A DNA stretch of 64,000 bases. Origin: Spirochaetota bacterium. Its GTDB lineage: Bacteria; Spirochaetota; UBA4802; UBA5550. The stretch covers positions 28,287 to 92,286 of the forward strand of contig JAKQPV010000125.1 of the NCBI GenBank assembly GCA_029564515.1. The letters are read 5' to 3'. The first letter of the stretch is position 1. Each line of letters starts with the position of its first letter. Positions 1-64,000 of the stretch are shown here, piece by piece. A program made the position numbers and the translations under genes. The notes under the pieces are model-generated. The model saw only the letters and a list, made by a program, of their open reading frames with translations. It was not told the DNA's origin and ran no database searches.

Positions 1-1164
1 CGACGGGTCAAGGTTGAGCTTTGTGTTATGAACGAGGTCGGCCGTGAATTCGCAGATGTGTATGATCTTCGCCGAGCGCGCGTTGTCGAAGCGCGTCCCG
101 GTGACCGGCGACACCGGCACCTCTAGAAAATCGGCCGGACCGTTCATGGTGTTCATGTACTGGTGTATGACGCGCCACATGTGGCCGCACTCCCCGCCCA
201 TCATCCACTTCACGCGAAGCCGCCCGGCCTCGGCGTAGAGCTTCGCGTTCAGCCGTTTCATCAGCTCGTGCGACTGGAAAAGGCCGAAGTTGCCCCCCTC
301 CGACGCGTACGCGCTGAAGGTGTAGTCCAGGCCGATCTCGTGCAGCAGCATCAGGTAGCCGTAGAAGGTGAAGATGTGCGGCTCCGCGAAGATGTCGGCG
401 GAGGGAATAATGAAAAGCACTTCCGCGCCCTTCCGGTTTATGGACGGCTCGATCGTGATGCCGGTCAGGTCCTTTATCTCGTCCGCGGCGAACTCGATGT
501 TGTCCCGGAAGGTGTGGGGCTGTATGCCCAGGTGATTCCCGGTCCGGAAGCAATTGGACGCGGGCTCGATGATCCAGTTGATGTTGACGCCGACCAGGTT
601 CAGGAGCTCGCGGCCCATCATGGTGATCTCGGCCGTGTCGATGCCGTAGGGGCAGTAGATCGAGCAGCGGCGGCACTCGGTGCACTGGTAGAAATAATAG
701 AACCATTCTTTGAGCACGTCTTCCGTCAGGTCGCGCGCCCCCGCCAGTTTTCCGAAAAGCTTTCCCGACAGGGTGAAGTAGCGCCGGTACACGGAGCGGA
801 GGAGCTCCGCCCGCAGCACGGGCATGTTCTTCGGGTCGCCCGAGCCCAGGAAAAAATGGCACTTGTCGGCGCACGCGCCGCAGCGCACGCATATGTCGAG
901 AAAGAGCTTCAGGGAGCGGAACCGCCCGAGCCGCTCGCGCATCCCGCCGACGATGATCTCTTTCCAGTTCTCCGGCAGCTTCCAGTCCTGCTCGTACGGC
1001 TGCCACTCCCGCGGATTGGGCAGGCCCAGGTACTCGACGTGCTTCTTCACGCCCGCGTGGCTGTAGGTGCCGGGCCGGAACGGGGCCGGCTCGTCCATCC
1101 AGCCCCTGCGCGGGGGGCGGTAATCGTATTGAACAAGCTCGCCCGGCTGTATCTTGATGGCCAT
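1..1164 (-). CDS. dsrK: DsrK, HdrD-like Fe-S subunit of the DsrMK(JOP) complex; C-terminal part lies outside the window
   Basis: Absent from the ORF track because it has no stop in the window. Own translation from ATG 1164-1162: MAIKIQPGELVQYDYRPPRRGWMDEPAPFRPGTYSHAGVKKHVEYLGLPNPREWQPYEQDWKLPENWKEIIVGGMRERLGRFRSLKLFLDICVRCGACADKCHFF..., later ...YQCTECRRCSIYCPYGID. These are two CxxCxxCxxxC motifs as in HdrD/DsrK. It starts 3 nt after the dsrM stop. Track ORFs 26..1006(-) and 163..1236(+) are off-frame shadows of it. Confidence 0.8.
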   Translation of the reverse strand, partial: MAIKIQPGELVQYDYRPPRRGWMDEPAPFRPGTYSHAGVKKHVEYLGLPNPREWQPYEQDWKLPENWKEIIVGGMRERLGRFRSLKLFLDICVRCGACADKCHFFLGSGDPKNMPVLRAELLRSVYRRYFTLSGKLFGKLAGARDLTEDVLKEWFYYFYQCTECRRCSIYCPYGIDTAEITMMGRELLNLVGVNINWIIEPASNCFRTGNHLGIQPHTFRDNIEFAADEIKDLTGITIEPSINRKGAEVLFIIPSADIFAEPHIFTFYGYLMLLHEIGLDYTFSAYASEGGNFGLFQSHELMKRLNAKLYAEAGRLRVKWMMGGECGHMWRVIHQYMNTMNGPADFLEVPVSPVTGTRFDNARSAKIIHICEFTADLVHNTKLNLDPS

Positions 1165-1166
1165 CG

Positions 1167-2156
1167 CTATTTTCTCTCCAGCTCGTACCCGGATGATTTC
1201 AGCTTCTCCGCGAACTCGCTCTCCCATTCCTCGTAGGTATGCGTTTTAACCGGGTAGTCCCAGGGATTGACGTGCCGCCGCGTCCGCGTCGTGTTGGCCA
1301 GGTTCCGCGCGGGCGAGAGAAACACGCCCGCGAAGTGCACAAGCTTGCCGAAGGGCAGGTACGCCGCGAGCGCGGATACCAGGAAGAGGTGCAGGTAAAA
1401 GAGCGCGCCCGCGCCCTTCGGCACAACGGGCGCGAAGTGGACCAGGCCAAGCGCCAGCGCCTTGACCGCGTTCAGGTCCTGCCTGAATACATGGCGCATC
1501 AGCACGCCGGTGACCGCGATCGCGATGATGAGCAGGAGCGGCAGGTAGTCCGCGGCAAGCGACAGGTAGCGGAGCGTGGGCACCGCGAGCCGCCGCCCGA
1601 GCAGGTAGGCCAGGGCAGCACACAGCGTGATGTCTGTCAGGTACACCGGCGGCAGCGCCGTCTCGAACAGGCCGTCGGCCGCCTGGAGCCAGGCGACCGG
1701 CGCGGGAACCGGCTCGGTGAAGAAGCGGAGGTGCCGGAGCACGACGGCGAGCATCGACCAGTGGAACACGAGCGCGCCGAGCCAGAGCCACTTGCTTGAC
1801 CCGTACGCGAGAGCCTCCCCGGCCCGCTCCGCCTTCATGTTGCGGAAGAGCGAGCGGAACAGCAGGACCTCGAGGAGCATACGTCCCCACACGCCCGCCG
1901 CGGTGGAGGGATTGTCGGTGCCCCCGGTCCGGATCCAGCCGAGGGATTTCTGCTGGCCGCCGGTGGCGGGGATGCGGAACGGCACGGGAGAGAGCCCCCA
2001 CCGGATAATTCTGTAGATGACGCCGCACAGGAACAGGCCGGCGGCCGCGTACGGCACGATGACCGCGAAGAAATAGGGCGCCCCGCCCCACTCGATCCCG
2101 GCAAGGGCGGCGGCGATGAGGAAGAGCATGAGCCCGAATGAAATCAGGGGGATCAT
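1167..2156 (-). CDS. dsrM: DsrM, NarI/HdrE-like membrane cytochrome b subunit
   Basis: 329 aa multi-TM protein (MIPLISFGLMLFLIAAALAG..., LVFHWSMLAVVLRHLRFF) of the nitrate-reductase-gamma type. It is immediately followed by dsrK and lies divergent from dsrAB. Confidence 0.85.
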   Translation of the reverse strand: MIPLISFGLMLFLIAAALAGIEWGGAPYFFAVIVPYAAAGLFLCGVIYRIIRWGLSPVPFRIPATGGQQKSLGWIRTGGTDNPSTAAGVWGRMLLEVLLFRSLFRNMKAERAGEALAYGSSKWLWLGALVFHWSMLAVVLRHLRFFTEPVPAPVAWLQAADGLFETALPPVYLTDITLCAALAYLLGRRLAVPTLRYLSLAADYLPLLLIIAIAVTGVLMRHVFRQDLNAVKALALGLVHFAPVVPKGAGALFYLHLFLVSALAAYLPFGKLVHFAGVFLSPARNLANTTRTRRHVNPWDYPVKTHTYEEWESEFAEKLKSSGYELERK

Positions 2157-2647
2157 TCCTTGCCCTCCGCCGCGCGAAGCATGCCGCCTCGCAGCTCCCT
2201 GACCCGCAGGCCGGAGATCTTTTCCCGCCGCTCCTGGTAGATGTCAAAAGCCATGAGAAGCAGCTCGTCAATGCGGGCCTCAAGCTGCGTGGCAGCGTCC
2301 GCCCCGGCAACCTCCCGCACAATTCCCCTGAGCGCGGGGATGAAATCCACCGCCCCGGACGGAGAAAAATCCTGCACTGCCCGGAGGGAGAGGATGTCAG
2401 TCAGGGCGCGGGTCGCGGCATCACGGTCAGAACCCGTACCGGGGTCAGAGCCTCCACCGGGGTCAGAGCCCTTCAGTACAAACAAGGCAAGGGTCTCGAT
2501 TGATTTCTTTATTAGTATTCCTGCCGGATTCTTGAATTGATTGGAGTTATTATTAAAAAAAAGGGCTGTTTCAGGCTGATAACTATCTATGACAGCATCC
2601 AGCCATTTCTGCACAATTATATTTTTTTGTTTAATTAAATCTTTCAT
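2153..2647 (-). CDS. Small conserved protein, possibly RsbRD_N-domain type, co-translated with dsrM
   Basis: 164 aa with plausible composition. Its stop overlaps the dsrM ATG (ATGA at 2153-2156). It has an internal GSDPGGGSDPGTGSD low-complexity linker. The family name is from memory of similar small genes upstream of dsrMK and is not verified. Confidence 0.55.
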   Translation of the reverse strand: MKDLIKQKNIIVQKWLDAVIDSYQPETALFFNNNSNQFKNPAGILIKKSIETLALFVLKGSDPGGGSDPGTGSDRDAATRALTDILSLRAVQDFSPSGAVDFIPALRGIVREVAGADAATQLEARIDELLLMAFDIYQERREKISGLRVRELRGGMLRAAEGKE

Positions 2648-2656
2648 TATTAGATC

Positions 2657-2756
2657 CTGTCATCGCGAGTGTAGCGCGCCTCGACTCCGCTCGGCAACCG
2701 TCTGTTCCCTGAGCGCAGCCGAAGGGTGCTTCGTCGCTATGCTCCTCGCAATGACA
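2657..2756. repeat. MITE-like repeat, copy A (terminal inverted repeats CTGTCATCGCGAG / CTCGCAATGACA)
   Basis: Aligns with 56964..57102. Shared blocks: ctgtcatcgcgag, gcgcgcctcg, cggcaaccg, tccctgagcg, cgaagggtgcttc, gctcctcgcaatgaca. It lies in the dsrM/dsrA divergent intergenic region. Track ORF 2589..2807 across it is not credible. Confidence 0.6.
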
Positions 2757-2845
2757 TATTGTTATCCAAATGTTTTTTTAATTGAAATTCAACCTCTTTC
2801 TTACTAACATCATACACTGTCGTCTGATTTTTGCAATAATTTCTC

Positions 2846-2887
2846 TTGACAGTTTTCCTTTAATCTTAACATAATGAATAGTATTCA
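2846..2887 (+). promoter_or_regulatory. Putative dsrA promoter (TTGACA 2846-2851, CATAAT 2870-2875) abutted by palindromic box TGAATAGTATTCA (2875-2887)
   Basis: Read directly from the sequence. There is an 18-nt spacer. The perfect palindrome ATGAATAGTATTCAT lies 49-61 nt upstream of the dsrA ATG. Confidence 0.4.
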
Positions 2888-2935
2888 TAAAATATATGGT
2901 ATTTAGTCAACTAAAAAATATTCCGGAGGTTGACC

Positions 2936-4102
2936 ATGTCCGACACCCCTCTCCTCGATGATCTTGAAAAAGGCCCGTGGCCGAGCTTTGTCAAAGAGAT
3001 GAAGCGCGCGGCGCTGAAAAGCCCGGCAGCAAAGGACCTGCTTGGCCTGGTAGAGCTGTCCTACAAAGACCGGGTAACGCACTGGAAGCACGGCGGCATC
3101 GTCGGCGTGACCGGGTACGGCGGCGGCGTTATAGGCCGGTACTCTGACGTGCCCGAGAAGTTCCCGAACGCGGAGCAGTTCCACACCGTCCGGGTCAACC
3201 ATCCCTCGAGCTGGTTCTACAACACCGAATCGCTGCGGAAGATCTGCGATCTCTGGGAAAAGTACGGGAGCGGGCTCACCAACTTCCACGGCTCCACCGG
3301 CGACATCATACTCCTGGGGACCCGCACCGAAAACATCCAGAAGTTCTTTGACGAGCTGGTAGAGCTCGGCTTCGACCTGGGCGGCTCCGGCTCCGTGCTG
3401 CGGACGCCGACGGGCTGCGTGGGGCCGGCGCGGTGCGAGTGGGCCTGCTTCGACTCGCTCGACCTGGTTTACGACCTGACCCAGACCTTCCAGGACCAGC
3501 TCCACCGGCCCCGGTGGCCGTACAAGTTCAAGATCAAGGCGTCCGCCTGCCCCAACGACTGCGTGGCGGCGATAGCCCGCGCCGATTTCACCATCATCGG
3601 CGCCTGGAGGGACAGCATCCGCATCGACCAGAAAGAGGTGAAGGAATACGCGGCGCAGGGCATGGACATCAAGGGGCTCATCGCGGACAAGTGCCCCGGC
3701 GGAGCGCTCGCCTGGGACGAAAAGAAGCGCGAGCTTTCCGTGAAGCCCGAGGACTGCACGCGCTGCATGCACTGCATCAACAAGATGACGAAGGCGATAC
3801 GGCCCGGCACGGACAGGGGCGCGTCAATCCTGATCGGCGGCAAGGCCCCGATCCAGAAGGGGGCGTTCCTCTCCTGGATGCTAATTCCCTTCATGAAGGT
3901 CGAGCCGCCGTATACCGAGATAAAGGACCTTCTCGAGAAAATCTGGGACTGGTGGGACGAGCACGGCCGCAACCGTGAGCGCATCGCGGAAACGATCGCG
4001 CGCATGGGGTTCAAGGAGTTCCTGAAGGCCCTGGGGCTCAAGCCGCTCCCGCAGATGGTCAAGCACCCGCGGTCGAACCCGTTCATTTTCTTTAACGAAT
4101 AA
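2936..4102 (+). CDS. dsrA: Dissimilatory sulfite reductase alpha subunit
   Basis: Siroheme/4Fe-4S motifs CVGPARC ... CPNDC, ferredoxin-domain CTRCMHC, and typical N-terminus [16 protein letters not shown] prefer ATG 2936 (GGAGG at 2925-2929) over the TTG at 2930 used by the track. Confidence 0.95.
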
Positions 4103-4130
4103 CCCGCAGTAACGACAAGGAGGCGGAACA

Positions 4131-5198
4131 ATGGCGAAGAAAACAGATATCGGCCCCCCCGACTACCGGATGATGCTCCCGGAGTCGATCAAGGAAAATT
4201 ACGGAAAGTGGAAATACCATGAGATACTGAAGCCCGGCCTGATGAAGCACGTCGCCGAGTCCGGTTCCGAGCTCTACACCGTGCGGGTCGGGTCCCCGCG
4301 GCTGGTCAGCATTGACTTCATCCGCGACATGTGCGACCTGGCGGACCGCTACTGCGGCGGCTACCTCCGCTTCACCAGCCGCTACAACGTCGAGTTCATG
4401 ACTCCCGAGAAGAAAAACGTGGAGCCGCTCATCGCCGACGTGAAGAAGCTGGGGCTGCCCGTGGGCGGCATCGGCGACTGCATCTCCAACGTCGTGCACA
4501 CGCAGGGATGGATCCACTGCCACAGCTCGGCGACCGACGCCTCGGGCCTGGTCAAGGCGATCATGGACGAGCTCTACCCCTACTTTACCGAATTCAGGCT
4601 GGAGGCGAAGCTCCGCATCGCCGTGGCCTGCTGCATCAACATGTGCGGCGCGGTCCACTGCTCCGACCTGGCGGTCGTCGGCATCCACACGAAGCCCCCG
4701 AAAGTCAACAACGAGAAGCTCGCCGCTACCTGCGAGATCCCCTCGGTCCTCGCATCCTGCCCCACAGGCGCCATTCACAAGCACCCGGACAAGGACGTGA
4801 AGGGCGTGGTGGTGCGCGAGGAGCGGTGCATGTACTGCGGCAACTGCTACACCGTGTGCCCGGCCATGCCCCTGGCGGACGCGGTGGGAGACGGGCTGGC
4901 CGTGTTCGTGGGCGGGAAGGTGTCCAACGCGCGCAAGCCGCCGATGTTCTCGCGGCTCGCCATTCCCTTCATCCCCAACAACCCGCCCCGCTGGCCCGAG
5001 GTGACCGGGGCGCTGAAGAATATCATAGAGGTCTACGTGAAGGACGCGCGGAAATACGAGCGGCTCGGGGAATGGATCGAGCGTATCGGGTGGGAGAAAT
5101 TCTTCCGCCTGACCGGCATCCCCTTCACCGAGCACCATATCGACGACTTCACGGGAGCGACCGAGACGTTCAGAGCGACCACGCAGTTCAAGTGGTAA
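4131..5198 (+). CDS. dsrB: Dissimilatory sulfite reductase beta subunit
   Basis: 355 aa with [34 protein letters not shown] and [12 protein letters not shown]. It follows dsrA after 28 nt. Confidence 0.95.
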
Positions 5199-5210
5199 AG
5201 GAGGCGCGCC

Positions 5211-5414
5211 ATGGCTGACCAGTCGATGGAGGAGCTGAAACAGAAGATCATCGAATTTCTAAAAAAATCGGGGCAGACGAAGAACCGGGACGTTGCCGCC
5301 GCGCTGGGAGTGGAGAAACGCCTGGTGGACAACGCCATCGGCGAGCTGAGCAGGGAGGGGGTCATCGAGTACCTCTACCTTAACGGCTCGTTTATAAAGC
5401 TGAAAGACGCGTGA
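5211..5414 (+). CDS. dsrD: DsrD, small winged-helix protein of reductive dsr operons
   Basis: 67 aa (MADQSMEELKQKIIEFLKKSGQTKNRDVAAALGVEKRLVDNAIGELSREGVIEYL...). Its size, position after dsrB and K-rich helix pattern are typical of DsrD. Confidence 0.85.
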   Translation: MADQSMEELKQKIIEFLKKSGQTKNRDVAAALGVEKRLVDNAIGELSREGVIEYLYLNGSFIKLKDA

Positions 5415-5464
5415 GGCGGCACCCCGCCGCGCGCTGCGAATACATCAAAGGAGGAACGGACACA

Positions 5465-5782
5465 ATGGCGACAATCGACCTGAATGGAGTGATGATGGAA
5501 GTCGACGAGGACGGCTTCATCCAGGAGCCGGATAAATGGACCGAAAACGTCGCGAAGGCCCTTGCCGAGAAGGAAGGGGTCAGCGAGCTGACGGAGGCCC
5601 ACTGGAAAGTCATGAACTATCTCCGCAACTATTTCCTGGAAAACGGCATAGCCCCCATGGTGCGGAAGCTTACCAAGGAGACGGGGGTCGACCTGAAGAC
5701 GATCTACTCCCTGTTCCCGCAGGGGCCCGCCAACTCCGCGTGCAAGTGGGCCGGGCTTCCCAAGCCGACCGGATGCGTCTAA
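5465..5782 (+). CDS. dsrC: DsrC (TusE/DsrC family) with both C-terminal redox cysteines
   Basis: MATIDLNGVMMEVDEDGFIQEPDKWTE... ends ...NSACKWAGLPKPTGCV, with the penultimate Cys and a second Cys 10 residues upstream. ATG 5465 is preceded by AAAGGAGG; the track start 5411 is an upstream extension. Confidence 0.9.
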   Translation: MATIDLNGVMMEVDEDGFIQEPDKWTENVAKALAEKEGVSELTEAHWKVMNYLRNYFLENGIAPMVRKLTKETGVDLKTIYSLFPQGPANSACKWAGLPKPTGCV

Positions 5783-5795
5783 GAAGCGGGCCGCG

Positions 5796-7256
5796 ATGAC
5801 GGGACCGTCCGGCGCCAGGCCGGGCATCGCCGTGGGCGGCATGCGCGGCGGCTCGGGCAAGACCGTGCTCTCGCTCGGGCTCATCCGCGCGCTCACCCGC
5901 CGGGGGCTCACCGTGGCCCCCTTCAAGAAGGGGCCGGACTACATCGACCCCTCATGGCTCTCCGCCGCGGCGGGGGTCCCCTGCTACAACCTCGACCTCT
6001 ACCTTCTTGAAAACAAGGAGAACCTCCGTTCGTATCGCGACTCGAATCCCGGCGCCGACTGGGCCGTGGTCGAGGGAAACCGCGGCCTGTTCGACGGGCT
6101 TGACGCAGAAGGCTCGGCGAGCTTTGCGGAGCTGGTGAAGCTTCTCGACATTCCGCTTCTGCTCGTGATCGACTGCTCCAAGTCGAGCCGCACGGTAGCG
6201 GCCCTTGTGCGCGGGTGCGAAACCTTCGATCCGGAGCTTGCCCCGGCCGGCATCGTGCTGAACCAGGTCGCCGGCGAGCGCCACAGCCGCACCGTGGCGG
6301 AGGCTATCGCCCGCTACTGCGCGACGCCCGTGCTGGGCGCGCTCCCCCGGATGGCCGACCTCTCCCTTGACGAGCGGCGCCTGGGGATCGTGCCGACGGC
6401 GGAGCATGACGGACCGGATGCGGTCATCGAACGCCTCGCCGACGCGGTGGAGAAACATGTCGACCTGGCCGCGATCATGAAGATAGCGGAGTCGTGGAGT
6501 ACAAGCCCCGTTTACACCCCCGGCCCCCTCCGGCCTTCCCTCGACGTTGCGCGGGACAGGCCGGCCGCCTCCCCCGCGCGCGGGGGAGGACGGGATGGCA
6601 GCGGTCCCGTACGCCGCGTGGGCGTGGTACGCGACGCGGCCTTCCACTTTTACTACGCCGAGAACCTTGACGCGCTTGAGCGGCAGGGGGCGGAGATCGT
6701 CGCGATCAATTCACTCGCCGACGCGGCCCCGCCCGTGATCGACGCGCTGTACATCGGCGGCGGGTTCCCGGAAAACCACGCCGGGGCCCTGAGCGGCAAC
6801 GCCGCCTTCCGCCGCGCGCTGAAAAAGCTGATCGAGGGCGGCCTGCCCGTGTACGCCGAGTGCGGCGGGCTGATCTACCTCTCCACGGCGATCACGGTCG
6901 AAGGCAGGCGCTACCCCATGACCGGGATATTCCCGCTCGAATTCGAGATGTCCGACAGGCCGGTCGGGCACGGTTACACGCTGTTCGAGGTGGACGGGGA
7001 TAACCCCTTTTACCGGAAGGGCACCGCGGTACGGGGGCACGAGTTCCGCTACGCGCGTATCATCAACCCGGATGCGGCCGCGGACGTACGCACCGTGCTC
7101 GCGATGCGGCGCGGGGCCGGCGTGGGAGGCGGAAGGGACGGAATGCTCGTGAAGAACTGCCTGGCGGTATTCTCGCACACCCACGCGGGGAGCGCGGGCG
7201 CGGACTGGATCGTTTCGCTTGCCGGCGCGGTGCCGGCCGGCATTACTGCTTCCTGA
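5796..7256 (+). CDS. dsrN: DsrN, cobyrinic acid a,c-diamide synthase-like (siroheme amidase)
   Basis: 486 aa of CobB/CbiA type: GGSGKTVLSLGLIRAL, PFKKGPDYIDP, and a C-terminal glutamine amidotransferase part (YAECGGLIYL). It is located in the dsr operon. Confidence 0.8.
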   Translation: MTGPSGARPGIAVGGMRGGSGKTVLSLGLIRALTRRGLTVAPFKKGPDYIDPSWLSAAAGVPCYNLDLYLLENKENLRSYRDSNPGADWAVVEGNRGLFDGLDAEGSASFAELVKLLDIPLLLVIDCSKSSRTVAALVRGCETFDPELAPAGIVLNQVAGERHSRTVAEAIARYCATPVLGALPRMADLSLDERRLGIVPTAEHDGPDAVIERLADAVEKHVDLAAIMKIAESWSTSPVYTPGPLRPSLDVARDRPAASPARGGGRDGSGPVRRVGVVRDAAFHFYYAENLDALERQGAEIVAINSLADAAPPVIDALYIGGGFPENHAGALSGNAAFRRALKKLIEGGLPVYAECGGLIYLSTAITVEGRRYPMTGIFPLEFEMSDRPVGHGYTLFEVDGDNPFYRKGTAVRGHEFRYARIINPDAAADVRTVLAMRRGAGVGGGRDGMLVKNCLAVFSHTHAGSAGADWIVSLAGAVPAGITAS

Positions 7257-7866
7257 GCCCCTCGAGAAAGCTCTCTACCGCGTAATTGATAAGGTCACGG
7301 TACTTCTCGTTCCTGAGGATGGTTTTTTCCAGCTTGTTGAACTGTATCAGGCCGTGGAGCGTGCCCCAGAGGCAGAGGGAATGGTTCAGCGTGTTGACCT
7401 TCCTGAAATCGCCCGACCTGATGCCTGCCTCGACCGAGTCTATCAGATGATTCAGGACCTTGCCGCCGGTCTTGTCGATCCTGCTCTTGAGCCGCGCCGG
7501 GAACACCTGTCCGGGCGACGACAGGAAATAGGTTATGATGTCGTAATAGCTCTTGTTCTTTTCGCTGAAATCGACGTAGGCCGTTGCGATGGCCCTGATC
7601 CTTTCCGCGGGCGTCGCGGCCGCGGCCACGACCTCGGACACGAACCGGTTCAGGATCTCGAGCCCCTCCTCCTGCAGCGCGGCGAAAATGTCTTCCTTGT
7701 TATGGTAATAGAGGTAGATCGTTCCCACGCTCAGCTCGGAGAGCTTCGCGATCTGGTTGACCGTGGTCTCGTGCAGCCCCTTCTTGAGCAGCAGCGTCCG
7801 GGCCGCTTTTAATATGTGGTTTTTCCTCGCTTCCTTTTCCCGCTCACGTCTTTCTGTCGCGCCCAT
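7243..7866 (-). CDS. TetR family transcriptional regulator
   Basis: 207 aa from ATG 7866: MGATERREREKEARKNHILKAARTLLLKKGLHETTVNQIAKLSELSVGTIYLYYHNKEDIF (TetR HTH). Only this C-terminal part of track ORF 7243..8853 is credible. It is the last gene of the minus-strand operon, and its 3' end overlaps the dsrN 3' end by 14 nt (convergent). Confidence 0.85.
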   Translation of the reverse strand: MGATERREREKEARKNHILKAARTLLLKKGLHETTVNQIAKLSELSVGTIYLYYHNKEDIFAALQEEGLEILNRFVSEVVAAAATPAERIRAIATAYVDFSEKNKSYYDIITYFLSSPGQVFPARLKSRIDKTGGKVLNHLIDSVEAGIRSGDFRKVNTLNHSLCLWGTLHGLIQFNKLEKTILRNEKYRDLINYAVESFLEGLRKQ

Positions 7867-7889
7867 ATAACCGAATCCCCCCACATGTG

Positions 7890-8720
7890 TTAATGCGAGC
7901 CGGCATCCATGTCTATTTCCGATGCCAGCTTCCCGGCCATGATCTTCTCGTACAGCGCCGGGGCCAGCCGGTGCAGGTAATAGGTGATCCTGCCGACCGT
8001 CGTCAGGACAACGATGTCCTTCCGCGCTGCCGCTCCCCGGAACACCGCCTCCGCGACGCTGTCCGGCGAGTCCACCTTCCCCGCGGTCGACTGAGGGTGC
8101 GTCGTCACCTTCCCGTCCCCGCCCAGGGCCCGCGTCTGCAGATTCGTCTTCGTGAACCCGGGGCAGACCATCATGACATGCACGCCCAGCGGCTTCACCT
8201 CGGTGCGCAGGCTCTCGAAGAGCCCGTGCAGGGCGTGCTTGCTCGCGCTGTACCCGGTCCTTCCGATGAGCGGGCTGAACCCGGCCAGGCTCGATGTCAC
8301 CAGTATCAGACCCCTTCTCTCTATCAAGCTTTTTATGGCTGCATGGGCGCAATAAAGGGCGCCGAAAAAGTTGACGTCCATGACCCGGCGGTACACGGAG
8401 AGCTCGGTCTGCAAAAAGGGACTCCGCTGGGTGATCCCGGCGTTCGCCGCAAGCACGTCGATCCCTCCCCAGAGCCGGATGATCTCCTCCATGACGACCT
8501 CGCACTCGACCTGCCTGCTCACATCGCAGGTGAAGCCGGCAGCGTCGATACCCGCTGCCTCGAGCTCCCCGACCTGGGCGGCGACCCGCTTCCGGTCCAT
8601 GTCGATAACCGCGATCCGGGCGCCCTCCCTGCCGAAGCGGCGGCAGAGCGCGGCGCCGATCCCGCTCGCCCCGCCGGTCACGGCGACGACCTTGTTCTGG
8701 AAGGAAATTATATTTTTCAT
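7890..8720 (-). CDS. Short-chain dehydrogenase/reductase (SDR)
   Basis: TGGASGIGAAL Rossmann motif and catalytic S...YSASK. Confidence 0.85.
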   Translation of the reverse strand: MKNIISFQNKVVAVTGGASGIGAALCRRFGREGARIAVIDMDRKRVAAQVGELEAAGIDAAGFTCDVSRQVECEVVMEEIIRLWGGIDVLAANAGITQRSPFLQTELSVYRRVMDVNFFGALYCAHAAIKSLIERRGLILVTSSLAGFSPLIGRTGYSASKHALHGLFESLRTEVKPLGVHVMMVCPGFTKTNLQTRALGGDGKVTTHPQSTAGKVDSPDSVAEAVFRGAAARKDIVVLTTVGRITYYLHRLAPALYEKIMAGKLASEIDMDAGSH

Positions 8721-8755
8721 GGCATTTCACCTTACGTCCAGCCCCCGCCGTTCCA

Positions 8756-8789
8756 CCGATAGGTCCGCAAGCGCTTGCGGACCTATCGG
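8756..8789. repeat. Perfect 34-bp palindrome CCGATAGGTCCGCAAGC|GCTTGCGGACCTATCGG between the MFS and SDR genes
   Basis: Read directly. Its outer arms CCGATA/TATCGG are the same as in the 14-mer family at 43874, 43941, 46405 and 50941. As RNA it would form a roughly 15-17 bp intercistronic hairpin. Confidence 0.7.
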
Positions 8790-8804
8790 GAGGGGATGGG
8801 AATA

Positions 8805-10097
8805 TCACCCCTCCGCCTCCAGCGTCACCTTCTCCACCTTGTCCCGGTCGCACTCGTAGAAAAACGAGCCAATGTAAAAGAGCACGGCTGCGACGACCAG
8901 GAAAGCCGGGAGCACCAGCAGTGCCTTATCGATACCGAAGGAATCCGAGAGCGAGCCGACCACTATCGGGCCCGTGGATGCGCCCAGAAGGTTCTGCACG
9001 ATGACGCACAGGGCATAGGATATGGCCCTGAGCCCCGGGTGCACCACGTCCTGCGTAACCGCTGCGGCGGCCGGAACAAAGGCAACGATAACCAGCCCCA
9101 TAAACAGGATAAACACGTACTGGATATTGCCGCTGAAGAAGATGAGCCCCACGGCGAGAAACAGGGCCGACAGGACCGCCACGACAGAGGAAAACAGGAG
9201 CCGCGCGTTCTTCCTCTTTTTAAACCACATGTCCGCGATGAACCCTCCCAGGGGGGCGCCGACCAGGGCCAGGATCATGACCGATCCTCCCTTGATCCCT
9301 GCCTGATCCATCGGCATGTTATGAATGCGGTTGAAGAAAGTCGGGAGCCAGGTCATGAGCGACGTGGTCACGAAGACCATGGCCGCGAAGCCGAAATAAG
9401 TGAATAGGAGCGAGGGAGTGTGGATGAATTCCCGGAAGATGTCCATTTTGCTCATTTTCACCTTCTGCCCGCCGGCGGCCTCCGAGGTCTTGAGCAGGTC
9501 AACCGTCTTGTAGTCCTTGACGAAGAAGAACAGGATGGCCACGATCAGGCCCGGCAGGGCGACAAGGCCGAAAGCATGACGCCAGCCGAATTCCTTGGCA
9601 ATGATACCGCCCAGGGCGATGCCCACGGCGCTCCCCAGCGGTATCGACGCGTTCCATATCCCCATCATGCGCGAGCGCTTCTCCTCCGGGTAGAGTCCGG
9701 CGAGCATTGCGGTCCCGCCGGGCGCGTATCCCGCCTCGCCCACGCCGATGACGCAGCGGGCGCCGAAAAGCTGGCCGAAGTTTTTCGTGAGAGCGCAGGC
9801 GGCCGTCGCGATGCTCCATATGACCGCCATGAGGCCGATCGTCTTCTTGCGGCTCCACCGGTCGACCAGGATGGACGCCGGTATGGTGAACATGACGATG
9901 GACCAGTAGATAGCCGAAACCAGCATGCCGCACTGCGCGTCGCTTATCCCCCACTCCTCCTTGATGTGCGGGAAGAGGGAGGTGACCACCATGCGGTCAA
10001 CATAATCGAAGAAATAGAGAAGGAACAACAGGATGAAAATATAGTTCGTGTAACCCTTTGATAATTTGTATTCCTTTGTGGCGGCCTGTTCGCTCAT
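8805..10097 (-). CDS. MFS transporter, anion:cation-symporter-like
   Basis: 430 aa with about 12 predicted TM segments. The FFDYVDRMVVTSLFP motif near TM1 is typical of organic-anion MFS importers. Confidence 0.85.
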   Translation of the reverse strand: MSEQAATKEYKLSKGYTNYIFILLFLLYFFDYVDRMVVTSLFPHIKEEWGISDAQCGMLVSAIYWSIVMFTIPASILVDRWSRKKTIGLMAVIWSIATAACALTKNFGQLFGARCVIGVGEAGYAPGGTAMLAGLYPEEKRSRMMGIWNASIPLGSAVGIALGGIIAKEFGWRHAFGLVALPGLIVAILFFFVKDYKTVDLLKTSEAAGGQKVKMSKMDIFREFIHTPSLLFTYFGFAAMVFVTTSLMTWLPTFFNRIHNMPMDQAGIKGGSVMILALVGAPLGGFIADMWFKKRKNARLLFSSVVAVLSALFLAVGLIFFSGNIQYVFILFMGLVIVAFVPAAAAVTQDVVHPGLRAISYALCVIVQNLLGASTGPIVVGSLSDSFGIDKALLVLPAFLVVAAVLFYIGSFFYECDRDKVEKVTLEAEG

Positions 10098-10130
10098 TGA
10101 GTCACCTCCTTTCAGGTTCCCGGATATTTC

Positions 10131-10155
10131 CGTCCCCGGTCTTGAACCGGGGACG
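10131..10155 (-). other. Intra-operon stem-loop (CGTCCCCGG-N7-CCGGGGACG) about 30 nt upstream of the MFS RBS
   Basis: Perfect 9-bp GC-rich stem read directly. There is no U-tract, so it may be a processing/stability element or a weak terminator. Confidence 0.35.
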
Positions 10156-10272
10156 GGTACGTCCTGTGAGCAAGGTGCGTCCGGCAGCGTGAGACACCCT
10201 GATATCTTACGCTACCCTATTGCTGCAAAACATCAAGTCTTTATCGGCCCGATGCCGAAAAAACAGGGATCG

Positions 10273-11967
10273 TTACGCCTTGTATCCGCCCAGGTTCGCC
10301 AGGGCCACGCTGCCCGGGCTTATCGTCGAGGGATCCACCATGACATTGATGCACGCGGTCTTGCCCGACTTGAAGGCGGCCTCGATCGCGGGCCGTATAT
10401 CCTCCGGTTTTTCGACGAACGCACCGAACCCGCCCAGGGCCTCGACCATTTTATCGTACCGGACGAGGCCGAGCTCGGTGCCGTCCTTGATCGCGTGGCC
10501 GAGCCGGAGCTGCTGGCTGTGCGCGATCATGCCCCAGAGCGTGTCGTTGGCCACGACTGCCACGATCGGCAGGTTGTTCCTGATGGCGGTGTGGAACTCC
10601 ATGAAGTTGAAGCCCACCGACCCGTCGCCGATGACTACGAGCACCCGCTTGTCAGGGTAAAGGAGCTTTGCAGCGTTAGCGTAGGGCAGTCCGACCGCCA
10701 GGCAGCCGTACAGGCCGTAGTCCAGGTAATGGCCGGCCTTCCGCACGGTGCGGGTCATGCCCATCCAGGTGGCGGTATCGCCCCCGTCCGCGGCCACGAT
10801 ATCGTCCTCCCGGTCCATGAAGTCGTTGATCTCGCGCGCCAGGCGGAGCGGGTGGATGGGCGCACCCTCCTTCTCCCAGTTGGGCTTCGCCTGCGCCTTG
10901 CCCGCAACGTCGGCCGCCCGGACCGTCTCCACCCATTCCGCGTACTGCTTCGCGAGCTTGGGCCCCGCCTTCCGCTCGTCCACCACGCGGACAAGCTCGG
11001 CGAGCATGGCCTTGATGTCGCTTACCACGCCCAGGTCAACCGCACGGTTGCGGCCGATCTCCTCGGCCTCGATGTCCACCTGTATGAATTTCGCCGTCTT
11101 CGGGAAGATGTCGCCGAATATGTAAAAGAGCGAAAGCCGTGAGCCCAGGAAGAGCACCAGGTCCGACTGCACGTTCGCCACGAACGATGCGCCCGGCCTG
11201 ATGGCCAGGGACGACTCGAAACAGAGGGGATGGGTGTCCGGAATGACGCCCCGTCCGCCCCCCAGCGTGAAGGCCGGGATGCCCGTCTTCTCCACGAATG
11301 CGACCAGCTCGTCGCCCGCGTCGGAATACCAGGCCCCGCTTCCCGCAATCACGATCGGCTTTTTCGCCTGGGACAGCATGTCCACGATCCTGGCAGCGCC
11401 GGCCGTGTCGACCATCCGCGCAGTAACCTCGCTCCCGTATTTCCTCACCTTCGTCATGTCCGCCGCCGCGTTCAGCATGTCGCAGGGCAGCTCCAGGTAC
11501 ACGGGACCCGGCCTGCCGTTGGCCGCATAGCGGAAGGCCATGTCGATGAATTCCGGCACCCGCTCCGCGTTATGGCATACCAGCGCCTTCTTGACCATGG
11601 GCTGGATGACCGGGAGCTGCGTCATGTCCTGCAGGTCCAGCTTCTCCGTCGTTTCCAGGCCCACGCACCCTGCGATCAGGATGACCGGCGCGTTGGAGAG
11701 CCGCGCGCTCGCTATGCCCGAGAGCGCATTGGTGAACCCCGGGCCCGCCGTGACCATCGCCACAGCCGGCTTGCGCGTCATGCGCGCCATCGCCTCGGCC
11801 ATGAACACGGCCGCCTGCTCGTGACGGGTCGCGAATATCTTGACGCCGGAGTTTTCCAGGAACTGGTAGATGGGCGTGATGTGGCCCCCGCTTATCGAGA
11901 AAATATATTTCACGCCCCGCTCGATCAGGGCGTCCGCCGCCAGTTTTCCGCCGATTATTTTTTCCAT
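10273..11967 (-). CDS. Thiamine-diphosphate-dependent enzyme, acetolactate synthase / oxalyl-CoA decarboxylase / 2-hydroxyacyl-CoA lyase-like
   Basis: 564 aa. N-terminal PYR domain (RHEQAAVFMAEAMARMT, TAGPGFTNAL), middle domain, and C-terminal ThDP motif GDGSVGFNFMEFHTAIRNNLPIVAVVANN-like (VIGDGSVGF...VVANDTLWG). The layout FIQVDIEAEEIGRN...VSDIK...YAEW recalls oxalyl-CoA decarboxylase. It is not an Xsc orthologue because it has a different C-terminus. Confidence 0.85.
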   Translation of the reverse strand: MEKIIGGKLAADALIERGVKYIFSISGGHITPIYQFLENSGVKIFATRHEQAAVFMAEAMARMTRKPAVAMVTAGPGFTNALSGIASARLSNAPVILIAGCVGLETTEKLDLQDMTQLPVIQPMVKKALVCHNAERVPEFIDMAFRYAANGRPGPVYLELPCDMLNAAADMTKVRKYGSEVTARMVDTAGAARIVDMLSQAKKPIVIAGSGAWYSDAGDELVAFVEKTGIPAFTLGGGRGVIPDTHPLCFESSLAIRPGASFVANVQSDLVLFLGSRLSLFYIFGDIFPKTAKFIQVDIEAEEIGRNRAVDLGVVSDIKAMLAELVRVVDERKAGPKLAKQYAEWVETVRAADVAGKAQAKPNWEKEGAPIHPLRLAREINDFMDREDDIVAADGGDTATWMGMTRTVRKAGHYLDYGLYGCLAVGLPYANAAKLLYPDKRVLVVIGDGSVGFNFMEFHTAIRNNLPIVAVVANDTLWGMIAHSQQLRLGHAIKDGTELGLVRYDKMVEALGGFGAFVEKPEDIRPAIEAAFKSGKTACINVMVDPSTISPGSVALANLGGYKA

Positions 11968-12035
11968 GAGTGGTACTCCTTGTATTAGTTTCTAACACCC
12001 TCCCCGCCTCCCATCAAGGGAAGGGGGGACTGTAA

Positions 12036-12872
12036 TCATAATTCCATCAACTGTCCGCCGGTAATGTTGATCGCCTGGCCGGTCATGTACGACGACGCGT
12101 CCGACGCGAGGAACGCGACGAGGTTCGCCACCTCCTCCGGGGTCCCTATGCGCCCCAGGGGTATGGTCTTGCACATCTCGACCTCCCTGTCTTCGGGCGT
12201 ACACTGGAACACCTTCGCCTCCAGCCCGAACCGCCACCGCTCCAGGTCGGTCATGATCTGTCCCGGGCAGATCGCGTTCGCCCGCACGCCCGCGCCCGCG
12301 AGCTCCTTGGCCATCACCCTGGTGAGCATGATCACGCCCGCCTTGGCGACGGCGTAGGCCCCGTTCATGACCGGCGGGAACTTGCCGGCGCGCGACGCGT
12401 TGTTCACGATGCTGGCCGGCTTCCCGAGCATGAGCGGGAGCACGGCCCGCGACATGCGGAACACGCCGTGCAGGTTGATGTCGATGGTTTTCATCCACGC
12501 GGCCTCGTCGTAGGTGTGGACCGCGGCCGGGACGCCGAACGAGGCGCCCGCGTTGTTGCAGAGGACGTCGACATGGTCGAACGCCGCCTTAACCGCATCT
12601 ATCAGCGCCGCGATGGAAGCGCCGCTCGACACGTCGACCTCCACGGCCAGGGTCTTTACCTCGAACTCCTTCGCAAGCATGCCGGCGATCTCCCGCATCT
12701 CTTCGGTGGTGCCGGTTGCAACCGGAGCGCCCGGGATAGCCGCAGCGCCCAGGTCCGCGATAATAACATTCGACCCCAGGGAGGCCAGCTTCCGCGCCAT
12801 GGCAAAGCCCATGCCGGTCTTCTTTCCCGATCCGGTGATCAGGGCCGTTTTATTCTTCAGATCTTCCAGCAT
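12036..12872 (-). CDS. Short-chain dehydrogenase/reductase (SDR)
   Basis: TGSGKKTGMGFAMARKL, NNAG, catalytic S...YAVAK, and PG...T downstream motif. It is the first gene of the operon. Confidence 0.85.
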   Translation of the reverse strand: MLEDLKNKTALITGSGKKTGMGFAMARKLASLGSNVIIADLGAAAIPGAPVATGTTEEMREIAGMLAKEFEVKTLAVEVDVSSGASIAALIDAVKAAFDHVDVLCNNAGASFGVPAAVHTYDEAAWMKTIDINLHGVFRMSRAVLPLMLGKPASIVNNASRAGKFPPVMNGAYAVAKAGVIMLTRVMAKELAGAGVRANAICPGQIMTDLERWRFGLEAKVFQCTPEDREVEMCKTIPLGRIGTPEEVANLVAFLASDASSYMTGQAINITGGQLMEL

Positions 12873-12921
12873 GGTGCACCTCCTCCAGAACTATAAAAAA
12901 TGAAAAAAATTGTTGTAGAAA

Positions 12922-12952
12922 TAAATATTATTCATATTATGAACAATATTCA
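12922..12952. promoter_or_regulatory. Two tandem palindromic boxes (TAAATATTATTCA 12922-12934; TGAACAATATTCA 12940-12952) upstream of the SDR/ThDP/MFS operon
   Basis: Aligns box-for-box with 16258..16288, with the same 18-bp centre spacing, conserved boxes and a non-conserved spacer. It lies in an AT-rich divergent promoter region. Confidence 0.45.
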
Positions 12953-13065
12953 CTATATTTAATACATGAGAACCTTCGTCCCCATGTCAATAGAAAATGA
13001 TATTTTCACGGATACCCGGGACCCCGGAGCAACCGGACCCGCTATCACCGGCAGGGAGGCGGGGC

Positions 13066-13305
13066 ATGCCCGGCAGGTTTGAGCTGATATACGGCTATGT
13101 CCACTGCCGCGGCGAAACGGCCTACAGCGCGGGTTTCGTTGAGACAGAGGAAGAGGCGGCCATGTGGGTCCGCTCCATGCAGGAAGGGCGCCTGCCGCGC
13201 CCCCGCGTCCCGGACGAGGAGCCGATCCGCACATGCGGCGCTTCCTTCTGCCCCCTGAAAAGCCAGCATCCCTGGTTCTCATACCGCTTTGTTGCATACG
13301 GCTAA
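13066..13305 (+). CDS. Small hypothetical protein (79 aa)
   Basis: ATG 13066 is preceded by GGGAGG. The GC3-rich codon usage resembles neighbouring genes (MPGRFELIYGYVHCRGETAYSAGFVETEEEAAMWVRSMQEG...). No recognisable domain. Its stop overlaps the ackA stop. Confidence 0.35.
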   Translation: MPGRFELIYGYVHCRGETAYSAGFVETEEEAAMWVRSMQEGRLPRPRVPDEEPIRTCGASFCPLKSQHPWFSYRFVAYG

Positions 13306-14492
13306 TTGCCCTCCTCCAGGGCTTCCGCTACTTCCCGCGCGATCTGCAGCTCCTCGTTCGCCGGAATGACCAGCCCCCGCACCGCGCTTCCCGGCGCGGT
13401 GATGATCTCCGCGTTCGCGCCGTTCGCCGCATCGTCGAGCACGAGCCCCAGGTAGCCGAAGTGCGAGAGCACCTCGCGCCTGAGATACGCGGAGTTCTCG
13501 CCGATGCCGCCGGTGAACACGATCGCGTCCACCCCGCCCATTTCCGCGCAGTACCCGCCGATGAGGCAGGTGATCCGGTTGACAAGCACGTCGCTCGCAA
13601 GCCTCGCGGCCCGGTCGCCCGAGCGCGCCTTCTCTTCTATTATCTTATAATGGCTGTCCATGCCGGAGAGCCCCAGGAGGCCGGACTCGCGGTTGACCAT
13701 CGCCCTGATCCGCTCCGGGGCGAGCCCGCGGTCCATCAGAAAAAAGACGACCTCCGGGTCAAAGGACCCGCTGCGGGTCCCCATGGGGAGCCCCTCGAGC
13801 GGCGTGAAGCCCATCGAGGTGTCCACGCTCTTTCCGCCCCGCACGGCGCACACGCTTGACCCGTTCCCCAGGTGGCAGGTGACGGTCTTCATGCTCCCGC
13901 TGTCGCGGCCGAGCAGCTCCGCCGCGCGGCGCGCCGCGTACCTGTGGCTGGTCCCGTGGAACCCGTACTTGCGTATGCCGTGATCGTCGCAGAGCTTCGT
14001 GGGGAGCGCGTACCGGTAGACCGCCTCCGGCATGGTCCGGTGAAAGGCCGTGTCGAATACCGCGTACTGGGGAGTGCCGGCAAGCAGGCCGGTGAGGGCG
14101 TCGATGCAGGCAAGCGCCACCGGGTTGTGCAGGGGGGCAAGTCCGGATATGCCCCGCAGGTATTCCATCATTTCGGGCGTGACGGGCGCGGCGCTGCCGT
14201 ACTTTTCTCCGCCGTGCACCACGCGGTGCCCGATCGCGTCGATGTCGCGGCCGCCGGAAACAAGGCCCGCGTCCCGGAGGATGACGAGCATGTCGCCGAT
14301 TGCCTCGCGGTGGTCCCGTATCGTCATGGGCGTGGATGACACGGCGCCGAGGATCCCGGTCTTCCGGATGCACTCCGGTTTCCCCGCGGCCTCGCCGATG
14401 TCCAGGTAGTGGCCCCGGGCCGCGGGCTCATCCCCCCGGTAGAGGGTGAACTTGAGCGAGCTGCTCCCCGCGTTGATGACCAGTATGTTCAC
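13302..14492 (-). CDS. ackA: Acetate kinase
   Basis: (GTG)NILVINAGSSSLKFTLY..., HRVVHGG, and FHGTSH motifs. It starts 15 nt after the xsc stop. Confidence 0.9.
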   Translation of the reverse strand: MNILVINAGSSSLKFTLYRGDEPAARGHYLDIGEAAGKPECIRKTGILGAVSSTPMTIRDHREAIGDMLVILRDAGLVSGGRDIDAIGHRVVHGGEKYGSAAPVTPEMMEYLRGISGLAPLHNPVALACIDALTGLLAGTPQYAVFDTAFHRTMPEAVYRYALPTKLCDDHGIRKYGFHGTSHRYAARRAAELLGRDSGSMKTVTCHLGNGSSVCAVRGGKSVDTSMGFTPLEGLPMGTRSGSFDPEVVFFLMDRGLAPERIRAMVNRESGLLGLSGMDSHYKIIEEKARSGDRAARLASDVLVNRITCLIGGYCAEMGGVDAIVFTGGIGENSAYLRREVLSHFGYLGLVLDDAANGANAEIITAPGSAVRGLVIPANEELQIAREVAEALEEGN

Positions 14493-14507
14493 GGCCGCCC
14501 GGCCCCG

Positions 14508-16232
14508 CTATACCGCGCTCAGGTGCTTGTACTTGGGCAGGTACCGGACCGGCGGCTTGAACGCGTCGCGCCGGAACGGCTCGGCGAGCACCTTCTCGCC
14601 GCCCTCGATCACCGCGTTGATGACCGCCGCCTTGCCGCACTTCACCGCTTCCGCCACCGCGTCCTTCACGTCCGCGTAGTTCTCCACGGTGATGCCTGTC
14701 GCGCCCATGTCGCGCGCGAGCTGGGCGTAGTCCGGGTTCGTGAGCAGGTCGGCTCCTACAAAGCGGCTCTTGAAGAAGTCAATCTGGTTCTTCTTCTCGG
14801 CCCCCCACTCGTGGTTGTTGAACACGACCGCGATCACCGGGATGTTTTCCCGCACCGCGGTCATCACCTCCGAGAGGCCGCTGATGCCGTACGCGCCGTC
14901 GCCCTGGAGGGCAAAGACCGGCGTGTCAGGCGCCGCCATCTTCGCGCCCATGGCCGCGCCGTACGCGAACCCGCAGTTGCCCCAGGAGAGCGCGGATATG
15001 TGGCGGCGCGGCTCCGAGAATGTAAGATAGCTGTTGCAGATCGAGGAGTTGTTGCCGATGTCCGTGGCCACGATGGAGCCGGCCGGTATCGCGTCGGTAA
15101 GCTCCTTGATGAAGCGCCGCGGGTGCATGAGCTTGTTTGTGGACGAAGACCAGCCGTCGAGCTCTTCCTTCCACACCGCCTTTTCCTTCGCGATGTCCGC
15201 GAGGCGGGCCGCGTCCTTCTTCCGGCCCTTGTCCGCGGCAAGCAGGGCGGCCAGGAGCTCCTTCGCGAACTCGCGCGCGTCCGCCATTACGCCCAGGTCA
15301 ATCTTCCTGGAGATGCCGAGCTGCGAGCCGTCGATGTCCACCTGTATGAGCTTCGCCGTTTTCGGCCAGTAGTCGATGTCGTACTGCGGCAGGGTGCCGA
15401 AGGGCCCGAGCCTGGTGCCGAGGGCCAGGACCACGTCCGCCTTCGCGATGGAGCGCATGGCGGCCTTGGACCCGCAATAGCCGATCGGGCCCACTGCCAG
15501 CTCGTGGTCCGCGGGGAAGGTGTCGTTGTGGAGATAGGTGTTCACCACCGGCGCGGTCAGGTACTCGGCAAGGGCCTTCACCTCGGCGTGGCCGTCGGCC
15601 ATGGATACGCCGCCGCCGGCCAGGATCACCGGGTACTTCGCACGGGCGAGCAGCTCGGCCGCCGTCCGCACCTGCCCGACCGTCCCGCCGCCGTAGTTGA
15701 CGTTCGCGGTGGGATATATATCGCAGTCAATGTCGCCGTAGAAAAAGTCGCGCGGGATGTTGAGCTGCGCCGGCCCGCACAGGAGCTTGGCCATGTAGAA
15801 GCAGCGCCGCGTCAGCTCCGCCATCCGCTCGGGACGGTTCACCCTCACCTGGTACTTGGTGCACTTCTCGAACCAGGGCATCTGGTCCAGCTCCTGGAAC
15901 CCGCCGGTGCCGATGCCCATGCTACCGGTTTCCGGAGTGATGGCGATCACGGGAGAGTGGGCCCAGAAAGCGGCGGTCACGGCCGAGATGAAGTTGGCGG
16001 CACCCGGACCGTTCTGGCCGATACAGCACTGGGGACGGCCCGAGACGCGGGCGTACCCGTCCGCGGCGTGTGCTGCCGCCTGCTCGTGCGCGACCGATAT
16101 GAACCGGATTCCCGCGGCCGGGAACAGGTCCAGCGCGTCCATGTACGCGCTGCCGACGATCCCGAATATATCGCGGATTCCTTCGGCAACAAGGGTCTCA
16201 ACAAAGGCTTCAGAGGGTGTCATTTTTGTCAT
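14508..16232 (-). CDS. xsc: Sulfoacetaldehyde acetyltransferase (ThDP-dependent; sulfoacetaldehyde + Pi -> acetyl phosphate + sulfite)
   Basis: 574 aa. Collinear with remembered Xsc sequences: MTPSEAFVETLVAEGI, QNGPGAANFISA, GGFQELDQM, AQLNIPRDFF, GPIGYCGSKAAM, ADVVLALGTRLGPFGTLPQYDIDYWPK, IQVDID, ATDIGNNSSI, GDGAYGIS, EWGAEKKNQ, and the diagnostic C-terminus LAEPFRRDAFKPPV. Confidence 0.8.
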   Translation of the reverse strand: MTKMTPSEAFVETLVAEGIRDIFGIVGSAYMDALDLFPAAGIRFISVAHEQAAAHAADGYARVSGRPQCCIGQNGPGAANFISAVTAAFWAHSPVIAITPETGSMGIGTGGFQELDQMPWFEKCTKYQVRVNRPERMAELTRRCFYMAKLLCGPAQLNIPRDFFYGDIDCDIYPTANVNYGGGTVGQVRTAAELLARAKYPVILAGGGVSMADGHAEVKALAEYLTAPVVNTYLHNDTFPADHELAVGPIGYCGSKAAMRSIAKADVVLALGTRLGPFGTLPQYDIDYWPKTAKLIQVDIDGSQLGISRKIDLGVMADAREFAKELLAALLAADKGRKKDAARLADIAKEKAVWKEELDGWSSSTNKLMHPRRFIKELTDAIPAGSIVATDIGNNSSICNSYLTFSEPRRHISALSWGNCGFAYGAAMGAKMAAPDTPVFALQGDGAYGISGLSEVMTAVRENIPVIAVVFNNHEWGAEKKNQIDFFKSRFVGADLLTNPDYAQLARDMGATGITVENYADVKDAVAEAVKCGKAAVINAVIEGGEKVLAEPFRRDAFKPPVRYLPKYKHLSAV

Positions 16233-16257
16233 GGCGGATACTCCAGGCAGGAATTAT

Positions 16258-16288
16258 TGAATAATATTCAATATGTGAACTATATTCA
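16258..16288. promoter_or_regulatory. Two tandem palindromic boxes (TGAATAATATTCA 16258-16270; TGAACTATATTCA 16276-16288) 28-58 nt upstream of the xsc ATG
   Basis: Read directly. The first box is part of the perfect 17-bp palindrome ATTGAATAATATTCAAT (16256-16272). Confidence 0.45.
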
Positions 16289-16421
16289 TTAAGCATTTCC
16301 CCTGTCAATGATTTTTTCTTATTTAAAAATAGTTTGATTTTTTTCATCAATTGGGGGCCTATGTCATCAATTATTGAGCGTGCTTCACGGCGGACCATCG
16401 CGGGGATAGGGCTGTTTTTCC

Positions 16422-17285
16422 ATGAAAATTGATATTTATAAACTGCACAAGCTCTATGACACGTACCATGACGAGGTCACCTGCCACCTGTACTCGGACG
16501 TGGTCGTGGGCGGGAAAAAGCTGAAAGCCGGGTCCGAGCTCCTCCTCTACGATATCGTCCAGCTGAAAAAATCGCGGATCTTCGAGGTCGAGGTGGTCTT
16601 CAACGTCACCCTGTACGAGTACCTGAACAGGGAGTATCCCGTGGAATACCGGCGGCCGGTGATGTGGCTCGATTACAGCGAGCTGGACCGGCACCTGGAA
16701 GAGCTCGAAGCGGCGAACGCCCAGACCAAGCGGAAGCGCTTCCTCACCGTTATCGGCGACGTGTACCGGGGCGACGTCAAGTCCGGCCAGAGCATGGCCG
16801 TACTCAAGCACGGCGACCGTCTCGACTACAGTAAGTGGCGGGTAAACAAGATGTACGTGGACACCGGCCAGAAGTTCTTCCTCCGCACGTCCGAGACCGG
16901 CATTATTCAGTTCGGGGCGCTGAAGGCGGAAGAATACGCGGACGAGACCGACGGGTTCCGCAAGAAGCTCGACCTGATGGGCTCCATGCTGGCGCACCGT
17001 TCCGACAAGAAATTCGAGATAGCGCCGGACTTCATCCCGAACAAGGACCTGCGCATCGTCGCCCTCCCGGGCCAGCTCCTCGAGGAATACATCAACACGA
17101 ACGCCCGGCTCATCGTCATCGACGAGACGCTCTCCCCGGCGCAGAAGGAAGCGCTCATCCAGGTGAAGAATTACGATCCCTTCCTCAGGTTGATGCTCTC
17201 GCCCCCCCTCACCGCGCAGAACATCGAGCACGTCCTGCTGCAGGTCAAGATGATGTACAACACCGAGCGCTGGAAAAAGAAGTAG
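16422..17285 (+). CDS. Hypothetical protein (287 aa), no recognisable domain
   Basis: Normal K/E/L-rich composition, in contrast to the Arg/Val-rich antisense ORF 16371..17348. It is divergent from xsc and convergent with phoH2. Confidence 0.6.
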   Translation: MKIDIYKLHKLYDTYHDEVTCHLYSDVVVGGKKLKAGSELLLYDIVQLKKSRIFEVEVVFNVTLYEYLNREYPVEYRRPVMWLDYSELDRHLEELEAANAQTKRKRFLTVIGDVYRGDVKSGQSMAVLKHGDRLDYSKWRVNKMYVDTGQKFFLRTSETGIIQFGALKAEEYADETDGFRKKLDLMGSMLAHRSDKKFEIAPDFIPNKDLRIVALPGQLLEEYINTNARLIVIDETLSPAQKEALIQVKNYDPFLRLMLSPPLTAQNIEHVLLQVKMMYNTERWKKK

Positions 17286-17295
17286 GCCGACGCCG

Positions 17296-18627
17296 TCAGA
17301 GCAGGTCCGAGGCGATCTCGGCGAGCTGGGAGCGCTCGCCCTTCTCAAGGGTTATGTGAGCGTAGATGTCCTGCCCCTTCATCTTGTCGATCAGATACGT
17401 GAGGCCGTTTGAGCGCGAGTCCAGGTAGGGCGTGTCGATCTGGTACGGATCGCCCGTGAACACGATCTTGGTCCCCTCGCCCGCGCGCGTAATGATGGTC
17501 TTGACCTCGTGCGGGGTCAGGTTCTGCGCCTCGTCCACGATGAAGTAGACCTTCGAGAGGCTCCGGCCGCGGATGTAGGCGAGCGCCATGATCAGGAGCT
17601 TCTCGTTGTTGACCATGTCCGAGATGCGCCGGTAGTCCTGCGAGTCCTCGTCGAACTGGTTCTTGATCACGGAGAGGTTGTCGAACAGGGGCTGCATGTA
17701 GGGGTCGAGTTTGCTCTTGATGTCGCCGGGGAGGTACCCGATGTCCCGGTTCGAGAGCGGGATGATCGGCCGCGCCAGCAGTATCTGCTTGTAATTGTTC
17801 CGCCGCTCCAGCGCGGCGGCCAGGGCCATGAGCGTCTTGCCGGTGCCGGACTTGCCGGAGAGCGTCACGAGCTTGATGTCGTTGTTCATGAGCGCGTCAA
17901 GCGAAAAGGTCTGCTCCGCGTTCCGCGGCTGGATCCCGTACGCGCGCTTCTTCTCCACGAGCCGGAGGCTGGCATGGTCCTTCTGGAACGCGGTGAGCGC
18001 GCTCTTGGTGCCGTTCCGCACGATGAAATATTCGTTCGGCCGCGGATCAAGCCCTCCCCCGTTCAGCTCGCCCGCCGGCACGGACCCGTCCCTGTAGATC
18101 CGGTCCACGATGTCCGGGGCCACATTCTCGATGATGTTCTTCCCGGTGTAGAGCTCGCCGATGTCCTTGACCTTGCCGGTCTCGTAGTCCTCCGCGCGCA
18201 CGCCGATGCTCTTGGCCTTCATGCGCAGGTTGATGTCCTTGGACACCAGGATGACGCGGTCCTTTCCATGCTGGCCGGCCAGGTTGTACGCCAGCGCCAG
18301 GATACGGTGGTCCGAGCTGTCCTCCCAGAACACTTCCTTTAAATACTTGTCCTTCTTGACGTTGGTGTCCACGGAGAGGAACCCGCCGTCGCCCAGGGGC
18401 ACACCGTCGCCCACCGGCTCGTTGCCGATGAGGGAGTCAAGCTCGCGCGAAAACTCGCGCGCGTTGTAGTTGATGATCTCGTTGCCGCGCTTGAACTTGT
18501 CGATCTCTTCCAGGAGGGTTATGGGGATGACGACGTTGTGCTCTTCAAAGGAATAGATGCAACGGTAATCATAGAGGACGACGTTGGTGTCGAGAACGAA
18601 TATCTTGTGTGAGTTGCCGTCGAGCAT
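17296..18627 (-). CDS. PhoH2-type protein (N-terminal PIN RNase domain + PhoH ATPase)
   Basis: PIN: KIFVLDTNVVLYDYRCIYSF...ITLLEEIDKFK. Walker A: GKSGTGKTLMALAAAL. PhoH C-terminus: FIVDEAQNLTPHEVKTIITRAGEGTKIVFTGDPYQID. I prefer ATG 18627 over the GTG at 18684. Confidence 0.85.
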   Translation of the reverse strand: MLDGNSHKIFVLDTNVVLYDYRCIYSFEEHNVVIPITLLEEIDKFKRGNEIINYNAREFSRELDSLIGNEPVGDGVPLGDGGFLSVDTNVKKDKYLKEVFWEDSSDHRILALAYNLAGQHGKDRVILVSKDINLRMKAKSIGVRAEDYETGKVKDIGELYTGKNIIENVAPDIVDRIYRDGSVPAGELNGGGLDPRPNEYFIVRNGTKSALTAFQKDHASLRLVEKKRAYGIQPRNAEQTFSLDALMNNDIKLVTLSGKSGTGKTLMALAAALERRNNYKQILLARPIIPLSNRDIGYLPGDIKSKLDPYMQPLFDNLSVIKNQFDEDSQDYRRISDMVNNEKLLIMALAYIRGRSLSKVYFIVDEAQNLTPHEVKTIITRAGEGTKIVFTGDPYQIDTPYLDSRSNGLTYLIDKMKGQDIYAHITLEKGERSQLAEIASDLL

Positions 18628-18992
18628 ATCCCTTATGTGACATAATACAGAGCCTGCCGAAAATTGCAAGAGGAATTTATACACGCCGATAAAATCTGTA
18701 TCAACCTGCCGGGCAGGAGAAATGCAATTCCAGGCTCAGCTCTTTAATGGATGACGGAGCGTCACCCTTCGCTCTCCCGGTTTTTCATACAGCCAGCCGC
18801 CAGCCCGGCCCACATTGAGGAAGAATTCTTTAGCGGCGAACAGGCGACACGATAACACTCCGCGATCCATGACGATCCTGAATGACCGCCCCCCCGGCCC
18901 CGGGCACTCGGGTTGGTACCGGACAAAGATTATTCCTTGATACCACTGTTCCCGGGGATGAAAATCCTGTTAGCGGCTTTTCCCTACACCAT

Positions 18993-19050
18993 GAACCGGT
19001 CATGCTCCGGGTCGAACGGCGGCGGTCATAAAGGAGACGTCATCACCGTA
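18993..19050 (-). pseudogene. Relic of a cupin gene 3' end (paralogue fragment of 22023..22373)
   Basis: 18993-19024 is identical over 32 nt to 22032-22063 (encodes PPFDPEHDRF). The adjacent sequence still reads GDDVSFMT versus GDMIIFVIT in the intact cupin but is out of frame and truncated. Confidence 0.4.
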
Positions 19051-19107
19051 CCATGAAGCGATGCAGTTTAAAAAAGGCCGATTGACGTACGCCCGCCTGA
19101 TATATAA

Positions 19108-20595
19108 TCACTTCCGCCAGAAGCGCGGCAGGAAGATCACGAGCACGGTATAGAGCTCCAGCCGTCCCACCAGCATGGCGAAAGAGAGCGTCCACTTGAT
19201 GTAATCTTCGAAGAAAGAGAAATTTTCCACCGGGCCGACCTTGCCGAAACCCGGCCCGATATTGCCGAGCGTGGTCAGGGCCGCCGTAAACGACGTCGTG
19301 ATATCATGCCCGGCTGAAGCCACAACGACCGTGACCGCAAGGAGGACCGCGGCATAGAGAAAAAAGAAGCCGGACACCCCGTAGACGATGTTTTTTCGCA
19401 CCATGCCGCCGCTCATCTTCAGCGTGAATATGCCGCGCGGATGAACCAGAAGCTTCAGCTCGTTCACGGCCTGTTTGAAGAGGATCACCAGCCGCATGAC
19501 CTTGATGCCGCCCCCTGTCGAGCCGGAGCACCCTCCCACGAACATCAGGATGAACAGCATGATCTGTCCCAGGAGGGGCCATGCTTCGAAATTCGCAGTT
19601 GCGAAACCGGTCGTGGTAAGAAAGCTCGCGGTCTGGAAGGACGCATACCGCAGGCATTCACCCGCCGTGGGGAACACGTCCCCGTACAGGGAAAAAGCCA
19701 CCACCGCGGTCGTTGCCGCGAATATCAGAAGATACGCCTTCAGCTCGGAATCACGATACACCGGCCTGAGCCGTCCGGTCAGCAGCCGGTAATGGAGCGA
19801 GAAGTTAATGCCGGCAAGCAGCATGAAAACAGTGATGATCCCGTCGATATACGCTGAATTGTAATGGCCGACGCTGGCGTTTTTCGGCGAGAACCCGCCG
19901 GTCCCCAGGGTGCCGAACGTATGGGTCAGGGCGTCAAACAGGTCCATGCCTCCCAGCATCAGGAGCAGGGTCTCCGCAACCGTAAACCCTATGTAGATAA
20001 ACCAGAGCAGCTTGGCCGTCCCGGTGATGCGCGGCGTGAGCCTGTCGACCGTGGGGCCCGGGGATTCCGCCTGTATGAGCTGAAGCCCGCCAATCCCCAT
20101 GAGCGGTAAAATGGCAACGGTGAGCACGACGATCCCCATGCCGCCCAGCCAGTGGGTCAGGGAGCGCCAGAAGAGCATGGACCGGGGAAGTGCCTCCACA
20201 TCGGTGAGTATCGATGCCCCGGTGGTGGAAAAGCCCGATATCGTTTCAAAGAAGGCGTCCGTATAATCGGGGATGCATCCGGAAAAGAAGAAGGGCAGCG
20301 CGCCGATAACAGAAACCAGCACCCAGCTCAGGGTCACCATGAGGAAGCCGTCCCTTGTTGTAAGGGCGTCAGCGCGCTGCTTTCTTAAAAGAACAAGCAC
20401 GGCGCCGGCCAGCGTTACGGTGCCAGCCATCGTGCCCGCGAACGCCGCGAAAGAGGCATATTCTCCGCGGTAGAGCGCGATGCCGGCAGGCAGGCCCATG
20501 AAGCCGGCCAGAATGACAAGCAGGATCGAGATAATTTTGGCGAGTATCAGGGGGTTCATGGCATGCCGCTGTTCATTCCTGGATGAACCGCTCAA
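19108..20595 (-). CDS. trkH: TrkH/KtrB-family potassium uptake membrane subunit
   Basis: About 10-12 TM segments and repeated GxSTTG/GTGG selectivity-filter-like loops (ETISGFSTTGAS, GTLGTGGFS, LTTTGFAT, CSGSTGGGIKV). An alternative start at ATG 20559 (MNPLILAK...) would remove the overlap with trkA. Confidence 0.85.
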   Translation of the reverse strand: MSGSSRNEQRHAMNPLILAKIISILLVILAGFMGLPAGIALYRGEYASFAAFAGTMAGTVTLAGAVLVLLRKQRADALTTRDGFLMVTLSWVLVSVIGALPFFFSGCIPDYTDAFFETISGFSTTGASILTDVEALPRSMLFWRSLTHWLGGMGIVVLTVAILPLMGIGGLQLIQAESPGPTVDRLTPRITGTAKLLWFIYIGFTVAETLLLMLGGMDLFDALTHTFGTLGTGGFSPKNASVGHYNSAYIDGIITVFMLLAGINFSLHYRLLTGRLRPVYRDSELKAYLLIFAATTAVVAFSLYGDVFPTAGECLRYASFQTASFLTTTGFATANFEAWPLLGQIMLFILMFVGGCSGSTGGGIKVMRLVILFKQAVNELKLLVHPRGIFTLKMSGGMVRKNIVYGVSGFFFLYAAVLLAVTVVVASAGHDITTSFTAALTTLGNIGPGFGKVGPVENFSFFEDYIKWTLSFAMLVGRLELYTVLVIFLPRFWRK

Positions 20596-21916
20596 TTTCC
20601 GGTATCGATTCCTTCGCCGTTATGACGATGACCAGGTCCCCGGGCTCTATCGCGAGGTTTCCGTGCGGCAGCATGTTGACATCGTTGCGGACAATGGAAA
20701 GTATGATGGAATGCTCGGGGAAGTCGAGATCCCTGAGGCGCTTCCCGATTATTCTGCTCTTCTCGTTCGCGAGGAACTCGATAACCTCCGCCCGGCCGCC
20801 GAAAATGCTGTGCAGGCTCTTTATGTTCCCCCTCCTGATGAACTTCATGATCGCATCGACGGTGCTGTTCTTGGGGCTTATAACGACATCGATGTCCAGC
20901 CGCGACGCAATGGCCATGTAATTCGCATTCGTGACGAGCGCCATCGAGCGTTTGATCCCCATGGTCTTCGCGTACAGGGACGCGAGCATGTTGAGCTCCT
21001 GGTTGTCGGTAACGGTCACCAGGAGGTCGCGGTTTCCAAGCGACTCCTCTTCGAAAATGCTTTCATCGGATATATCGGCGTTCAGCACCAGCGCGTCCGG
21101 GAATTTGTCCGAGAGGACCTTGCAGCGCTCGTAGTTGGTCTCGATGATGGTGATATCCCTGCCGGTCCTGATAAGGTACTGGCAGGCAAGCTCGCCGATG
21201 CGGCCGCCGCCGACAATGACGATATGGTCCATGGTCTCCTGCTTCTTCCCTGCCTGGATGAAGATTTTCGTGAAATCCTTCTGCGTGGCGAGCAGGTAGA
21301 TAGTGTCTCCCTCCCGAACCTGCGTGCCTCCGGTCGGTATGACGAACTCCTTGCCGCGCATGATGCCCGCGATGAGAAAAGGCTCCCTGATCCCCAGCCT
21401 GATGTCCTTGACGGAGCGGTCCGCAAAATACGAGGCCGGGGTCACCATGATGTTCCTCATCTGGAGGTCGGTATTCTCGAAGAGCATTACGTCGCTGTCC
21501 GCGCCCAGGGCGATGGTATTGGCGATTTGCCGGGCCGTCTCGACCTCGGAGTTGACAATGAAATCGATCCCCAGGAACGACTTCTCCGTTATTTTGGCAC
21601 GGGAATAATCGAGGTTCCTGACGCGGGCGATTTTCACGGGCACGTTGAATTCGCTCGACACCACGCCGCAGGCGATCATGTTGACCTCGTCGGAATTGGT
21701 CACGCTGATGAAAATGGACGCCCTGTCTATGCCGGAACGCTTCAGGGCCGTTATGCCGGTGCCCTCCTCGTTCACGACGATGCAGTCAAGCCGTCCCGTC
21801 ACGTGCTTCGCGCGCTCGGGGTCCTTTTCGATTATGACAACATCCTTTCCTTCCGAAATGAGCTGGGCCGCGACCTGCATCCCCACCACGCCCGCACCGA
21901 GAATCACCACGCGCAT
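20573..21916 (-). CDS. trkA: TrkA, tandem RCK/NAD-binding potassium uptake regulator
   Basis: MRVVILGAGVVGMQVAAQL... with a second Rossmann fold IVIVGGGRIGELACQ. I prefer ATG 21916. Confidence 0.9.
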   Translation of the reverse strand: MRVVILGAGVVGMQVAAQLISEGKDVVIIEKDPERAKHVTGRLDCIVVNEEGTGITALKRSGIDRASIFISVTNSDEVNMIACGVVSSEFNVPVKIARVRNLDYSRAKITEKSFLGIDFIVNSEVETARQIANTIALGADSDVMLFENTDLQMRNIMVTPASYFADRSVKDIRLGIREPFLIAGIMRGKEFVIPTGGTQVREGDTIYLLATQKDFTKIFIQAGKKQETMDHIVIVGGGRIGELACQYLIRTGRDITIIETNYERCKVLSDKFPDALVLNADISDESIFEEESLGNRDLLVTVTDNQELNMLASLYAKTMGIKRSMALVTNANYMAIASRLDIDVVISPKNSTVDAIMKFIRRGNIKSLHSIFGGRAEVIEFLANEKSRIIGKRLRDLDFPEHSIILSIVRNDVNMLPHGNLAIEPGDLVIVITAKESIPEIERFIQE

Positions 21917-22022
21917 CGTGCCGGTACCGTATCCTGCGAGATTAGCAGTTTGATGAAAAACAGCAAACTGCATAGCGATACATGGATGTATCGCCGTTTT
22001 TCAGGGGCATGAGCCGACAGCA

Positions 22023-22373
22023 CTACGCCGGGAACCGGTCATGCTCCGGGTCGAACGGCGGCGAGGTGATCACGAAAATGATCATGTCGCCCCCGCCCGT
22101 GTTCACGAGCCCGTGCGCCGTGCCGCGCGGGATGGTGACGATGTCGCCCGGTCCCACGTCCCGGTACTCGCCGCCGAGCCTCATGCGGCCCGTGCCCGTC
22201 TCGATGCAGTAGATCTCGTCGCTTATGGCGTGATAGTGGTCCGGCACCGCCTCCGGCACCACGCCGACATTGAAGCTCATGGTGCCGTTACGGAACACCT
22301 CCCGGAGCCCGATCTTCAGCCCCGGCGTTACCGGCACGCCGGCGGCCAGGTCGCGCAACGCGTCTATTCCCAT
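22023..22373 (-). CDS. Cupin-domain protein
   Basis: 116 aa with two cupin motifs: PDHYHAISDEIYCIETG and GPGDIVTIPRGTAHGLVN. It starts 11 nt after the TolC-like gene. Confidence 0.8.
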   Translation of the reverse strand: MGIDALRDLAAGVPVTPGLKIGLREVFRNGTMSFNVGVVPEAVPDHYHAISDEIYCIETGTGRMRLGGEYRDVGPGDIVTIPRGTAHGLVNTGGGDMIIFVITSPPFDPEHDRFPA

Positions 22374-22384
22374 GGCATGACCTC

Positions 22385-23887
22385 CTACTGCGCCCGGCGG
22401 GCGGGCCGCAGCGCCCTGATATTGTCGCCGTAAAACTCTCCCGCCGCTATGCCCAGGCGCACGCGGTCGAGCCTGGTCTGCAGCAGGGCGCGCTCGTAAT
22501 CGTCCCGCGCTCCCTGGAGCGATGTGAGCGAGGTGAGCACGTCGAGTATGGTCACCTGGTTCATCCGGTACTCCGCCGCGACCAGGCGGTAGTTCTCCTC
22601 CGCGGACGCGAAGGCCTGTTTGTACGCCTCAAGCTCGCCGATGGAGCTCTCCCATGTCTTATATGAATCGGCGAAATCCTGTCGCGCCAGCCGCACCGTT
22701 TTCGACAGGCCGAGGTCCGCCTGGCGCTTCACCGAGTGGGCCTCCCGCACCTTCGCGAAGGTGATGTCCGGCCCCAGTATGGGCAGCTCGACCCCGATAG
22801 AGACGAAGTAGTCGCGGTATTTCGTTTTCGAGTACTGGCTCGTCAGCACGCTCGCCGGAGAGGTCAGCCGGTACGCGTCCATTGTCCTGTCAAGTAGCGA
22901 GCTCTTCGGCTTCTCCTGGTAGATCATGTAGGAACCCTCGATGTACGCGGAGGGGAGGTGGCCGCCGTACGCGGCAAGGAGGCCCGCCTTCGCCTGCTCC
23001 ACTTTCTCCCGCGCCGCCCGCACGTCCCACCGCTTTTCCATTACCGCGGACTCGTCGGCCAGGGCGTACGCCGGCGCCGGCAGGTCCGCCGCGTCGCGCA
23101 GCGCCGCGCCGGCCTGGGCCCCGGTGAGGGAGCACAGCGCGATCTCCGCGTGCGACAGGCTGCTCCTGATCGACTTTATCTGGGCCTCGAGGGCGTACAT
23201 CTGCGAGCGGGTCCGGAGCAGGTCGCTCCTCCGGCTCCTTCCAATGTCCACGCGCCGCCGGAGCTCGCCCAGCATCTGCGCGTGGAGCCCGAGGACCTGC
23301 TCGCCGTTCCGGAGCCCCTGCCGGAGCAGGAGCACGCCGAAATACGCGGACGCCACCTCGTCGAGGAGGCGGCCCGCGCCGTCATACAGCTCCAGCTCGC
23401 GCAGCTTCACGCCGGAAATCGACATCGTGATCTGGGACACCTGGTCCAGCCCGGTGATGATCGGCAGGCGCGCATTCAGGCTCACGGCGGAAGATTTCAA
23501 CGGGGTGTAGTTCCTCTTCTGCTCCGGGAAAGCCTTGTTCGCCTTGAGCGAGAGGCTCGGTATGAACGAGGTGAATGCCTGCTCCCGCTGCAGGGCGGCC
23601 TGCACCGAGTTCTCGCCCTCGATGGCCATGGTCTCGGTGTTGAACACGGAAAGGGCATAGGCGTCGAAGAGGGTCAGCTCCTTTGCGGCCCTGGCCGCTG
23701 CCACGTCGTCCCCGGTAACGCCCGTGACCCGGTAGAGCATCTTCCTGACCGTCGGGCCGGGGGCCGCAGTGGCGCCGATCAGGGCGCATAGAACAGGGCA
23801 GAGCAAGGCCGTCCTGATAACCCTGTTTATAATTATGCCATCGCGAGCAATGCGAAGCGACCTGCTGTTTGATGGTATGCATTTCAT
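22385..23887 (-). CDS. TolC-like outer membrane efflux protein
   Basis: Two-repeat OEP pattern (LTLFDAYALSV..., ...LDVLTSLTSLQGARDDYERALLQTRLDRVRLGIAAG). The start is uncertain: ATG 23887 is chosen, and the first roughly 20 codons overlap a MITE-like fragment. Confidence 0.75.
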   Translation of the reverse strand: MKCIPSNSRSLRIARDGIIINRVIRTALLCPVLCALIGATAAPGPTVRKMLYRVTGVTGDDVAAARAAKELTLFDAYALSVFNTETMAIEGENSVQAALQREQAFTSFIPSLSLKANKAFPEQKRNYTPLKSSAVSLNARLPIITGLDQVSQITMSISGVKLRELELYDGAGRLLDEVASAYFGVLLLRQGLRNGEQVLGLHAQMLGELRRRVDIGRSRRSDLLRTRSQMYALEAQIKSIRSSLSHAEIALCSLTGAQAGAALRDAADLPAPAYALADESAVMEKRWDVRAAREKVEQAKAGLLAAYGGHLPSAYIEGSYMIYQEKPKSSLLDRTMDAYRLTSPASVLTSQYSKTKYRDYFVSIGVELPILGPDITFAKVREAHSVKRQADLGLSKTVRLARQDFADSYKTWESSIGELEAYKQAFASAEENYRLVAAEYRMNQVTILDVLTSLTSLQGARDDYERALLQTRLDRVRLGIAAGEFYGDNIRALRPARRAQ

Positions 23888-24046
23888 TATTGCTATAAAC
23901 TCCATGGGAAAATGGGCCCGGGCAGCATGATACGGCTTGCCTCGCCGCTTTGCACCCCGCAATGACGTGCCGGGGCATCACCTGGACCATCATGACAGCA
24001 TAATTCAACTTCGCGTCAGATTTATCAATAACATTTTCTGGAGTTT

Positions 24047-24083
24047 CCCCGGTCCTCTTCGGGGTGAGAGGAGAGGACCGGGG
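24047..24083 (-). terminator. 12-bp perfect stem-loop (CCCCGGTCCTCT ... AGAGGACCGGGG) downstream of the GRE fusion gene
   Basis: Read directly, 37-73 nt after the stop at 24120. There is no clear U-tract, so terminator function is tentative. Confidence 0.4.
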
Positions 24084-24119
24084 CGTACGGAGGATTTGAT
24101 GCTGAAGCCGGACCCGGGA

Positions 24120-27100
24120 CTAGTTGTAGCAGGTCCTGTTGATTATGATCTTTTTAAGCTCGTCGGAAAGATCGTTAAAGTAGGCGCAGTAACCGGCGAC
24201 GCGGACCAGGAGATACGGGTGGTTTTCCGGATGGTCGTACGCGTCCAGCAGTATCTCCTTGTTGATGACGTTGGGCTGGAACTGCATGCCCCCCTTCTTG
24301 AAGTAGGTGCTGATGATCCCCGAGAGGTTCCTGACGCCGCCGGGACCCTGGAACAGCGACGAATCGATCGTAAAGGTGACCGTGGTTCCGTTGGGGGCGT
24401 AATCCACGAAATCGACCCCGGCGACGGAATTCAGGGACGACAGCAGGTCCGCCATCTGCATGCCGTAATGGGGCGCGACGCTGTTGGCAAGGGGGACTCC
24501 CTTCAGCCTGCCGGACGGCAGGGCGGGGGTCTTCGCGCCGTACACGTCGCTCACGTTCAGCGCGTAGTACCCGGCGGAGTAGATGCCGTTGCGGGGGCAG
24601 TTCGGCACCGATTTCAGCGCGTCGACATAGACCTGGAGCGCCCGGTTGACCCACTCGACCGCCTCGGCCGAGTCGTCCTCCCCGAATTTCGGCACCGCCT
24701 GCAGGGCCGCCCGCACCTTCGCGTGCTTCTCTCCCTCGAAATTATGGTCGATGGCGTCGATGACCTCGTGAAGCGTGTGGAGGCGTTTCTTGAACACGAC
24801 CTGGTCGATGGCGTGGAGGGAATCAGCGGCGTCGGTGATCCCCACGGCCTGGATGCCGCTGCTGTTGAGCTGCGCGCCGCCCTCGTTCACGTCTTTACCG
24901 CTTTCTACGCAGCCCCGGGAAAGGGACGATGCGAGCGGCGTTGTGAAATGGGTGCGGATCACCTTCTCTATCTTCTGGTGATCGGAAAGTATGGCATTCG
25001 CCAGGACATTCATGCGCTCCTGGTAGCGGACGAGCAGCTCGTCCATGCTCGCGGGCGGATTGTAGCGGGACCGCGCCCGCTTCAGCTTCTTCCGCTCGCG
25101 CCTGTCCGCGTATTTCGTGCGCACGTAGGTTGCGAACCTGTTGTTGTACCGGAAATTGTATTCCACGAACTTGGCCGCCATCTTGCCCACCTGCTCGCGG
25201 AACCCGATGTTCCACAGGTCATGCTCCTCGCCCTTCAGGGCCTGCAGGAGGGGCATCGTGACGTTCATGTTCGCGCAGTCGGTATTGCCGTAATGGTCGT
25301 CCGAGGCGTTCGGCTCGACGCACCCCACGATCGCGTAGTTTCTGGCACTCTCCTCCGTGACGGGGTAATGCTTCTGTATGGTCTCGAGGTAGATCTCGTC
25401 GTTGTACAGGGCCGGCATGGGCGCGCCGTTGATGTACACCTCCGCGAGCCGGTCCAGGTATTCGGCCGGGCTGTCCTTGTGGATGCGCGCGGTCATGTTC
25501 ACCGCGTACGGCTGCAGCTCGCAGATGTCCAGCAGCATGTAGGTCAGGTCGTTGGTCGCGTCCTTCCCGTCCCTGCCCAAACCGCCGGCAGTCACCGACT
25601 GGTCCGTGGACATGGTCTCGAACAGCCTCCCGATGCGCAGGTAGGTGTCACCGTCGTTGACGAGTATCGCCTCGTCCATCTTGAGGATGAACAGGGCGAG
25701 GAGCTCTTTCGCCTTCTCGTACGTGATGATCCCCGCCTCAAGGTCCCTCTTGTAATAGGGATAGAGGATCTGGTCCAGCCGTCCCAGCGATACCGCGTTC
25801 TCATAGGACTCGATGCACAGCGCGATATGGATGAATGTCATGCTCTGGAGCGCCTCGTGGTAGGTGCGGGCCGGGTACCGGGGGACCTGTTTGCAGATCC
25901 CCGCCATCTCCTCCAGCTCCTTCTTCCGGGCCGGGTCCTGCTCCTTCGCGGCCATGTCCGCCAGGTGCGCGGCATACCGGTCGGCGAACGTCTCCAGTGC
26001 CCGGAGCGCAATGATCGCCCCGTCGTAAAAATCCTGGTTGTTGCCGGGCTTCGCCTTCTTCATCATCCGTATCTCCTCGATGATCCCGGTCGTACCGAGC
26101 TGGAGCATACGCTCGAAGTTAACGATAAAGTGGGCTATCGCGGCCATGTTATTGTTGAACCCGACATTCGGCTCCGAGGCGCGCGCGATCATCAGCACCA
26201 TGTCCGACAATTTTTTATTCACCCTGCCCAGGAGGCCGCGCCTCATCCAGAAGGGGAAAATGCGGAAATAGAAATGCAGTATGTCCTTCCACGAGCACCT
26301 GAACGGGACCGGGGTCTGGCGGTTGATCTGGTGCAGGATCGAGGTAAACAGCACGCCGTAATGCTCCTCCCATACCTGCCCGCCCTTCCTCTTCGAGGTG
26401 AAGTTGCCCACCAGGAGCTCGTCCGGGTAGACGATGACCGACTTGTTCGCGAGCACGTGAGCGAGGCGCTCGGACCGGTGTATCGGCGTCGGTTTCCCGA
26501 AGCCGTTCTTCCGGTAATATTCGGTCTTAAGGCGCGAGGCCTCGAAACAGAGATGGTGCCCGCTCTCCCTGATCGCTTTCTGTATGTCGTGCACGCGCTT
26601 CGTGAATTCGGCCCTGTGCCGGGAAGCGTCCAGGTCAAAGCAGGCGGCCGAGATGCCCAGGGACCTGAAAAGCACGATCGCATTTTTTATCGATTCGAGG
26701 CTCTGTTCCGGCGTGATGTTGAGCGGCTCCTGCTCTATGCCCAGGCGCTTTGCCTTGTCTTCGTACATGTTGTGGTATTTCAAAAGCTCGATCGACCGGT
26801 ACCCGATCGAATCGAGAAACGCGGCCGCCGCCCTGATGTTTTGTTCCGAGTCATTAAGGCCGGGCACCATTACCATGCGAAAGCTGACGCCCGCCTTCAG
26901 GTCGAGCAGCTTCCGGATATTGCCGCGAATCAATTCGCCGCTCTGTTTCGTCAGCTTTTTATGGAGGAGGTCGTCTCCCGCCGCTTTCAGGTCAACCAGG
27001 AACAGGTCGATGTACGGCGCGACCCTGCTGACGGTTTCCCACGGAACATGCAGGGAGGTCTCGGCGGAGACATGGATACCCCGCTCTTTCAACGATTTCA

Positions 27101-27464
27101 GCAGGCGCTCGAGACTGTCCGCATTCTGGAGGAGCGGGTCGCCGCCGCTCAGGGTAACGCCCCCGCCGGTCGTCACGTAATACTCGCTGTCACGCGATAT
27201 GACATCCATGATGTCCGCAATCGAGCAATCGCTGTCAGGCGCCATCTCCGGATTGACGGACTGCGCCTCCGGGTTCTGGCACCAGAGGCACCGCAGAGCG
27301 CACCCCTGAAAAAAAATGACGGTGCGGATGCCCGGACCGTCATGAACGCAGGTGCGCTGTATTTTTAATACTCTCAGCCTGTCTTCCGCCATCCCGGCGG
27401 TTTTTTTGAAGGACAGATCGATTTCCGGCTGTGCTGCTTGTTGTTGAACGTGAGCGGTCTCCAT
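24120..27464 (-). CDS. Single-polypeptide fusion: glycyl-radical activating enzyme (radical SAM, PflA-type) + PFL2/eliminase-type glycyl radical enzyme
   Basis: One uninterrupted frame. Activating-enzyme part: DGPGIRTVIFFQGCALRCLWCQNPE (CX3CX2C), GGGVTLSGGDP, VPGLNDSE, ELLKYHN. GRE part, from about 26620: VYPDELLVGNF, IVGCVEPN (Cys-x-Glu loop), and C-terminal LLVRVAGYCAYF (Gly codon 24192-24194). I prefer ATG 27464 (GGGAG RBS); the track start 27623 adds 53 AT-rich, non-coding-looking codons. Confidence 0.85.
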   Translation of the reverse strand: METAHVQQQAAQPEIDLSFKKTAGMAEDRLRVLKIQRTCVHDGPGIRTVIFFQGCALRCLWCQNPEAQSVNPEMAPDSDCSIADIMDVISRDSEYYVTTGGGVTLSGGDPLLQNADSLERLLKSLKERGIHVSAETSLHVPWETVSRVAPYIDLFLVDLKAAGDDLLHKKLTKQSGELIRGNIRKLLDLKAGVSFRMVMVPGLNDSEQNIRAAAAFLDSIGYRSIELLKYHNMYEDKAKRLGIEQEPLNITPEQSLESIKNAIVLFRSLGISAACFDLDASRHRAEFTKRVHDIQKAIRESGHHLCFEASRLKTEYYRKNGFGKPTPIHRSERLAHVLANKSVIVYPDELLVGNFTSKRKGGQVWEEHYGVLFTSILHQINRQTPVPFRCSWKDILHFYFRIFPFWMRRGLLGRVNKKLSDMVLMIARASEPNVGFNNNMAAIAHFIVNFERMLQLGTTGIIEEIRMMKKAKPGNNQDFYDGAIIALRALETFADRYAAHLADMAAKEQDPARKKELEEMAGICKQVPRYPARTYHEALQSMTFIHIALCIESYENAVSLGRLDQILYPYYKRDLEAGIITYEKAKELLALFILKMDEAILVNDGDTYLRIGRLFETMSTDQSVTAGGLGRDGKDATNDLTYMLLDICELQPYAVNMTARIHKDSPAEYLDRLAEVYINGAPMPALYNDEIYLETIQKHYPVTEESARNYAIVGCVEPNASDDHYGNTDCANMNVTMPLLQALKGEEHDLWNIGFREQVGKMAAKFVEYNFRYNNRFATYVRTKYADRRERKKLKRARSRYNPPASMDELLVRYQERMNVLANAILSDHQKIEKVIRTHFTTPLASSLSRGCVESGKDVNEGGAQLNSSGIQAVGITDAADSLHAIDQVVFKKRLHTLHEVIDAIDHNFEGEKHAKVRAALQAVPKFGEDDSAEAVEWVNRALQVYVDALKSVPNCPRNGIYSAGYYALNVSDVYGAKTPALPSGRLKGVPLANSVAPHYGMQMADLLSSLNSVAGVDFVDYAPNGTTVTFTIDSSLFQGPGGVRNLSGIISTYFKKGGMQFQPNVINKEILLDAYDHPENHPYLLVRVAGYCAYFNDLSDELKKIIINRTCYN

Positions 27465-27598
27465 AGATAACTCCCGGGAAATGGTATCGTCGCCCCGCAA
27501 ACCGACCCAGCGGGTACCGGCCGGCCGGACGAATCTTACTATTGGACTTATAATAGCCATAAGGGAAGGCATTGTCGTCCGGTAAGATAAATCCGGAT

Positions 27599-27639
27599 AA
27601 AAAAAAGTGCCCGCCGTGGTCAAGACGGGATTGACGGGC
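27599..27639 (-). terminator. Intrinsic-terminator-like hairpin + U8 inside the 5' leader of the GRE fusion gene
   Basis: Minus-strand RNA: GCCCGUCAAUCCCGUCUUGACCACGGCGGGCAC-UUUUUUUU. The 3' arm GGCGGG(C) can pair with either of two upstream CCCGUC copies. The G-U wobble means pairing works only on the minus-strand transcript. No minus-strand gene ends upstream of it. Confidence 0.4.
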
Positions 27640-27795
27640 CGCGCTCTTTTCTACGGTGGAGGCACCACCCCCCCCTTGTTTATCCACAAACCCGTACGGA
27701 CATGTCAGAGAGCTGTTTCAATAGCATAAAAACTTACTTGCATTTGCATACCCACGCCCCGTATTGTTGATAATACAAAAATAAGGATACCCATC

Positions 27796-30700
27796 ATGAC
27801 CCTTTCCGACATATCCATCAGAAACCCCGTATTCGCCTGGATACTGATGATCGGGCTAATTCTGTTCGGAGCCATAGGGTTCAGCCGCATGGGCATCAGC
27901 CAGATGCCGGACGTGGACTTTCCCGTTCTGACCGTATCGGTGACCTGGCAGGGCGCGTCGCCGGAGACCATGGAATACGCGATCGTCGACGTGCTCGAGG
28001 ACTCGGTCATGACCATCGAAGGGATCAAAAGCATAACCTCCGTGTCGCGCGAGGGCCAGGCCAGCCTCACGATCGAGTTCGAGCTGGAGCGCGACATAGA
28101 TGTTGCGCTCCAGGAGGTGCAGACGAAGATCTTCCAGGCCCAGCGCAACCTCCCGAGAGACATCGACACGCCCGTGGTGACCAAGTCGAACCCCGAGGAC
28201 AACCCGATCATGTTCACCACGCTGAGCGGGCCCGGCCCCCTGCGCGACAAGGTGCTGTATGTGCGGAACCACCTGAAAGACGCCATGACCACCGTCCCGG
28301 GCGTCGGCGACGTGCGCCTGGGCGGATACGTTGACCCCAACATGCGGATCTGGCTTGACGCGGAAGCGATGGCTCGCCAGGAAATCACCGTGGACGACAT
28401 CATCTCCACGATCCAGAGCCAGCATACCCTGACGCCCTCCGGCTACATCACGAGCGGCGCCCGCGAATCCAATGTGCGGGTGCTGAGCGAGGCGCGCTCG
28501 CCCGCCGAGTTCGCGGACCTGGTCATCAACCGCCGCGGCGGGCAGCCGGTGTGGAAAACCATGAGGCTTGGCGAAGTGGCGCGCATCGAGGAGGGCCTGG
28601 CCGACGTCCGTCGCATCTCCCGCTACAACGGGATCCCCGCCGTGGGCATCGGCATCATCAAGCAGCGCGGCTCCAACGCGGTCGCGGTGGCCCGCGGGGT
28701 CAAGAAACGGATCGAGCACCTCAACGCGTCGGGCACGCTCCCGAAGGGCCTGAAGATGGGCATCTCCTTCGACAGCACGAAGTTCATCGAAGACTCGACG
28801 AACGAGCTCGTGTTCACCCTGATACTCTCCGTCATCCTCACCTCGATCGTGTGCTGGCTCTTCCTGGGCTCCCTGAGCTCGGCGTTGAACGTCATACTGG
28901 CGATCCCCACGTCGCTCATGGGCTCCTTCATCATTCTCTACTTCCTGGGATTCACGCTGAATACCTTCACGCTGCTGGCCCTCTCGCTGGTCATCGGCAT
29001 CGTGGTGGACGACGCCATCATGGTCATGGAGAACATCGTCCGCCATTTCGAGAACGGCATGAGCAGGGTGAAGGCCGCGCTCGTCGGCGCGCGCGAGATC
29101 ACCCCGGCGGCGGTCGCCACCTCGCTCGCCATCCTGGCGATATTCCTCCCGGTCGTGTTCATGAAGGGAATCATCGGCAAGTTCTTCTTCCAGTTCGGCG
29201 TGGCCATCTCGGTCGCGGTCCTGCTCTCCCTGATCGAGGCGCTGACCCTGGCCCCGATGCGGTGCTCGCAGATGCTGACGCGGGGCGGCGAATCGAGGAT
29301 GGGCGCGTTGATGGACCGCGCCATGGCCTCGGTCTCCGCCGCATATCGCGGCGCCCTGGAATGGTGCCTCAAACGCCGGGCGACCGTGCTCGGCGTCTCC
29401 TTCGCGTTGTTCGTTCTCTCCATCTTCCTGACGGCGGGAATCACGAAGGAATTCGTGCCGGTCCAGGACCAGGGCATATTCATGATTACCATACGCACGC
29501 CCCTCGGTTCCTCCATGGAATACACGGACGGCGTCTTTCAAAAAATAGAGAAGCTGGCATCATCACGGCCGGAGGTCATAAAATACTTCGGCAATATCGG
29601 AGGGTTCGGCGGCGGCCAGGTCAACCAGGGCACCATGTTCGTAACGCTCAAGGACTACCGGGAGCGGCCGGTCGCGGCGCCGTTCAAGCGCCGGCCGAAA
29701 CAGCAGGAAATCATGGGCTACATGCGTGAACAGATAAAGAAAATCCCGGGGATCGAGAACGTCTCGCTCATGGACCCCTCCCAGGCCGGCTTCGCGGCAA
29801 AGCGTGGGTTCCCCATCCAGTTTTCAGTGCAGGGGCCCGACTGGGACAGGCTCGCCGCGTACAGCGGCACGATGATGGACAGGCTGAACAAATCCGGCCT
29901 GGCGACCGATGTGGACACCGACTACCTGGTGGGCATGCCCGAGATCAGGGTGTCGCCCGACCGGGCGCGGGCAGCGGCCCGTGGCGTGGCCGTGGCCACC
30001 ATCGCCGACACCATCAGCGCCTCGGTCGGGAGCCTGCGCGTGGGCCGGTATACCGATCCCTCGGGCCGGCGCGATGATGTGCGCGTCAAGCTCCTCGACC
30101 GCTACAACCGCGCGGCAAACGACATCAGCCGCATCAGGGTCCGGAACATGCACGGCGAAATGGTACCGCTCTCGAGCGTCGTCAGCCTTGCCGAAAAGCC
30201 CTCATACCTCACGATCAACCGCTACAACCGGGAGCGGGCCATCAACATCTCGGCCAATATCGGTCCGGGCAAATCCCAGTCCGATATCCTGGATTTTATC
30301 GAGGCCACGGCGGCGAAGGTGCTTCCCGCCGGATACCATGTCGAGTTCTCCGGGAGCTCGCAGACCTTCAAGGAATCGTTCGAGAGCCTGGTCTTCGCCC
30401 TCATCCTCGGCATCGTGGTGGCCTACATGATACTGGGCTCCCAGTACAACAGCTTCCTCCACCCGATCATCATCCTGCTGGCGCTCCCCTTCAGCGCGAC
30501 CGGAGCGTTCCTCTTCATGCGGATGACAGGCACCTCGCTGAACATCTACAGCATGATCGGGCTCCTGCTGCTCATGGGCATAGTGAAGAAAAACTCGATC
30601 ATGATGGTCGACTTCACGAACCAGCGACGGCGCGGGGGCATGGGGGTGCACGAGGCGCTTCTCGACGCCTGCCCGGTCAGGCTCCGGCCCATCCTGATGA

Positions 30701-30939
30701 CCTCGCTGGCAACGATCGCGGCCGCCATACCGCCGGCGATGTCGCTCGGACCGGGCTCCGAGACCACGCGCTCCATGGGCATCGTGGTCATCGGCGGCGT
30801 GTTCCTATCCACGATCCTCACGCTCTTCGTGGTCCCCTGCGCCTACAGCCTGATGAGCAGGCTGGAGAGCACGCGTCACGCCAGGGAGCTCAAGGAAGCG
30901 CTGTTGTCCCTGGGCGAAGATAAGAAAAAGAAGATTTGA
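27796..30939 (+). CDS. RND (AcrB/HAE1-like) efflux transporter permease
   Basis: 1047 aa with the N-terminus MTLSDISIRNPVFAWILMIGLILFGAIGF and a 12-TM two-fold repeat architecture. No periplasmic adaptor gene is adjacent. Confidence 0.9.
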   Translation: MTLSDISIRNPVFAWILMIGLILFGAIGFSRMGISQMPDVDFPVLTVSVTWQGASPETMEYAIVDVLEDSVMTIEGIKSITSVSREGQASLTIEFELERDIDVALQEVQTKIFQAQRNLPRDIDTPVVTKSNPEDNPIMFTTLSGPGPLRDKVLYVRNHLKDAMTTVPGVGDVRLGGYVDPNMRIWLDAEAMARQEITVDDIISTIQSQHTLTPSGYITSGARESNVRVLSEARSPAEFADLVINRRGGQPVWKTMRLGEVARIEEGLADVRRISRYNGIPAVGIGIIKQRGSNAVAVARGVKKRIEHLNASGTLPKGLKMGISFDSTKFIEDSTNELVFTLILSVILTSIVCWLFLGSLSSALNVILAIPTSLMGSFIILYFLGFTLNTFTLLALSLVIGIVVDDAIMVMENIVRHFENGMSRVKAALVGAREITPAAVATSLAILAIFLPVVFMKGIIGKFFFQFGVAISVAVLLSLIEALTLAPMRCSQMLTRGGESRMGALMDRAMASVSAAYRGALEWCLKRRATVLGVSFALFVLSIFLTAGITKEFVPVQDQGIFMITIRTPLGSSMEYTDGVFQKIEKLASSRPEVIKYFGNIGGFGGGQVNQGTMFVTLKDYRERPVAAPFKRRPKQQEIMGYMREQIKKIPGIENVSLMDPSQAGFAAKRGFPIQFSVQGPDWDRLAAYSGTMMDRLNKSGLATDVDTDYLVGMPEIRVSPDRARAAARGVAVATIADTISASVGSLRVGRYTDPSGRRDDVRVKLLDRYNRAANDISRIRVRNMHGEMVPLSSVVSLAEKPSYLTINRYNRERAINISANIGPGKSQSDILDFIEATAAKVLPAGYHVEFSGSSQTFKESFESLVFALILGIVVAYMILGSQYNSFLHPIIILLALPFSATGAFLFMRMTGTSLNIYSMIGLLLLMGIVKKNSIMMVDFTNQRRRGGMGVHEALLDACPVRLRPILMTSLATIAAAIPPAMSLGPGSETTRSMGIVVIGGVFLSTILTLFVVPCAYSLMSRLESTRHARELKEALLSLGEDKKKKI

Positions 30940-30995
30940 CCTCCCGATCCGGGCCGGGTCAATAATCTATAAAATTCATATTTTCAAAATACCAT

Positions 30996-31028
30996 CTTTA
31001 TAATTTCTTTATATTTTCTTTATAATAA
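30996..31028 (+). promoter_or_regulatory. Three phased 11-bp direct repeats CTTTATAAttt / CTTTATAtttt / CTTTATAAtaa upstream of pit (Pho-box-like geometry)
   Basis: Read directly, 70-100 nt upstream of the pit ATG. An 11-bp period of direct repeats is the known PhoB-box arrangement, but this organism's consensus is unknown to me. Confidence 0.4.
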
Positions 31029-31097
31029 TATTGTTGTTATACTTCTTATATCCAGCATGCTTAACAGTTAATCCCTTATCAAAAACAGGATTTATCA

Positions 31098-32087
31098 ATG
31101 GATTTTTATGTCATTTTCCTCATCTTTCTCGCGCTCGCGTTTGACTTTATCAACGGGTTTCACGACTCCGCCAATTCAATAGCAACCATCGTATCCACGA
31201 GGGTTCTTTCGCCCCGCTACGCGGTCATCTGGGCGGCATTTTTCAACTTCGTCGCGTTCCTGTTCTTCGGACTTCACGTGGCCGGCACCATCGGAAAGGG
31301 AATCATAGACATATCGATCATGGACAGCCAGATCATACTCGCCACCCTGTCCGGCGCGATAATCTGGGACCTGATCACATGGTGGTTCGGCCTGCCCACG
31401 AGCTCCTCCCACGCCCTCATGGGCGGGTTGATCGGCTCGGCCATCGTAAAAGCGGGAAGCGAATCCCTTATCTGGTCCGGAATAATAAAAACCGTGGTTT
31501 TCATCTTCGTATCGCCCCTGCTGGGACTTTTCCTGGGACTGGTGATCGGCGTTATCGTGTACAACGTGTTCAGGAGGTCGGCCCCCGGCCAGATCGACCA
31601 TGTTTTCCGCAAGGGCCAGCTCCTGTCTGCCGCGCTCTACAGCCTTGGCCATGGCGGCAACGACGCGCAGAAAACCATGGGCATCATCGCCGGGCTCCTG
31701 TTCAGCTCAGGCTTCCTGACAGGAGAGTTTCACATCCCCCTCTGGGTCGTGCTTTCCTGTCACGGCGCCATAGCGATGGGAACAATGTTCGGCGGCTGGC
31801 GTATCGTCAAGACCATGGGGCAGAAAATTGCGAAGCTGAAACCGGTAGACGGTTTCTGCGCCGAAACGAGCGCCGCCACCACCCTGTTCATAGCATCTTT
31901 TTTTGGCATACCGGTGAGCACGACCCACACGATAACCGGCGCGATCATGGGTGTCGGGTCCCTGCGCAGGCTCACGGCTGTCAAGTGGGGTGTCGCCGGC
32001 AATATCTTATGGGCCTGGGTGCTGACCATACCCGCTTCGGCAATCATAGCGGCGCTTGTTTACTTCATCGCGGACATGGTGGCATAA
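31098..32087 (+). CDS. pit: PiT-family inorganic phosphate (or sulfate) transporter
   Basis: N-terminal FDFINGFHDSANSIAT signature and the second repeat HGGNDAQKTMG. Confidence 0.85.
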   Translation: MDFYVIFLIFLALAFDFINGFHDSANSIATIVSTRVLSPRYAVIWAAFFNFVAFLFFGLHVAGTIGKGIIDISIMDSQIILATLSGAIIWDLITWWFGLPTSSSHALMGGLIGSAIVKAGSESLIWSGIIKTVVFIFVSPLLGLFLGLVIGVIVYNVFRRSAPGQIDHVFRKGQLLSAALYSLGHGGNDAQKTMGIIAGLLFSSGFLTGEFHIPLWVVLSCHGAIAMGTMFGGWRIVKTMGQKIAKLKPVDGFCAETSAATTLFIASFFGIPVSTTHTITGAIMGVGSLRRLTAVKWGVAGNILWAWVLTIPASAIIAALVYFIADMVA

Positions 32088-32249
32088 CATGTATTGCGTA
32101 TGCCGAGAAAACATCCCTAATTAACAAATTTTTTATATTTTCTTAACATTTAATGAGAACATTCAAACCAGGGCCGATATGCCGACGCCCTGCCGTGTCC
32201 ACGGCGCACCGAGGCGGGGACAGTTTGGAAGGGGAACCGGAACACCGTC

Positions 32250-33164
32250 ATGCCAACAAACAGTAGTGCAAACATGCGGGTGACAAGGAAGAGCATCATC
32301 TTTGAAACTATCGTGGAGAGGCTTTTCCTGGTCATCGGCATGTTATGCCTGTTCCTGCTGATGCTGATATCGGTCTTTCTTTTCACCGAGGGCCTGCCGA
32401 TCCTGAAAAACGTGAGCCCCGGCGAGTTCCTCGGCGGCACGCAGTGGTACCCCACGAGCGGCAATCCCCGGTTCGGCGTCCTGCCGCTCATCATGGCCTC
32501 GATCGCGGTGACGCTCCTGGCTTCCCTCATCGCCGTGCCGCTCTCCCTGGCGATTGCCGTGTACCTGGCCGAGCTTGCCGCGCCGCGCGTGCGCGAAATC
32601 GTGAAGCCGGTCGTCGAGATAATAGCGTCAATCCCGTCGGTCATAATCGGGTTCTTCGGCATGGTGGTCGTGGCCCCGTTTCTCCAGGCGAAGTTCGGGC
32701 TCGATACGGGGCTCAACCTCTTCAACGCGGCGCTCATGCTGGCCTTCATGGCCGTGCCCACGATCGCCAGCATCTCCGAGGATGCAATATCCTCCGTGCC
32801 GGTGTCGCTCAAGGAGGGATCGTTCGCCCTGGGAGCGAACCGGTGGCAGACCATATTTTACATCACCATACCGGCGTCGCTTTCGGGCATCTGGACCGCG
32901 GTGATCCTGGGGATATCGCGGGTCATCGGCGAGACCATGGTCGTGCTCATGGTGGCGGGCGGCGCGGCGATCATACCGAAATCGATATTCGATCCGGTCC
33001 GTCCCCTCACTTCGAACATAGCGGCCGAGATGGCCGAGGCGGCGGTTGGCGGCGACCACTACCACGCCCTGTTCGCCATCGGCATCATCCTGTTCCTCAT
33101 CACCTTCGCGTTCAACCTGGTGGCGGATTATCTGTCAAACAGGTACAAGTTCAAGGGGAGCTGA
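32250..33164 (+). CDS. pstC: Phosphate ABC transporter permease PstC
   Basis: Typical PstC N-terminus and the EAA-like loop ISEDAISSVPVSLKEGSFALGANRWQT. Confidence 0.9.
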   Translation: MPTNSSANMRVTRKSIIFETIVERLFLVIGMLCLFLLMLISVFLFTEGLPILKNVSPGEFLGGTQWYPTSGNPRFGVLPLIMASIAVTLLASLIAVPLSLAIAVYLAELAAPRVREIVKPVVEIIASIPSVIIGFFGMVVVAPFLQAKFGLDTGLNLFNAALMLAFMAVPTIASISEDAISSVPVSLKEGSFALGANRWQTIFYITIPASLSGIWTAVILGISRVIGETMVVLMVAGGAAIIPKSIFDPVRPLTSNIAAEMAEAAVGGDHYHALFAIGIILFLITFAFNLVADYLSNRYKFKGS

Positions 33165-33165
33165 C

Positions 33166-34032
33166 ATGCTGTCCCGGCGGATAAAATCGGAGGCGGTCGA
33201 GACCGCGATGTTTGCGACGATACGCGTATTGTCCTTCGCGGTGCTGGCCTTCCTCGTCTTCATTCTCGGCTTTATCATAAGCAGGGGCTACTCCGCACTT
33301 TCGTGGGAATTCATCTCCGGAATGCCCCGCGACGAGATGACCGCAGGCGGCATCTTCCCCGCACTGCTGGGGACCTTCTACCTGATGATCGGGTCCGCCC
33401 TGGTGTCCATACCGATCGGCATCATAACCGCCATCTACCTGACCGAGTACTCGCGCCGGCCCGCGCTGGTAAAGCTGATACGCCTGGGAGTGAGCAACCT
33501 GGCCGGGGTACCCTCTGTTGTATTCGGCCTGTTCGGCCTTGCCCTGTTCGTGGTATTTCTCGATTTCGGGACTTCCATACTCGCAGGCTCTCTCACGCTG
33601 GGCATCCTCAACCTGCCGGTGATCATCCGCTCCACGGAGGAGGCGCTTATGACCGTGCCGGGCACCTACCGCGAGGCGTCGCTCTCCCTGGGCGCGACGC
33701 GGCTCCAGACCATATTCAGGATCGTGCTCCCCAACGCCATGCCCGGCATCCTCACCGGCGTGATGCTCTCGCTGGGGCGCGCGGCGGGCGAGACCGCGCC
33801 CATCATGTTCACTGCCGCTTCCTACTACGCGCCCGAGCTCCCGGCCTCGATCTTCGACCAGGTGATGGCCCTGCCCTACCACATCTATGTCATGGCGACG
33901 GCCGGCACGCACATTACCGAGACGCGCCCCATCCAGTACGGCACTGCCATCATACTGATCCTGCTGGTGCTCGCGCTCAATTCGATCGGACTAGTCCTGC
34001 GTTACCGCTTCAGGAAGCGCATGAAGGGCTGA
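33166..34032 (+). CDS. pstA: Phosphate ABC transporter permease PstA
   Basis: ATG 33166 lies 1 nt after the pstC stop. Loop: IRSTEEALMTVPGTYREASLSLGATRLQT. The track ORF start 33046 is an out-of-context extension overlapping pstC. Confidence 0.9.
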   Translation: MLSRRIKSEAVETAMFATIRVLSFAVLAFLVFILGFIISRGYSALSWEFISGMPRDEMTAGGIFPALLGTFYLMIGSALVSIPIGIITAIYLTEYSRRPALVKLIRLGVSNLAGVPSVVFGLFGLALFVVFLDFGTSILAGSLTLGILNLPVIIRSTEEALMTVPGTYREASLSLGATRLQTIFRIVLPNAMPGILTGVMLSLGRAAGETAPIMFTAASYYAPELPASIFDQVMALPYHIYVMATAGTHITETRPIQYGTAIILILLVLALNSIGLVLRYRFRKRMKG

Positions 34033-34058
34033 GTTAATCAGTTGCATGCTGGCCCCCG

Positions 34059-35630
34059 TTAGTTGTTCAATACCCCTATCTTTCCGCTCAGCCGGCCGGC
34101 GAGGCCGGTGATATTCCGCGACATTTCCGCCAGATCTCCCGCGCCGGATGCGAATGACTGGGTCAGCTGGTTGATATTGCTGATGGAATTCGCTATCTCG
34201 CTGGCTGCGATCTTCTGTTCTCCGGACGAAAGCTTGATCTCCTCGGACCTGCGCTGGACAATTTGAGCCTGCTCGTTGACGGTCCGGTTGAGGTCGAGCT
34301 GGTTCCTCATCTCCGCACTGATTCGGGCCATGCCCTCGGTGATAATGGCTATGTTCTTGATGGTCATCCGCATCACTTTGACGGTCTCGGTAACGCTGCG
34401 GACGCCCTTGGCCACCTCCTGCTCCGTCGCGTTGATCAGTTTGGCAATTTCCTTCAGGCTATCGCTGGTTTGCTCGGCAAGTTTGCCAATCTCATCTGCG
34501 ACAACGGCGAACCCCCTTCCGTGCTCCCCTGCACGGGCCGCCTCAATTGCCGCGTTCAGGGAAAGGAGGCTTATCTGATCCGATATCTGGTTGATAACGT
34601 CAACGACTGTGTTCATCTGGCTCGAACTCGATCCGATCGCGGCCATTGTCGTGTTCATGTCGTCCAGTATCGTCTCGCCAGCAGCGGACTGGCTTGACGT
34701 GGTTTCGGAAACGCGTGCCGTCTCCTCAATCACCTGTTTCATGCCGTTGATCGATTCCGAAAGGAGACGCATCTTCTCTATCAAGGTATCGAGCGCTTCG
34801 AACTGCTCCTCCGCGTTTTTCGCGACAAGCTCCATGCTCGTCGAGACCTCCTCCACGGACGCGGTGATCTCCTCGACCACTGCAGCCTGACCCTGGGCGC
34901 TTTCGGAATACTTCTCCGAGGTGCTCTCCATGCTGGTGGATGATTTCGAAAGCACCGTTGACGATTCCCTGATGGACTCCATCAGGCCGACGATACTGGC
35001 ATATTGCTCCTGTATTTTTACCGCCTTTTCCTGCTCGTCCGCCAGCGCGTTCTGATTCGACCTTAGTATCACCATGGCCATGCCGTAGGTGAGCAGGATG
35101 CCGGCCATGCTGTCGATAAAGCCGGTTTTAAGGACGAACGGGTCGACCGCGCCGAATGAGCCGGCATAAAAGAAGAATCCGATGTCCGCAATAACGAAGA
35201 TGGCGGTAAGCACCGAGGTCCAGAGGCGGGTGCAGAACATGGATGAAAAAATGATCGCGCCGGGGATCATGTGCACCAGCGATGAATAGCCGACAGCGGG
35301 ATTGGCCATAAACTGTATGCCCGTCCCCATCATCAGCGTTACGGCCGCGGCCAGGGAATTCATGTTCGCAGAGGCGTTGTAGACCCCCCGGTTCAGCAAG
35401 ACCAGGCTGATGAATATGCCCGACCCCATGGTCACCGCCATAGGGAGGGATGTGCCGGCACCGCCCCTGAGTATCGTTGAAAGAGTGAGAATAAGGGCAA
35501 CGACTCCAAAGATTACAATATTGATGATGAACAGAAGCCGGGCTTTGGCCCGCCGGCTTTTTGATTCCTGCGCAAACCTTGCTAGAAAAGCGTCAATAAC
35601 ACCCGATCCTGACATGACATACACTCCCAC
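34059..35630 (-). CDS. Methyl-accepting chemotaxis protein with polytopic membrane N-terminus
   Basis: Highly conserved MCP signalling hairpin [40 protein letters not shown]. The N-terminal roughly 190 aa contain about 6 TM segments. Confidence 0.85.
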
Positions 35631-35772
35631 CTCAAATGCTTAGTATGCCAGCCAGAATACTAATGGTCCGGTCCCACGTCCAGTTATAATTACACGGATG
35701 CCCGGAGCTCAATAAAAAATATTGGCGTATGGCAGGAGACTCGTCCCAGGGCGCGGGATTGAAGGCCGTGTA

Positions 35773-36771
35773 TCAGAAGCGCATTGCCAGCCCCAGGCCA
35801 AGCCCGAGGTTCACCGTGCCGGCTGCCGGAGCCGTCTTGAGAGAAGGAGAGGGCATAACGAGTGATATGTCGATTGTTTTATCACCTGTCCCGCCGTTGA
35901 TCGCGGCGGCGATATTGCGGCCGATAAAGGCGGTAAACATGAGGGCGGCAAATCCGCCGATCCCGGCAGCGACATAGTACTCGGTGTCCCTGATGCGGCG
36001 CGCGTGCGCGAGATCGTTTTTGACATTGATCAGCCCGAGAATACCGGTCAGGCTCAGGGCCGGGTCGGGAAACGAGGGGCTTACGCCCATGGACCAGAGC
36101 ATGGTGCAGAAAAACCTGTCAGCCTGGTAGGAGTGTTTCTTCATATGGAAGCTCGCGGCCGCCTCGAGGAACCCCATGCCGGAGGCGATGCCGGAGCCAA
36201 GCGCTAGCCAGACGGTCGGGTCAGCGGCCGGCCGGTAGCCCGACGCGGCAGAGGAAATGACGGAAGCCCTGCCGTCGGGCTTGTCCATTTCCGCCCGCTC
36301 TTCGGCATACAGGGACCTTCCTGTCATGCGGCGGGCAAGCCTGTCGCAGAAGCGCTCGACCATGAAAAACTCGTCGGCCTGGAACACTGCCCGCTCCTTT
36401 TCCGCCATCAGGACCGCCCCGCTCTCCGCGTCGATAACGCGGCCGGTGACGGTCAGGTTATCACCAAACTTCATGATGGACCCCACGATCACGGTACGGA
36501 CGCCCAGCTTTGTGCCCGCCTCCACCGCGCAGGACACGTCATCGCAGGACGCGTCCGCTCCAAGAGCTTTCGGGATCTGCTCGCGGTCGAGCGTCCGGTA
36601 TTTGGGCAGGTTGCTCATCTCGTTCCGAATGAGCATGGATATCTTTGCCGCATCCTCCCGGGGGACGTCCCGGGCCACGAAATCCAGGACCGCGAGTGCG
36701 GCTTTTTCCGCGCCGAATGACGGAGCGGATAGGGAGAGAATCAGGGCGAATACTGCGGATGCGGTTTTCAT
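35773..36771 (-). CDS. Hypothetical exported/membrane protein (signal peptide, TolB_N/CsgG-like N-domain, glycine-rich hydrophobic C-half)
   Basis: MKTASAVFALILSLSAPSFGAE signal peptide. The N-domain pattern AVLDF...CDDVSCAVEAGTKLGVRTVIVGSI...G is seen in periplasmic scaffold-type domains. No confident family assignment. Confidence 0.55.
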   Translation of the reverse strand: MKTASAVFALILSLSAPSFGAEKAALAVLDFVARDVPREDAAKISMLIRNEMSNLPKYRTLDREQIPKALGADASCDDVSCAVEAGTKLGVRTVIVGSIMKFGDNLTVTGRVIDAESGAVLMAEKERAVFQADEFFMVERFCDRLARRMTGRSLYAEERAEMDKPDGRASVISSAASGYRPAADPTVWLALGSGIASGMGFLEAAASFHMKKHSYQADRFFCTMLWSMGVSPSFPDPALSLTGILGLINVKNDLAHARRIRDTEYYVAAGIGGFAALMFTAFIGRNIAAAINGGTGDKTIDISLVMPSPSLKTAPAAGTVNLGLGLGLAMRF

Positions 36772-36854
36772 GAACGGACCTCCGGGTCATGCCCAACGGG
36801 CTTTTTCAGTCACATAATCCGTAGTGTAGGAGGGGCGAGAAAACACACAATTTT

Positions 36855-37124
36855 TTATTCTTTGCTCATGATTTATGTCGTTCAACTGGCGAGAGATTCA
36901 AGAACAGAAAGGTTGCAGGATATAAATTCCGGTGTGAGCACCCGATAATCAGATATGTCCTCGATTTCTATTGTCATGAAAAACTGCTGGCAATTGAACT
37001 GGATGAGAGCGTTTATAAAAATAGAAAAGATTATAATTCATATCGCGATGATTTCTTGATGAGTATGGGAGTACAAACATTACGATTCACCAAGAATCAG
37101 ATCATGCAGAACATAGCATGGTAG
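36855..37124 (+). pseudogene. DUF559 (Vsr-like endonuclease domain) gene remnant without a start codon, low GC
   Basis: Own translation: ...TGERFKNRKVAGYKFRCEHPIIRYVLDFYCHEKLLAIELDESVYKNRKDYNSYRDDFLMSMGVQTLRFTKNQIMQNIAW*. It matches the remembered DUF559 pattern (GYKFRRQHPIG.Y.DFYC....L.IE.DG..H......D..R...L...G..VLRF.N..V). There is no ATG/GTG at the 5' end. Confidence 0.55.
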
Positions 37125-37218
37125 TGCGCACTGTTGAATTTGAATTATTACGAGATACATAATCCTTCGCGCCCCCTCAGGGGGACGGGAAAGATGACGG
37201 ACAATAAGACTCGGTTTT

Positions 37219-38952
37219 TCACGCCTCAATCGTAAACGTCGTCCCTTCCGTTCCTGACGTCACTCCGATCTCCCATCCCAGAATCTCGGCTGCGTGTTTC
37301 ACGATCGAGAGGCCCAGCCCCGTGCCGCCGGTTGTGCGGGAGCGGCTCTTGTCAACGCGATAGAAGCGCTCGAAGATGCGCGCCAGCGCCTCCTTCGGTA
37401 TGCCGATGCCGGTGTCGGCGATGGTGACGACCGGCCTGCCCGCGCGGGACGTCAGGGTGACGGTAATGCTGCCACCCTCGCGGTTGTAGCTGATAGCGTT
37501 GTCGATGATATTGAACAAGACCTCTTCCGCCAGGAAACGGTTGCCCCTGGTGCTGCCGGTGATGATGTTCGGCTGGAATCGTATGGAGACGTCCTTCGTC
37601 CCGGCCTTCGGAGAGAGAATGTCGATGCATCCCCTGATGACCTCGGACAGGTCAATCGGCTCCTCCTGGAAATCCTTCGCCGTCTCAAGGCGGTTCAGCT
37701 TCAGGATGTCGTTGACCAGCTGGTTCTGCCGCTCGACGTTGGCCATGGCCTTGTTAAGCAGGTCCCGCGCCATCTCCGGCTCGCACAGGTGGGGCTCGAT
37801 CGTTTCCAGGTATCCCTTCAGGATAGTGATGGGCGTCTTGAGCTCATGAGACATGTTCGCCACGAGATCGGTTTTCATCTGCTCGATCCGGCTCTTCTCC
37901 GTGTTATCATGGAGGACGACGAGGATGCCCCGCAGGGACTGCTCGCCGGTGATCGGCTTTATGATGATCTCGCAGTGCCTTCCATTGAGAAGGGTCTCCT
38001 CGAAGGCCTCGGCCCTGCCGGTGGCATGGACCTCCTCGATCCGCGCGTTCATCGCCCGGCTCCTGATCACCTCGAAAAAGATCTTGCCCACGACCGCGGA
38101 ATCGATCTCCAGGAGAGAGCGGAACGCTCCGTTGGCCACCAGTATCCGCTTGTCCCTGCCGATGACCGCGATGCCGTCGGCTATGCTCTCGATCGTCTTC
38201 TCCAGCTTGTTCTGCTCGAACATCAGGGTCCCGAGCTTTTCCACCACCGTGTCCGCCAGCCGGTTCAGCGCGTTCTGCAGGGTGCCGATCTCGTCGTTGC
38301 TGTAGTTGGGTATGCGGCGGGAAAAATCGCCGCTGGTAAAGTCGCGGGCGAAGCTCATTGTTTCGCTGATCGGCCGCGTGATACGGCGCGCCATCAGCAC
38401 CACGACCAGGGACGAGACAAGCAGCGCGATGCCGCCGGCCGCGAGGATGTAGCGGCGCAGGAGCGCGATGCTCTCGTCCACCTCGCGCAGCGGTTTCGCC
38501 AGCCTGATCACTTCAGCGTCCGATTTCTTTGCCATGTAGAGCATGTTACTCGCAAGAGTCGAGCTGTAGCGGATGCTCTCGCCCCTGCCGAGCGCCAGGG
38601 CGTCCCGGACTTCACTGCGATAGCGATGGTTGTCCATCTCGTCAACCTGCTCGTGTTCCGAGTCTGCGATTACCCTGCCGGTAAAATCGACAAGCGTGAT
38701 GCGAAGATTGACGATGCGGGAGATCTCTTTCACGCGTGTCTCCCGGGCCGCGACGGTCCCTGCCAGGTACCGGCCCGGCGTATTGCGGATCTCCAGCTCG
38801 ATGAAGTCAATCTTCTCGGACATCTCCCGCTTGAGTATCGCGTGGTGGTACTTCCGGATATGGTCCAGCACGAGAAAGAGCAGAACGATGACGAGCGCCG
38901 ATATGAGGACAATAAAGGATGCGATGATGCGGTTGCTGATCTTCCTGAACAT
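37219..38952 (-). CDS. phoR: PhoR-like sensor histidine kinase (TM-HAMP-PAS-HisKA-HATPase)
   Basis: H-box MSHELKTPITILKGYLE, N/G boxes NIIDNAISYN and DTGIGIP...GGTGLGLSIVK. It is downstream of phoB/phoU/pstB. Confidence 0.8.
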   Translation of the reverse strand: MFRKISNRIIASFIVLISALVIVLLFLVLDHIRKYHHAILKREMSEKIDFIELEIRNTPGRYLAGTVAARETRVKEISRIVNLRITLVDFTGRVIADSEHEQVDEMDNHRYRSEVRDALALGRGESIRYSSTLASNMLYMAKKSDAEVIRLAKPLREVDESIALLRRYILAAGGIALLVSSLVVVLMARRITRPISETMSFARDFTSGDFSRRIPNYSNDEIGTLQNALNRLADTVVEKLGTLMFEQNKLEKTIESIADGIAVIGRDKRILVANGAFRSLLEIDSAVVGKIFFEVIRSRAMNARIEEVHATGRAEAFEETLLNGRHCEIIIKPITGEQSLRGILVVLHDNTEKSRIEQMKTDLVANMSHELKTPITILKGYLETIEPHLCEPEMARDLLNKAMANVERQNQLVNDILKLNRLETAKDFQEEPIDLSEVIRGCIDILSPKAGTKDVSIRFQPNIITGSTRGNRFLAEEVLFNIIDNAISYNREGGSITVTLTSRAGRPVVTIADTGIGIPKEALARIFERFYRVDKSRSRTTGGTGLGLSIVKHAAEILGWEIGVTSGTEGTTFTIEA

Positions 38953-38960
38953 GCCGGTCC

Positions 38961-39650
38961 CTATTTTTTAAACCCGTACCCGACGCCGGAAAAGGTCTTG
39001 ATCACGTTTTTGTACGGCCCGAGCTTCTTCCGTATGTTCATCACGTGAACGTCTATGGTCCGGTCGATCACGTAGACGTCCCGTCCCTTGATGCTGTCGA
39101 TGATGTTATCACGCGTGAATATCTTGCCGGGGTGTTCCAGAAGCAGGCGCAGTATCTCGAACTCGGTCTTGGTCATGTCAACGCCCGCGCCGTCCACGGT
39201 CAGGCTGTAGTGGTCCGGGTTCAGCTCTATCCCCTCGTGGACCAGCACCCGTGCGGGAGCGCCGTCCGGCACGGGGCGCTCGACCCGCCGGAACATGGCC
39301 TTGACGCGGGACTTGAGCTCCTTGACGCTGAACGGCTTGGTCAGGTAATCGTCTCCGCCCAGTTCCAGCCCCAGGACCCTGTCGAGCTCGTCGGAGCGGG
39401 CCGAGAGAAAGATGACGGGAATATTCTTCCACCCCTCGCTGGCGCGGACCCTCCTGCAGAACTCGAACCCGTCCATGCCGGGCATCATGACATCGAGCAT
39501 AAAAAGGTCCGGTGCGCCCGAGGGCAGGGCCGCGAGCGCCTCCTCGGAGGACGAAAGACAGGATACATCGTACCCATCTGCCCTCAGATTGATGCCGATG
39601 ATCTCCTGGATGTCCTTTTCATCGTCGATTACGAATATCTTTTTCCGCAT
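38961..39650 (-). CDS. phoB: PhoB/OmpR-family response regulator
   Basis: MRKKIFVIDDEKDI..., DLFMLDVMMPGMDG, and a C-terminal winged helix (LTKTEFEILRLL...GVGYGFK). I prefer ATG 39650 (GGGAG RBS). Confidence 0.85.
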   Translation of the reverse strand: MRKKIFVIDDEKDIQEIIGINLRADGYDVSCLSSSEEALAALPSGAPDLFMLDVMMPGMDGFEFCRRVRASEGWKNIPVIFLSARSDELDRVLGLELGGDDYLTKPFSVKELKSRVKAMFRRVERPVPDGAPARVLVHEGIELNPDHYSLTVDGAGVDMTKTEFEILRLLLEHPGKIFTRDNIIDSIKGRDVYVIDRTIDVHVMNIRKKLGPYKNVIKTFSGVGYGFKK

Positions 39651-39681
39651 GGCACTCCCGGCGGTTACATAACGAGCTATA

Positions 39682-40338
39682 TTACTCTTCCGTGTGCCGG
39701 ATGTCAATCCCTTCAATGTAATAAATGGCGCGTTCCGCGATATTGGTGACATGGTCGCCGATCCGCTCGAGCGCCTTGGAAACCATGATGAGGCCCAGGG
39801 CCGGCGATATGTTATGGGGATTATCCGCCATATAGGAGAACAGCTCGCGGTATATCTGCATGTTGAGCGTGTCGATCTCCCGGTCCCTGCTTATGACGAC
39901 GCGCGCGCGCTCCGCGTCCTGGTCGGTGACCGCGGTGAACACGTCCCGGAGCATGGCGATCCCAATATCGGCCATGCGCGGGATATCTACCAGCGGCTTC
40001 AGGGGCGGCCTGCCGTGGAGGTTGATCGCCTCGTTGGCGATATTTGTTGCCAGGTCTCCGATCCGCTCCAGATCGGTGTTTATCTTAAGCATGGCCAGGA
40101 CCAGGCGGAGGTGGACCGCGGCGGGCTGGCGGGTGACGAGTATCCTGATGCACTCGTTGTCGACCTCGATCTCGAGATTATCAAGAATGGCATCGTCGCG
40201 CATGACCTGTTCGGCGAGGTCCGTGTCCGAATCCTTCAGCGCCCGCACCGATTTCGCGATGGACTCAATGGCGAAGTCAGCCATCTCGAATACTTTCGAC
40301 TTAACGTGTTCAAGCTCCTGCTCGAGATGCGTTATCAT
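39682..40338 (-). CDS. phoU: Phosphate signalling regulator PhoU
   Basis: Two PhoU repeats with DLERIGDLATNIA and ALERIGDHVTNIAE. ATG 40338 is preceded by GGGGAGGAG. Confidence 0.9.
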   Translation of the reverse strand: MITHLEQELEHVKSKVFEMADFAIESIAKSVRALKDSDTDLAEQVMRDDAILDNLEIEVDNECIRILVTRQPAAVHLRLVLAMLKINTDLERIGDLATNIANEAINLHGRPPLKPLVDIPRMADIGIAMLRDVFTAVTDQDAERARVVISRDREIDTLNMQIYRELFSYMADNPHNISPALGLIMVSKALERIGDHVTNIAERAIYYIEGIDIRHTEE

Positions 40339-40401
40339 TGCTCCTCCCCGGTATCGCATGCCCGTAGGCGCGGTCGCGCGGCCGGCCATCCATGCGGCCA
40401 C

Positions 40402-41157
40402 CTATCCGAATTTCCCGGTAATGTAATTCTCGGTCATCTCAACGTCCGGCCTGGTGAATATCTTCTCCGTCGGATTCACTTCGATCAGGTCCCCGATATA
40501 GAAAAAAGCGGTTTCGTCGCTCACCCGGGCGGCCTGCTGCATGTTGTGGGTCACGATTATTATGGTATAGTTTTTCTTGAGATCCTGGATCAGCTCCTCT
40601 ATCTTCTGGGTCGAGATCGGGTCAAGGGCCGATGCGGGCTCATCCATCAGGATCACCTCGGGTTGGACCGCTATGGTGCGCGCGATGCAGAGCCGCTGCT
40701 GCTGGCCGCCGGAGAGCCCTAGCGCGGACTCGTCCAGCCGGTCCTTCACCTCGTCCCACAGGGCAGTGCTCTTGAGAGATCGCTCGACGATGCTTTCGAT
40801 CTCGTACCGGTCCCTGACCCCGTTTATCCTGAGGCCGTACGCGATGTTCTCGAAAATCGACTTCGGAAATGGATTCGATTTCTGGAACACCATGCCAACC
40901 CGCCGCCGCAGGGCGGTCACGTTATAGCGGGGGCCGTAAATCGATTCCCCGTCTATGAGCACGTCACCCTCGACCCTCGTGCCGGGTATGATATCGTTCA
41001 TCCGGTTAATGCACCGCAGAAAGGTGGATTTGCCGCAGCCGGACGGACCGATCAGGGCGAGCACGGTGTTCGCCCTGACGGAAAGCGAAATGTTCTTTAT
41101 TGCCGGGGTGTTTCCGTAAAAGAACGTCAGGTTTTTTGCTGCGATTTTATCTGTCAT
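40402..41157 (-). CDS. pstB: Phosphate ABC transporter ATPase PstB
   Basis: Walker [10 protein letters not shown], signature [13 protein letters not shown], and typical PstB N-terminus KNLTFFYG. Confidence 0.95.
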
Positions 41158-41363
41158 TAACAGGAACCAGATGCCTTGGTATCGCTTTTAATTATAACTA
41201 GTTATATTAGTATAATATAACAATAATATAAAGATTTTGTTAAGGAATTAGCCTGGTCATTTCTTGATAATTATTATAAATTTCCTTTATAAAAAACTTA
41301 TCTTTATCCGGTAGGTTGCCCCTGAAAGGTTAAATACATATTATCCACAGGAGGATATAAACG

Positions 41364-42194
41364 ATGCAATCTAAATTATTCAAGATAATGGGACTGCTGC
41401 TGGTTGCCGCGCTGATGACCGTTACCGTGACTGCCTGCAAAAAACGAGACGCCAACAGGGTAGTGGTAAAAGGCTCAACCACGGTCCTCCCCATCACCCA
41501 GAAAGCGGCAGAGGCCTTTAAGAAGTCAGGCGGCGCGTCGGTCTTCGTCGAGGGGAGCGGCTCCGGCAACGGGATCAAGGCCCTGATCGATGGCAGCTGC
41601 GATATAGCCAACTCCTCGCGCGAGATGAAAAAGGAAGAGAAGGAAGCGGCCGCGAAAAAGGGGATCAAGCTGCGCGAGATCGTTGTGGCGTACGACATGA
41701 TCGTACCGATCGTGCACGAATCAAACGTCGTAAGCAACCTGGTCATTGACCAGCTCAAGGCGATTTACGACGGATCGATTACCCGCTGGAAGGACCTTGG
41801 TGGCAGAGACGAAGAGGTGGTCGTAATATCACGTGACACCAGCTCCGGCACCTATGAGGTCTGGGAAGAAAAGGTGATGAAGAAAACCGACGTGACGCAG
41901 AGGGCGCTCCTCCAGGCCTCGAACGGCGCGATCATCACCACGGTAGCGGGCAATCCCAAAGCTATCGGGTATATAGGGTTCGGCTACATCAACGATTCGG
42001 TCAAGGGGCTCACCGTGAACGGCGTAGCGGCAACCATCGAGAACGGCAAGTCGGGGAAGTTCCCGATTTCGCGGAAGCTGTTCATGTACGTGAACGATGG
42101 CACGCTGTCGGATAATGCCCAAAAATTTATCGACTTTCTCCTCGGCGCAGAAGGACAGGACCTGGTGAAGGAAGCCGGGTTCATTCCCCTCTAG
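41364..42194 (+). CDS. pstS: Phosphate-binding lipoprotein PstS
   Basis: Lipobox VTVTAC plus GSTTVLPITQKAAEAF, EGSGSGNGIKALIDG and SRDTSSGTYEVW. Confidence 0.9.
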   Translation: MQSKLFKIMGLLLVAALMTVTVTACKKRDANRVVVKGSTTVLPITQKAAEAFKKSGGASVFVEGSGSGNGIKALIDGSCDIANSSREMKKEEKEAAAKKGIKLREIVVAYDMIVPIVHESNVVSNLVIDQLKAIYDGSITRWKDLGGRDEEVVVISRDTSSGTYEVWEEKVMKKTDVTQRALLQASNGAIITTVAGNPKAIGYIGFGYINDSVKGLTVNGVAATIENGKSGKFPISRKLFMYVNDGTLSDNAQKFIDFLLGAEGQDLVKEAGFIPL

Positions 42195-42392
42195 GATATT
42201 ATCATCACGTTACAAGCCGGAGCCGCACCGTGGGCTCCGGTTTTTTTGTGCCCGCCCACTTTCCGCAAACCCGGTCAGACCGTGCCAGCGTGTTCCAACT
42301 TTTAACAATATATTTGCAGCGCCATGATATTTTCTTCATCGATTCCTGGTCTATTATAAGCGGCAATAAATTTATTTCTTACGGAGGTTTTT

Positions 42393-43823
42393 ATGAGAAG
42401 GGCCATTATCGCTATGGCGACTGTATTCCTGATGGTTACGGGCGGAGGAATTCTTTTCGCCCAGGACAGGGATGCGGCAGAAAAAAAAGGCGCGGCAGCG
42501 CCGGAAACGGAAGAGCAAAAAAAGGAAGAGAAGAAGGACGAGAAAAAAATCGAGGAGACCATCAAGGAGATCTACAAGCGCCTCGATATCGGCGTGAAGG
42601 TCTACATGGACTGGTTCGCGCAGTGGGGCCAGAAGGACGGAGCGTTCGACCGCGTGGCGAAAGGCGAAAACGGCATGACGACCAGGTCCACGGCGTTGTC
42701 GGACATCTCCGGCAAGAACTACAACGCGTTCAGGATCAACCGGGCCTACCTGGACATCAGGTACAAATTCCTCGACTGGCTGGGCGCGCGCCTCACCACG
42801 GACGTAGACGCGGCAGTCACGCCCGCGGCCGACGCCAACGCGGCGTTCCACATCTACCTTAAATACGCGTACCTGGAAGGCAAAAAGGACTTCGGTCCGG
42901 TAAAGATCGCAGGCACCGCGGGCATGATCGAGACTCCGGTCGTTGGGCTCACCGACAAGATCAGCGACTACCGCTGGATATCCCGGAACTACATCGACCA
43001 GTCGAAGAACATCCTGAACGGGCAGAGCCTGGACAACTCGGCCGACCTGGGCGTCAAGGCCTCGATCGGGCTGTTCAAATACGTAACGCTGTCAGCCTCT
43101 TTCACCAACGGCGGCGGGTACAAGAAAGACGAGAGCAACTCGTACAAGGCGATCACCTACCTGGCAAGCATTACCCCGGTCAGGGACCTGTACATAAACG
43201 GGTTCGGCAGGAACGAGATCACCGACAAGTACGACTACACAGGCAAGAAGGCGAAGCGTGCGTATTACGGCTACGGGATCGCCTACTCCATCCCGATGAT
43301 TAAAGTCGGGTTCAACCATGTGTTTCCGATAATACGCACGGTCGGCGCGGCATCGAAGTTTGATTCCGATTGGGCCCTCTATTATTCAGCGACTGATAAG
43401 CGCGAGATATACGTGTACCCGGTCCAGAACAGATATTACATGCTTTTCGACGCCTGGTTCAACTTCAACCTGGGCGCGCTCGTGGAAAAAGCGCCGCTCC
43501 TGGTCACGGGCCGTTTCGTGTACGGGCTCCAGCGCGGCACGTACCAGAAAATGATCACGGACCCGGAATGCGGCAAGCAGCGCACGAGCATGCTCTACGC
43601 TGCGGGCCTGGGGTGGCAGTTCAGCAGGAACATCCGCATTCTGGTCGGCGGTGAGCTGCAGAAATACTTCGTGAAGAAGGACCGCCTCCTCCGCTACGCG
43701 GAAGGCTCGAAGGGGACCGATTACTACAACGCCACCGCCCTGGGAGCGGGCGATATATATGTCGGTTCCAGGGAGCCGCATGACTCGAAGCGTGTTTACG
43801 TGAAAGCGGAAGTCAGCTTCTAG
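42393..43823 (+). CDS. Outer-membrane beta-barrel porin, possibly phosphate-selective (context only)
   Basis: Signal peptide, K/E-rich linker, alternating beta-strand pattern, and C-terminal ...VYVKAEVSF ending in Phe. It lies directly downstream of pstS. Confidence 0.6.
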   Translation: MRRAIIAMATVFLMVTGGGILFAQDRDAAEKKGAAAPETEEQKKEEKKDEKKIEETIKEIYKRLDIGVKVYMDWFAQWGQKDGAFDRVAKGENGMTTRSTALSDISGKNYNAFRINRAYLDIRYKFLDWLGARLTTDVDAAVTPAADANAAFHIYLKYAYLEGKKDFGPVKIAGTAGMIETPVVGLTDKISDYRWISRNYIDQSKNILNGQSLDNSADLGVKASIGLFKYVTLSASFTNGGGYKKDESNSYKAITYLASITPVRDLYINGFGRNEITDKYDYTGKKAKRAYYGYGIAYSIPMIKVGFNHVFPIIRTVGAASKFDSDWALYYSATDKREIYVYPVQNRYYMLFDAWFNFNLGALVEKAPLLVTGRFVYGLQRGTYQKMITDPECGKQRTSMLYAAGLGWQFSRNIRILVGGELQKYFVKKDRLLRYAEGSKGTDYYNATALGAGDIYVGSREPHDSKRVYVKAEVSF

Positions 43824-43847
43824 AGATAAAACATCTTTTCTCGTACC

Positions 43848-43870
43848 AAAGGCCCTCCGGGGCCTTTTTA
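43848..43870 (+). terminator. Rho-independent terminator of pstS-porin unit
   Basis: AAAGGCCC-TCCG-GGGCCTTTTTATT, read directly 25 nt after the porin stop. Confidence 0.7.
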
Positions 43871-43873
43871 TTA

Positions 43874-43954
43874 CCGATAACTATCGGTGTGGTGCTCTGA
43901 CCCCCCGGACAGCAGGGTGCCGAGGCTCTGACCCCGAACTCCGATAGTTATCGG
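43874..43954. repeat. Inverted pair of the 14-mer CCGATAACTATCGG (43874-43887) / CCGATAGTTATCGG (43941-43954) enclosing a 53-bp spacer with a GCTCTGACCCC duplication
   Basis: Read directly. A third degenerate copy GCGATAACTATCC lies at 43994-44006. Confidence 0.7.
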
Positions 43955-44018
43955 TTCGTTCTAACCCCTCATTTATTCAAGAGTTAGCCACAGGCGATAA
44001 CTATCCACTCAAAATCGC

Positions 44019-44056
44019 TTGACAAACTAGAATATTATTCTAAAATATAATTCTAG
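44019..44056 (+). promoter_or_regulatory. Putative promoter (TTGACA 44019-44024, TAAAAT 44041-44046) with nested palindromic operator TAGAATA-T-TATTCTA (44028-44042) and CTAGAAT...ATTCTAG (44027-44056)
   Basis: Read directly. This is the classic arrangement for an autoregulated TetR gene starting at 44077. Confidence 0.5.
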
Positions 44057-44076
44057 TATCAATCAAGGGATTGTGC

Positions 44077-44709
44077 ATGAAAAAGCCAAATTCGATCCAC
44101 GCTTCGACACACGGCCGTAAAAGCGACATTATCCGCGCCGCGCTCGCCTGCTTCACGGAAAAGGGCTTTACCGGCACCAGCATTGAGGACGTGTGCAGCC
44201 AATCCGGCGCGAGCGTCGGGAGCCTGTATCATCACTTCACCTCGAAGGAACTCCTGGCATCCGCCGTGTACCTGGAAGGGATCCGGGATTACCAGACCGG
44301 GCTCGTCGCCGAGCTCGAAAAGCACGCACAGGCACGGGACGGGGTCAGAGCAGTGGTCCGGTTCCACCTTGAATGGATAGAGAACAATCCCGACTGGTCG
44401 CGCTACCTGTTCCAGCAGCGCCATGCCATGTTCATGGCCGATTCGGAGGGCGCGTTCGCCCGCATGAACGCCGGCTTCATGGCCCGCCTGTCGGCGTGGT
44501 TCAGGATGCGCATCGAGGCGGGCGGGATCAGGAGACTGCCCGCCGACCTCTACCCCGCGGTGCTCCTGGGTCCCTGCCAGGAATACGCGAGGCTCTACCT
44601 GGAGGGCAGCTATACTACGCCGGTGAAGAAGGCCGCCGAGGTTCTCGCCGATGCCGCCTGGGCCGCGCTGGATCCTTCATCCGGGTCGAAGGGCAACGGG
44701 AAGAAATGA
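44077..44709 (+). CDS. TetR family transcriptional regulator
   Basis: KSDIIRAALACFTEKGFTGTSIEDVCSQSGASVGSLYHHFTSKELL (TetR HTH). I prefer ATG 44077. Confidence 0.85.
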   Translation: MKKPNSIHASTHGRKSDIIRAALACFTEKGFTGTSIEDVCSQSGASVGSLYHHFTSKELLASAVYLEGIRDYQTGLVAELEKHAQARDGVRAVVRFHLEWIENNPDWSRYLFQQRHAMFMADSEGAFARMNAGFMARLSAWFRMRIEAGGIRRLPADLYPAVLLGPCQEYARLYLEGSYTTPVKKAAEVLADAAWAALDPSSGSKGNGKK

Positions 44710-44743
44710 TGCATGACTATAACAAACAGCGAGGAGGCACACC

Positions 44744-45808
44744 ATGAGCGATATATACGAAAAACTGCGGGAACGGCTCGACAGCCTGTCAACCGGCTAC
44801 CCGGTGACCAAAAACGGTATTGAGCTGAAATTACTGAAGCGGCTGTTCAGCAGGGAGGACGCGGAGCTTTTTCTGCAGCTCTCCCCCGTGCTCGAGACGC
44901 CCGCCGTTGTGGCCGGACGGCTGGGCAGGGACGAGAAGGACCTTGCCATGCAGATGGAGAGCATGGCGAAGCGCGGACTCATCTTCCGCCTGCAAAAGCC
45001 GGACTCGGTCAAGTACGGGGCCCTTCCCTTCGTCGTCGGCATCATGGAGTTCCAGGTGGGGCGCCTTGACAGGGAACTGGCGCGGGAGCTGGAAGACCAC
45101 TACCAGGCGGGGTTCGGCCGCTCCATTGCCGCAACCGGAACGCCGCTCATGCGCGCGGTGCCCATCAACCGGGACGTGGCGCCCGGGAGCAGCATCGCGC
45201 CCTTCGACGACGTCATGAAGATCATCGGCGAGCAGAAAACAATCATGGTGGCGGAGTGCATCTGCCGTAAAGAGGGCCGTCTCCTTGACCGCGGATGCGA
45301 CATGCCGCTCGAGGCGTGCTTTTCCTTCGGATCGCAGGCCGATTACTACGTGCAGAACGGCATGGGGCGGTACGTGACGCCCGACGAGGCGAAGGCGATC
45401 GTGAAGAAAAACCTGGACGAGGCGCCGCTGGTCATAAACATGGCCAACACGCAGAAAGGGGGCGGGTTCTGCATGTGCTGCGGAGACTGCTGCGGCATAC
45501 TGCGCTCCCTCAAGATGCAGCCGAAGCCGGCGGAATCGGCAAAGAGCAATTACCGCGCCGTGGTGAACGCCGACGAGTGCACCGCGTGCGAGGCCTGCGC
45601 CGGCAGGTGCCAGATGGACGCGATAACCGTGACCGGCGGCGCGGCCGTAATCGATCATGACCGTTGCATCGGGTGCGGCAACTGCGTGGCGGCCTGCCCC
45701 GCCCTTGCCCTGAGTTTGGAAAAGAAGCAGGCCGGGAAGCTCTACACGCCGCCCGAAAATTTCATCAACACCTACATGGCAATAGCGAAAGAGCGCGGAA
45801 AGATATGA
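44744..45808 (+). CDS. 4Fe-4S dicluster domain protein (354 aa) with additional Cys-rich centre
   Basis: C-terminal CTACEACAGRCQ ... CIGCGNCVAACP ferredoxin motifs, plus the upstream CMCCGDCCG cluster. Confidence 0.75.
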   Translation: MSDIYEKLRERLDSLSTGYPVTKNGIELKLLKRLFSREDAELFLQLSPVLETPAVVAGRLGRDEKDLAMQMESMAKRGLIFRLQKPDSVKYGALPFVVGIMEFQVGRLDRELARELEDHYQAGFGRSIAATGTPLMRAVPINRDVAPGSSIAPFDDVMKIIGEQKTIMVAECICRKEGRLLDRGCDMPLEACFSFGSQADYYVQNGMGRYVTPDEAKAIVKKNLDEAPLVINMANTQKGGGFCMCCGDCCGILRSLKMQPKPAESAKSNYRAVVNADECTACEACAGRCQMDAITVTGGAAVIDHDRCIGCGNCVAACPALALSLEKKQAGKLYTPPENFINTYMAIAKERGKI

Positions 45809-46365
45809 GCATGATTGAACTGTCTCCTGATGCGCCGCTCAACATGGATGCGGCACCGCTCCGCGATTACCTGGCAAGCGGCTGGCTCACGCACGACGGC
45901 ATGTGGTTCTATAACGCGTTTCTGGAAGGCGGGATCGAGCTGGCCAACCACCTGAACCTTGCCGCGATCCGGTCCATGGCGCCGATGGAGGCCCGCCGCA
46001 CCAGGAAGATCCTCGGCGCCGGGGACGGGCCGGTCAGGAGCTTCGACGAAGCGGCTGCGATCCTCTCCGGCGCCCTCAGGATGGTTTTACCGCGCTCGAT
46101 CATCGCCCGATTCAAGGTCACGGTGCCCGCAGAAGGCGTGTTCCGATGGGAATGGAAGAAGGGGGAATGCTTTGCGTACAAGGGTATCTGCCAGCTCGGT
46201 TGCATCGACCGGTACCGGTGCGGCGTCATATTCCGGATCGGGTGCTGGCTCGACGCAATGGATATCCAGCACCGCATTGAGCCGATGCCGGACGCCTGCA
46301 TGATGCATGAAAAGGGATTGTGCCGGGGCGATATTATCATGGAATTCCATAACGCGAAGGGGTAA
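45805..46365 (+). CDS. Small Cys-rich protein, ATC-hydrolase-like / DUF6125-like
   Basis: ATGA overlap with the preceding stop (45805-45808). The C-terminal pattern ECFAYKGICQLGCIDRYRCGVIFRIGCWLDAM...CMMHEKGLCRGDIIMEF resembles the L-2-amino-thiazoline-4-carboxylate hydrolase family as remembered. Confidence 0.5.
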   Translation: MSMIELSPDAPLNMDAAPLRDYLASGWLTHDGMWFYNAFLEGGIELANHLNLAAIRSMAPMEARRTRKILGAGDGPVRSFDEAAAILSGALRMVLPRSIIARFKVTVPAEGVFRWEWKKGECFAYKGICQLGCIDRYRCGVIFRIGCWLDAMDIQHRIEPMPDACMMHEKGLCRGDIIMEFHNAKG

Positions 46366-46404
46366 CGGCTTTCCAGGGATGCCGGGGTCGGACAACAGAT
46401 ATTG

Positions 46405-46418
46405 CCGATAGTTATCGG
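46405..46418. repeat. Solo copy of the 14-mer CCGATAGTTATCGG (plus degenerate TGTAGTTATCG at 46471-46481)
   Basis: Read directly, in the intergenic region between the ATC-hydrolase-like gene and the DUF2279-like gene. Confidence 0.6.
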
Positions 46419-46545
46419 TTAATACCGGTTTGTAATCCGCGAACTTCCCGACAGGTACCGCCTCATGCACTGTAGTTATCGTTCCAAATCTTCTCCGCTT
46501 TATGTAAAAAAACATCCCGATGAATTGAAAATATTAAAAATAATA

Positions 46546-46606
46546 TTGACAGTGTGGGACCCTGGCGATATTTAACCAATTGGTTAAATATATCAACTAA
46601 TTAGTT
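46546..46606 (+). promoter_or_regulatory. Putative promoter (TTGACA 46546-46551, 17-nt spacer, TATTTA 46569-46574) overlapped by a perfect 24-bp palindrome ATATTTAACCAATTGGTTAAATAT (46568-46591) and a 12-bp palindrome AACTAATTAGTT (46595-46606)
   Basis: Read directly, 27-65 nt upstream of ATG 46633. Confidence 0.45.
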
Positions 46607-46632
46607 AGGCGAATAATAACAGATAACCGGCC

Positions 46633-47640
46633 ATGAAGAAAGCCTGTGTACTGATCCTGTCATGCGTTTTTCTGCTCGCCATGCCGGCATTCGACACCGG
46701 ATGTCCATCCGGGTGCTTCACCAGCGCCGCATACGCGGCTGAAAAGGAAGACTCACCCGCACCGGAACCGGAAACCGTTAAAAAACGGGACATCCGCGAT
46801 GACGGGTATAAGCGGGAGGTGGTACGGTATGTATATTCCGCTGTTTTCCCGGCGCTCGTCATGGCGTACGGATTTTCCTCCTGGGGCTGGGCCAAACGCG
46901 ATTTCTGGCTCTGGTCCAATGAGGGCTGGTTCGGCCACACCACCCGTTACGGGGGATACGACAAGCTCGGACACGTGTTCAGCCATTACACCGCCATGCG
47001 GCTCAGCTGCGCCGTGTACAATTACACTGAACGGGGCTCGAACATGCGTTTCCTGTACGGCGGGCTGCTGACCATGCTCATGGGGCTGTCGATAGAGGTC
47101 GGCGACGCCTATTCCGGCTACGGTTTTTCATATCACGATCTCGTGTTCGATTCGATCGGTATACTGATCGGGGGCCTGCTGGAAGCCTTCCCGAAGGTGG
47201 ACGCATTCGTCAGCCTGAGCTGGGAATACTGGCCGAGCGAGGCGTTCAGGAAGCACCTGGACAGACCCTGGTTGCTGATCGACGATTACGGAGGCGCGAA
47301 AGTGCTGCTCAACATCAAGCTTGCAGGGTTCAGGGAGGTCGGGGTCAACATCCCGAACTTTTTCAGATACATCATGATCGACATCGGGTACGGGGTGAAG
47401 GGCTATACAGCCTTCGAGCGTGAGGCCGCCCTGGATAAATTCAACCTGCCGGTGCGCTCGCAGAACCTGTACGTGGGGATTTCAATTAATTTCGTTGAAG
47501 TCATCAAGGACCTGTTCAAGGACCCGGAGAGTCCGGGGTGCCGCGCATCACAGCAGCTGTTTAAATACTACCATATACCCGCGGGCTACAAGCACCGCAT
47601 CAACCTGAAGCAGAGCCTTAACACTACTGATCTGTACTGA
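46633..47640 (+). CDS. Exported/membrane protein, DUF2279 (YfiM)-like
   Basis: Signal peptide MKKACVLILSCVFLLAMPA. The YDKLGHVFSHY motif resembles the DK..H signature of DUF2279. The rest is unassigned. Confidence 0.5.
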   Translation: MKKACVLILSCVFLLAMPAFDTGCPSGCFTSAAYAAEKEDSPAPEPETVKKRDIRDDGYKREVVRYVYSAVFPALVMAYGFSSWGWAKRDFWLWSNEGWFGHTTRYGGYDKLGHVFSHYTAMRLSCAVYNYTERGSNMRFLYGGLLTMLMGLSIEVGDAYSGYGFSYHDLVFDSIGILIGGLLEAFPKVDAFVSLSWEYWPSEAFRKHLDRPWLLIDDYGGAKVLLNIKLAGFREVGVNIPNFFRYIMIDIGYGVKGYTAFEREAALDKFNLPVRSQNLYVGISINFVEVIKDLFKDPESPGCRASQQLFKYYHIPAGYKHRINLKQSLNTTDLY

Positions 47641-47643
47641 CAA

Positions 47644-48996
47644 TCAGGCGGGGGGCGCGGCGGGTCTGCGGTGCCGCTTGCGGTGGCGCTTCGGCCGGCT
47701 CCCGGCGGACACGGCCGCGGCATGCTCCGGCCCCCGGGTCACAGCGGTCTCCCCGCCGCCGAAAGGCGCATGCGGGGCGTGATGATGCTCGGCGCGGCGC
47801 GGCGGCGCTTCGGCCGCCCGCTGCTTCCAGTATCCCAGCTCTTTGGCGTGCTTTCCCGTAGCCTCGGCCAGTATCGTGAAAAAAAGGAACGCGTTGGGAA
47901 AATGCGCGTTGTTCACAAAGCGCTTCTCAAAGCCCCGCGCCTTCGGGCCGCCAGATGCGCGCGTGAAGCTCGACTGACGCGCTACCAGGTTGCACACCGC
48001 GTCCCATTCGCGCTTCGGGATCCGGAGCCGGGTCGCCAGCCCGGTGAACTTCTGGTGGAGCATGACGAACGATTCCTGGAAGCCGCGCTTCTCGCCCATC
48101 GCCTCGTCGAAAAGATCGTACAGCAGCACCGAGAGGAGCACGGCCGCAGGGATCTCTTCCCCCGCCTGCCGTCTGCGGTCCACTGCGGAGAGCCGGGCCA
48201 GCAGGGCCTGCCGGATCTTCATGGGGGCCAACTCCGGTATCCAGTTGCCCAGTATCTTCAATTCATCCAGCTTCGTTATCGTGCCGGCGGACGCGCTGCA
48301 CCGGAGTATCTTGTAGAGCTCCTCCAGCATGCGGTGAGCGTTAGACTGCGTGATCAGCGGCGCGCACTCGTGTGCCGCCTTGAGGTCATTTTTCGAAACG
48401 GTGAACCCGAGCTGTGCGCAGAAGCGCGCCGCGCGAATGATCCGCACCGGGTCCTCCTTGAACCGCTGGCACGGGTCGCCTATGGAGCGGATCACCTTCC
48501 TCTTGAGGTCTTCCAGGCCGCCGCTGTAATCTATGAGCGAGCCGTCGGCGCTGTTGTAATAAAGGCCGTTCACGGTGAAGTCGCGGCGCTGCGCGTCCTC
48601 GTCGATGGTCCCGTACACATTGTTCGCGGCGAAGGTGCCGTCCGCGGCCTGCTCCGGGTCCACGGCGGCGCGGAACGTGGCCACCTCCACGAACCGGTCT
48701 CGGCTGATATACACGTGGGCGAGCCGGAACCTCCTCCCAATCAGGAAACAGCGGCGGAATTGCCGCTTGATCTGCTGGGGACGGGCGTCAGTGACGATAT
48801 CGAAGTCCTTCGGCTTCTTGCCGAGCAGTATATCGCGGACGCACCCTCCCACCAGATGGGCCTGAAAGCCTGCCCTTCTCAGGCGGTTGAGTATGTCAAG
48901 GACGTTGTACTCGATATTCTTTTTAGAGAATGAATGGCCGCTCTGCGGCACGATGATCGGATACTTTTTCTTGAAAAGCGAGGAAAATAGTGACAT
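47644..48996 (-). CDS. pcnB: Poly(A) polymerase I / tRNA nucleotidyltransferase family
   Basis: HLVGGCVRDILLGKKPKDFDIVT, RRDFTVNGLYY, and a very basic C-terminal tail. Confidence 0.8.
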   Translation of the reverse strand: MSLFSSLFKKKYPIIVPQSGHSFSKKNIEYNVLDILNRLRRAGFQAHLVGGCVRDILLGKKPKDFDIVTDARPQQIKRQFRRCFLIGRRFRLAHVYISRDRFVEVATFRAAVDPEQAADGTFAANNVYGTIDEDAQRRDFTVNGLYYNSADGSLIDYSGGLEDLKRKVIRSIGDPCQRFKEDPVRIIRAARFCAQLGFTVSKNDLKAAHECAPLITQSNAHRMLEELYKILRCSASAGTITKLDELKILGNWIPELAPMKIRQALLARLSAVDRRRQAGEEIPAAVLLSVLLYDLFDEAMGEKRGFQESFVMLHQKFTGLATRLRIPKREWDAVCNLVARQSSFTRASGGPKARGFEKRFVNNAHFPNAFLFFTILAEATGKHAKELGYWKQRAAEAPPRRAEHHHAPHAPFGGGETAVTRGPEHAAAVSAGSRPKRHRKRHRRPAAPPA

Positions 48997-49197
48997 GTCT
49001 ATTATTTGTCTGAATTTGATGAATTACTTGCATATAACATAACATGCTATTCCGTCAAGTAATAATTAGTTTATTCTGCCGGCCGTTGCGGAGCGGCCTG
49101 CAGTACGGCCATGCTGTTTCCAAAGAAAGAACCCCTTGCCGAAATGTTCTTTACAGGAACCGCTTTTTATGCGGTAATCCGGCAGCGAAAGGAGCGA

Positions 49198-50814
49198 ATG
49201 AAAACCGTACCAGGCACCAGCATGAAAAATGGCACCGGGTTCTCCCTGAAACAGGCCGCCCTGCTCGCCGCTCTCTGCGTCGTGACGGCGCTTGCACCGC
49301 TCCCGGCCCATGGCCGCGCGGAACCCGGAGCATGGGAATACCTCTGGGGCGATCGGACTGAACCGGACCGCGCGGCCGACCCCGTGCCCGCCGGGCCGTG
49401 GCAAACCGCGACGTCGCCCCTTGATCCGCCGGGCCGGGGGCTGAATACGGTTCTCTGGCTCCGCGTTCCCGTCCCGGCCTTGAACGAAGCACAGCCCCCG
49501 GTATATTTCGACTGCGTGTATTACGACTTCGATGCGTTCTACCGGGGAAGGCTCCTGTACCGATACCCGGCCGGCTCTGACGCCGTAGCATTTCACGGCA
49601 GGCCCTGGCATATAGTTCCCCTTCCGGCCGGCGCGGGAGGAGATCGCCTCTACCTCAGGGTCCGGTCCACGCGGCCCGAGATCGGCATCCCGGGCGCCGT
49701 ACGCTTCGGCGGCTATTCCGGGCATGTGACCGGCATCATCCGGGGCGACCAGCTCCGGGCGACCGTGGCGCTCCTGCTCGTGCTGGCGGGGGCGCTGGCC
49801 CTCCTCCGAGGCGCGGGGCGAAGGGCTGACCGGTCGCTCCTCTGGGGCGGCTGCGCGCTCGTGCTCCTCGGGATCTGGAACATCGGCAACACGCGGATCA
49901 AGCTGCTCTACCTGAACGAGCCGCTCCTCTGGCTCTACGCGGAGCACGCGTCCCTCTATTTTTCCCCGGTAGCGATCGGCCTTTTCCTCGAGCGGATCTT
50001 CGGCCGGGGGCCGGGCTCTTCCGTCCGCCGTGGCTGGCAGTTCCTGCTCGCCTGCGCGATCGCGTTCATGGCAGTGTCAGTCTACGACCCGTACTGGCTC
50101 CGGGCATACACCCTCCGTCCGTTCCAGGTGCTCCTGGCGCTCTACCTGGTCGTGGTCTGTGCCTTCATCACGCGCGAGGCGCTGCGCGGAGATATAGACG
50201 CCCGGATCGCGGCAAGCGGGCTGGCGGCGGCGATCGCCACCGGTCTCTACGACATTGCCGTGTCTTTCCTGGGCCTGAGCTTCATCCTTCCCAAGGTGAG
50301 CTATCTCGGCCTCCTGGCTTTCATCGCCTCCCTCGGCATGGTGATGGACCGCCGCCTGCGTGTTGTCCCGGCCAAGCTCCTGTCCTTCTCGACCACCCGG
50401 GAGGGAACGGACAGTGGAGCACCGGTTGGCGATCAGCAGGAGAAAAAGTCCGCCCCCGCCGCCATAACGCCCGACATACGGGCAAAGCTTGAGCAGGCCA
50501 TCTCCTACCTCAAGGAACACTATACCGAGGACGTGTCACGCGAGGGGCTTGCCGCACTCATCGGCATGAACCACGATTATTTCGGGAAAATGTTTATCAG
50601 CTATACGGGGAAAAAATTCTCTTCATATATAAATGAATTGAGGATTACAAAAGCAGCAGGTATTCTCACAACCACAGACCAGAATATAGTCAATATAGCA
50701 TTTTCTGTCGGTTATGAGAGCCTTTCGACTTTTTACAGGGCATTCCAGGGAGTAACCGGCCTGTCTCCCCTTGCTTACAGGGAGCGTTTCAGCAATAACC
50801 CCCCGGAAAACTGA
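49198..50814 (+). CDS. AraC-family regulator with periplasmic sensor + 7TM (7TMR-DISM-like) N-terminus
   Basis: Signal/TM segment, about 170 aa extracytoplasmic part, about 7 TM helices, then the AraC HTH (SREGLAALIGMNHDYFGKMF...FSVGYESLSTFYRAFQGVTGLSPLAYR). ATG 49198 is preceded by AAGGAG. Confidence 0.8.
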   Translation: MKTVPGTSMKNGTGFSLKQAALLAALCVVTALAPLPAHGRAEPGAWEYLWGDRTEPDRAADPVPAGPWQTATSPLDPPGRGLNTVLWLRVPVPALNEAQPPVYFDCVYYDFDAFYRGRLLYRYPAGSDAVAFHGRPWHIVPLPAGAGGDRLYLRVRSTRPEIGIPGAVRFGGYSGHVTGIIRGDQLRATVALLLVLAGALALLRGAGRRADRSLLWGGCALVLLGIWNIGNTRIKLLYLNEPLLWLYAEHASLYFSPVAIGLFLERIFGRGPGSSVRRGWQFLLACAIAFMAVSVYDPYWLRAYTLRPFQVLLALYLVVVCAFITREALRGDIDARIAASGLAAAIATGLYDIAVSFLGLSFILPKVSYLGLLAFIASLGMVMDRRLRVVPAKLLSFSTTREGTDSGAPVGDQQEKKSAPAAITPDIRAKLEQAISYLKEHYTEDVSREGLAALIGMNHDYFGKMFISYTGKKFSSYINELRITKAAGILTTTDQNIVNIAFSVGYESLSTFYRAFQGVTGLSPLAYRERFSNNPPEN

Positions 50815-50940
50815 ATGTCAGGGGCTGGTGTCAGAGTATCAGTATTGGTCCACAGAGTAAATCGAGGGGTAAAAAAAAATTAAAAAAACCGACCCGCCGG
50901 TTCTCATTTTCAGATTTTCTCTGATATTGAGAAGACAGGC

Positions 50941-50954
50941 CGATAGTTATCGGT
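50941..50954. repeat. Solo copy of the 14-mer CCGATAGTTATCGG, 90 nt upstream of the phosphoesterase gene
   Basis: Read directly. Confidence 0.6.
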
Positions 50955-51043
50955 ATATGCTGACTGTACCGTGACTGTTAAGCACCACGGAAGCCGGTCA
51001 CCCGGCCGCGTTATTTTACCACCATATCAATCGGGAGGTCATA

Positions 51044-52192
51044 ATGTTTAAAAGGAAACTCTGGTTATTCTCATTAATTGTTTCCGCCGTTCTTCTCGCC
51101 GCCGCGTGCGACGATTCCGGCGGGAAGAACCCCTATCTCATCTACACCGGCAGCAATACCGCTATGAAGGTCATGTGGCAGATGACGGCAACCAATACCT
51201 GCACGCTCGAGTGGGGCACGCAGGAGGGGATCTACACGCTGGGGAAAGTGACGACGACCGAGAACAGCAGTTCGACGAACCAGCACATTCACTCCTACAC
51301 GATCAGCGGGCTCCAGCCCGGCACGAAGTATTACTACCGGGCCATGGGCGGTGGCCTGACCCGTACCGGCTCGTTCTACACTGCGCCGGCAGCGGACGCG
51401 ACCGACGTCAATTTCCTGGCATTCGGCGATACCCGCTCCGCGACCACCACGCATGACCAGGTGTGCGCGGGGGTCATATCCAATTTTACTGACGACCCGG
51501 AGACCAACTACCAGACCCTCGCCATCGGCGTCGGAGATATAGCCTTCGACGGCCTCGAAGCGACATGGAACAAGGAGTTCTTCAACAAGAGCCTGACGAA
51601 CGCCCAGGCCTTCCTCGCCTCGGTGCCGTTCACGCCGCCCATGGGAAACCATGAATACGACGGCAAAACATTTAAAAAATACTTCGCGTTTCCCTACGTG
51701 GCAAACCGCTACTGGTCATATGATTACGGCCCCGTCCACGTAGTCATCGTGGACCAGTACGCCTCGTATTCCCCCGGCAGCGCCCAGTACAATTGGATCG
51801 AGCAGGACCTGGCGAAATCGACCAAGACCTGGAAGATAATCGCGCTGCACGAGCCGGGCTGGTCGTGCGCGAGCTCCGACCTGTTCGAGGGGCACGCGAA
51901 CAACACGAGCGTGCAGAACTATATCCAGCCCCTCTGCGTCAAGTACGGCGTATCGCTGGTCATCGCGGGCCACAACCACTATTACGCGCGGGCCGAGGTG
52001 GGCGGCGTTACGCACCTGACCACCGCGGGCGGCGGCGCGCCGCTCTACTCCCCCAGGATAGGCGAGCCGAACGTGGTGATAGCGATCGAGTCACTTCATT
52101 ACTGCAAGTTCGAGGTCCGCGGCGACGAGCTCTTCTGCGAGGCAGTGACGCCGGAGGGCACGATCCTGGATTCGTTTAACATTTCGAAGTAG
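51044..52192 (+). CDS. Purple-acid-phosphatase-like metallophosphoesterase lipoprotein
   Basis: Lipobox LLAAC and an N-terminal FN3-like domain (YYYRA). Metallophosphatase motifs GDTRS, GDIAFDG, GNHEYD, ALHEPGWS, GHNHYY. Confidence 0.8.
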   Translation: MFKRKLWLFSLIVSAVLLAAACDDSGGKNPYLIYTGSNTAMKVMWQMTATNTCTLEWGTQEGIYTLGKVTTTENSSSTNQHIHSYTISGLQPGTKYYYRAMGGGLTRTGSFYTAPAADATDVNFLAFGDTRSATTTHDQVCAGVISNFTDDPETNYQTLAIGVGDIAFDGLEATWNKEFFNKSLTNAQAFLASVPFTPPMGNHEYDGKTFKKYFAFPYVANRYWSYDYGPVHVVIVDQYASYSPGSAQYNWIEQDLAKSTKTWKIIALHEPGWSCASSDLFEGHANNTSVQNYIQPLCVKYGVSLVIAGHNHYYARAEVGGVTHLTTAGGGAPLYSPRIGEPNVVIAIESLHYCKFEVRGDELFCEAVTPEGTILDSFNISK

Positions 52193-52199
52193 CACCGAG

Positions 52200-52231
52200 C
52201 GACAGGCGCGCAAACGTTTGCGCGCCTGTCG
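52200..52231. terminator. Bidirectional terminator candidate: perfect 32-bp palindrome CGACAGGCGCGCAAAC|GTTTGCGCGCCTGTCG between convergent genes
   Basis: Read directly, 8 nt after the stop at 52192 and 9 nt before the stop at 52240. Confidence 0.65.
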
Positions 52232-52239
52232 ATAAAGGG

Positions 52240-53100
52240 TTATTTCTTCCTGAAAAGCAGCTGCGCGTCGCCGATGTGGAGGTCGTCCCTTCCCGAGAAC
52301 CGCGGCGCGAGCCTGATGTCCGGCACCTCGTATTCGCGCACGACCTTCCAGACCAGCTCGAAGCCATTCGAGGTGAACAGGTCGATATATTCCCCGTACC
52401 GGACCCGGTTCGTATAGGTGATGGAGTCCTCGGTCAGCAGAAGGTCCCACGTGAAATCGGAATACTTGTAGAAGAGAAACGGGTTGCCGAAAAAATGGAA
52501 CTTGTCCTTGAGGTCGATGACATGGAAGAGCATGCCGCCGCTGGCGAGAATGTCGCTCATCTTGCGTATGTACCGGGGCAGGTCCCGGATATGGTGGAGA
52601 ACGGCGATCGAGTAGATGAAGTCCACCCGCTCGCCGAAATCGACATCGGCAAGGTCGCCGGCGATGAACCGTATGTATTTCGGGTCCGGCATGCAGGTAG
52701 TGTTGTCGACGTATTCGAAACGGTCCACGCTCCAGCGTACTTTGAAAAAGTCGATCTCGCTCCGCACGTATGAGCGCTGCGCGACGGAATCGCAATGGCG
52801 CGGATACTTGTCGATGAGCGTTACGCTCCGCGCGCCGGCGTGGAGGAAGTTGTAGGCGTTGATAAAGGAGTTCCCGGGACCGATCTCGAGCACGGACTTG
52901 CCCTTGATGGAAAACCCATGGCTCTCCATCTGCCTTCTGATTATCCCGAAGTAGCCGTCAAGCGAGTGAAAATCGCTGCTGTATACCCGCGGCATGAGCC
53001 TGTTGACAAGCCTGAAAAGCCTCAGCTTGCAGTAAAAAAAACGTACGATGAAATCGAACCGACTGACAAAAAAGCTCGTGAACGCGCCATACTTCTTCAT
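52240..53100 (-). CDS. Class I SAM-dependent methyltransferase
   Basis: Motif I VLEIGPGNS and post-I LIDKY. The start is uncertain (alternative MPRVYSS...). Confidence 0.7.
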   Translation of the reverse strand: MKKYGAFTSFFVSRFDFIVRFFYCKLRLFRLVNRLMPRVYSSDFHSLDGYFGIIRRQMESHGFSIKGKSVLEIGPGNSFINAYNFLHAGARSVTLIDKYPRHCDSVAQRSYVRSEIDFFKVRWSVDRFEYVDNTTCMPDPKYIRFIAGDLADVDFGERVDFIYSIAVLHHIRDLPRYIRKMSDILASGGMLFHVIDLKDKFHFFGNPFLFYKYSDFTWDLLLTEDSITYTNRVRYGEYIDLFTSNGFELVWKVVREYEVPDIRLAPRFSGRDDLHIGDAQLLFRKK

Positions 53101-53278
53101 GAATAAAACTGGTCATCTGCCTGGGTAAAGAGTTATTCTCTTTTTTCAATACCCTTAATCTATGTCAAGATATTATCACGGAATATTTTTTATTTCCATG
53201 TAGTGCTGTTGAATGAAATTCCGCGCGAGTCCGAAGTTGTAAGTTTTTTCAGATGCGGCCGGGCTGTTCGCATAATCT

Positions 53279-54244
53279 TTAACCGGAAAAATGGTCAAAC
53301 CCGCCTTTCATGTCTATATGCCGGCCCCCGTGCAGCATGAAGATCCCCTCCTTCTTCTGGAGGACCTCGCCCACAACAGTGAAGTCGGAAAATTCGCTTT
53401 TCAGCGCGCCGAGCCTGTCCGGCGCCAGAGTGAATACCAGCTCGAAATCCTCGCCCCCGTACAGGGCGTAGTCATACGGATCTCCGCCGGCCGCGTACGC
53501 GGCATCGCGCGTTTCCTGCGACAGGGGGATCGCATCCCGGTCGATGCGCGCGCCCGTGCCGCTCTCCTCGCAGATGTGCCCCACCTCGCTCGCCAGCCCA
53601 TCGCTCACGTCGATCATGGCGCCGGCGTTGCGCGCGATCGCACGGCCCTCGGACGCGAGGCGGCAATGAGGCTCGAGGTAGCCGGAAAGGTAGCCGGTGC
53701 GCTTCCCGTCCATGAGCAGACGGAGGCCCGCCTCGCTCTTTCCCAGGGTGCCGGTCACGCAGATGAGCTCTCCGGGCCGCGCGCCGGAGCGGAGGCGCAC
53801 CCGCTCTTTTTCCACGCTGCCGGCCAGGGCGAGGTTCAGGACCATCTCGCGCCCGCGCGTCGTGTCGCCGCCGGCGAGCACCACGCCGTGCACCGCCGCG
53901 GAGGCGTACAGCCCGCGGTAGAATTCGTCCATGAACTCGACCTGCGTGTCAGCCTTCAGGGCCAGGGAGATAAAAGCCCAGCGCGGAGTCCCGCCCATGG
54001 CAATGATGTCGGACACGTTCACCTCCATGAGCTTGCTCCCGAGCTGGAAGGGACTGTACCAGTCGAGCGAGAAATGCGTGTTCTCCACCATCATGTCGAC
54101 CGTGACCAGGGTGTATTCGCTCCCGCCGGTCTCGAGCACGGCGCAGTCATCGCCGACGCCCCGGACCACTGAGGGATCGCTCCCCGGCGCGCCGGTTACC
54201 CGCTTTATGAAGGCGAATTCGCCGCCTATATCGGAAAGCTTCAT
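53279..54244 (-). CDS. thiL: Thiamine-monophosphate kinase
   Basis: AIR-synthase-like fold: GEFAFIKR, GVGDDCAVLE, GGDTTRG. ATG 54244 overlaps the thiC stop (ATGA). Confidence 0.85.
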   Translation of the reverse strand: MKLSDIGGEFAFIKRVTGAPGSDPSVVRGVGDDCAVLETGGSEYTLVTVDMMVENTHFSLDWYSPFQLGSKLMEVNVSDIIAMGGTPRWAFISLALKADTQVEFMDEFYRGLYASAAVHGVVLAGGDTTRGREMVLNLALAGSVEKERVRLRSGARPGELICVTGTLGKSEAGLRLLMDGKRTGYLSGYLEPHCRLASEGRAIARNAGAMIDVSDGLASEVGHICEESGTGARIDRDAIPLSQETRDAAYAAGGDPYDYALYGGEDFELVFTLAPDRLGALKSEFSDFTVVGEVLQKKEGIFMLHGGRHIDMKGGFDHFSG

Positions 54245-55512
54245 GAACCGTACCGCGTCCTGCACTCGCGGTTGATCTTCGCGGAGCAGAAGTCGCCGCA
54301 CATGGTGCAGACCTCCTCGCCGTCCTTGCCGGTCTGTTTCCGGATGGCCCGCGCCCGCTCCGGGTTCATCGCATGCGCGTACATTCCCTCCCAGTCAAGG
54401 TTGCTCCGCGCGCGCGACATGGCGTCGTCGCGGTCCCGCGCGCCCGGTATGCCCCGGGCTATGTCCGCCGCGTGCGCGGCTATTTTCGACGCGATCACCC
54501 CGTCGATCACATCATTCAGCTCCGGGAGCCCCAGGTGCTCCGTGGGCGTGAGGTAACAGAGGAAGTCGGCGCCGTAGGTCGCCGCCAGCGCGCCGCCGAT
54601 CGCCCCGGTCAGGTGGTCGTACCCGGGCGAGCAGTCGGTCACCAGCGGCCCCAGCACGTAGAAGGGGGCGCCGTCGCAGTATTTCTTCTGGAGCTCGATG
54701 TTTTCCTTTATCATGTGGAGCGGAACGTGGCCCGGTCCCTCGATCATGACCTGCACGCCGCGCTCGCGCGCCCGCGCTGCCAGCCGGCCCAGGGTCTTCA
54801 GCTCCTCGATCTGCGCCGCGTCCGTGGCGTCGGCCAGGCACCCGGGCCGGAGCCCGTCGCCCAGGCTCAGGCACACGTCGTGCTCCCGCGCCATTTCCAG
54901 GATCTCGTCATACCGGGTGAAGAGCGGGTTCTCCCTGTCGTGGTGGAGCATCCACTTGATGAGGAAGCTCCCTCCGCGGGAGACCACGCCCATGATCCGT
55001 TTTTCAAGAAGGGGAATGCACGACCGGGTCACGCCGCAGTGCACGGTGATGAAGTCCACCCCGTCCTGTATATGCGTGCGGATCGAATCGAGTAAGTCGT
55101 CCTCCGACAGGCCAGCCACGTCGGGGCAGCGCACGATCGCCTCGTACACGGGCACGGTGCCGACCGGTATCCGCGACTCCTTCAGGATGGTCCGCCGCAT
55201 GGCGTGTATGTCGCCGCCCGTGGACAGGTCCATGACCGTGTCCGCGCCGTAGCGCACGCTCACCGCGAGCTTCTCAAGCTCCTTTGCCGGGTCATTGTTG
55301 AACATCGACGTCCCGATATTCGAGTTTATCTTGATTAAAAGCCCCCTGCCGATCCCCACGGGGGCGCAGTTGTGGAGCCCGCTTTTAAGGATCACGGTCC
55401 TCCCGGCCGCGATATCCGCGCAGATCTCTTCGGCCGAGAGGGGCTCGCGCTCCGCAACGGAGCGCATCTCGGGGGTGATTACATTTTTTTTCGCCTGTTC
55501 GAGTTGTGTCAT
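54241..55512 (-). CDS. thiC: Phosphomethylpyrimidine synthase
   Basis: MTQLEQAKKNVITPEM..., MIEGPGHVPL, and the C-terminal CTMCGDFCS radical-SAM-type cluster. ATG 55512 overlaps the thiE stop. Confidence 0.95.
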   Translation of the reverse strand: MTQLEQAKKNVITPEMRSVAEREPLSAEEICADIAAGRTVILKSGLHNCAPVGIGRGLLIKINSNIGTSMFNNDPAKELEKLAVSVRYGADTVMDLSTGGDIHAMRRTILKESRIPVGTVPVYEAIVRCPDVAGLSEDDLLDSIRTHIQDGVDFITVHCGVTRSCIPLLEKRIMGVVSRGGSFLIKWMLHHDRENPLFTRYDEILEMAREHDVCLSLGDGLRPGCLADATDAAQIEELKTLGRLAARARERGVQVMIEGPGHVPLHMIKENIELQKKYCDGAPFYVLGPLVTDCSPGYDHLTGAIGGALAATYGADFLCYLTPTEHLGLPELNDVIDGVIASKIAAHAADIARGIPGARDRDDAMSRARSNLDWEGMYAHAMNPERARAIRKQTGKDGEEVCTMCGDFCSAKINRECRTRYGS

Positions 55513-56120
55513 AAGCCGTACTTCCTTTGAAACTTTATTATTTCCGCAAACACGTCCGGCCGCGTCACCACGGCCGAAATGGCGCAGACCATGTCCGCGC
55601 CCGCGGCAATGCACTCGTCCGCGTTCAGGAGGTCTATCCCGCCGATGGCGACCACCGGCACGCGGCAGGCGCGCCGTATCGCCGTGAGCGTCTCAACCCC
55701 GCAGGGCGCGCCCGCGTCCGACTTGGTGCCGGTCGCGAACACCGGGCTCACCCCCAGGTAGTCCGCCCCCGCCTTCTCCGCCGCGACCGCTTCCTCCACG
55801 TCGTGGACCGTGACGCCGATGATCGCGTCCCTGCCGAGAAGGCGGCGGGCCTCCGCGTAGGGGAGGTCCTCATTCCCGATGTGCGCGCCGTCGGCGCCGA
55901 CCGCGAGCGCGATGTCGATCCGGTCGTTGATGATGAGCTTCGAGCGCGTCTCGGCGCAGATCCCGCGGATCTCCCGCGCCTCCTCGTACTGGCGGCGCGT
56001 GTCGGCGGTCTTGTTGCGGTACTGTATGATCTGCGCTCCTGCCGTCACCGCCTGCCGCACGTCGCTCATCACGCCGGCCGCGCTCAGTCCCTCGTCCGTA
56101 ATAAAATAATATCCCTTCAT
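55509..56120 (-). CDS. thiE: Thiamine-phosphate synthase
   Basis: MKGYYFITDEGL..., IINDRIDIALAVGADGAHIG, PVVAIGGI. ATG 56120 overlaps the thiM stop. Confidence 0.9.
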   Translation of the reverse strand: MKGYYFITDEGLSAAGVMSDVRQAVTAGAQIIQYRNKTADTRRQYEEAREIRGICAETRSKLIINDRIDIALAVGADGAHIGNEDLPYAEARRLLGRDAIIGVTVHDVEEAVAAEKAGADYLGVSPVFATGTKSDAGAPCGVETLTAIRRACRVPVVAIGGIDLLNADECIAAGADMVCAISAVVTRPDVFAEIIKFQRKYGL

Positions 56121-56908
56121 GCCGACACCTTCTGGCGCGCGGTGACCGCGCTTGCCGTGAGCCGATGGATCCGGTCGAAGAGACAGGCGTTGAAGGTCCC
56201 GGGCCCGCCGCAGTCCTCCGCGGCCAGCTCCGCTGCGACCTCGTAGCATGCGAGCCCGGCTGCCGCGGCTTCGGCCAGCCGGTCCGGCGCCGCTCCCGCG
56301 AACGTTCCGATCACGGATGCGGCCATGCACCCGGTGCCCACCACGTGCGCCATGATTTCGTGCCCGTTGTTCACGGTATAGAGCGCGCCCGATCCCGCAA
56401 CGATGTCTTCCTCCCCGGTGATCACCACGACGCAGCCCCTCTGGCTGGCCAGGGAAGCCGCGATGTCGCGGAGGCTCTCCTTCACCTCCGCCGCATCTAC
56501 GCCGCGCGTGCGTACGTCGCGGCCCGCGATCCGCGCGATTTCCGAAGCGTTACCCTTGACCACGCCGATCTTCGTTTCATCGATCAGCTCGAAGCTCATC
56601 CGGTCCCTGAACGCGGTCGCACCCGCGCCGCACACGTCCAGGACGACGGGCGCGCCCTTTTTGTTCGCGGCGCGCGCGGCCGCCTTCATGCTGTCAACAA
56701 ATTCGGCCGTGAGTGTGCCGATGTTCAGCACCAGCGCGGACGCTATACCCGCCATGTCCGCGACCTCGTTGATCGCGTGAGCCATAACCGGCGACGCGCC
56801 GAACGATTTCACGACCTGCGCGCACTCGTATATGGTGACCCAGTTGGTGAGATGGTGCACCAGCGGCTGTTTCTCCCGGACAACTTTCAGGAATGATGCT
56901 GCATCCAT
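56117..56908 (-). CDS. thiM: Hydroxyethylthiazole kinase
   Basis: PLVHHLTNWVTIYECAQVVKSFGASPVMA, VLNIGTL, HVVGTGCMAASV. Confidence 0.9.
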   Translation of the reverse strand: MDAASFLKVVREKQPLVHHLTNWVTIYECAQVVKSFGASPVMAHAINEVADMAGIASALVLNIGTLTAEFVDSMKAAARAANKKGAPVVLDVCGAGATAFRDRMSFELIDETKIGVVKGNASEIARIAGRDVRTRGVDAAEVKESLRDIAASLASQRGCVVVITGEEDIVAGSGALYTVNNGHEIMAHVVGTGCMAASVIGTFAGAAPDRLAEAAAAGLACYEVAAELAAEDCGGPGTFNACLFDRIHRLTASAVTARQKVSA

Positions 56909-56963
56909 GGCATGCGGCCTCTCGTATCATGTATTTATTCGTCAATTACATCGCTTCATCATG

Positions 56964-57102
56964 CTGTCATCGCGAGCGCAACGAAGCGCGCCTCGGCTAC
57001 GCCCGGCAACCGATCGGTCCCTGAGCGACTTGCGCTGAGCTTGTCGAAGTGAGTCGAAGGGTGCTTCATCACCCTCTTGAAGAGGGCTCCTCGCAATGAC
57101 AG
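56964..57102. repeat. MITE-like repeat, copy B (TIRs CTGTCATCGCGAG / CTCGCAATGACAG), inserted between the TPP riboswitch and thiM
   Basis: Homologous to 2657..2756 with two internal insertions. It contains its own hairpin CCCTCTTGAAGAGGG. Confidence 0.6.
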
Positions 57103-57154
57103 TCCCTTATTCGCCTTCGGGGATGGCTTTTGTTGTGGATGTTGGGATTATAGG

Positions 57155-57240
57155 CCTCGGATCCCTTCGCTGGCATTACCCAGATCAGGTTCAACGGGTG
57201 TAATCTCAGGCTCCGTACCGGAACCACCCCACGGCATTAC
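57155..57240 (-). promoter_or_regulatory. TPP (THI-box) riboswitch aptamer
   Basis: Minus strand reads cgtGGGGTGGttccggtacGGAGCCTGAGAttacACCCgttGAACCTGATCTGGGTAATGCCAGCGAAGGGAtc. This matches the conserved CUGAGA ... ACCUGAUCUGGxUAAUxCCAGCGxAGGGA core. It lies upstream of thiMECL. Confidence 0.85.
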
Positions 57241-57362
57241 AACAATACTGAAATCTCCGATTCCCGTCAAGCTAAAGAGTCGATTATTTTCATGTAATGG
57301 AAACCGTGATACCGCTGAAAACACCTTGACTTCCTTGATAACCGGGTGTCAGAGTAGGGATC

Positions 57363-58610
57363 ATGAAGTCGCAAATATCACACGTCGAGATCACGCTCGG
57401 CTGGCGGAACGTCTGGAAGAACAGGCGCCGGACCGTCCTCACCCTCCTGACCATCATGGTCGGGTGCGCGATGATCATCTTCATGAAATCGGTCCAGAAA
57501 GGCGCGTTCGGCAAGATGGTCGAGGACGCAGTCGCGGCCAATACCGGGCACATCCAGGTCCATGAAAAGGGGTACCGGGAGAACACGAGCATCGACTACG
57601 CGCTCCTTCCGGACAACCGGCTGGAGGAGGCCCTCCGTTCCGCGGAAACAATTGCCTCGTACAGCATGCGGGTCAATGCCGCGGGATTTGTCGCCAGCGG
57701 AAACACCACCGAGGGCGCGGCCATACAGGCGGTGGACCCGGAGCGGGAGAGGACAGTCACCGACCTGCACACCCACGTCCTGCCCGGCGGGCGCTATCTC
57801 CGGAAGGAAGACAGTAAAAGCATCGTGATGGGAGAGGTCCTGGCCGGGAACCTCGGCGTGAAGGTCGGCGACACGATCTCCATGATCTCGCAGGGCTTCG
57901 ATGGATCAGTCGCTGCCGCGAGTCTCACGGTAGTGGGCCTGTTCAGGACGCGGAACCCGGAATACGACAACAACCTGGTCATCATGCCGCTCGCGCAGGC
58001 GATGGAGACTTTCACCATGATGGGTTACGTCAACTCGGTCGCGATCAGGCTGAAGGACGGCATGACCATGGAGGAGACGCGGGACCTGCTCCGGCGCTCC
58101 CTCGGAACGGAGAAGCTCGAGATCATGGGCTGGGACGAGCTCATGCCGGACATGGTCCAGTTCATAGACATGAAGCATTTCGGCACCTACATCTTCGAGT
58201 TCATACTCTTCACCATCGTCGCGTTCGGGGTCATGAACACGATCCAGATGTCGGTGTACGAGCGGGTCCGCGAGTTCGGGATCATGATGGCCATCGGCAC
58301 AAGGCCGGAGAAGATCCGCCGCATGGTGGCGGCCGAGTCCTTCATGATCGCTCTCATGGGCGTGCTCCTCGGGTCTATGCTCGGAAGCGCGCTCGCGCTC
58401 TATTTCACCTGCCACCCGCTCGACTATTCCAGCCTCGCCGGCCAGATGAAGGTATGGGGAGTGTCCATCACCACCTTCCCCGCGCGGCTCGAGGCATCGA
58501 ACATCCTGAACACGTCCGGCATCATGCTGGCGGTCTGCATCCTGTTTACCATAATCCCGGCACGGTACGCGTCGCGGCTCAGGCCGATCGAAGCGATACG
58601 AAAGCTGTGA
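57363..58610 (+). CDS. ABC transporter permease, FtsX/LolE-like
   Basis: N-terminal WRNVWKNRRRTVLTLLTIMVG, a large periplasmic loop, and a C-terminal FtsX 3-TM bundle (REFGIMMAIGTRPEKI). Confidence 0.8.
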   Translation: MKSQISHVEITLGWRNVWKNRRRTVLTLLTIMVGCAMIIFMKSVQKGAFGKMVEDAVAANTGHIQVHEKGYRENTSIDYALLPDNRLEEALRSAETIASYSMRVNAAGFVASGNTTEGAAIQAVDPERERTVTDLHTHVLPGGRYLRKEDSKSIVMGEVLAGNLGVKVGDTISMISQGFDGSVAAASLTVVGLFRTRNPEYDNNLVIMPLAQAMETFTMMGYVNSVAIRLKDGMTMEETRDLLRRSLGTEKLEIMGWDELMPDMVQFIDMKHFGTYIFEFILFTIVAFGVMNTIQMSVYERVREFGIMMAIGTRPEKIRRMVAAESFMIALMGVLLGSMLGSALALYFTCHPLDYSSLAGQMKVWGVSITTFPARLEASNILNTSGIMLAVCILFTIIPARYASRLRPIEAIRKL

Positions 58611-58618
58611 GGGGAACC

Positions 58619-59878
58619 ATGGTGCTCTCGGAACGAATATCGGGCCTCGCGCCCTTCATCATTATCGGGTGGCGCAACATGTGGCGCCAGAAGCGCCGCT
58701 CACTCGTGGTCATCTCGTCCATCGCCATCGGCATCTCGGCCATGATCATGCTGACCGGGTTCATGAACGGCCTGACGCAGCAGATGGTGGACAACACCAT
58801 CAACACGGCACTGGGGCACGTCACCCTGCACCGGAAGGGATTCAGGAACAACATCAAGCTGGAGAAGAGCTTCCTCCCGGGCCCGGACGTGTACGCGGCG
58901 CTTGAACGCGAGGGCTCGCTCAGGGCGTGGGCGCCGCGCGTCACCATCAAGGGCATGATCCGGTCCGGCGAGGGCTCGCGGGGAGTGCTGATTCAGGGCA
59001 TTGACCCTGCGCGGGAAAAGGGCGTGTCGAAACTCTACGACTATATGCTGAAGAAGGAGGGCCGCTTTCTCTCCGGCCCGGCCGCGGACGAGCTGCTCAT
59101 CTCGAAGTCGCTGGCAGAGAAGCTCGACGTATACCTGGACGACCGGGTGGTGCTGATGTTCCAGGACGCGGGCAACGAGGTCGTGGGCGCGGGCCTGCGC
59201 GTTGCCGGCTTCTTCGAGACGCCGATGGGCGGGTTCGACCGCGGCGTGGTATTCGTGGGGATCGACCGGCTCCGCGCCCTGTGCGGGATTGGACCGGCGG
59301 TGTCCGAGATCGTCATGAGCACGCGGGACCTGAACGCGGTGGAGGTCACCGGCGGGCGGCTCTCCGCCGCGATCCATGACCCCGCGCTCGAGGTGCAGAC
59401 CTGGAAGGAGATGGCGCCCGATCTCGTGAGCGCGATCACCCTCCAGGAGACCATGATGTTCGTCATCTTCATGATCGTGTTCATCACGGTCATCTTCTCG
59501 ATCGCGAACACGCTTATCATGTCAATCATCGAGCGGTTCCACGAGCTGGGCGTGATGAAGAGCATCGGCACAAGGCCCTCCCGCGTCTTTTTCATCGTGA
59601 TGTACGAGGCCATGAGCCTGGGCCTGCTCGGCCTGGTCCTCGGCATGCTGGTCAGCGTGCCGGTCGTGCTGGTGCTCGGACATACGGGCATGGACTTCTC
59701 CTTTGCGCTCGAGTCCATGCGCAAGTGGGGCACCGGGAATATCATCTACCCGGTGCTCGCGACACGGGACATCGTATCCGCCGCCTTTATCGTGTTCTTT
59801 ACAACGTTTGTTGCGGCGCTATATCCGGCTCTCAAAGCGGCCAGGATTAAGCCCCTGGATGCGCTCAACTATGTTTAG
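58619..59878 (+). CDS. ABC transporter permease, FtsX/LolE-like (paralogue)
   Basis: WRNMWRQKRRSLVVISSIAIG and HELGVMKSIGTRPSRV. ATG 58619 lies 8 nt after the previous stop. No ATPase gene is adjacent. Confidence 0.8.
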   Translation: MVLSERISGLAPFIIIGWRNMWRQKRRSLVVISSIAIGISAMIMLTGFMNGLTQQMVDNTINTALGHVTLHRKGFRNNIKLEKSFLPGPDVYAALEREGSLRAWAPRVTIKGMIRSGEGSRGVLIQGIDPAREKGVSKLYDYMLKKEGRFLSGPAADELLISKSLAEKLDVYLDDRVVLMFQDAGNEVVGAGLRVAGFFETPMGGFDRGVVFVGIDRLRALCGIGPAVSEIVMSTRDLNAVEVTGGRLSAAIHDPALEVQTWKEMAPDLVSAITLQETMMFVIFMIVFITVIFSIANTLIMSIIERFHELGVMKSIGTRPSRVFFIVMYEAMSLGLLGLVLGMLVSVPVVLVLGHTGMDFSFALESMRKWGTGNIIYPVLATRDIVSAAFIVFFTTFVAALYPALKAARIKPLDALNYV

Positions 59879-59932
59879 CGCTGCCGGCACGCCCCTTCCC
59901 CGGGAAGAGATTCACATGCGAGTTGGAATCAC

Positions 59933-60269
59933 ATGAAAAAGATCAAACAGGGAGAGCCCCAACCAGATAAATTCCAATGCACCCAGTGCGGCTCCACCAC
60001 GTTCACCCGGGACGGCGCGTTTGACCTTCGGTGCGCCTATTGCGACAGCCTGTACCGGGTCCCCGGCCGGGAAAAGTCCCGCGAGGGCCCGACTGTCATC
60101 ATTAAAAAAAGGGGCCAATGTAATCTTCGGCAAGGATTCGCACGTTACGATCCGGGGCGGCCTCCGGGTTGAAGACGGCGCGCACGTTTCCTTCCTCGGG
60201 AAGCTCAAGTTGATCGAGAAGAGCGATGATGCGGTTATAGAACAGGCCAGGAAAAGGCTGGGGGGCTAG
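59933..60269 (+). pseudogene. Small zinc-ribbon protein gene split by a 1-nt frameshift in an A7 run (60104-60110)
   Basis: Frame 1: MKKIKQGEPQPDKFQCTQCGSTTFTRDGAFDLRCAYCDSLYRV...TVIIKK. It continues naturally in the +1 frame as GANVIFGKDSHVTIRGGLRVEDGAHVSFLGKLKLIEK... (track ORFs 59933..60172 and 60021..60269). Confidence 0.5.
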
Positions 60270-60323
60270 TTCCCCGATTTTAGCGCCGCCCGGCGCAGGG
60301 GGAGGCGTTTATCGAATTTATAA

Positions 60324-60941
60324 TCATTCGCTCTTTTCATACAGGTCCTGCACTTTCAGGGCATCGGTAAAACTGATGTTATCGGAGCCAATCGGGTGCC
60401 CATGGGAATCGATCGCCGTTGTCTCCTCAGGCCCATAATGCATGACGCTGATATAATCATAAGAATAACCGGCATAATCATAAAGATCCGGGCTGCGATA
60501 GGCGAACTGCGATACGAGCTCCGGATTGACCCTGCCCCAGTCGATCGTAATGAACAGGTCGCGGTCCGGCCTCTGGTGCTCATGTTCGAGGCCTATCTTG
60601 TGCCCCAGCTCATGAAGTATCGCCCGCTGCTCGAAACGATCCAGGAAGAGAATGTTGATATCATCCGGATAATATCCCGTCCCAAAAGCGCCGGAGATGA
60701 TTTCATTTTTCACTATATACAATATTCCCGTTTCTGAATGACCGACCGGGTTGGCAGGCCGGAATTGAATCCTGCCTATTGAAGCAGCTTCCCATAAATA
60801 CATCGATTCGAACACTTTATTCATCTCGTCACTGTTCATACCGAGCAGCACAAATGGAATGGTGCCGTTGGGCCAGACCTGAGGGCCCTGAGCCGCGCAG
60901 GAAAGCAGGGCCGCCAGTGCAAGCATATAGATGGCTTTCAT
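60324..60941 (-). CDS. Astacin-like (M12A) zinc metalloprotease lipoprotein
   Basis: Extended zinc motif HELGHKIGLEHEHQRPDRD, Met-turn SVMHYGP, and lipobox LLSCAAQ. I prefer ATG 60941. GC is visibly lower than in surrounding genes. Confidence 0.85.
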   Translation of the reverse strand: MKAIYMLALAALLSCAAQGPQVWPNGTIPFVLLGMNSDEMNKVFESMYLWEAASIGRIQFRPANPVGHSETGILYIVKNEIISGAFGTGYYPDDINILFLDRFEQRAILHELGHKIGLEHEHQRPDRDLFITIDWGRVNPELVSQFAYRSPDLYDYAGYSYDYISVMHYGPEETTAIDSHGHPIGSDNISFTDALKVQDLYEKSE

Positions 60942-61120
60942 TTCCCGCACCTCGCTTATTACACCTGTGGCTGCGTCATTTTTCAAATTAGAGCCTTTCC
61001 CGGGCTGTGCAGGGCCGGGATGGGGGATTCATATTTTCAAAGAACGCCGCCGGAACAGGTAAGGAAATTATTAGAAGTTAGTCAAGTCTCGGGGGAAAAA
61101 CAAAAAAATTTCAGGCATTT

Positions 61121-61516
61121 TCAGCGGAATATCAGGCCGACACGAAACCGCACGGCCCGCCTGTTGAAGTGCAACGCATGAGATTCACCGACTCTACAAG
61201 CCTCTTCGAAAGCCCTTGCAGCATTCGTGGCGCGATCCCCTATACAATTATGACTGACATACTCTAGGCGGATAAGGTGAGTGCGGGACGAGCACGCGGT
61301 GCCACGCCGGGTTAACAATGCACGGTCCAGGCAGTTAATGCGAAGGTAATGCATCTGCAGGCTTCCCCTCTCATCCCGCAAGCAGACCGGAAAGCATTTA
61401 TACATGATGGCGCCGGCACGGGCCTTGAGATCCACCCGCGAAAAGCGGGTACCTGCTGTTTCCTCCGCCGCCGATGGCGGCGGAGGAAAACAAGACAGCA
61501 GACTAATCAACATCAT
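61121..61516 (-). CDS. Hypothetical Cys-rich small lipoprotein (very tentative)
   Basis: From ATG 61516: MMLISLLSCFPPPPSAAEE... (lipobox-like). No homology recognised and codon usage is atypical. Confidence 0.3.
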   Translation of the reverse strand: MMLISLLSCFPPPPSAAEETAGTRFSRVDLKARAGAIMYKCFPVCLRDERGSLQMHYLRINCLDRALLTRRGTACSSRTHLIRLEYVSHNCIGDRATNAARAFEEACRVGESHALHFNRRAVRFRVGLIFR

Positions 61517-61557
61517 TTTCGACTGCGAAAAGCCACGCCGCACTGCCCCGCACGGCC

Positions 61558-62949
61558 TTATTCGTTCAGCTTCGTGGTGACGAAAGCGTCGGACCACAGG
61601 CCCACAAGATCCTCCCCGTCAAAATCCTCATCCACATATCCCGTGACCAGGCAGGTGCCGCCCCTTGTGGCCGCGATGCCATCCGCAGACATGTCGTCGC
61701 TGTCAATGTCACTGGCCATCTGCCTGGACCAGAGGCTTGCGCCATCTTTATCATAAGCCATGACAAAAATATTAACATCGCCCGTAAATACTCCCGGTCC
61801 TGCGCCGTCAAGGTCCGCATTGGTATTACCGGTCACATAGCAGTTTCCTGCCGAATCGAGCGCGATGTCTTTGCCTTCAGCATACTTACCCGCGGCCGAC
61901 GTTTGCCTGAGCCATTGAACCTCAAGAGATATATTGAATTTAATAACAAAGACATCAGCATTGCCAACGAGAACCCCCGCGCCCGCACCGTCAAGATCAC
62001 CATAGGTTGTACCGGTCACAAAGTGGTTGCCCTTGGAATCAGCGGCAATGCCCCAACCATAGGTTTCCTTGCCTGTCACGCCCATTTGCACTACCTGGTG
62101 CAAATTCCCTGACGTCGTGTATTTAGCGACAAAAACATCCGTGGTCCCCGTGAGTGTTCCTGCTCCCGGGTCAATATCGCCCTGGGTGCGGCCTGCCACA
62201 AAGCAATATCCGGTAGAATCCACCGCGATGCCTTCACCGCCGGAAAACGCACCTGCCGCTCCCCACTGCCGGATCCATTGCATGTTTCCATCCGTATCAT
62301 ACTTAACGACAAAAAAATCATGGGTGCCGGTAAGCACCCCGCTTCCTCCTTCGTCGAGGTCAGCATTGGTATAACCGGTCGCATAGCTGTTCCCATCCGC
62401 GTCAACGGCAATGCCAAAACCTGTAGTGGACTTGGTTGCCACTCCCAGCTGTTTCACCCACAACCTTGTGCCCGATGTGTTATATTTAGCAACAAACACA
62501 TCACTGGTACCTGTACTGCTCCCGCTGCCGGCAACAAGGTTGGCAGTGGTATAGCCTGCGACATAGCTGTTGCCGTGATCGTCCACGGCAACGCCCCTGC
62601 CATAGGCATGCCAACCTTCCACTCCCATCTGCTTGACCCATTGTCGCACTCCGTCCTTGTCGTATTTGACGACAAAGAAATCATCCTGAATTCCCCCGAT
62701 CCTGTCAGGATCGAGCTGGCCGGTTGTTTCACCGGTCGCATAGCTGTTTCCGTCCGCATCCAACGCTATGGCCCAGCCCATGGTATTGTTCGATGCATGC
62801 CCCAGCAGGCGCGTCCAGGCCGATAGCACCGGCTAGCTTCCCCCGCCCAGCAGTGCCAGGAGCGGATTGTATTCCGATGTCACTTTGGTGCACCCCGTCA
62901 TGACCAGGGCGCAGGCAAGTATTATCAAAGACGTCAACTTGAGCTTCAT
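61558..62949 (-). pseudogene. SBBP beta-propeller repeat lipoprotein gene interrupted by an in-frame TAG (62833-62835)
   Basis: ATG 62949 (GGAGG RBS) gives MKLKLTSLIILACALVMTGCTKVTSEYNPLLALLGGGS-TAG-PVLSAWTRLLG..., in the same frame as track ORF 61558..62829. That ORF carries at least 6 repeats of the DADGNSYATGYT...DFFVVKYD SBBP pattern. Confidence 0.65.
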
Positions 62950-63076
62950 AAAACCTCCAGTGAAATAGTACATCCAAGAATCTTCGTTCTAACCCTTCTT
63001 AAATAAATAAAGTACCGGCAACACGACGCCGTGTACATCCATCGAACGATTGAGAAAGGGGGAAATGAATGAACAA

Positions 63077-64000
63077 TCAGGAATGTTTGTTCAGGAGGTT
63101 CGCCAGCTCGACGCGGTTTGAAAGCCCAGTCTTGCGGTAGATGTTGTGTATATGGCTCTTGGCCGTCTGCAGGGTAATGCCGCACTCTTCCGCGATTGAG
63201 CCTGCCGACTGCCCGTTTCCCAGGAGGAGGAGCACCTCGAGCTCGCGGGCAGTGAGTCCCGCCTGTTTCTGGAGGTCGCCAAGCCCCGGGTTCTCCCGGG
63301 CAATGACAAGTACGCCGGCTACCCCGCCGCCCTCATTTTTCAGCGGATACATGAACAGCTCCAGCATCCCCGCGCCGTCCCTCCCCGTCAGGCCGAGCGT
63401 CACCGTGTGGGCCGTCGATGCGCCTGAAAGCGCGTCCCGGAGGACCTTCTGGAAATGATCGCTCTCCGCGAAAAGGGCGGACAGGGAGAGCGCGCCGTGA
63501 ACCGCGGCATCCCGCAGGGCGATGTTCCGGGCGCTGTCATTCATGAACACCACGACCCCCTTCCTGTCGGCAAGAAAAACCGCGTCGCTGATTCCGGAGA
63601 AGAGCTCCGACGCGGGACTTGAAGCATCAACGGCAAGGAGCTTGTACTTCCAGATGGCAAATCGTATAGAGGCGATGAAAAACATGGCGACCGCATGGTG
63701 GAACGCGTCGCTGAGTAAAATGGTCGTCTCGGCGGGCAAAAGCAGTATCAGGGCGTTCTGGACAAGAGAGAGGAGCATGGTCGCGAGCGCGGCCAGGAGG
63801 ATCATCCCCGCCTGCTTCTTCACCCGCCCTGAAGACGCCTGTTTCCGCCAGTTCGCGAGCGCTGCGATGCCGGGCACAAGGGCCAGGGAGGAATAGTTGA
63901 ACACGGCCCAGAACCAGGGGGACGCGATGTCATAGATGACCGTCCCTCCCCAGGGACTTCTATAAAAGCCCTTCACCACCGGAAGGATGCAGGTCACCCC
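63077..64000 (-). CDS. LuxR-family regulator with membrane N-terminus and PAS-like domain; 5' end may lie outside the window
   Basis: C-terminal HTH LTARELEVLLLLGNGQSAGSIAEECGITLQTAKSHIHNIYRKTGLSNRVEL. The N-terminal hydrophobic helices run to the window edge. Confidence 0.8.
   Translation of the reverse strand, partial: GVTCILPVVKGFYRSPWGGTVIYDIASPWFWAVFNYSSLALVPGIAALANWRKQASSGRVKKQAGMILLAALATMLLSLVQNALILLLPAETTILLSDAFHHAVAMFFIASIRFAIWKYKLLAVDASSPASELFSGISDAVFLADRKGVVVFMNDSARNIALRDAAVHGALSLSALFAESDHFQKVLRDALSGASTAHTVTLGLTGRDGAGMLELFMYPLKNEGGGVAGVLVIARENPGLGDLQKQAGLTARELEVLLLLGNGQSAGSIAEECGITLQTAKSHIHNIYRKTGLSNRVELANLLNKHS

Follow-up and report, generated by a model that had tools for sequence, protein, structure and literature searches.

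A tandem palindrome predicted to place sulfonate and sulfite genes of a Spirochaetota bacterium under a TetR-family repressor

We propose that the TetR-family repressor encoded at 7243-7866 recognizes, as the half-unit of its operator, the palindrome TGAAY-N3-RTTCA, which is usually present twice at a distance of 18 bp, and that this protein thereby probably controls genes of sulfonate and sulfite metabolism in a Spirochaetota bacterium (UBA4802; UBA5550). The DNA analyzed is a 64,000-nt stretch (GCA_029564515.1, contig JAKQPV010000125.1, 28,287-92,286, forward strand), which as a whole is termed the window and in which all positions are counted, including those of an earlier sequence-only reading that had suggested one repressor for desulfonation and the terminal sulfite reductase. 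To our knowledge, little is known about the regulation of dsrAB, and anaerobic Xsc-based sulfonate respiration in Spirochaetota has no described regulator. The regulon predicted here is new, and the kind of regulator is known.

The five boxes noted by the sequence-only reading are all present where it had placed them (2875-2887, 12922-12934, 12940-12952, 16258-16270, and 16276-16288), and a search of the window with the box pattern TRAAYNNTATTCA returns 7 strand-matches versus 0.04 expected from whole-window shuffles, a control that is too lenient because the boxes sit in AT-rich islands. When every AT-rich island of the genome (800 kb in all, 39% GC) is compared with a third-order Markov expectation as the stricter control, the single-box pattern is found 13 times versus 8.4 expected (P=0.08), so a lone box is not beyond chance, and the earlier caveat that A/T palindromes arise easily in AT-rich DNA holds for single boxes. 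Two further perfect single boxes in the genome adjoin unrelated genes. Three box pairs with a centre-to-centre distance of exactly 18 bp are present in the same islands where 0.06 are expected, and no pair has a different spacing within the range of 13 to 40 bp. The tandem 18-bp arrangement is beyond chance. The two double sites in the window have the identical spacing and the common orientation relative to their minus-strand genes that had been described, a third 18-bp pair lies outside the window, and the 5-nt spacer is indeed not conserved (TATTA, ATATG, TCCTC). The four promoter regions concerned have only the boxes in common. The half-site gap is N3 in 28/28 compiled sites; the sites behind the consensus were gathered by pattern, so that the invariant positions are in part imposed. 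The half-sites vary independently of each other (T/C at position 5, A/G at position 9), which fits a protein dimer and not an RNA hairpin. When a matrix built only from the sites of relatives was run over the 8.6 million positions of the genome, the xsc site ranked 1st, that of the SDR1 operon 2nd, that of a DUF819 operon 5th, and that of dsrA 7th as a double site.

The highest-ranking site belongs to the desulfonation genes, for which the features are as follows.

14508-16232, minus strand: xsc, NCBIfam sulfoacetaldehyde acetyltransferase equivalog
13302-14492, minus strand: ackA, Pfam Acetate_kinase (2e-124)
16258-16288, minus strand: predicted xsc-ackA double operator, in gene orientation TGAATATAGTTCA-catat-TGAATATTATTCA
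16279-16308, minus strand: predicted xsc promoter, TTGACA (16303-16308), 18 nt, TATAGT (16279-16284), 11/12 consensus matches

The xsc product passes the TIGR03457 equivalog cut-off (771.9 versus 676.4 bits). The boxes are upstream of the xsc ATG at 16232, as claimed, at a distance of 26-56 nt and not 28-58 nt, and the predicted -10 element falls within the box at 16276-16288. The arrangement TTGACA-N14-box-N5-box is kept at 13/15 xsc loci, the window's own included, amid unrelated flanks; TTGACA is retained at all 13 loci that have the boxes, and at the two without them xsc is internal to an operon.

The second site precedes an operon that ends with the candidate repressor gene.

12036-12872, minus strand: SDR1 (Pfam), operon span 7890-12872
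10273-11967, minus strand: ThDP enzyme (Pfam)
8805-10097, minus strand: MFS transporter (Pfam)
7890-8720, minus strand: SDR2 (Pfam)
7243-7866, minus strand: TetR-family regulator (Pfam TetR_N), final gene of the operon and candidate repressor
12922-12952, minus strand: predicted SDR1 operon double operator, in gene orientation TGAATATTGTTCA-taata-TGAATAATATTTA
12961-12990, minus strand: inferred SDR1 operon promoter, TTGACA (12985-12990) and a weak -10, TGTATT (12961-12966)

The ThDP enzyme scored below every cut-off of the NCBIfam models. The consensus promoter scan made no call for the SDR1 promoter, which was derived from aligned orthologous upstream regions; one relative (G015) has TTGACA-N18-TATAAT at the same place. 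The double site, kept in eight relatives, lies at about +2 to +32, past a conserved TTGACA-N17/18-(-10). The regulator itself has a helix-turn-helix match above the cut-off (PF00440, 2.4e-13, residues 18-64), and its AlphaFold2 model (pLDDT 92.1) is an all-helical two-domain fold of nine helices. Of the 498 PDB matches that Foldseek returned for this model at E<=0.001, 50 were listed, nearly all of them TetR-family proteins, with TM up to 0.83. Read in silico, the double palindrome heads the TetR-ending operon here and in 11/11 further TetR operons whose upstream sequence was inspected, and in nine relatives the TetR orthologue is the final gene of the boxed operon, 6-8 kb from xsc. The window has a second regulator of this type.

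44077-44709: second TetR, only 24% identical to the TetR at 7243-7866

The related core that had been reported near it, AGAATATTATTCT, is present at 44029-44041, and this second TetR probably has an operator of its own. A look-alike core beside an unrelated TetR indicates that TetR operators often contain palindromes of this kind.

Sulfite reduction is represented by a gene cluster at the other end of this region.

2846-2875, plus strand: predicted sigma-70 promoter of dsrA, TTGACA, 18 nt, CATAAT, 11/12 consensus matches
2875-2887, unstranded: dsrA box TGAATAGTATTCA, about -7 to +6 of the dsrA promoter, identical in G015
2893-2905, unstranded: degenerate partner box TATATGGTATTTA, 18 bp downstream of the dsrA box
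2936-4102, plus strand: dsrA, NCBIfam equivalog (572.3 bits, cut-off 392.85)
4131-5198, plus strand: dsrB, NCBIfam equivalog (509.2 bits, cut-off 341.5)
5211-5414, plus strand: small dsrD-like ORF, named from its position
5411-5782, plus strand: ORF of dsrC, DsrC family match
5796-7256, plus strand: cobyrinic-acid-diamide-synthase-like gene (Pfam), dsrN-type

The names dsrD and dsrN are ones we take from position and general knowledge. The dsrAB genes at 2936-5198 are the sole copy found in the assembly, and the final base of the dsrA -10 element is the first base of the box. Since AT-rich DNA shows no enrichment of single boxes, the case for a site at dsrA here depends on conservation and on the weak partner box, and the lone box is significant only through conservation. 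It is unlikely, yet well worth weighing, that the TetR regulon is real for xsc-ackA, SDR1, and DUF819 while in this genome the box at dsrA is an AT-rich palindrome that arose by chance and dsrAB is not co-regulated. The near-chance frequency of single boxes in AT-rich islands would allow for this, an identical TGAATAGTATTCA precedes an unrelated surface-protein gene, and the partner box carries three mismatches. Nevertheless, the box is found as a pair or triple at 18-bp spacing upstream of dsrA in most TetR-bearing relatives and is absent from the dsrA upstream region in the two dsrA genomes without the TetR (G006 and G040). Boxes also persist at dsrA across families despite promoter rearrangement, and that of this genome is still over the -10 and start site. 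In congeners the dsrA upstream region has a 39-bp palindrome, GTCAATTAAAAAATGAATGGTATTCATTTTTTAATTGAC; in family f2 full double sites lie about 300 bp upstream of dsrA; and in one genome (G053) a double site precedes dsrC. Within the order, dsrA was found in only 17/61 genomes, and these include 15/15 of those with xsc, so that dsrAB, being nearly confined to xsc-bearing genomes, looks like part of a sulfonate module rather than a housekeeping terminal reductase.

The third double site was found on another contig.

G000:C155:85338-85368: third box pair, predicted operator preceding a DUF819 transporter-aminotransferase operon

This operon encodes a DUF819 transporter and a class-III aminotransferase, and the arrangement TTGACA-N14-box-N5-box before it is also kept in relatives. 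Boxes precede every DUF819 orthologue of at least 68% identity, with only a single box, further upstream, in G021, and none precede any of the DUF819 paralogues. In sister genomes the operator also marks genes for Na:alanine-type symporters, a CoA-disulfide-reductase/rhodanese protein, and an aldehyde:ferredoxin oxidoreductase.

The orthologous upstream regions of dsrA and xsc, for which phylogenetic footprinting had been recommended, show that relatives of three families have box pairs before xsc-ackA and the SDR1 operon and boxes before dsrA, while the flanks have diverged; this conservation supports the earlier idea of one regulator for desulfonation and dsrAB. The earlier choice of the TetR at 7243-7866 as that regulator is likewise supported, by its conserved linkage and by its co-occurrence with double sites. 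Strict double sites are found in 18/23 TetR-bearing genomes versus 2/38 without the TetR, counts drawn from related genomes that overstate independence, and four of the five TetR-bearing exceptions (all but G002) have a degenerate pair before the TetR operon (4/4). It is extremely improbable that the boxes have no dedicated regulator and are just ordinary promoter elements or A/T palindromes that arose by chance. Their AT-rich surroundings, the xsc -10 inside a box, and a single-box frequency near expectation are what one would then see, but the exact 18-bp pairing is about 50-fold above expectation, the sequence is constant while its position relative to the promoter varies (-10, past the start site, -35), and neither the retention across three families nor the scarcity of strict double sites in genomes without the TetR is in keeping with it.

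The pairs may instead be genuine regulatory sites bound by another regulator, either an unlinked factor or an ArgR-like protein, for which we see only a small chance. The TetR assignment draws only on linkage and co-occurrence, and in four genomes of a second family, which have 2-5 TetR paralogues each, xsc-ackA adjoins no TetR or other regulator. Conversely, no alternative regulator gene recurs next to the sites, and the pair still precedes the TetR operon in genomes that have the TetR and lack xsc. A related palindrome, CGAAY-N3-RTTCG, even occurs in another phylum, upstream of the SDR-ThDP modules of Desulfobacterota, where TetR homologues of 43-53% identity are always linked to SDR1-ThDP. 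There CGAAYNNNRTTCG, with at most one mismatch, is found in 12/16 upstream regions versus 28 matches in the remaining 279 kb, at box spacings of 18 or 36 bp. As for ArgR, the ARG boxes of ArgR/AhrC (TGAAT-N4-ATTCA in tandem) look similar, but PF01316 was found in none of the 61 genomes searched, with control genomes positive, and this together with the N3 gap led us to reject an ArgR/ARG-box regulon.

We therefore return to the TetR at 7243-7866 and put forward a hypothetical mechanism in which two TetR dimers would occupy the tandem boxes. These overlap the predicted -10 and start site at xsc-ackA, the DUF819-aminotransferase operon, and dsrA of this genome, would cover the first ~30 transcribed bases of the SDR1-ThDP-MFS-SDR2-TetR operon, and overlap the predicted -35 of dsrA in most congeners. 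While bound, the TetR would keep RNA polymerase from the promoter, and its release would be brought about by some small molecule from the sulfonate pathway, such that uptake, sulfoacetaldehyde formation, desulfonation by Xsc, ATP formation by AckA, sulfite reduction by DsrABDC, and the repressor itself would be induced together. The box positions relative to the predicted promoters fit a repressor geometry. It is quite improbable that the TetR binds the boxes as an activator or dual regulator, at dsrA of the congeners if not elsewhere. In most of these the centre of a perfect box lies about 15 bp before the dsrA -35, a frequent activator position, between dsrT and dsrA and their divergent promoters; however, in the same promoters the partner box TAATTGACATTCA includes the -35 hexamer, the boxes elsewhere lie over the -10, start site, or early transcript (xsc, DUF819, SDR1, and this genome's dsrA), and the TetR family consists overwhelmingly of repressors.

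Should the prediction hold, these spirochaetes would reduce sulfite as an inducible part of sulfonate catabolism and not as constitutive respiration, and the operator would serve as a sequence tag for members of the regulon. It also points to the unassigned SDR-ThDP module, which stays with the TetR in both Spirochaetota and Desulfobacterota, as the one that most deserves biochemical study. A bolder reading, advanced tentatively and somewhat more apt to be wrong than right, is that one TetR sensor, conserved between Spirochaetota and Desulfobacterota, acts as master switch for an organosulfonate-respiration regulon, that its invariant partner, the uncharacterized SDR-ThDP enzyme pair, encodes a new ThDP-dependent route into sulfoacetaldehyde, and that the effector is a pathway substrate or intermediate. 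Its Spirochaetota members would be transport, a candidate aminosulfonate transaminase, Xsc/AckA, DsrABDC, and, in some genomes, the CoA-disulfide-reductase/rhodanese protein. The operator could then guide the search for further anaerobic sulfonate-respiration genes in uncultured bacteria. The regulator-operator pair is small and could act as a sulfonate-responsive switch.

Among known systems, the ARG boxes of ArgR/AhrC are likewise AT-rich TGAAT...ATTCA palindromes in tandem over promoters, but their gap is N4, their spacing about 21 bp, and their targets concern arginine, in contrast to N3, 18 bp, and unrelated targets here. TetR/tetO and QacR/IR1 have an N-terminal helix-turn-helix, a helical ligand domain, promoter-overlapping palindromes, two operators or dimers per promoter, and autoregulation, all of which the predicted system has in common with them. 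They differ in that they control an adjacent efflux gene, whereas the predicted targets of the TetR here are catabolic and respiratory operons, at least four in number, that are unlinked or separate. TauR of Rhodobacter (MocR/GntR type) and the regulators beside the sau and ise genes of Proteobacteria are regulators of sulfoacetaldehyde and taurine metabolism that, like the predicted system, act on desulfonation genes of the xsc type when a sulfonate substrate is sensed. They belong to other protein families, are mostly activators, and use different sites, and we know of none reported to include dsrAB; our literature search found no TetR-type regulator of sulfoacetaldehyde or taurine genes. 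By sequence, the Bacillus FadR (YsiA)-type TetR repressors (3WHB/3WHC, 1VI0, 5GP9/5GPA; E 1e-8 to 1e-9) are the closest relatives with a solved structure, and they are also nearest by fold among the 50 listed of the 498 Foldseek matches (TM 0.75-0.83). In Bacillus halodurans, two FadR dimers that do not contact each other bind the operator GATGAATGAATACTCATTCAT, whose half-sites are TGAAT/ATTCA, and ligand relieves repression (PMC5397183). Half-sites of the TGAAT/ATTCA type are common to both systems. The TetR at 7243-7866 is only about 22% identical to FadR and scores 57.3 bits against the NCBIfam FadR equivalog (NF053878, cut-off 200), so it is a relative and not a member of this acyl-CoA-responsive group. 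FadR binds a pair of 16-bp inverted repeats that overlap at an offset of 4 bp, in contrast to the discrete 13-bp palindromes of the sites described here, which lie 18 bp apart, and the FadR regulon serves fatty-acid degradation whereas the one predicted here serves sulfonate and sulfite metabolism.

All five boxes of the 13-bp palindrome TGAAY-N3-RTTCA that the sequence-only reading had described were found at exactly the positions it gave, and the gene content of its three target operons (dsr, xsc-ackA and SDR1) was confirmed. DsrA, DsrB and Xsc each pass their NCBIfam equivalog cut-off, while the ThDP enzyme of the SDR1 operon falls under every NCBIfam cut-off, its nearest models being the acetolactate synthase type, 2-hydroxyacyl-CoA lyase and oxalyl-CoA decarboxylase. 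We found in addition a third double site (two boxes 18 bp apart centre to centre, spanning 31 bp), which lies outside the window in the same genome (G000), about 40 nt 5' of a DUF819 membrane protein gene that is followed by a class-III aminotransferase gene. The operons are as follows:

Start at 2936, plus strand: dsrA-dsrB-(dsrD)-dsrC-dsrN
16232 down to 13302, minus strand: xsc-ackA
12872 down to 7243, minus strand: SDR1-ThDP-MFS-SDR2-TetR, closed by the TetR gene (7243-7866)
G000:C155:82887-85368 (locus L001, 4885-7369): DUF819 and HemL-like class-III aminotransferase operon with its operator, the double site at G000:C155:85338-85368

The box pattern gives 7 strand-matches in the window against 0.04 expected from whole-window shuffles, but shuffling the whole window is an unsuitable control, given that the genome is 56% GC and the boxes fall in its AT-rich islands. 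We therefore took all AT-rich islands (800 kb, 39% GC) of the 4.3 Mb assembly (165 contigs, 85% complete), with an analytic third-order Markov expectation, and found no enrichment of single boxes in them (13 seen, 8.4 expected, P=0.08). The earlier caution that A/T palindromes arise easily in such islands thus holds for single boxes but not for tandem pairs: with the loosest pattern, three pairs at exactly 18 bp were seen against 0.06 expected, and of the other spacings between 13 and 40 bp none was represented in the same genome scan. Since the single box occurs at chance frequency, the argument shifts to tandem geometry and conservation. Two perfect single boxes, one 5' of a Big_5 surface-protein gene (C107:3636) and the other between activase-like and response-regulator genes (C44:55821), are judged to be chance matches. 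Common ancestry of the promoter regions had been discounted in the sequence-only reading; this was borne out, as the four regions share no similarity outside the boxes.

A 31-bp matrix derived from the relatives' sites only, and scanned over 8.6 million positions of this genome, placed xsc at rank 1, SDR1 at rank 2, the DUF819 operon at rank 5 and dsrA at rank 7 when counted by locus. Other high-scoring double sites are C138:16538-16568 (TTGAAATAGTTCA-taata-TGAACGTAATTCA), flanked by SIR2-family and 2-oxoacid dehydrogenase acyltransferase-like genes, and C84:43355-43385, with hypothetical genes as neighbours; these two may be additional regulon members or chance. A further high-scoring candidate, C120:37651-37699, is 5' of a distant TetR paralogue of the TetR_C_13 type (C120:37037-37699; locus L246; 26% identity), a gene preceded by three TGA-N7-TCA-like boxes in 18-bp steps (TGACCCCAATCCA, TGAATAATAGTCA and TGGCTAAAAGTCA).

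The relatives used for footprinting are uncultured Spirochaetota, and 61 genomes of the order, this one included, were searched. Fifteen of them, again counting this genome, carry xsc, and in 13 of the 15 the arrangement TTGACA, 14 nt, box, 5 nt, box is kept upstream of xsc although the surroundings differ; in the remaining two xsc is operon-internal, after another gene. The synteny of xsc-ackA with SDR1-ThDP-MFS-SDR2-TetR is retained in nine relatives, and boxes lie 5' of the SDR1 operon in all of these except G049, whose cluster is without SDR1 and has no box upstream of its ThDP gene. The DUF819 orthologues of at least 68% identity all have TTGACA-N14-box-N5-box, with the exception of that in G021, which has a single box only, further upstream. 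None of the DUF819 paralogues has this arrangement, and a paralogous cluster in this genome (aminotransferase, Xsc-like ThDP enzyme and DUF819; G000:C84:65352-69524) is without boxes. Tandem TTTCACTATAGTGAAAT-like palindromes are found upstream of the DUF819 paralogues L230 (G020, family f1) and L233-L235 and L237 (family f6), and form a separate, apparently conserved operator of some other regulator.

Footprinting of dsrA likewise upheld the proposed site, with boxes present in congeners and in family f2 and none in the two dsrA genomes that are without TetR (G006 and G040). Most congeners (L074-L080) have, between the divergent dsrT(MK) and dsrA, a 39-bp palindrome, GTCAATTAAAAAATGAATGGTATTCATTTTTTAATTGAC, that is perfect except for its central three bases and contains TTGAC in each arm, so promoters in both directions may be served by a single central box. 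The -35 hexamer falls within a partner box, TAATTGACATTCA, located 18 bp off in the direction of dsrA. In family f2, dsrA has full double sites about 300 bp upstream, or a triple array in 18-bp steps. The dsrA box of this genome and of its 96% twin, by comparison, directly adjoins the -10, after upstream repeat insertions. Here the interval from dsrT to dsrA has gained a dispersed GC-rich repeat of about 95 bp (window 2657-2752), with terminal inverted repeats GTCATCGCGAG...CTCGCAATGAC and about 30 full or partial copies in the genome; in the twin (G015) the equivalent position holds another, unlike GC-rich repeat. Such insertions are a likely reason why this dsrA promoter departs from that of other congeners.

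The 207-aa TetR at 7243-7866 was the original candidate for the regulator, and it gained support in that its orthologue (61-90% identity) is likewise the last gene of this boxed operon in nine relatives. A homologue is present in all 15 xsc genomes, and a strict double site (at most one mismatch) occurs in 18 of the 23 genomes with a TetR homologue (E <=1e-45) versus 2 of the 38 without, although the corresponding Fisher value of 4e-9 is overstated because kin genomes are not independent. Of the five apparent exceptions to the strict pattern, all but G002 were read upstream of the SDR1-...-TetR operon, and each of these four (G009, G013, G031 and G045) has a degenerate 18-bp pair directly 5' of it. 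The pair is also kept 5' of the TetR operon in TetR-bearing genomes that are without xsc (G028, G031, G035 and G042), which indicates that the site tracks TetR rather than xsc. Genomes with two to five TetR paralogues have five to nine double sites. Homologues in Desulfobacterota, including Desulfosarcina widdelii, are 43-53% identical and always adjoin SDR1-ThDP, often with xsc; the palindrome CGAAYNNNRTTCG (at most one mismatch), which has the same GAAY-N3-RTTC core as the spirochaete box and box spacings of 18 or 36 bp, is upstream of 12 of 16 of these operons, versus 28 matches in the other 279 kb.

Other proteins were considered as the binder. The boxes look similar to the ARG boxes of ArgR, but ArgR was discarded, as its domain turned up in none of the 61 genomes searched. 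A 287-aa orphan gene divergent from xsc is domainless and adjoins xsc only here and in the 96% twin, and was not retained as a candidate for a general regulator. Apart from the TetR, the genes around the sites include no recurrent regulator. The second TetR (44077-44709), which is followed by a ferredoxin-domain protein gene, is outside the conserved family and shares only 24% identity with the first across the 95 N-terminal residues. It is preceded (window 44020-44709) by TTGACA-aac-TAGAATATTATTCTA, probably its own operator, the core of which, GAATATTATTC, is identical to that of the sulfonate boxes, and cross-recognition between the two TetR systems is conceivable.

On the predicted promoters the boxes are in what would be repressor positions:

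xsc promoter (predicted): TTGACA-18-TATAGT; the upstream box encloses the -10, and the other box is at about +2 to +14
dsrA promoter (predicted): TTGACA-18-CATAAT, the last base of the -10 being also the first of the box
SDR1 operon boxes: about +2 to +32, downstream of a conserved TTGACA-N17/18-(-10)

The palindrome was not taken for an RNA hairpin, as the half-sites change independently (T..G and C..A combinations are seen), which fits a protein dimer better. Based on these positions and the half-site variation, we propose that a pair of TetR dimers would sit on the tandem boxes and block initiation until released by a sulfonate-pathway effector, and that TetR would be autoregulated as the last gene of its boxed operon.

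The predicted regulon in this genome comprises xsc-ackA, SDR1-ThDP-MFS-SDR2-TetR, DUF819-aminotransferase and dsrABDC(N). The DUF819 protein and HemL-like aminotransferase are candidates for an aminosulfonate importer and a transaminase feeding Xsc. In Spirochaetota as well as Desulfobacterota, TetR is adjoined, often near xsc, by the SDR1-ThDP-(transporter)-SDR2 module (10273-12872 and 7890-8720 of the window; loci L114-L147), which may constitute an as yet undescribed route to sulfoacetaldehyde. Family f2 also has double sites 5' of a Na:alanine-family symporter, a Glt-type symporter, more SDR operons and an aldehyde:ferredoxin oxidoreductase, and in four genomes of this family (G043, G054, G059 and G037; loci L191, L197, L199 and L201, respectively) upstream of a flavoprotein that resembles CoA-disulfide reductase and carries a rhodanese domain at its C-terminus, a protein of the persulfide or polysulfide reductase type that recurs in the predicted regulon. 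In only 17 of the 61 genomes was dsrA found, all 15 with xsc included, and a single dsrAB copy was found in the 85%-complete assembly. With dsrA confined almost to xsc genomes, dsrAB seems to belong to a sulfonate-to-sulfide module, which makes co-regulation sensible. The co-occurrence suggests that sulfite is respired on organosulfonates, as opposed to sulfate being reduced, and DsrAB seems to have been acquired and retained alongside sulfoacetaldehyde desulfonation in these spirochaetes. It should be noted that the evidence comes from sequence comparison among metagenome-assembled genomes, kin included, and that the consensus sites were gathered by pattern search.

In the literature searched we found no TetR-type regulator of xsc/sulfoacetaldehyde or dsr genes, and nothing relevant on spirochaete dsrAB together with xsc. 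The model of the TetR has a confident TetR fold (pLDDT 92) and its nearest relatives are FadR-type TetRs, but it scores 57 bits against the FadR equivalog cut-off of 200 and so is not a member. The operator of Bacillus halodurans FadR, GATGAATGAATACTCATTCAT, which binds two dimers, has a half-site of the same kind as the boxes here. In type the system is ordinary, a TetR repressor and its palindromic operators; the regulon predicted for it is so far undescribed.

Follow-up and report, generated by a model that had tools for sequence, protein, structure and literature searches.

The window analysed here, a 64,000-nt stretch of DNA from a Spirochaetota bacterium (GCA_029564515.1, contig JAKQPV010000125.1, 28,287-92,286, forward strand), contains a block of seven minus-strand genes (xsc, ackA, SDR-A, ThDP2, MFS, SDR-B and TetR), flanked by dsrMK and dsrABDCN, that is probably one TetR-controlled regulon for organosulfonate respiration. 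Whereas the Xsc-AckA-Dsr logic is already known, the feeder (SDR-A, ThDP2, MFS, SDR-B and TetR) is the part without known precedent. The original prediction had read these genes as a self-contained island in which sulfite released by Xsc is respired by Dsr, and this reading is backed by gene content, by synteny with xsc and dsr across phyla, and by an operator common to xsc, SDR-A and dsrA; the concept of Xsc forming acetyl phosphate for AckA and sulfite for DsrAB had, however, already been demonstrated (PMC10507020). The recurrence of the gene set in 85 loci, together with operator counts far above the null, indicates that the block is more than a chance assembly.

Gene content of the island

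The xsc gene (14508..16232, minus strand) encodes a 574-aa protein with the C-terminus ...EPFRRDAFKPPVRYLPKYKHLSAV, which exceeds the cutoffs of the NCBI curated equivalog TIGR03457 (771.9 bits; cutoff 676.4) and of NF005713 (853 bits; cutoff 620), and its homologues carry the Xsc annotation. The proposal that this protein is a sulfoacetaldehyde acetyltransferase, for which a profile check had been suggested, is thus upheld by the curated equivalog model, as is the placement of an acetate kinase 15 nt downstream of xsc by the coordinates and profile match of ackA (13302..14492, minus strand; TIGR00016, 409.8 bits, cutoff 293.4; PF00871).

Among the flanking genes, curated NCBIfam cutoffs are passed by dsrK (1..1227, minus strand; partial, truncated by the window edge; NF045796, 514 bits, cutoff 400), dsrM (1167..2156, minus strand; NF038037, 455.6 bits, cutoff 300), dsrA (2930..4102, plus strand; TIGR02064, 572.3 bits, cutoff 392.9), dsrB (4131..5198, plus strand; TIGR02066, 509.2 bits, cutoff 341.5) and dsrC (5465..5782, plus strand; 105 aa, C-terminal CKWAGLPKPTGCV; TIGR03342, 116.3 bits, cutoff 53.5). 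The dsrMK operon is headed by an ORF with an RsbRD_N domain (2153..2647, minus strand; PF14361), and such an ORF also sits ahead of dsrM in three other loci (L003, L092 and L112). The 67-aa winged-helix ORF that we call dsrD (5211..5414, plus strand; HTH_24 match) is named by position and size only, and dsrD homologues come after dsrB in L089, L090 and L093. The product of dsrN (5796..7256, plus strand; a,c-diamide synthase family; NF002204, 418.4 bits) passes cobyrinic acid a,c-diamide synthase (CobB) models and owes its name to its position directly 3' of dsrC. As far as sequence goes, the identities of the Xsc, AckA and Dsr proteins are established.

The feeder operon comprises SDR-A (12036..12872), a dehydrogenase paired with ThDP2 (10273..11967; a thiamine-diphosphate enzyme of 564 aa with three ThDP Pfam domains); an MFS organic-anion importer of the anion:cation symporter type (8805..10097; PF07690), which scores 187 bits against TIGR00893, under the cutoff of 395; a second dehydrogenase, SDR-B (7890..8720); and, as final gene, a 207-aa TetR-family regulator (7243..7866; PF00440), all on the minus strand, with Pfam SDR matches for both dehydrogenases. 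The ORF coordinates agree with the original placement of all seven genes, including the 14-nt overlap of the TetR stop with the 3' end of dsrN, and the Pfam matches agree with the operon content described there. A perfect 17+17 nt palindrome (8756..8789) separates the MFS gene from SDR-B. Conserved residues include Arg161, Lys164, Lys/Arg212, Trp213 and Arg214 in SDR-A, and in SDR-B two arginines are invariant, Arg197 and Arg154, the latter preceding the catalytic Tyr by three residues; conserved Arg/Lys in the substrate loops of both enzymes fits the expectation for an anionic substrate. Neither SDR nor ThDP2 was matched by a curated specific family or described anywhere in full-text literature searches, so the suggestion of possibly novel feeder steps stands.

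The key residues of ThDP2 are His29, Glu50 (the ThDP-activating Glu), Gln113 and Ile481. The His29/Gln113 pair matches benzaldehyde lyase (BAL) and actinobacterial HACL (AcHACL) in alignment (PMC13327070), and the predicted active site is lyase-like. A HACL/OXC-type CoA-ester lyase or decarboxylase, acting for example on sulfolactyl-CoA to give formyl-CoA and sulfoacetaldehyde, would accord with the best PDB and NCBIfam relatives of ThDP2 (6xn8, 262 bits; PRK05858, 409.6 bits) and with the GGHI, ADGGD and GCL motifs that it has in common with AcHACL. We consider this very improbable: ThDP2 falls below the cutoff of every NCBIfam model, including those for HACL/OXC (332 vs 600, 303 vs 557 and 409.6 vs 587), has Ile481 in place of the catalytic Glu493 of AcHACL, and stops approximately 40 residues short of the AcHACL C-terminal lid, while no CoA ligase, CoA transferase or formyl-CoA transferase occurs among the recurrent or annotated neighbours of the 85 loci.

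Two further features were overlooked in the original prediction. The 430-bp "gap" between ackA and SDR-A contains a conserved small Cys-rich ORF (13066..13305, plus strand; 79 aa, HC...C...CP motif in an 11-locus alignment) that is divergent from SDR-A and has zero Pfam matches. Elsewhere in the window, 8 kb past xsc, lies a fused activase and glycyl-radical enzyme (24120-27623), which scores far under the HpfG and HpsG model cutoffs (372 and 352 vs 1000).

An operator common to xsc, SDR-A and dsrA

A palindromic operator, TGAATA-N-TATTCA, lies just past TTGACA upstream of xsc, SDR-A and dsrA. The xsc promoter (16258..16308, minus strand; TTGACA 16308-16303, TATAGT 16284-16279) has a perfect operator at 16258-16270 and one with two mismatches at 16276-16288, an arrangement kept in L001, L008 and L009. 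The feeder-operon promoter (12922..12990, minus strand; TTGACA 12990-12985) has two operators 18 bp apart with one mismatch each (12940-12952 and 12922-12934), and is kept in L008-L011, L014, L030, L031, L058, L059 and L067. At the dsrA promoter (2846..2887, plus strand; TTGACA 2846-2851, CATAAT 2870-2875), the operator TGAATAGTATTCA (2875-2887) is perfect and lies 43 nt ahead of the dsrA start.

The window contains six operator sites vs 0.84 expected, and the promoters of xsc, SDR-A and dsrA account for five of the six, in every case just past TTGACA. Under an intergenic-composition null, the four sites with at most one mismatch compare with 0.03 expected, a count reached in 0 of 2000 simulations; the consensus was built from the xsc and SDR-A sites, and the independent tests are the dsrA site and the other loci only. 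In 14 other loci, from different phyla, xsc, SDR-A or ackA is likewise preceded by operator pairs with the same 18-bp spacing, and one-mismatch operators are found at -84 (L112) and -79 (L094) of dsrA, the former on a contig that also has SDR-B and TetR. Of the other dsrA loci, the four closest (L089, L090, L092 and L093) lack the dsrA operator. The TetR protein of the feeder operon would be the binder of this operator; the assignment of regulator to site is unproven because the window also encodes a second TetR paralogue, itself with a related operator.

Conservation of the module and the possible role of ThDP2

When the synteny comparison suggested in the original prediction was run, SDR-A/ThDP2, a transporter, a second dehydrogenase and TetR recurred as a conserved module in 85 loci, all from MAGs or uncultured organisms (Spirochaetota, Syntrophales, Desulfobacterales, SAR324 and Myxococcota). 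SDR-A is immediately upstream of ThDP2 in 73 of these loci, followed by an anion transporter (SBF in 39, MFS in 22, DASS in 7), so that other loci replace the MFS protein with SBF, DASS or a different transporter; next comes SDR-B (34/85) or instead a Zn-ADH (13), and a TetR orthologue is present in 37/85. Both SDRs are absent from the Spirochaetota locus L001. AckA adjoins the module in 11 loci, and in Syntrophales the order dsrMKJOP-ackA-xsc-SDR-A-ThDP2-MFS-ADH-TetR occupies a single strand. Across the sequences compared, both module conservation and the common operator are established.

It is quite unlikely that the feeder operon handles a non-sulfonated anion (for example a hydroxy-acid or a compound resembling acetoin or a diol), with xsc fed by taurine or isethionate enzymes elsewhere and adjacency to xsc and dsr merely reflecting common anaerobic energy metabolism. 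No component belongs to a sulfonate-specific family (the SDRs are generic FabG/BudC-like, ThDP2 is ALS/HACL-like), no Xsc lies within 9 kb in 64 of the 85 loci, and aldehyde:ferredoxin oxidoreductase (AOR), which accompanies the module in six loci, and Zn-ADH would suit generic aldehyde metabolism; in one Myxococcota MAG lacking an adjacent Xsc, xsc lies approximately 55 kb from the module and there has a separate ackA, a class-V aminotransferase and an Fe-ADH as neighbours. Against this, 21/85 loci have Xsc within 9 kb, where a single-copy gene would be expected in ~0.5%. At least eight gene orders are represented, and the Xsc proteins fall into three divergent subclades (identity to the window Xsc 42%, 50% and 64-100%), with all sampled Xsc proteins of each subclade (seven from other loci and that of the window) exceeding the TIGR03457 cutoff. 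The operator common to xsc and SDR-A across phyla, dsrMKJOP adjoining 10 loci in three lineages (some without xsc), TauE/SafE-family transporters beside ThDP2 in three loci, and the invariant arginines of both SDRs likewise argue for a sulfonate.

ThDP2 might itself desulfonate, but this too is unlikely. SDR-A would then make 3-sulfopyruvate (or 3-hydroxy-2-oxopropanesulfonate), from which ThDP2 would expel sulfite via the thiamine-bound enamine that Xsc also forms, with acetyl phosphate or acetate as product alongside CO2 or a C1 unit, while Xsc and SDR-B/ADH would serve a separate C2 branch from isethionate to sulfoacetaldehyde. Several loci without xsc are consistent with this: L024 (dsrMKJOP-ackA-SDR-A-ThDP2-MFS-ADH-TetR), L078 (SDR-B-c22-ackA), and L047 and L048, where the module adjoins dsrMKJOP; xsc also directly follows SDR-B in five Desulfobacterales-type loci (L045, L066, L072, L073 and L079). 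However, xsc may sit elsewhere in such genomes, as in the Myxococcota MAG. Ile481 resembles Ile480 of the phosphate-using pyruvate oxidase, whereas carbanion-protonating enzymes often have Glu there; this argument is weak, as Xsc retains Glu at that position (E510; PMC13327070), including the window Xsc. Moreover, a desulfonating ThDP2 leaves unexplained the repeated recruitment of three Xsc clades beside SDR-A/ThDP2, and the AOR association suggests release of a free aldehyde. The association also shows that the aldehyde made by the module is not always routed to Xsc, which speaks against the main reading.

Proposed route and comparison with known systems

We infer that ThDP2 makes sulfoacetaldehyde. 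The MFS protein would import a small hydroxy-sulfonate, probably three-carbon, which SDR-A would oxidise to an oxo or hydroxy-oxo intermediate; SDR-B may act on a second hydroxyl, on the other enantiomer, or on isethionate. ThDP2 would remove one carbon from the intermediate, and Xsc would convert the resulting sulfoacetaldehyde and phosphate to acetyl phosphate, from which AckA would generate ATP, and sulfite, which the neighbouring DsrAB/DsrC/DsrMK, under the same operator, would reduce to sulfide.

The entry substrate, as we infer it, is probably sulfolactate or DHPS, which the sequence fails to tell apart. One tentative possibility is that 3-sulfolactate is oxidised to 3-sulfopyruvate and decarboxylated to sulfoacetaldehyde and CO2, with ThDP2 replacing the unrelated ComDE. 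An equally tentative possibility is that DHPS is converted to sulfolactaldehyde or another hydroxy-oxo-sulfonate, from which a C-C cleavage of the BAL/HACL type would release sulfoacetaldehyde and a C1 unit, either formaldehyde or formate; the active site with His29 and Gln113 is more in line with this route, and conversion of DHPS to acetate, CO2 and H2S is also redox-balanced. The remaining probability falls to other sulfonates.

In Taurinivorans muris, taurine respiration proceeds via Tpa-Ald-Xsc-AckA and feeds DsrAB-DsrC (PMC10507020, 2023), and the island would similarly combine cleavage by Xsc to acetyl phosphate and sulfite, ATP formation by AckA and sulfite respiration by Dsr in a strict anaerobe. 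It differs in lacking a taurine aminotransferase and alanine dehydrogenase, in having an SDR, a ThDP enzyme and an MFS protein as feeder, in adjoining dsr and having an operator in common with dsrA, and in its host lineage (Spirochaetota rather than Desulfovibrionaceae). Co-occurrence of xsc and dsrAB was noted earlier in MAG surveys (PMC12019592). As in the isethionate route of Bilophila wadsworthia (SarD, glycyl-radical IslAB) and the DHPS routes (HpsG/HpfG), an organosulfonate would be converted anaerobically to sulfite for Dsr, but with C-S cleavage by the oxygen-tolerant ThDP chemistry of Xsc instead of a radical enzyme.

The sulfolactate route would have the chemistry of the aerobic SlcD-ComDE-Xsc-Pta pathway of Roseovarius nubinhibens, reportedly described by Denger and co-workers in 2009 (sulfolactate to sulfopyruvate to sulfoacetaldehyde to acetyl phosphate and sulfite). 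In contrast to that pathway, an SDR would stand in for membrane-bound SlcD as dehydrogenase, an ALS/HACL-like enzyme of 564 aa for ComDE as decarboxylase, and AckA for Pta, and sulfite would be respired instead of being oxidised or exported. ThDP2 itself has the same fold and three ThDP domains as BAL and AcHACL (PDB 2ag0 and 7pt1), although similarity to either is only ~245 bits. Its His29, Glu50 and Gln113 align with His29, Glu50 and Gln113 of BAL, and with His44 and Gln128 of AcHACL, residues that in these C-C lyases handle the hydroxyl beside the attacked carbonyl. ThDP2 differs in having Ile481 (Glu493 in AcHACL, Thr481 in BAL), a short and strictly conserved C-terminal tail and no CoA-handling partner gene; its genomic context is sulfonate and sulfite metabolism instead of aromatic or acetone-related metabolism.

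Gene layout of the island and identities of Xsc, AckA and Dsr

ORF analysis of the window places seven minus-strand genes in two operons. The first operon opens with xsc (14508-16232, 574 aa), for sulfoacetaldehyde acetyltransferase, followed after 15 nt by the acetate kinase gene ackA (13302-14492). Beyond a 430-bp gap, the second (feeder) operon encodes a dehydrogenase, SDR-A (12036-12872), a 564-aa thiamine diphosphate (ThDP) enzyme, hereafter ThDP2 (10273-11967), an MFS transporter (8805-10097), a second dehydrogenase, SDR-B (7890-8720), and a TetR regulator (7243-7866), whose terminal 14 nt, stop codon included, are shared with the 3' end of dsrN. Flanking this island on the left is dsrABDCN (plus strand), and divergent from it are a gene with an RsbRD_N domain and then dsrM and dsrK. 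The coordinates and gene order of the original prediction, including the two operons and the dsrN overlap, were correct.

The 574-aa protein had been read from its motifs as Xsc, and profile searches bear this out: it scores 771.9 bits against the equivalog TIGR03457 (cutoff 676.4) and 853 bits against NF005713 (cutoff 620), both NCBIfam models for Xsc, whereas the top score of any acetolactate synthase (ALS) model is 362 bits, with cutoffs for these models above 500 (866 for the best one). The ThDP-binding GDG...NN motif is present (GDGAYG...VVFNNHEWGAE), and six residues past its second Asn is the Glu expected from the listing of E510 for Xsc in a 2026 superfamily survey (PMC13327070). Database relatives with 70-94% identity are annotated as Xsc and come from Spirochaetota and Desulfobacterota MAGs. 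The enzyme is predicted to convert sulfoacetaldehyde to acetyl phosphate and sulfite in a phosphate-dependent reaction. The ackA product is assigned as an acetate kinase by model (TIGR00016, 409.8 bits, cutoff 293.4; PF00871, 415.7 bits over the full length, cutoff 22), with scores that leave acetate and propionate specificity undivided. Among the proteins of dissimilatory sulfite reduction, DsrA, DsrB, DsrC, DsrM, and DsrK each exceed their own curated equivalog cutoff, and DsrC, which ends in ...CKWAGLPKPTGCV, carries the two C-terminal cysteines. Similarity of the MFS protein to the anion:cation symporter group falls short of that group's cutoff.

Several other features occur in and around the island. 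A small plus-strand ORF (13066-13305; ~80 aa, HC...C...CP motif, no Pfam family) extends divergently from SDR-A within their common operator region, with a 4-nt overlap at the ackA stop; the same conserved protein accompanies the feeder genes in 11 loci of four lineages. The 84 nt separating the MFS gene from SDR-B contain a perfect 34-nt palindrome (CCGATAGGTCCGCAAGC/GCTTGCGGACCTATCGG) at 8756-8789, which may form an internal hairpin or be bound by a protein. Divergent from xsc, and sharing an operator-bearing intergenic region with it, is a plus-strand gene (16422-17285) whose 287-aa product matched neither Pfam nor NCBIfam; homologues adjoin xsc in locus L008 (88% identity) and lie ~7 kb downstream of dsrB in locus L112 (58%). 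Thiamine genes (thiL-like, thiC, thiM) cluster at 53279-56908, and in locus L003 thiM-thiE-thiC (4820-7508) is directly upstream of the gene module, which encodes two ThDP enzymes; this proximity may reflect a cofactor-supply linkage.

Glycyl-radical enzymes (GREs) were also found near xsc and dsrA. On the minus strand, 8 kb beyond xsc, a 1167-aa fusion protein (24120-27623) combines a radical-SAM activase (residues ~90-320) with a GRE (341-1165), and its gene is flanked by a TolC-like gene and an AcrB-type pump. The DHPS enzymes HpfG and HpsG were its best named matches, but it was not assignable to either (372 and 352 bits against a cutoff of 1000) or to IslA (220 bits in the PDB search); the enzyme could process a sulfonate or diol by an additional, radical route, or be unrelated. 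A GRE gene also occurs ~200-500 bp upstream of dsrA on the opposite strand in 9 of 80 metagenome dsrA loci (877 aa in L157). This unassigned GRE matched IslA at 344 bits, with Archaeoglobus PFL2 the best PDB match (506 bits), and is not IslA; it may be a further sulfite-forming enzyme tied to dsrAB.

A shared operator at the xsc, feeder, and dsrA promoters

The xsc and SDR-A promoters are alike, each with a TTGACA, a -10-like hexamer ~18 nt on, and two near-matches to the palindrome TGAATA-N-TATTCA spaced 18 bp apart. A pattern search of the whole window for this putative operator returned six sites against 0.84 expected, and all six are intergenic. Under the null model, which used intergenic sequence only at local composition, there were four sites with at most one mismatch against 0.03 expected, and two perfect sites against 0.0005. 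A perfect site at 2875-2887, which played no part in defining the motif, is located 43 nt ahead of dsrA, directly against the -10 of a promoter with TTGACA; three promoters have operator sites at their -10 region. The TetR regulator of the feeder operon has an N-terminal TetR HTH domain (PF00440) and is predicted to be a repressor of that family, with the palindrome as its putative operator at these promoters; we infer this pairing of regulator and operator.

In 14 other loci, including those of Syntrophales and other Deltaproteobacteria, the operator also precedes xsc, SDR-A, or ackA by 13-81 nt, and the pair with 18-bp spacing is often retained. Upstream of dsrA, it was detected in only 2 of 80 metagenome dsrA loci (L112 and L094), and it was absent from four other close dsrA loci (L089, L090, L092, and L093), which supports its conservation at dsrA only in part. 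L112 has the same divergent dsrMK/dsrAB layout as the window, with SDR-B and TetR 8 kb from dsrA. We conclude with high confidence that the predicted xsc-ackA and feeder operons form one regulon, and dsrABDCN in this organism probably belongs to it.

The sixth operator site in the window (AGAATATTATTCT) is a perfect palindrome that differs from the island operator in the outer base alone. It is accompanied by a TTGACA and lies upstream of a second TetR paralogue (44071-44709, in the plus-strand stretch 44029-44709; 212 aa), which is 24% identical to the first over the N-terminal 95 residues and probably autoregulates. The gene after it encodes a 354-aa ferredoxin-domain protein (44744-45808).

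Conservation and predicted function of the SDR-A/ThDP2 module

Homologues at least 59% identical to ThDP2 were found in 80 genome loci, every one a MAG, from Spirochaetota ("Leptospirales"), Syntrophales (Smithella), Desulfobacterales (Desulfobacula), Desulfomonilia, SAR324, and Myxococcota; the closest (98%) is in a Spirochaetota MAG. When ORFs were clustered across 85 loci, SDR-A was directly upstream of ThDP2 in 73, followed by an anion transporter (SBF in 39, MFS in 22, DASS in 7, another type in 4), and then by SDR-B in 34 or a Zn-dependent alcohol dehydrogenase (Zn-ADH) in 13, with a TetR gene in 37. Against a chance expectation of ~0.5% per locus for a single-copy gene, an Xsc gene lies within 9 kb of this module in 21 of the 85 loci, which among them show at least eight different gene orders. 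The module-adjacent Xsc proteins form three subclades (42%, 50%, and 64-100% identity to the window Xsc), and all sampled members of each (seven from other loci and that of the window) exceed the TIGR03457 cutoff. AckA accompanies the module in 11 loci, and dsrMKJOP adjoins it in 10 loci of three lineages; Syntrophales MAGs encode dsrMKJOP-ackA-xsc-SDR-A-ThDP2-MFS-ADH-TetR on a single strand. This cross-phylum synteny backs the island idea of the original prediction. Linkage was scored on single contigs, and because all relatives are MAGs, individual contigs may be mis-binned.

ThDP2 contains all three ThDP domains and reaches none of the curated NCBIfam cutoffs. Its best model scores are 409.6 for PRK05858 (cutoff 587), 332 for 2-hydroxyacyl-CoA lyase (HACL; 600), and 303 for oxalyl-CoA decarboxylase (557). 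We rejected assignment to HACL or oxalyl-CoA decarboxylase (NF058623, 332 against 600; NF006721, 303 against 557; TIGR03254, 288 against 739; NF004516, 409.6 against 587) and to biosynthetic or catabolic ALS (TIGR00118, 296.8 against 538; TIGR02418, 248 against 551; NF006378, 263 against 510). The nearest PDB relatives are HACLs (262 bits), oxalyl-CoA decarboxylases, and benzaldehyde lyase (BAL, 246 bits). Since no CoA-ester-forming ligase or transferase was identified among the recurrent neighbor families of the 85 loci or the annotated neighbors, the substrate of ThDP2 is likely free rather than a CoA ester. ComD and ComE models are absent from the 25 best of the 51 NCBIfam matches, and this single ALS-like chain probably does not belong to the ComDE family, which it would at most resemble in its working. 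For ThDP2, SDR-A, and SDR-B alike, NCBIfam, Pfam, and PDB sequence searches for a specific family gave generic or sub-threshold matches only.

Across nine ThDP2 family members, GGH29I, E50, and Q113 are invariant. By alignment, Glu50 and His29 match the actinobacterial HACL (AcHACL) residue for residue (E in RDEGSA; GGHI), and the C-terminal NN...WG..H.QQL segment aligns with BAL and formolase, with the same numbering there in BAL and ThDP2. His29 corresponds to His44 of AcHACL and His29 of BAL, in which we take His29 and Glu50 to have catalytic roles. The position of Ile481 is occupied by Glu493 in AcHACL, Glu473 in PDC, Glu510 in Xsc, Thr481 in BAL, and Ile480 in pyruvate oxidase. Gln113 corresponds to Gln128 of AcHACL and Gln113 of BAL (table in PMC13327070), and in AcHACL the His/Gln pair places a water that handles the hydroxyl beside the attacked carbonyl (PMC13327070). 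This role favors, without proving, ThDP2 as a C-C lyase acting on an α-hydroxy-carbonyl over a plain 2-oxo-acid decarboxylase. ThDP2 has the BAL-type residues (His29, Gln113, and the cofactor Glu50) and may, like BAL, cleave an α-hydroxy-carbonyl compound into two carbonyl products; its overall similarity to BAL is only 246 bits.

SDR-A has conserved Arg161, Lys164, Lys/Arg212, Trp213, and Arg214, whereas in SDR-B the invariant residues are Arg197 and Arg154, the latter three positions ahead of the catalytic Tyr; these patterns are consistent with anionic substrates. Trp213-Arg214 of SDR-A and Arg154 of SDR-B may resemble the sulfonate-binding residues of R-hydroxypropyl-CoM dehydrogenase.

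Based on these features, a sulfonate would be imported and oxidized in an NAD(P)-dependent manner, and ThDP-dependent loss of one carbon would give sulfoacetaldehyde, to be processed by Xsc, AckA, and Dsr in turn. Two candidate entry substrates fit. 3-Sulfolactate could proceed via 3-sulfopyruvate to sulfoacetaldehyde, the chemistry of the aerobic SlcD-ComDE-Xsc route, with presumably unrelated enzymes at these steps; DASS and ACS-type transporters would suit such a dianion. Alternatively, DHPS could be oxidized to sulfolactaldehyde or a hydroxy-oxo-sulfonate and cleaved to a C1 unit and sulfoacetaldehyde, which would fit the exactly balanced redox of DHPS conversion to acetate, CO2, and H2S, the lyase-like character of the active site, and several module partners: the Zn-ADH, an SHMT-GcvT fusion (four loci), and a tungsten-type aldehyde:ferredoxin oxidoreductase in or beside the module in six loci that have no adjacent xsc. 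The last suggests oxidation of the aldehyde product of the module as an alternative fate. Other accessory partners are a TauE/SafE-family transporter (three loci) and a PLP-dependent decarboxylase/lyase-like protein (five loci). Interconversion of isethionate and sulfoacetaldehyde may instead be the role of SDR-B or the Zn-ADH.

In a more novel alternative to sulfoacetaldehyde formation, sulfite would be eliminated by ThDP2 itself. As this alternative would have it, the module has ackA but no xsc beside it in two loci, and dsrMKJOP but no xsc in two others; however, in a Myxococcota MAG that carries the module, ackA-xsc is 55 kb away, so that a locus lacking xsc need not belong to a genome lacking it. 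On that chromosome (L168, 2.43 Mb), a class-V aminotransferase comes after ackA-xsc and an Fe-ADH is close by, together a different candidate Xsc feeder set ~55 kb from the ThDP2 module.

Returning to both modes of ThDP2 action, we put forward tentatively, as a somewhat unlikely combination, that SDR-A/ThDP2 constitutes an unrecognized oxygen-tolerant C3-sulfonate route in strict anaerobes, with ThDP2 as a new ThDP class (C-C lyase or desulfonase) and DsrAB expression gated by a sulfonate-sensing TetR. The lyase would cleave a hydroxy-carbonyl sulfonate derived from DHPS or sulfolactaldehyde to a C1 unit and sulfoacetaldehyde; the desulfonase would be a second Xsc-like enzyme that converts sulfopyruvate directly to sulfite and an acetyl unit. 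If such gating of DsrAB were true, these uncultured Spirochaetota would be dedicated organosulfonate respirers and not sulfate reducers.

Significance and relation to known sulfonate respiration

Organosulfonates, among them DHPS, sulfolactate, isethionate, and taurine, are a major currency of both sulfur and carbon. To our knowledge, the anaerobic production of H2S from them has been linked until now with a small number of cultured Desulfovibrionaceae and with radical enzymes or SuyAB. Drawing on sequence, synteny, and motif statistics throughout, our analysis points to widespread uncultured sulfite respirers in digesters, sludge, fens, and sediments that have Xsc and an uncharacterized ThDP/SDR feeder and belong to Spirochaetota, Syntrophales, Desulfobacterales, SAR324, and Myxococcota. 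A further suggestion is that part of the dsrAB taken to indicate sulfate reduction is instead regulated within sulfonate respiration. The island also provides material for direct tests, in the form of three promoter fragments, all short, and four enzymes, all soluble.

Dsr-encoding Spirochaetota MAGs were already known, and MAG surveys have reported xsc with reductive dsrAB in the same genomes and have also noted MAGs with one step of the taurine route only (PMC12019592); the island would explain why some MAGs possess xsc and dsrAB while lacking any known way to form sulfoacetaldehyde. Further published routes of anaerobic sulfonate use rely on IslAB, HpsG/HpfG, SuyAB, or CuyA. A full-text literature search found no description of an ALS-like sulfopyruvate decarboxylase, or of a ThDP enzyme in DHPS or sulfolactate catabolism, that matches ThDP2, nor of the module in sulfate-reducing bacteria, Syntrophales, or Spirochaetota, the operator, or the regulatory tie to dsrAB. 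Together with the generic family matches of ThDP2 and the SDRs, this agrees with the earlier suggestion that the feeder steps may be new. For taurine, Xsc-AckA feeding DsrAB is established in Taurinivorans muris (PMC10507020), and Xsc was known earlier from taurine fermentation by Desulfonispora (as cited in PMC10507020). The respiration logic of the island is thus the known Xsc-AckA-Dsr logic of T. muris, whereas its feeder and regulatory wiring are new.

Follow-up and report, generated by a model that had tools for sequence, protein, structure and literature searches.

The window that we analysed, meaning the whole stretch of 64,000 nucleotides, carries one long gene in which a radical-SAM activating enzyme (AE) and a glycyl radical enzyme (GRE) are encoded in a single frame (Table 1). 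This frame is free of stop codons from 24120 to 27623 on the reverse strand and, taken from the ATG at 27464, which follows a GGGAG ribosome-binding site and is common to the aligned homologues (whose lengths match too), gives the uninterrupted protein of 1114 residues that the first-pass annotation had described. The identical protein is listed at NCBI as HOD14377.1 and MBP6992061.1 under the label 'radical SAM protein [Spirochaetota bacterium]'. Pfam searches identified four domains, Fer4_12 (residues 42-130), Radical_SAM (49-207), and the PFL-like and Gly_radical domains of Table 1, including all three families that the annotation had named for this search, and every catalytic or cofactor residue tested was conserved, in agreement with its claim of two complete enzymes. 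The motifs it had quoted, among them C55/C59/C62, FDLDASRHRAE, IVGCVEPN and the codon of Gly1091, were all found where it had placed them. The N-terminal extension is missing in forms of 1101 residues and is predicted to be disordered (pLDDT 24-28 in the AF2 model), and the hairpin past the stop codon is a possible transcript end.

Table 1. Positions of the fused gene, its parts and neighbouring elements within the window
Feature	Position	Strand	Evidence or remark
Fused AE-GRE coding sequence	24120..27464	-	1114 aa and TAG stop at 24120-24122
GGGAG ribosome-binding site	27471..27475	-	6 nt 5' of ATG 27464-27462; read from sequence
N-terminal extension, residues 1-28	27381..27464	-	Variable, weakly conserved (alignment)
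Radical-SAM activase domain, residues ~29-275	26640..27380	-	Pfam, TIGRFAM, PFL-AE alignment
CX3CX2C (C55, C59, C62)	27279..27302	-	Predicted ligands of the SAM-binding [4Fe-4S] cluster; invariant 39/39
Interdomain linker core, residues 276-288	26601..26639	-	FDLDASRHRAE at about 26607-26639
PFL-like GRE barrel, residues 288-975	24540..26603	-	PF02901, E 2.7e-136; Foldseek
His445, beta-1 substrate-contact site	26130..26132	-	Hand-mapped alignment; invariant
Thiyl loop Cys715-Val-Glu717 (CXE)	25314..25322	-	C715 at 25320-25322; invariant
Insertion after Cys loop, residues ~745-806	25047..25232	-	Predicted helical at 755-770 and 776-798 (AF2)
Glycyl radical domain, residues 993-1097	24174..24488	-	PF01228, E 8.6e-21
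Gly1091 codon, predicted radical site in RVAGYCAYF	24192..24194	-	Invariant 39/39
Hairpin GGTCCTCT-(13 nt)-AGAGGACC	24051..24079	-	40 nt past stop codon; consensus-level evidence
Promoter-like site before next gene	24028..24000	-	Consensus-level evidence
Xsc	14508-16232		TIGR03457 772 bits, cut-off 676

The search for the same architecture in the databases, as the first-pass annotation had proposed, returned over 120 clusters of proteins and, from genomes, 39 full-length copies without redundancy at 50-75% identity, the clusters being 67-75% identical and all of about 1100 residues with the four domains. Within the loci, 48 full-length open reading frames have in common an AE without insert and an AGYC Gly loop. 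The hosts belong to Thermodesulfobacteriota, Spirochaetota, Myxococcota, Clostridia and two Asgard archaeal MAGs, many of these labels being those of MAG bins in which short contigs may be mislabelled; identity across different phyla reaches 62-75%, on contigs of up to 2.7 Mb and among unrelated neighbours. Because the architecture recurs to this extent, and with a continuous frame in assemblies that are independent of one another and cover many samples and phyla, we regard the fusion as real and conserved rather than as an artefact of assembly. That an assembly, frameshift or gene-calling error produced it, as could be suggested by some database siblings, which are split into 'partial' radical SAM and PFL-family entries, is scarcely credible and for the fused family is refuted by this recurrence (NCBI, JGI, ENA and Logan assemblies), since those entries sit on short or broken contigs and the catalytic residues are invariant on either side of the junction.

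The N-terminal half presents the features of a GRE-activating radical-SAM enzyme, namely DGPGIR, CX3CX2C and a GGE-type SAM motif, GGxTxSGG(D/E), together with E135, D158, K160, R196 and H231. In the alignment of 39 family members, on which all our counts of residue conservation are based, the three cysteines, E135, D158, K160 and R196 are invariant and residue 109 is acidic (D or E) throughout. The domain aligns from end to end with E. coli PFL-AE (3c8f/8fo0), and the residues binding SAM, the cluster and the peptide are kept. The match of the N-terminal 280 residues or so to activase models, on which the first-pass annotation had made its reading depend, was found with the PFL2-type activase model TIGR02494 (217 bits, cut-off 174, in two stretches flanking the missing insert) but not with the PFL-AE equivalog PflA, TIGR02493 (151.3 bits, cut-off 231.75). 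Because the former outscores the latter, the AE appears better read as an insert-deleted eliminase-type activase than as a PflA orthologue, and the earlier term 'PflA-type' is imprecise. The absence of the two-cluster ferredoxin insert noted there was borne out: the interval from CX3CX2C to GGxTxSGG spans 38 residues with one Cys, where relatives have 88-91 residues with 7-9 Cys, and in the alignment to the insert-bearing fusion P0122, whose AE part is 35% identical, about 50 residues are missing in one clean gap. The ferredoxin-like insert, with eight extra Cys, is present in nearly all AEs outside the PFL and RNR types and so is typical of non-PFL AEs without being strictly defining, and insert-less AEs are otherwise confined to PFL-AE and RNR-AE (PMC13450708).

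The C-terminal half, with its RVxG(Y/F/W)-type Gly loop and a PFL-like barrel containing the invariant C715, belongs to the PFL-like branch of GREs. Foldseek gave target-normalised TM-scores of about 0.8 against 1,2-propanediol dehydratase (PD), glycerol dehydratase (GDH), Archaeoglobus fulgidus PFL2 (AfPFL2) and many other GREs, from an AF2 model of moderate quality (pLDDT 69, pTM 0.63) that is poor at the Cys loop and the Gly domain and uninformative on AE/GRE docking. The Cys loop reads GCVEP, with C715 and E717 invariant, as the first-pass annotation had noted. Because Cys-x-Glu on this loop is the mark of GRE 1,2-eliminases and isomerases (PMC13450708), we place the GRE among them. The position given earlier for the codon of Gly1091 also proved correct, and Cys1093, two residues further on (G+2), is characteristic of the family (invariant 39/39). 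The PFL2/glycerol dehydratase model TIGR01774 aligned over profile positions 3-783 of 786 with a score of 486.6 bits, under its cut-off of 678.2, which makes the protein a relative lying outside that curated subfamily, and profile search of the window protein against the curated equivalog models for GREs gave scores far under the cut-offs in all cases. These included HypD (NF043068, 338 bits, cut-off 1100), whose Arg156, four residues ahead of its His160, corresponds to Ala441. An X-succinate synthase was likewise rejected, MasD (152 bits) and BSS (120 bits) lying far under the eliminases and small-subunit genes not being found nearby.

The beta-1 site, which is His164 in GDH, His160 in HypD, Asp216 in CutC and Gln193 in IslA (PMC8473560), is occupied by His445 in the window protein. 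By hand-mapped alignment, the equivalents of His164, Asp447 and Tyr640 of GDH are His445, Asp729 and Tyr967, all invariant in the 39 members; Gly280-His281-Ser282 of GDH becomes Glu555-Asn556-Ala557 and its Tyr339 becomes Asp621 (35 of 39 members). Of these, we take His164, Asp447 and Tyr640 and the substrate contacts His281-Ser282 of GDH to be defining, in part after the 2026 review. Because the pocket is partly replaced at the latter positions, the substrate would differ from glycerol or propanediol.

The two halves are joined by a connector (residues 263-290) that measures 28-29 residues in all 39 members, with a mean column identity of 0.59, and whose residues 277-284 have pLDDT values below 50 in the AF2 model. 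The very basic insertion reported after the Cys loop was also recovered: HMMER alignments to PD, GDH and AfPFL2, which have only about 20 residues here, break at residues ~462 to ~520 of the GRE part. Its first half is conserved (LQALKGEExDLWN) and its second half is variable and rich in Arg and Lys (T783-Y801 in the window), the net charge of segment 775-806 ranging from +3 to +11 with a median of +7 among the 39 members.

Neither a separate AE gene nor a conserved operon was found across 86 loci; the fused gene stands alone, its neighbours being unrelated in almost every genome. In the window, a genuine xsc cluster with acetate kinase, SDR and MFS transporter genes lies 8-14 kb from the fused gene and is unlinked to it, Xsc itself, whose presence had been noted before and is upheld by its TIGR03457 score, being about 8 kb away; the genes in between (PIN-PhoH, TrkAH, cupin, TolC-like) are unrelated. 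In at least 14 distant loci unfused genes occur in the order AE then GRE, abutting or overlapping, and loci L054 and L058 contain separate AE-GRE fusions that retain the ferredoxin insert. Fusions arise in at least two places of the distance tree, and P0122 falls among unfused GREs, which suggests independent fusion events. The fusion of the window family would probably have originated from an AE gene directly upstream of, and overlapping, a GRE gene, the AE insert being lost afterwards, and the outcome would be a single-gene module needing no partner gene and readily moved between lineages.

Whether fusion also changed how the AE works may be asked, since it could represent a fixed read-through of overlapping genes in which the tethered AE acts like a free one, possibly in trans on further copies of the protein or on different GREs. 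The frequency of such unfused pairs in related loci and the repeated fusion are compatible with that possibility, as are the eukaryotic NrdDG fusions, which have been interpreted as easing gene transfer, and the low-confidence linker residues 277-284, which may be flexible. We nevertheless consider it rather unlikely, as the connector is fixed in length, with conserved positions, in 39 sequences from several phyla, and the clade is uniformly insert-less with its own AGYC Gly loop and family-specific insertion. The fixed connector, insert loss, AGYC loop and insertion together suggest that the two halves co-adapted after fusion.

Taking these results together, we consider that the fused protein is probably a working GRE of the eliminase/isomerase type that activates itself; our confidence in dehydration specifically falls a little short of an even chance. 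By sequence as by fold, the solved structures closest to it are those of the 1,2-propanediol and glycerol dehydratases and of AfPFL2, and, given the replaced pocket residues, the GRE half may also admit a C-N or ring-opening reaction. An isomerase or ring-opener acting on a sugar derivative, as YbiW/PflD do on anhydro-sugar phosphates, would equally carry CXE, and the extra invariant polar residues (Glu555 and Asn556, with Asp621) would suit a polyhydroxylated substrate. PflD and YbiW, which are among the solved relatives (277 and 266 bits; Foldseek ranks 13 and 16), are, however, outscored by PD, GDH and AfPFL2, and the GPH-family (glycoside-pentoside-hexuronide) transporter near the gene in six Clostridia loci, at varied position and orientation, is a link of one lineage that is missing in the window and most loci, making such an isomerase or ring-opener improbable.

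Cleavage of a C-N bond in an amino alcohol, by CutC-like chemistry on a different amine, would also agree with CXE, and the acidic Glu555 and Asp621 in the predicted pocket could bind ammonium. We judge it quite improbable, as the site of CutC Asp216 holds His445, as in the C-O-cleaving enzymes, and genes for amine or ethanolamine utilisation and microcompartments were not found in the window or the loci. CutC itself was rejected on the same residue and on TIGR04394 (301 bits, cut-off 1050). The least favoured reaction, proposed in the first-pass annotation, was that of a C-S-cleaving sulfonate lyase of the IslA/IseG/HpsG kind supplying sulfite alongside the xsc genes. Genuine Xsc is indeed near, and the HpfG and HpsG models gave nominally the top equivalog scores (373 and 353 bits), but these are about one third of their 1000-bit cut-offs (353 bits for NF048011) and barely above other eliminases. 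IslA anchors the sulfonate with two Arg and one Gln, Arg189, Gln193 and Arg678 (PMC13450708, PMC8473560); comparing these positions, as the annotation had advised, we found Ala441 and His445 at the first two and, on strand beta-8 (GYYALN), no Arg. Because the Arg/Gln/Arg anchors of IslA/HpsG are absent, the idea is unsupported; moreover, the genes lying between separate the fused gene from xsc, and at the other 85 loci neither ThDP enzymes nor sulfonate genes recur near the fused gene, so that we give it very little credence.

Returning to the self-activating eliminase or isomerase, the activase of a GRE is normally a separate protein that switches on the oxygen-sensitive radical enzyme. The mechanism that we infer for the fused protein, from its activity and route of activation (in cis or in trans) to its reaction class and substrate, would run as follows. 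The N-terminal domain would use its one [4Fe-4S] cluster (C55/C59/C62) and S-adenosylmethionine, upon one-electron reduction, to form a 5'-deoxyadenosyl radical, which would take a hydrogen from Gly1091 of the C-terminal glycyl radical domain, either in the same polypeptide or in the other subunit of a GRE dimer. The stored glycyl radical would generate a thiyl radical at Cys715 that takes a hydrogen from the substrate's carbinol carbon, with Glu717 removing the hydroxyl proton and His445, with Asp729 and Tyr967, helping the vicinal group to leave; the likeliest reaction would be one that dehydrates a small, diol- or polyol-like polar metabolite, giving an aldehyde or ketone. AE and PFL at 1:1 speed radical loss as well as formation (2026 review, PMC13450708), and a permanent tether may for this reason be costly or play a part in regulation. 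A natural fusion recurring in many anaerobes could help to show how GREs are activated and would be useful for studying the AE:GRE complex.

Full-text literature searches found no published description of PFL-type AE-GRE fusions, and in the GRE review of June 2026 (PMC13450708) the words 'fused' and 'fusion' are absent throughout. The earlier claim of an uncharacterised architecture holds in that respect; it has to be qualified by the one precedent that these searches turned up, the NrdD-NrdG (class III RNR-activase) fusions of eukaryotes, reported from sequence in 2010 (PMC3019208), and by the insert-bearing AE-GRE fusions present in databases. We thus see the protein as an uncharacterised variant of the known GRE/activase system, and the first-pass interpretation survives as to both halves, the fusion, CXE and the insert-less AE, but not as to a PflA-type activase or a sulfonate lyase.

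Among known systems, IslA/IseG and HpsG share the GRE eliminase fold and CXE with the window protein, which differs by the missing triad, and are among its more distant solved relatives (IslA 222 bits; HpsG, 6LON, 254 bits). E. coli PflA (3C8F/3CB8/8FO0) resembles the AE in having one cluster and no ferredoxin insert; the two can be aligned over residues 40-261 and have the cluster, SAM and Gly-loop-binding motifs in common. Unlike PflA, the window AE passes the cut-off of the PFL2-type rather than the PflA model and is fused to a non-PFL GRE. NrdDG likewise unites a GRE and a radical-SAM activase in one frame, read as favouring horizontal transfer (PMC3019208), but its GRE is RNR-like, its name implies the order GRE then AE, and it occurs in a few fungi and oomycetes, whereas the window family is prokaryotic and broad. 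The top matches to the GRE were GDH (C. butyricum, 1R8W/1R9D) and PD (R. inulinivorans, 5I2A/5I2G; 9RCO-9RCR), with 330, 329 and 321 bits. They are also the best fold matches, with CXE, the beta-1 His and the Asp447 and Tyr640 equivalents in common, at about 26-27% identity; their ES(N/S)GHS pocket is ESYENA in the window, GDH Tyr339 is Asp621, their Gly loop reads AGYS rather than AGYC, and the window GRE has an insertion of ~40 residues past the Cys loop. Their activases are separate, in contrast to the covalent AE without ferredoxin insert in the window, which also differs from GDH/PD in having no microcompartment or aldehyde-processing context. AfPFL2 (2F3O), of debated function, is similarly near (329 bits, CXE loop), its ENYEQAIS and TNQ resembling ESYENAVS and TDQ of the window, and it is archaeal, as are the Asgard MAGs that carry the fused family; it is unfused, has no insertion and overall is no closer to the window than PD/GDH. 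The insert-bearing fusions (P0122, P0124, P0246, L054 and L058) share with the window the order AE then GRE, the PFL2 type and CXE, at 35-41% identity to the window family, and they keep the insert of ~88 residues with 8-9 Cys and a Gly loop reading RVSGYSAY.

The fusion of a radical-SAM activase (AE) to a PFL2-type glycyl radical enzyme (GRE) is real and conserved. As the first-pass annotation had claimed, both enzymes lie in one ORF: a single frame is open from 24120 to 27623 on the minus strand of the window, its ATG at 27464 gives a protein of 1114 amino acids, all the listed motifs were found where they had been placed, and the Pfam models proposed for checking the protein (Radical_SAM, PFL-like and Gly_radical) all matched it (see table). 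In NCBIfam the protein scored above the cut-off of the GRE-activase subfamily TIGR02494 (217 against 174 bits) and below that of the PFL2/glycerol-dehydratase subfamily TIGR01774 (487 against 678 bits), and its sole annotation at NCBI (HOD14377.1 / MBP6992061.1, Spirochaetota MAG) is 'radical SAM protein'. An antisense ORF of 1143 aa (window 23937-27368, plus strand) spans nearly the whole fused gene, and antisense ORFs were also conserved when ORFs from the loci were clustered; most likely it is no real gene and reflects the codon bias of the GC-rich fused gene.

The search for the same architecture covered about 5.8 billion clustered proteins and gave 568 matches at E≤1e-10. The best 120 of these 568 clusters, drawn from NCBI, JGI, ENA and Logan assemblies, were all 1058-1139 aa long with the same domains at 67-75% identity, so that the fusion recurs in independent assemblies; all four Pfam domains were called in 119 of them, the database protein P0118 being without a Fer4_12 call. 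Among 1.84 billion representatives of 50% identity clusters, scanned exhaustively, the family comprised one full-length representative (P0045) and fragments, after which the next full-length matches fell to about 41% identity. A genome scan with one genome per species found hosts among Smithella, Syntrophaceae and Desulfomonilia on the Thermodesulfobacteriota side, Myxococcota, Bacteriovoracaceae, Leptospira and other Spirochaetota, Hydrogenedentota, Clostridia (Oscillospiraceae, Christensenellales and others) and two Asgard MAGs (loci L025 and L030), some copies being carried on contigs of 1-2.7 Mb. By ORF inspection the fused clade without a ferredoxin-like insert in its AE amounted to 48 full-length ORFs among the loci examined. 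A larger count, by which fused relatives numbered at least 589 and extended to Gammaproteobacteria and Bacteroidales, was rejected because most of the relatives at 28-36% identity proved to be unfused AE and GRE gene pairs joined by tblastn. Throughout 39 non-redundant members the AE residues C55, C59, C62, E135, D158, K160 and R196, the GRE residues H445, E555, N556, A557, C715, E717 and D729, and also Y966, Y967, G1091 and C1093 were invariant.

Examination of the activase half (residues 40-261) showed that it aligns with E. coli PFL-AE (3C8F/8FO0). The two are in register at the cluster cysteines, at the DGPGIR loop, at the DxK, R and H residues and at the GGE-type motif, which is GGD in the window protein and ends in D or E among family members. 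The spacing from CX3CX2C to GGxTxSGG was 35-38 residues with at most two Cys in the whole fused clade, against 88-91 residues with 7-9 Cys in relatives, and alignment with the insert-bearing fusion P0122 opened a clean gap of some 50 residues precisely where P0122 has its two CX2CX2CX3C motifs; the proposed absence of a two-cluster ferredoxin insert was therefore right. The label 'PflA-type' is imprecise, since the PFL2-type activase model outscores PflA, and we consequently read this half as an eliminase-type activase that would have lost its insert, and not as a PflA orthologue. According to a June 2026 review of GREs from the Drennan lab, the ferredoxin domain is absent only from PFL-AE and RNR-AE (PMC13450708). 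A separate insert-less AE of 267 aa, with 55 residues and no Cys after the cluster motif, was observed in the Asgard MAG LC30 (locus L079), where its ORF ends 4 nt before that of an unfused GRE whose Gly loop reads RVAGYSDY. An AE without the insert can thus accompany a non-PFL GRE outside the fused clade too, and the trait is rare yet not unique to that clade.

Several features are private to the fused family. The basic insertion noticed earlier after the Cys loop is genuine, being marked by an alignment break: it adds about 40 residues behind the Cys-loop strand (residues ~745-806), conserved in the first half and variable in sequence in the second, which is nonetheless basic in every member (net charge +3 to +11). 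AF2 predicts it, with moderate confidence, to be a helical hairpin; the model was built from a 26-sequence alignment of shallow diversity (pLDDT 69, pTM 0.63) and is poor in the barrel core. The fused clade has R(V/I)AGYC(A/S)Y as its Gly loop, the Cys at G+2 never varying, where relatives have SGYS. Residues 263-290 connect the two domains; this connector measures 28-29 residues in 39 of 39 members, is conserved at some positions and has its residues 277-284 modelled with low confidence. That the connector keeps its length, that the Gly loop is peculiar to the clade and that the insert is lost throughout together suggest co-adaptation of the AE and GRE halves.

Comparison of the GRE half with known enzymes placed its closest solved relatives at about equal distances: propanediol dehydratase (5I2A, 330 bits; 9RCO, 329 bits), A. 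fulgidus PFL2 (329), glycerol dehydratase (321), CutC (300), PflD (277), HypD (268), HpsG (6LON, 254) and IslA (222). A Foldseek search with the AF2 model returned the same order, with TM-scores of ~0.8 normalised to the target and only ~0.6 normalised to the query, the latter indicating that no solved chain covers both domains. Pocket equivalences were mapped by hand from HMMER alignments. Cys433, Glu435, His164, Asp447 and Tyr640 of glycerol dehydratase are kept as Cys715, Glu717, His445, Asp729 and Tyr967, whereas its Gly280-His281-Ser282 is replaced by Glu555-Asn556-Ala557 and its Tyr339 by Asp621; the ESYENAVS of the fused protein resembles ENYEQAIS in the uncharacterised A. fulgidus PFL2. 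The enzyme probably carries out a 1,2-elimination. Because the beta-1 His is that of the C-O-cleaving enzymes, we favour elimination of the dehydratase type, acting on a polar substrate that would be new, and dehydration is the reaction we would tentatively name. An isomerase or a C-N lyase is also possible. The C-S-cleaving sulfonate lyase suggested earlier finds no support, as the beta-1 sulfonate-anchor positions hold His445 and Ala441 and alignment revealed no Arg on the beta-8 strand, so that the triad defining IslA, IseG and HpsG (PMC13450708) is missing. N-terminal extensions that are no activases were seen in other GREs: P0140 (943 aa) bears an SCP2 sterol-carrier-like domain, and P0162, P0182, P0151, P0165 and P0207 (~990-1024 aa) each begin with some 220 residues that match no Pfam model.

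The fused gene appears to be monocistronic in the window, with a hairpin 3' of its stop codon and a promoter-like site ahead of the next gene. Its neighbours there are genes for a TolC-like protein, a cupin, TrkAH, a PIN-PhoH protein and a divergent RND pump; in three other genomes they are wholly different. Clustering of ORFs from 86 loci found no broadly conserved neighbour and no separate AE, microcompartment shell or aldehyde dehydrogenase nearby, so that operon context gave just two lineage-specific hints to the substrate. In 10 Smithella-clade loci a GntR/FCD regulator, weakly LldR/PdhR/FadR-like, lies directly upstream and is the sole recurrent neighbour within that clade, which makes it a possible lead to the inducer or substrate; six Clostridia loci have, near the fused gene, a GPH-family (glycoside-pentoside-hexuronide) cation symporter at varying positions and orientations, accompanied in Christensenellales by a Crp/Fnr regulator and a CehA/McbA-type PHP metallohydrolase. 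These neighbours hint weakly at a carboxylate- or glycoside-like ligand. The view of the host as an xsc organism was correct in that a genuine xsc-ackA cluster is present, which suggests C2 sulfonate breakdown by way of acetyl phosphate in this Spirochaetota MAG, but the cluster has no link to the fused gene, being parted from it by unrelated genes and not recurring beside it elsewhere. Upstream of the fused gene, Rfam detected no riboswitch in the window or in three homologous loci. The M-box of locus L003, adjoining the fused gene, was rejected as its riboswitch, belonging to an Nramp gene on the opposite strand with no relation to the GRE. A terminator-like hairpin upstream of the ATG, with no Rfam match and no gene farther upstream on the minus strand, could be a leader attenuator. 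No tRNA genes were found within the 64-kb window.

Features of the window, the fused protein and related loci (L, genomic loci of relatives)
Feature	Location	Strand	Remark
MFS_1 transporter	window 8805-10097	minus	
Second ThDP enzyme	window 10273-11967	minus	meets no equivalog
SDR	window 12036-12872	minus	
Acetate/propionate-family kinase	window 13302-14492	minus	
Xsc, bona fide	window 14508-16232	minus	TIGR03457, 772 bits (cut-off 676)
xsc-ackA cluster (sulfoacetaldehyde module)	window 8805-16232	minus	
PIN-domain/PhoH-like ATPase fusion	window 17296-18684	minus	PF13638 + PF02562; between xsc cluster and TrkAH genes
GGGAG	6-nt spacing before ATG 27464	minus	same start and length in homologues
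Terminator-like hairpin CCCGTC...GGCGGG + T7	window 27600-27629	minus	~140 nt upstream of fused ATG
Fer4_12 + Radical_SAM	residues 42-207		Pfam
PFL-like	residues 288-975		Pfam, E 2.7e-136
Gly_radical	residues 993-1097		Pfam
GntR/FCD regulator	L009 7203-7925; also L010, L011, L015, L017, L019, L020, L031, L046, L049	same as fused gene	
GPH-family symporter	L026 4148-5563; L032 6468-7919; L029 12570-14108; L055 6323-7729; L057 3346-4761; L078 3876-5540		
M-box (Mg2+) riboswitch	L003 7568-7738	minus	136 bits; upstream of Nramp transporter gene; Smithella-like contig
AE/GRE stop-start overlapping	L064, L065, L069, L071, L076		~300-aa insert-bearing AE upstream
AE/GRE 1-4 nt apart	L067, L072, L077, L081		~300-aa insert-bearing AE upstream

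The way in which the fusion may have arisen is suggested by at least 14 distant loci where a separate insert-bearing AE gene lies directly upstream of the GRE gene. There the AE stop codon abuts or overlaps the GRE start codon, the distance between the two genes being -37 to +4 nt in nine of the loci; such pairs are a single frameshift or stop-codon loss away from fusion. Fusions that retain the insert also exist (loci L054 and L058; proteins P0122, P0124, P0246 and others), and in a neighbour-joining tree of GRE domains, which carries no support values, P0122 groups with unfused GREs and not with the window clade, which argues that read-through fusion of such gene pairs probably occurred more than once. 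Standing alone among unrelated neighbours and keeping 62-75% identity across phyla, the fused gene fits spread as a transferable single-gene module, an argument also made for eukaryotic NrdDG fusions (PMC3019208).

We put forward, as a speculative model that is rather unlikely to hold in all its parts, that the fused insert-less clade is an obligate self-activating GRE. The tethered AE, without auxiliary clusters, would dock by its fixed-length connector, perhaps also by the basic helical insertion, and would place the radical on its own chain or its dimer partner's, and possibly renew or quench it there; the GRE reaction would be one not yet described, on a common intracellular metabolite. 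A 1:1 ratio of AE to PFL speeds radical formation and radical loss alike (PMC13450708), which is relevant to an enzyme permanently in that ratio.

Full-text literature searches found no description of PFL-type AE-GRE fusions, their coverage excluding most subscription-journal papers so that an earlier mention is possible; the words 'fused' and 'fusion' are absent from the June 2026 review, and an eLife 2014 paper was rejected as precedent because it deals with docking of separate PFL and PFL-AE. According to that review, the sole structural view of GRE activation is PFL-AE with a 7-residue peptide, the exit of the glycyl radical domain from the barrel and its return are 'not well understood', activase insolubility and reconstitution are the main bottleneck, and 'more stable GRE:AE interfaces' and capture of catalytically relevant states are called for (PMC13450708). 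Being a conserved AE-GRE pair that is naturally joined 1:1 by a covalent link and has a single Fe-S cluster, the fusion lends itself readily to cryo-EM and to experiments on cis versus trans activation, and is a candidate template for engineered GREs that activate themselves; if our model were true, it would offer the first natural AE:GRE complex tractable enough to be solved. That the clade dispenses with the ferredoxin-like domain bears on the purpose of this domain in other activases, and with this family a GRE clade not yet characterised comes into view in syntrophs, sulfate reducers, spirochaetes, clostridia and Asgard archaea. The fused enzyme is a good experimental target and not a demonstrated new mechanism: a conserved single-polypeptide, single-cluster AE-GRE, it represents a variation, so far uncharacterised, on a known two-component system.
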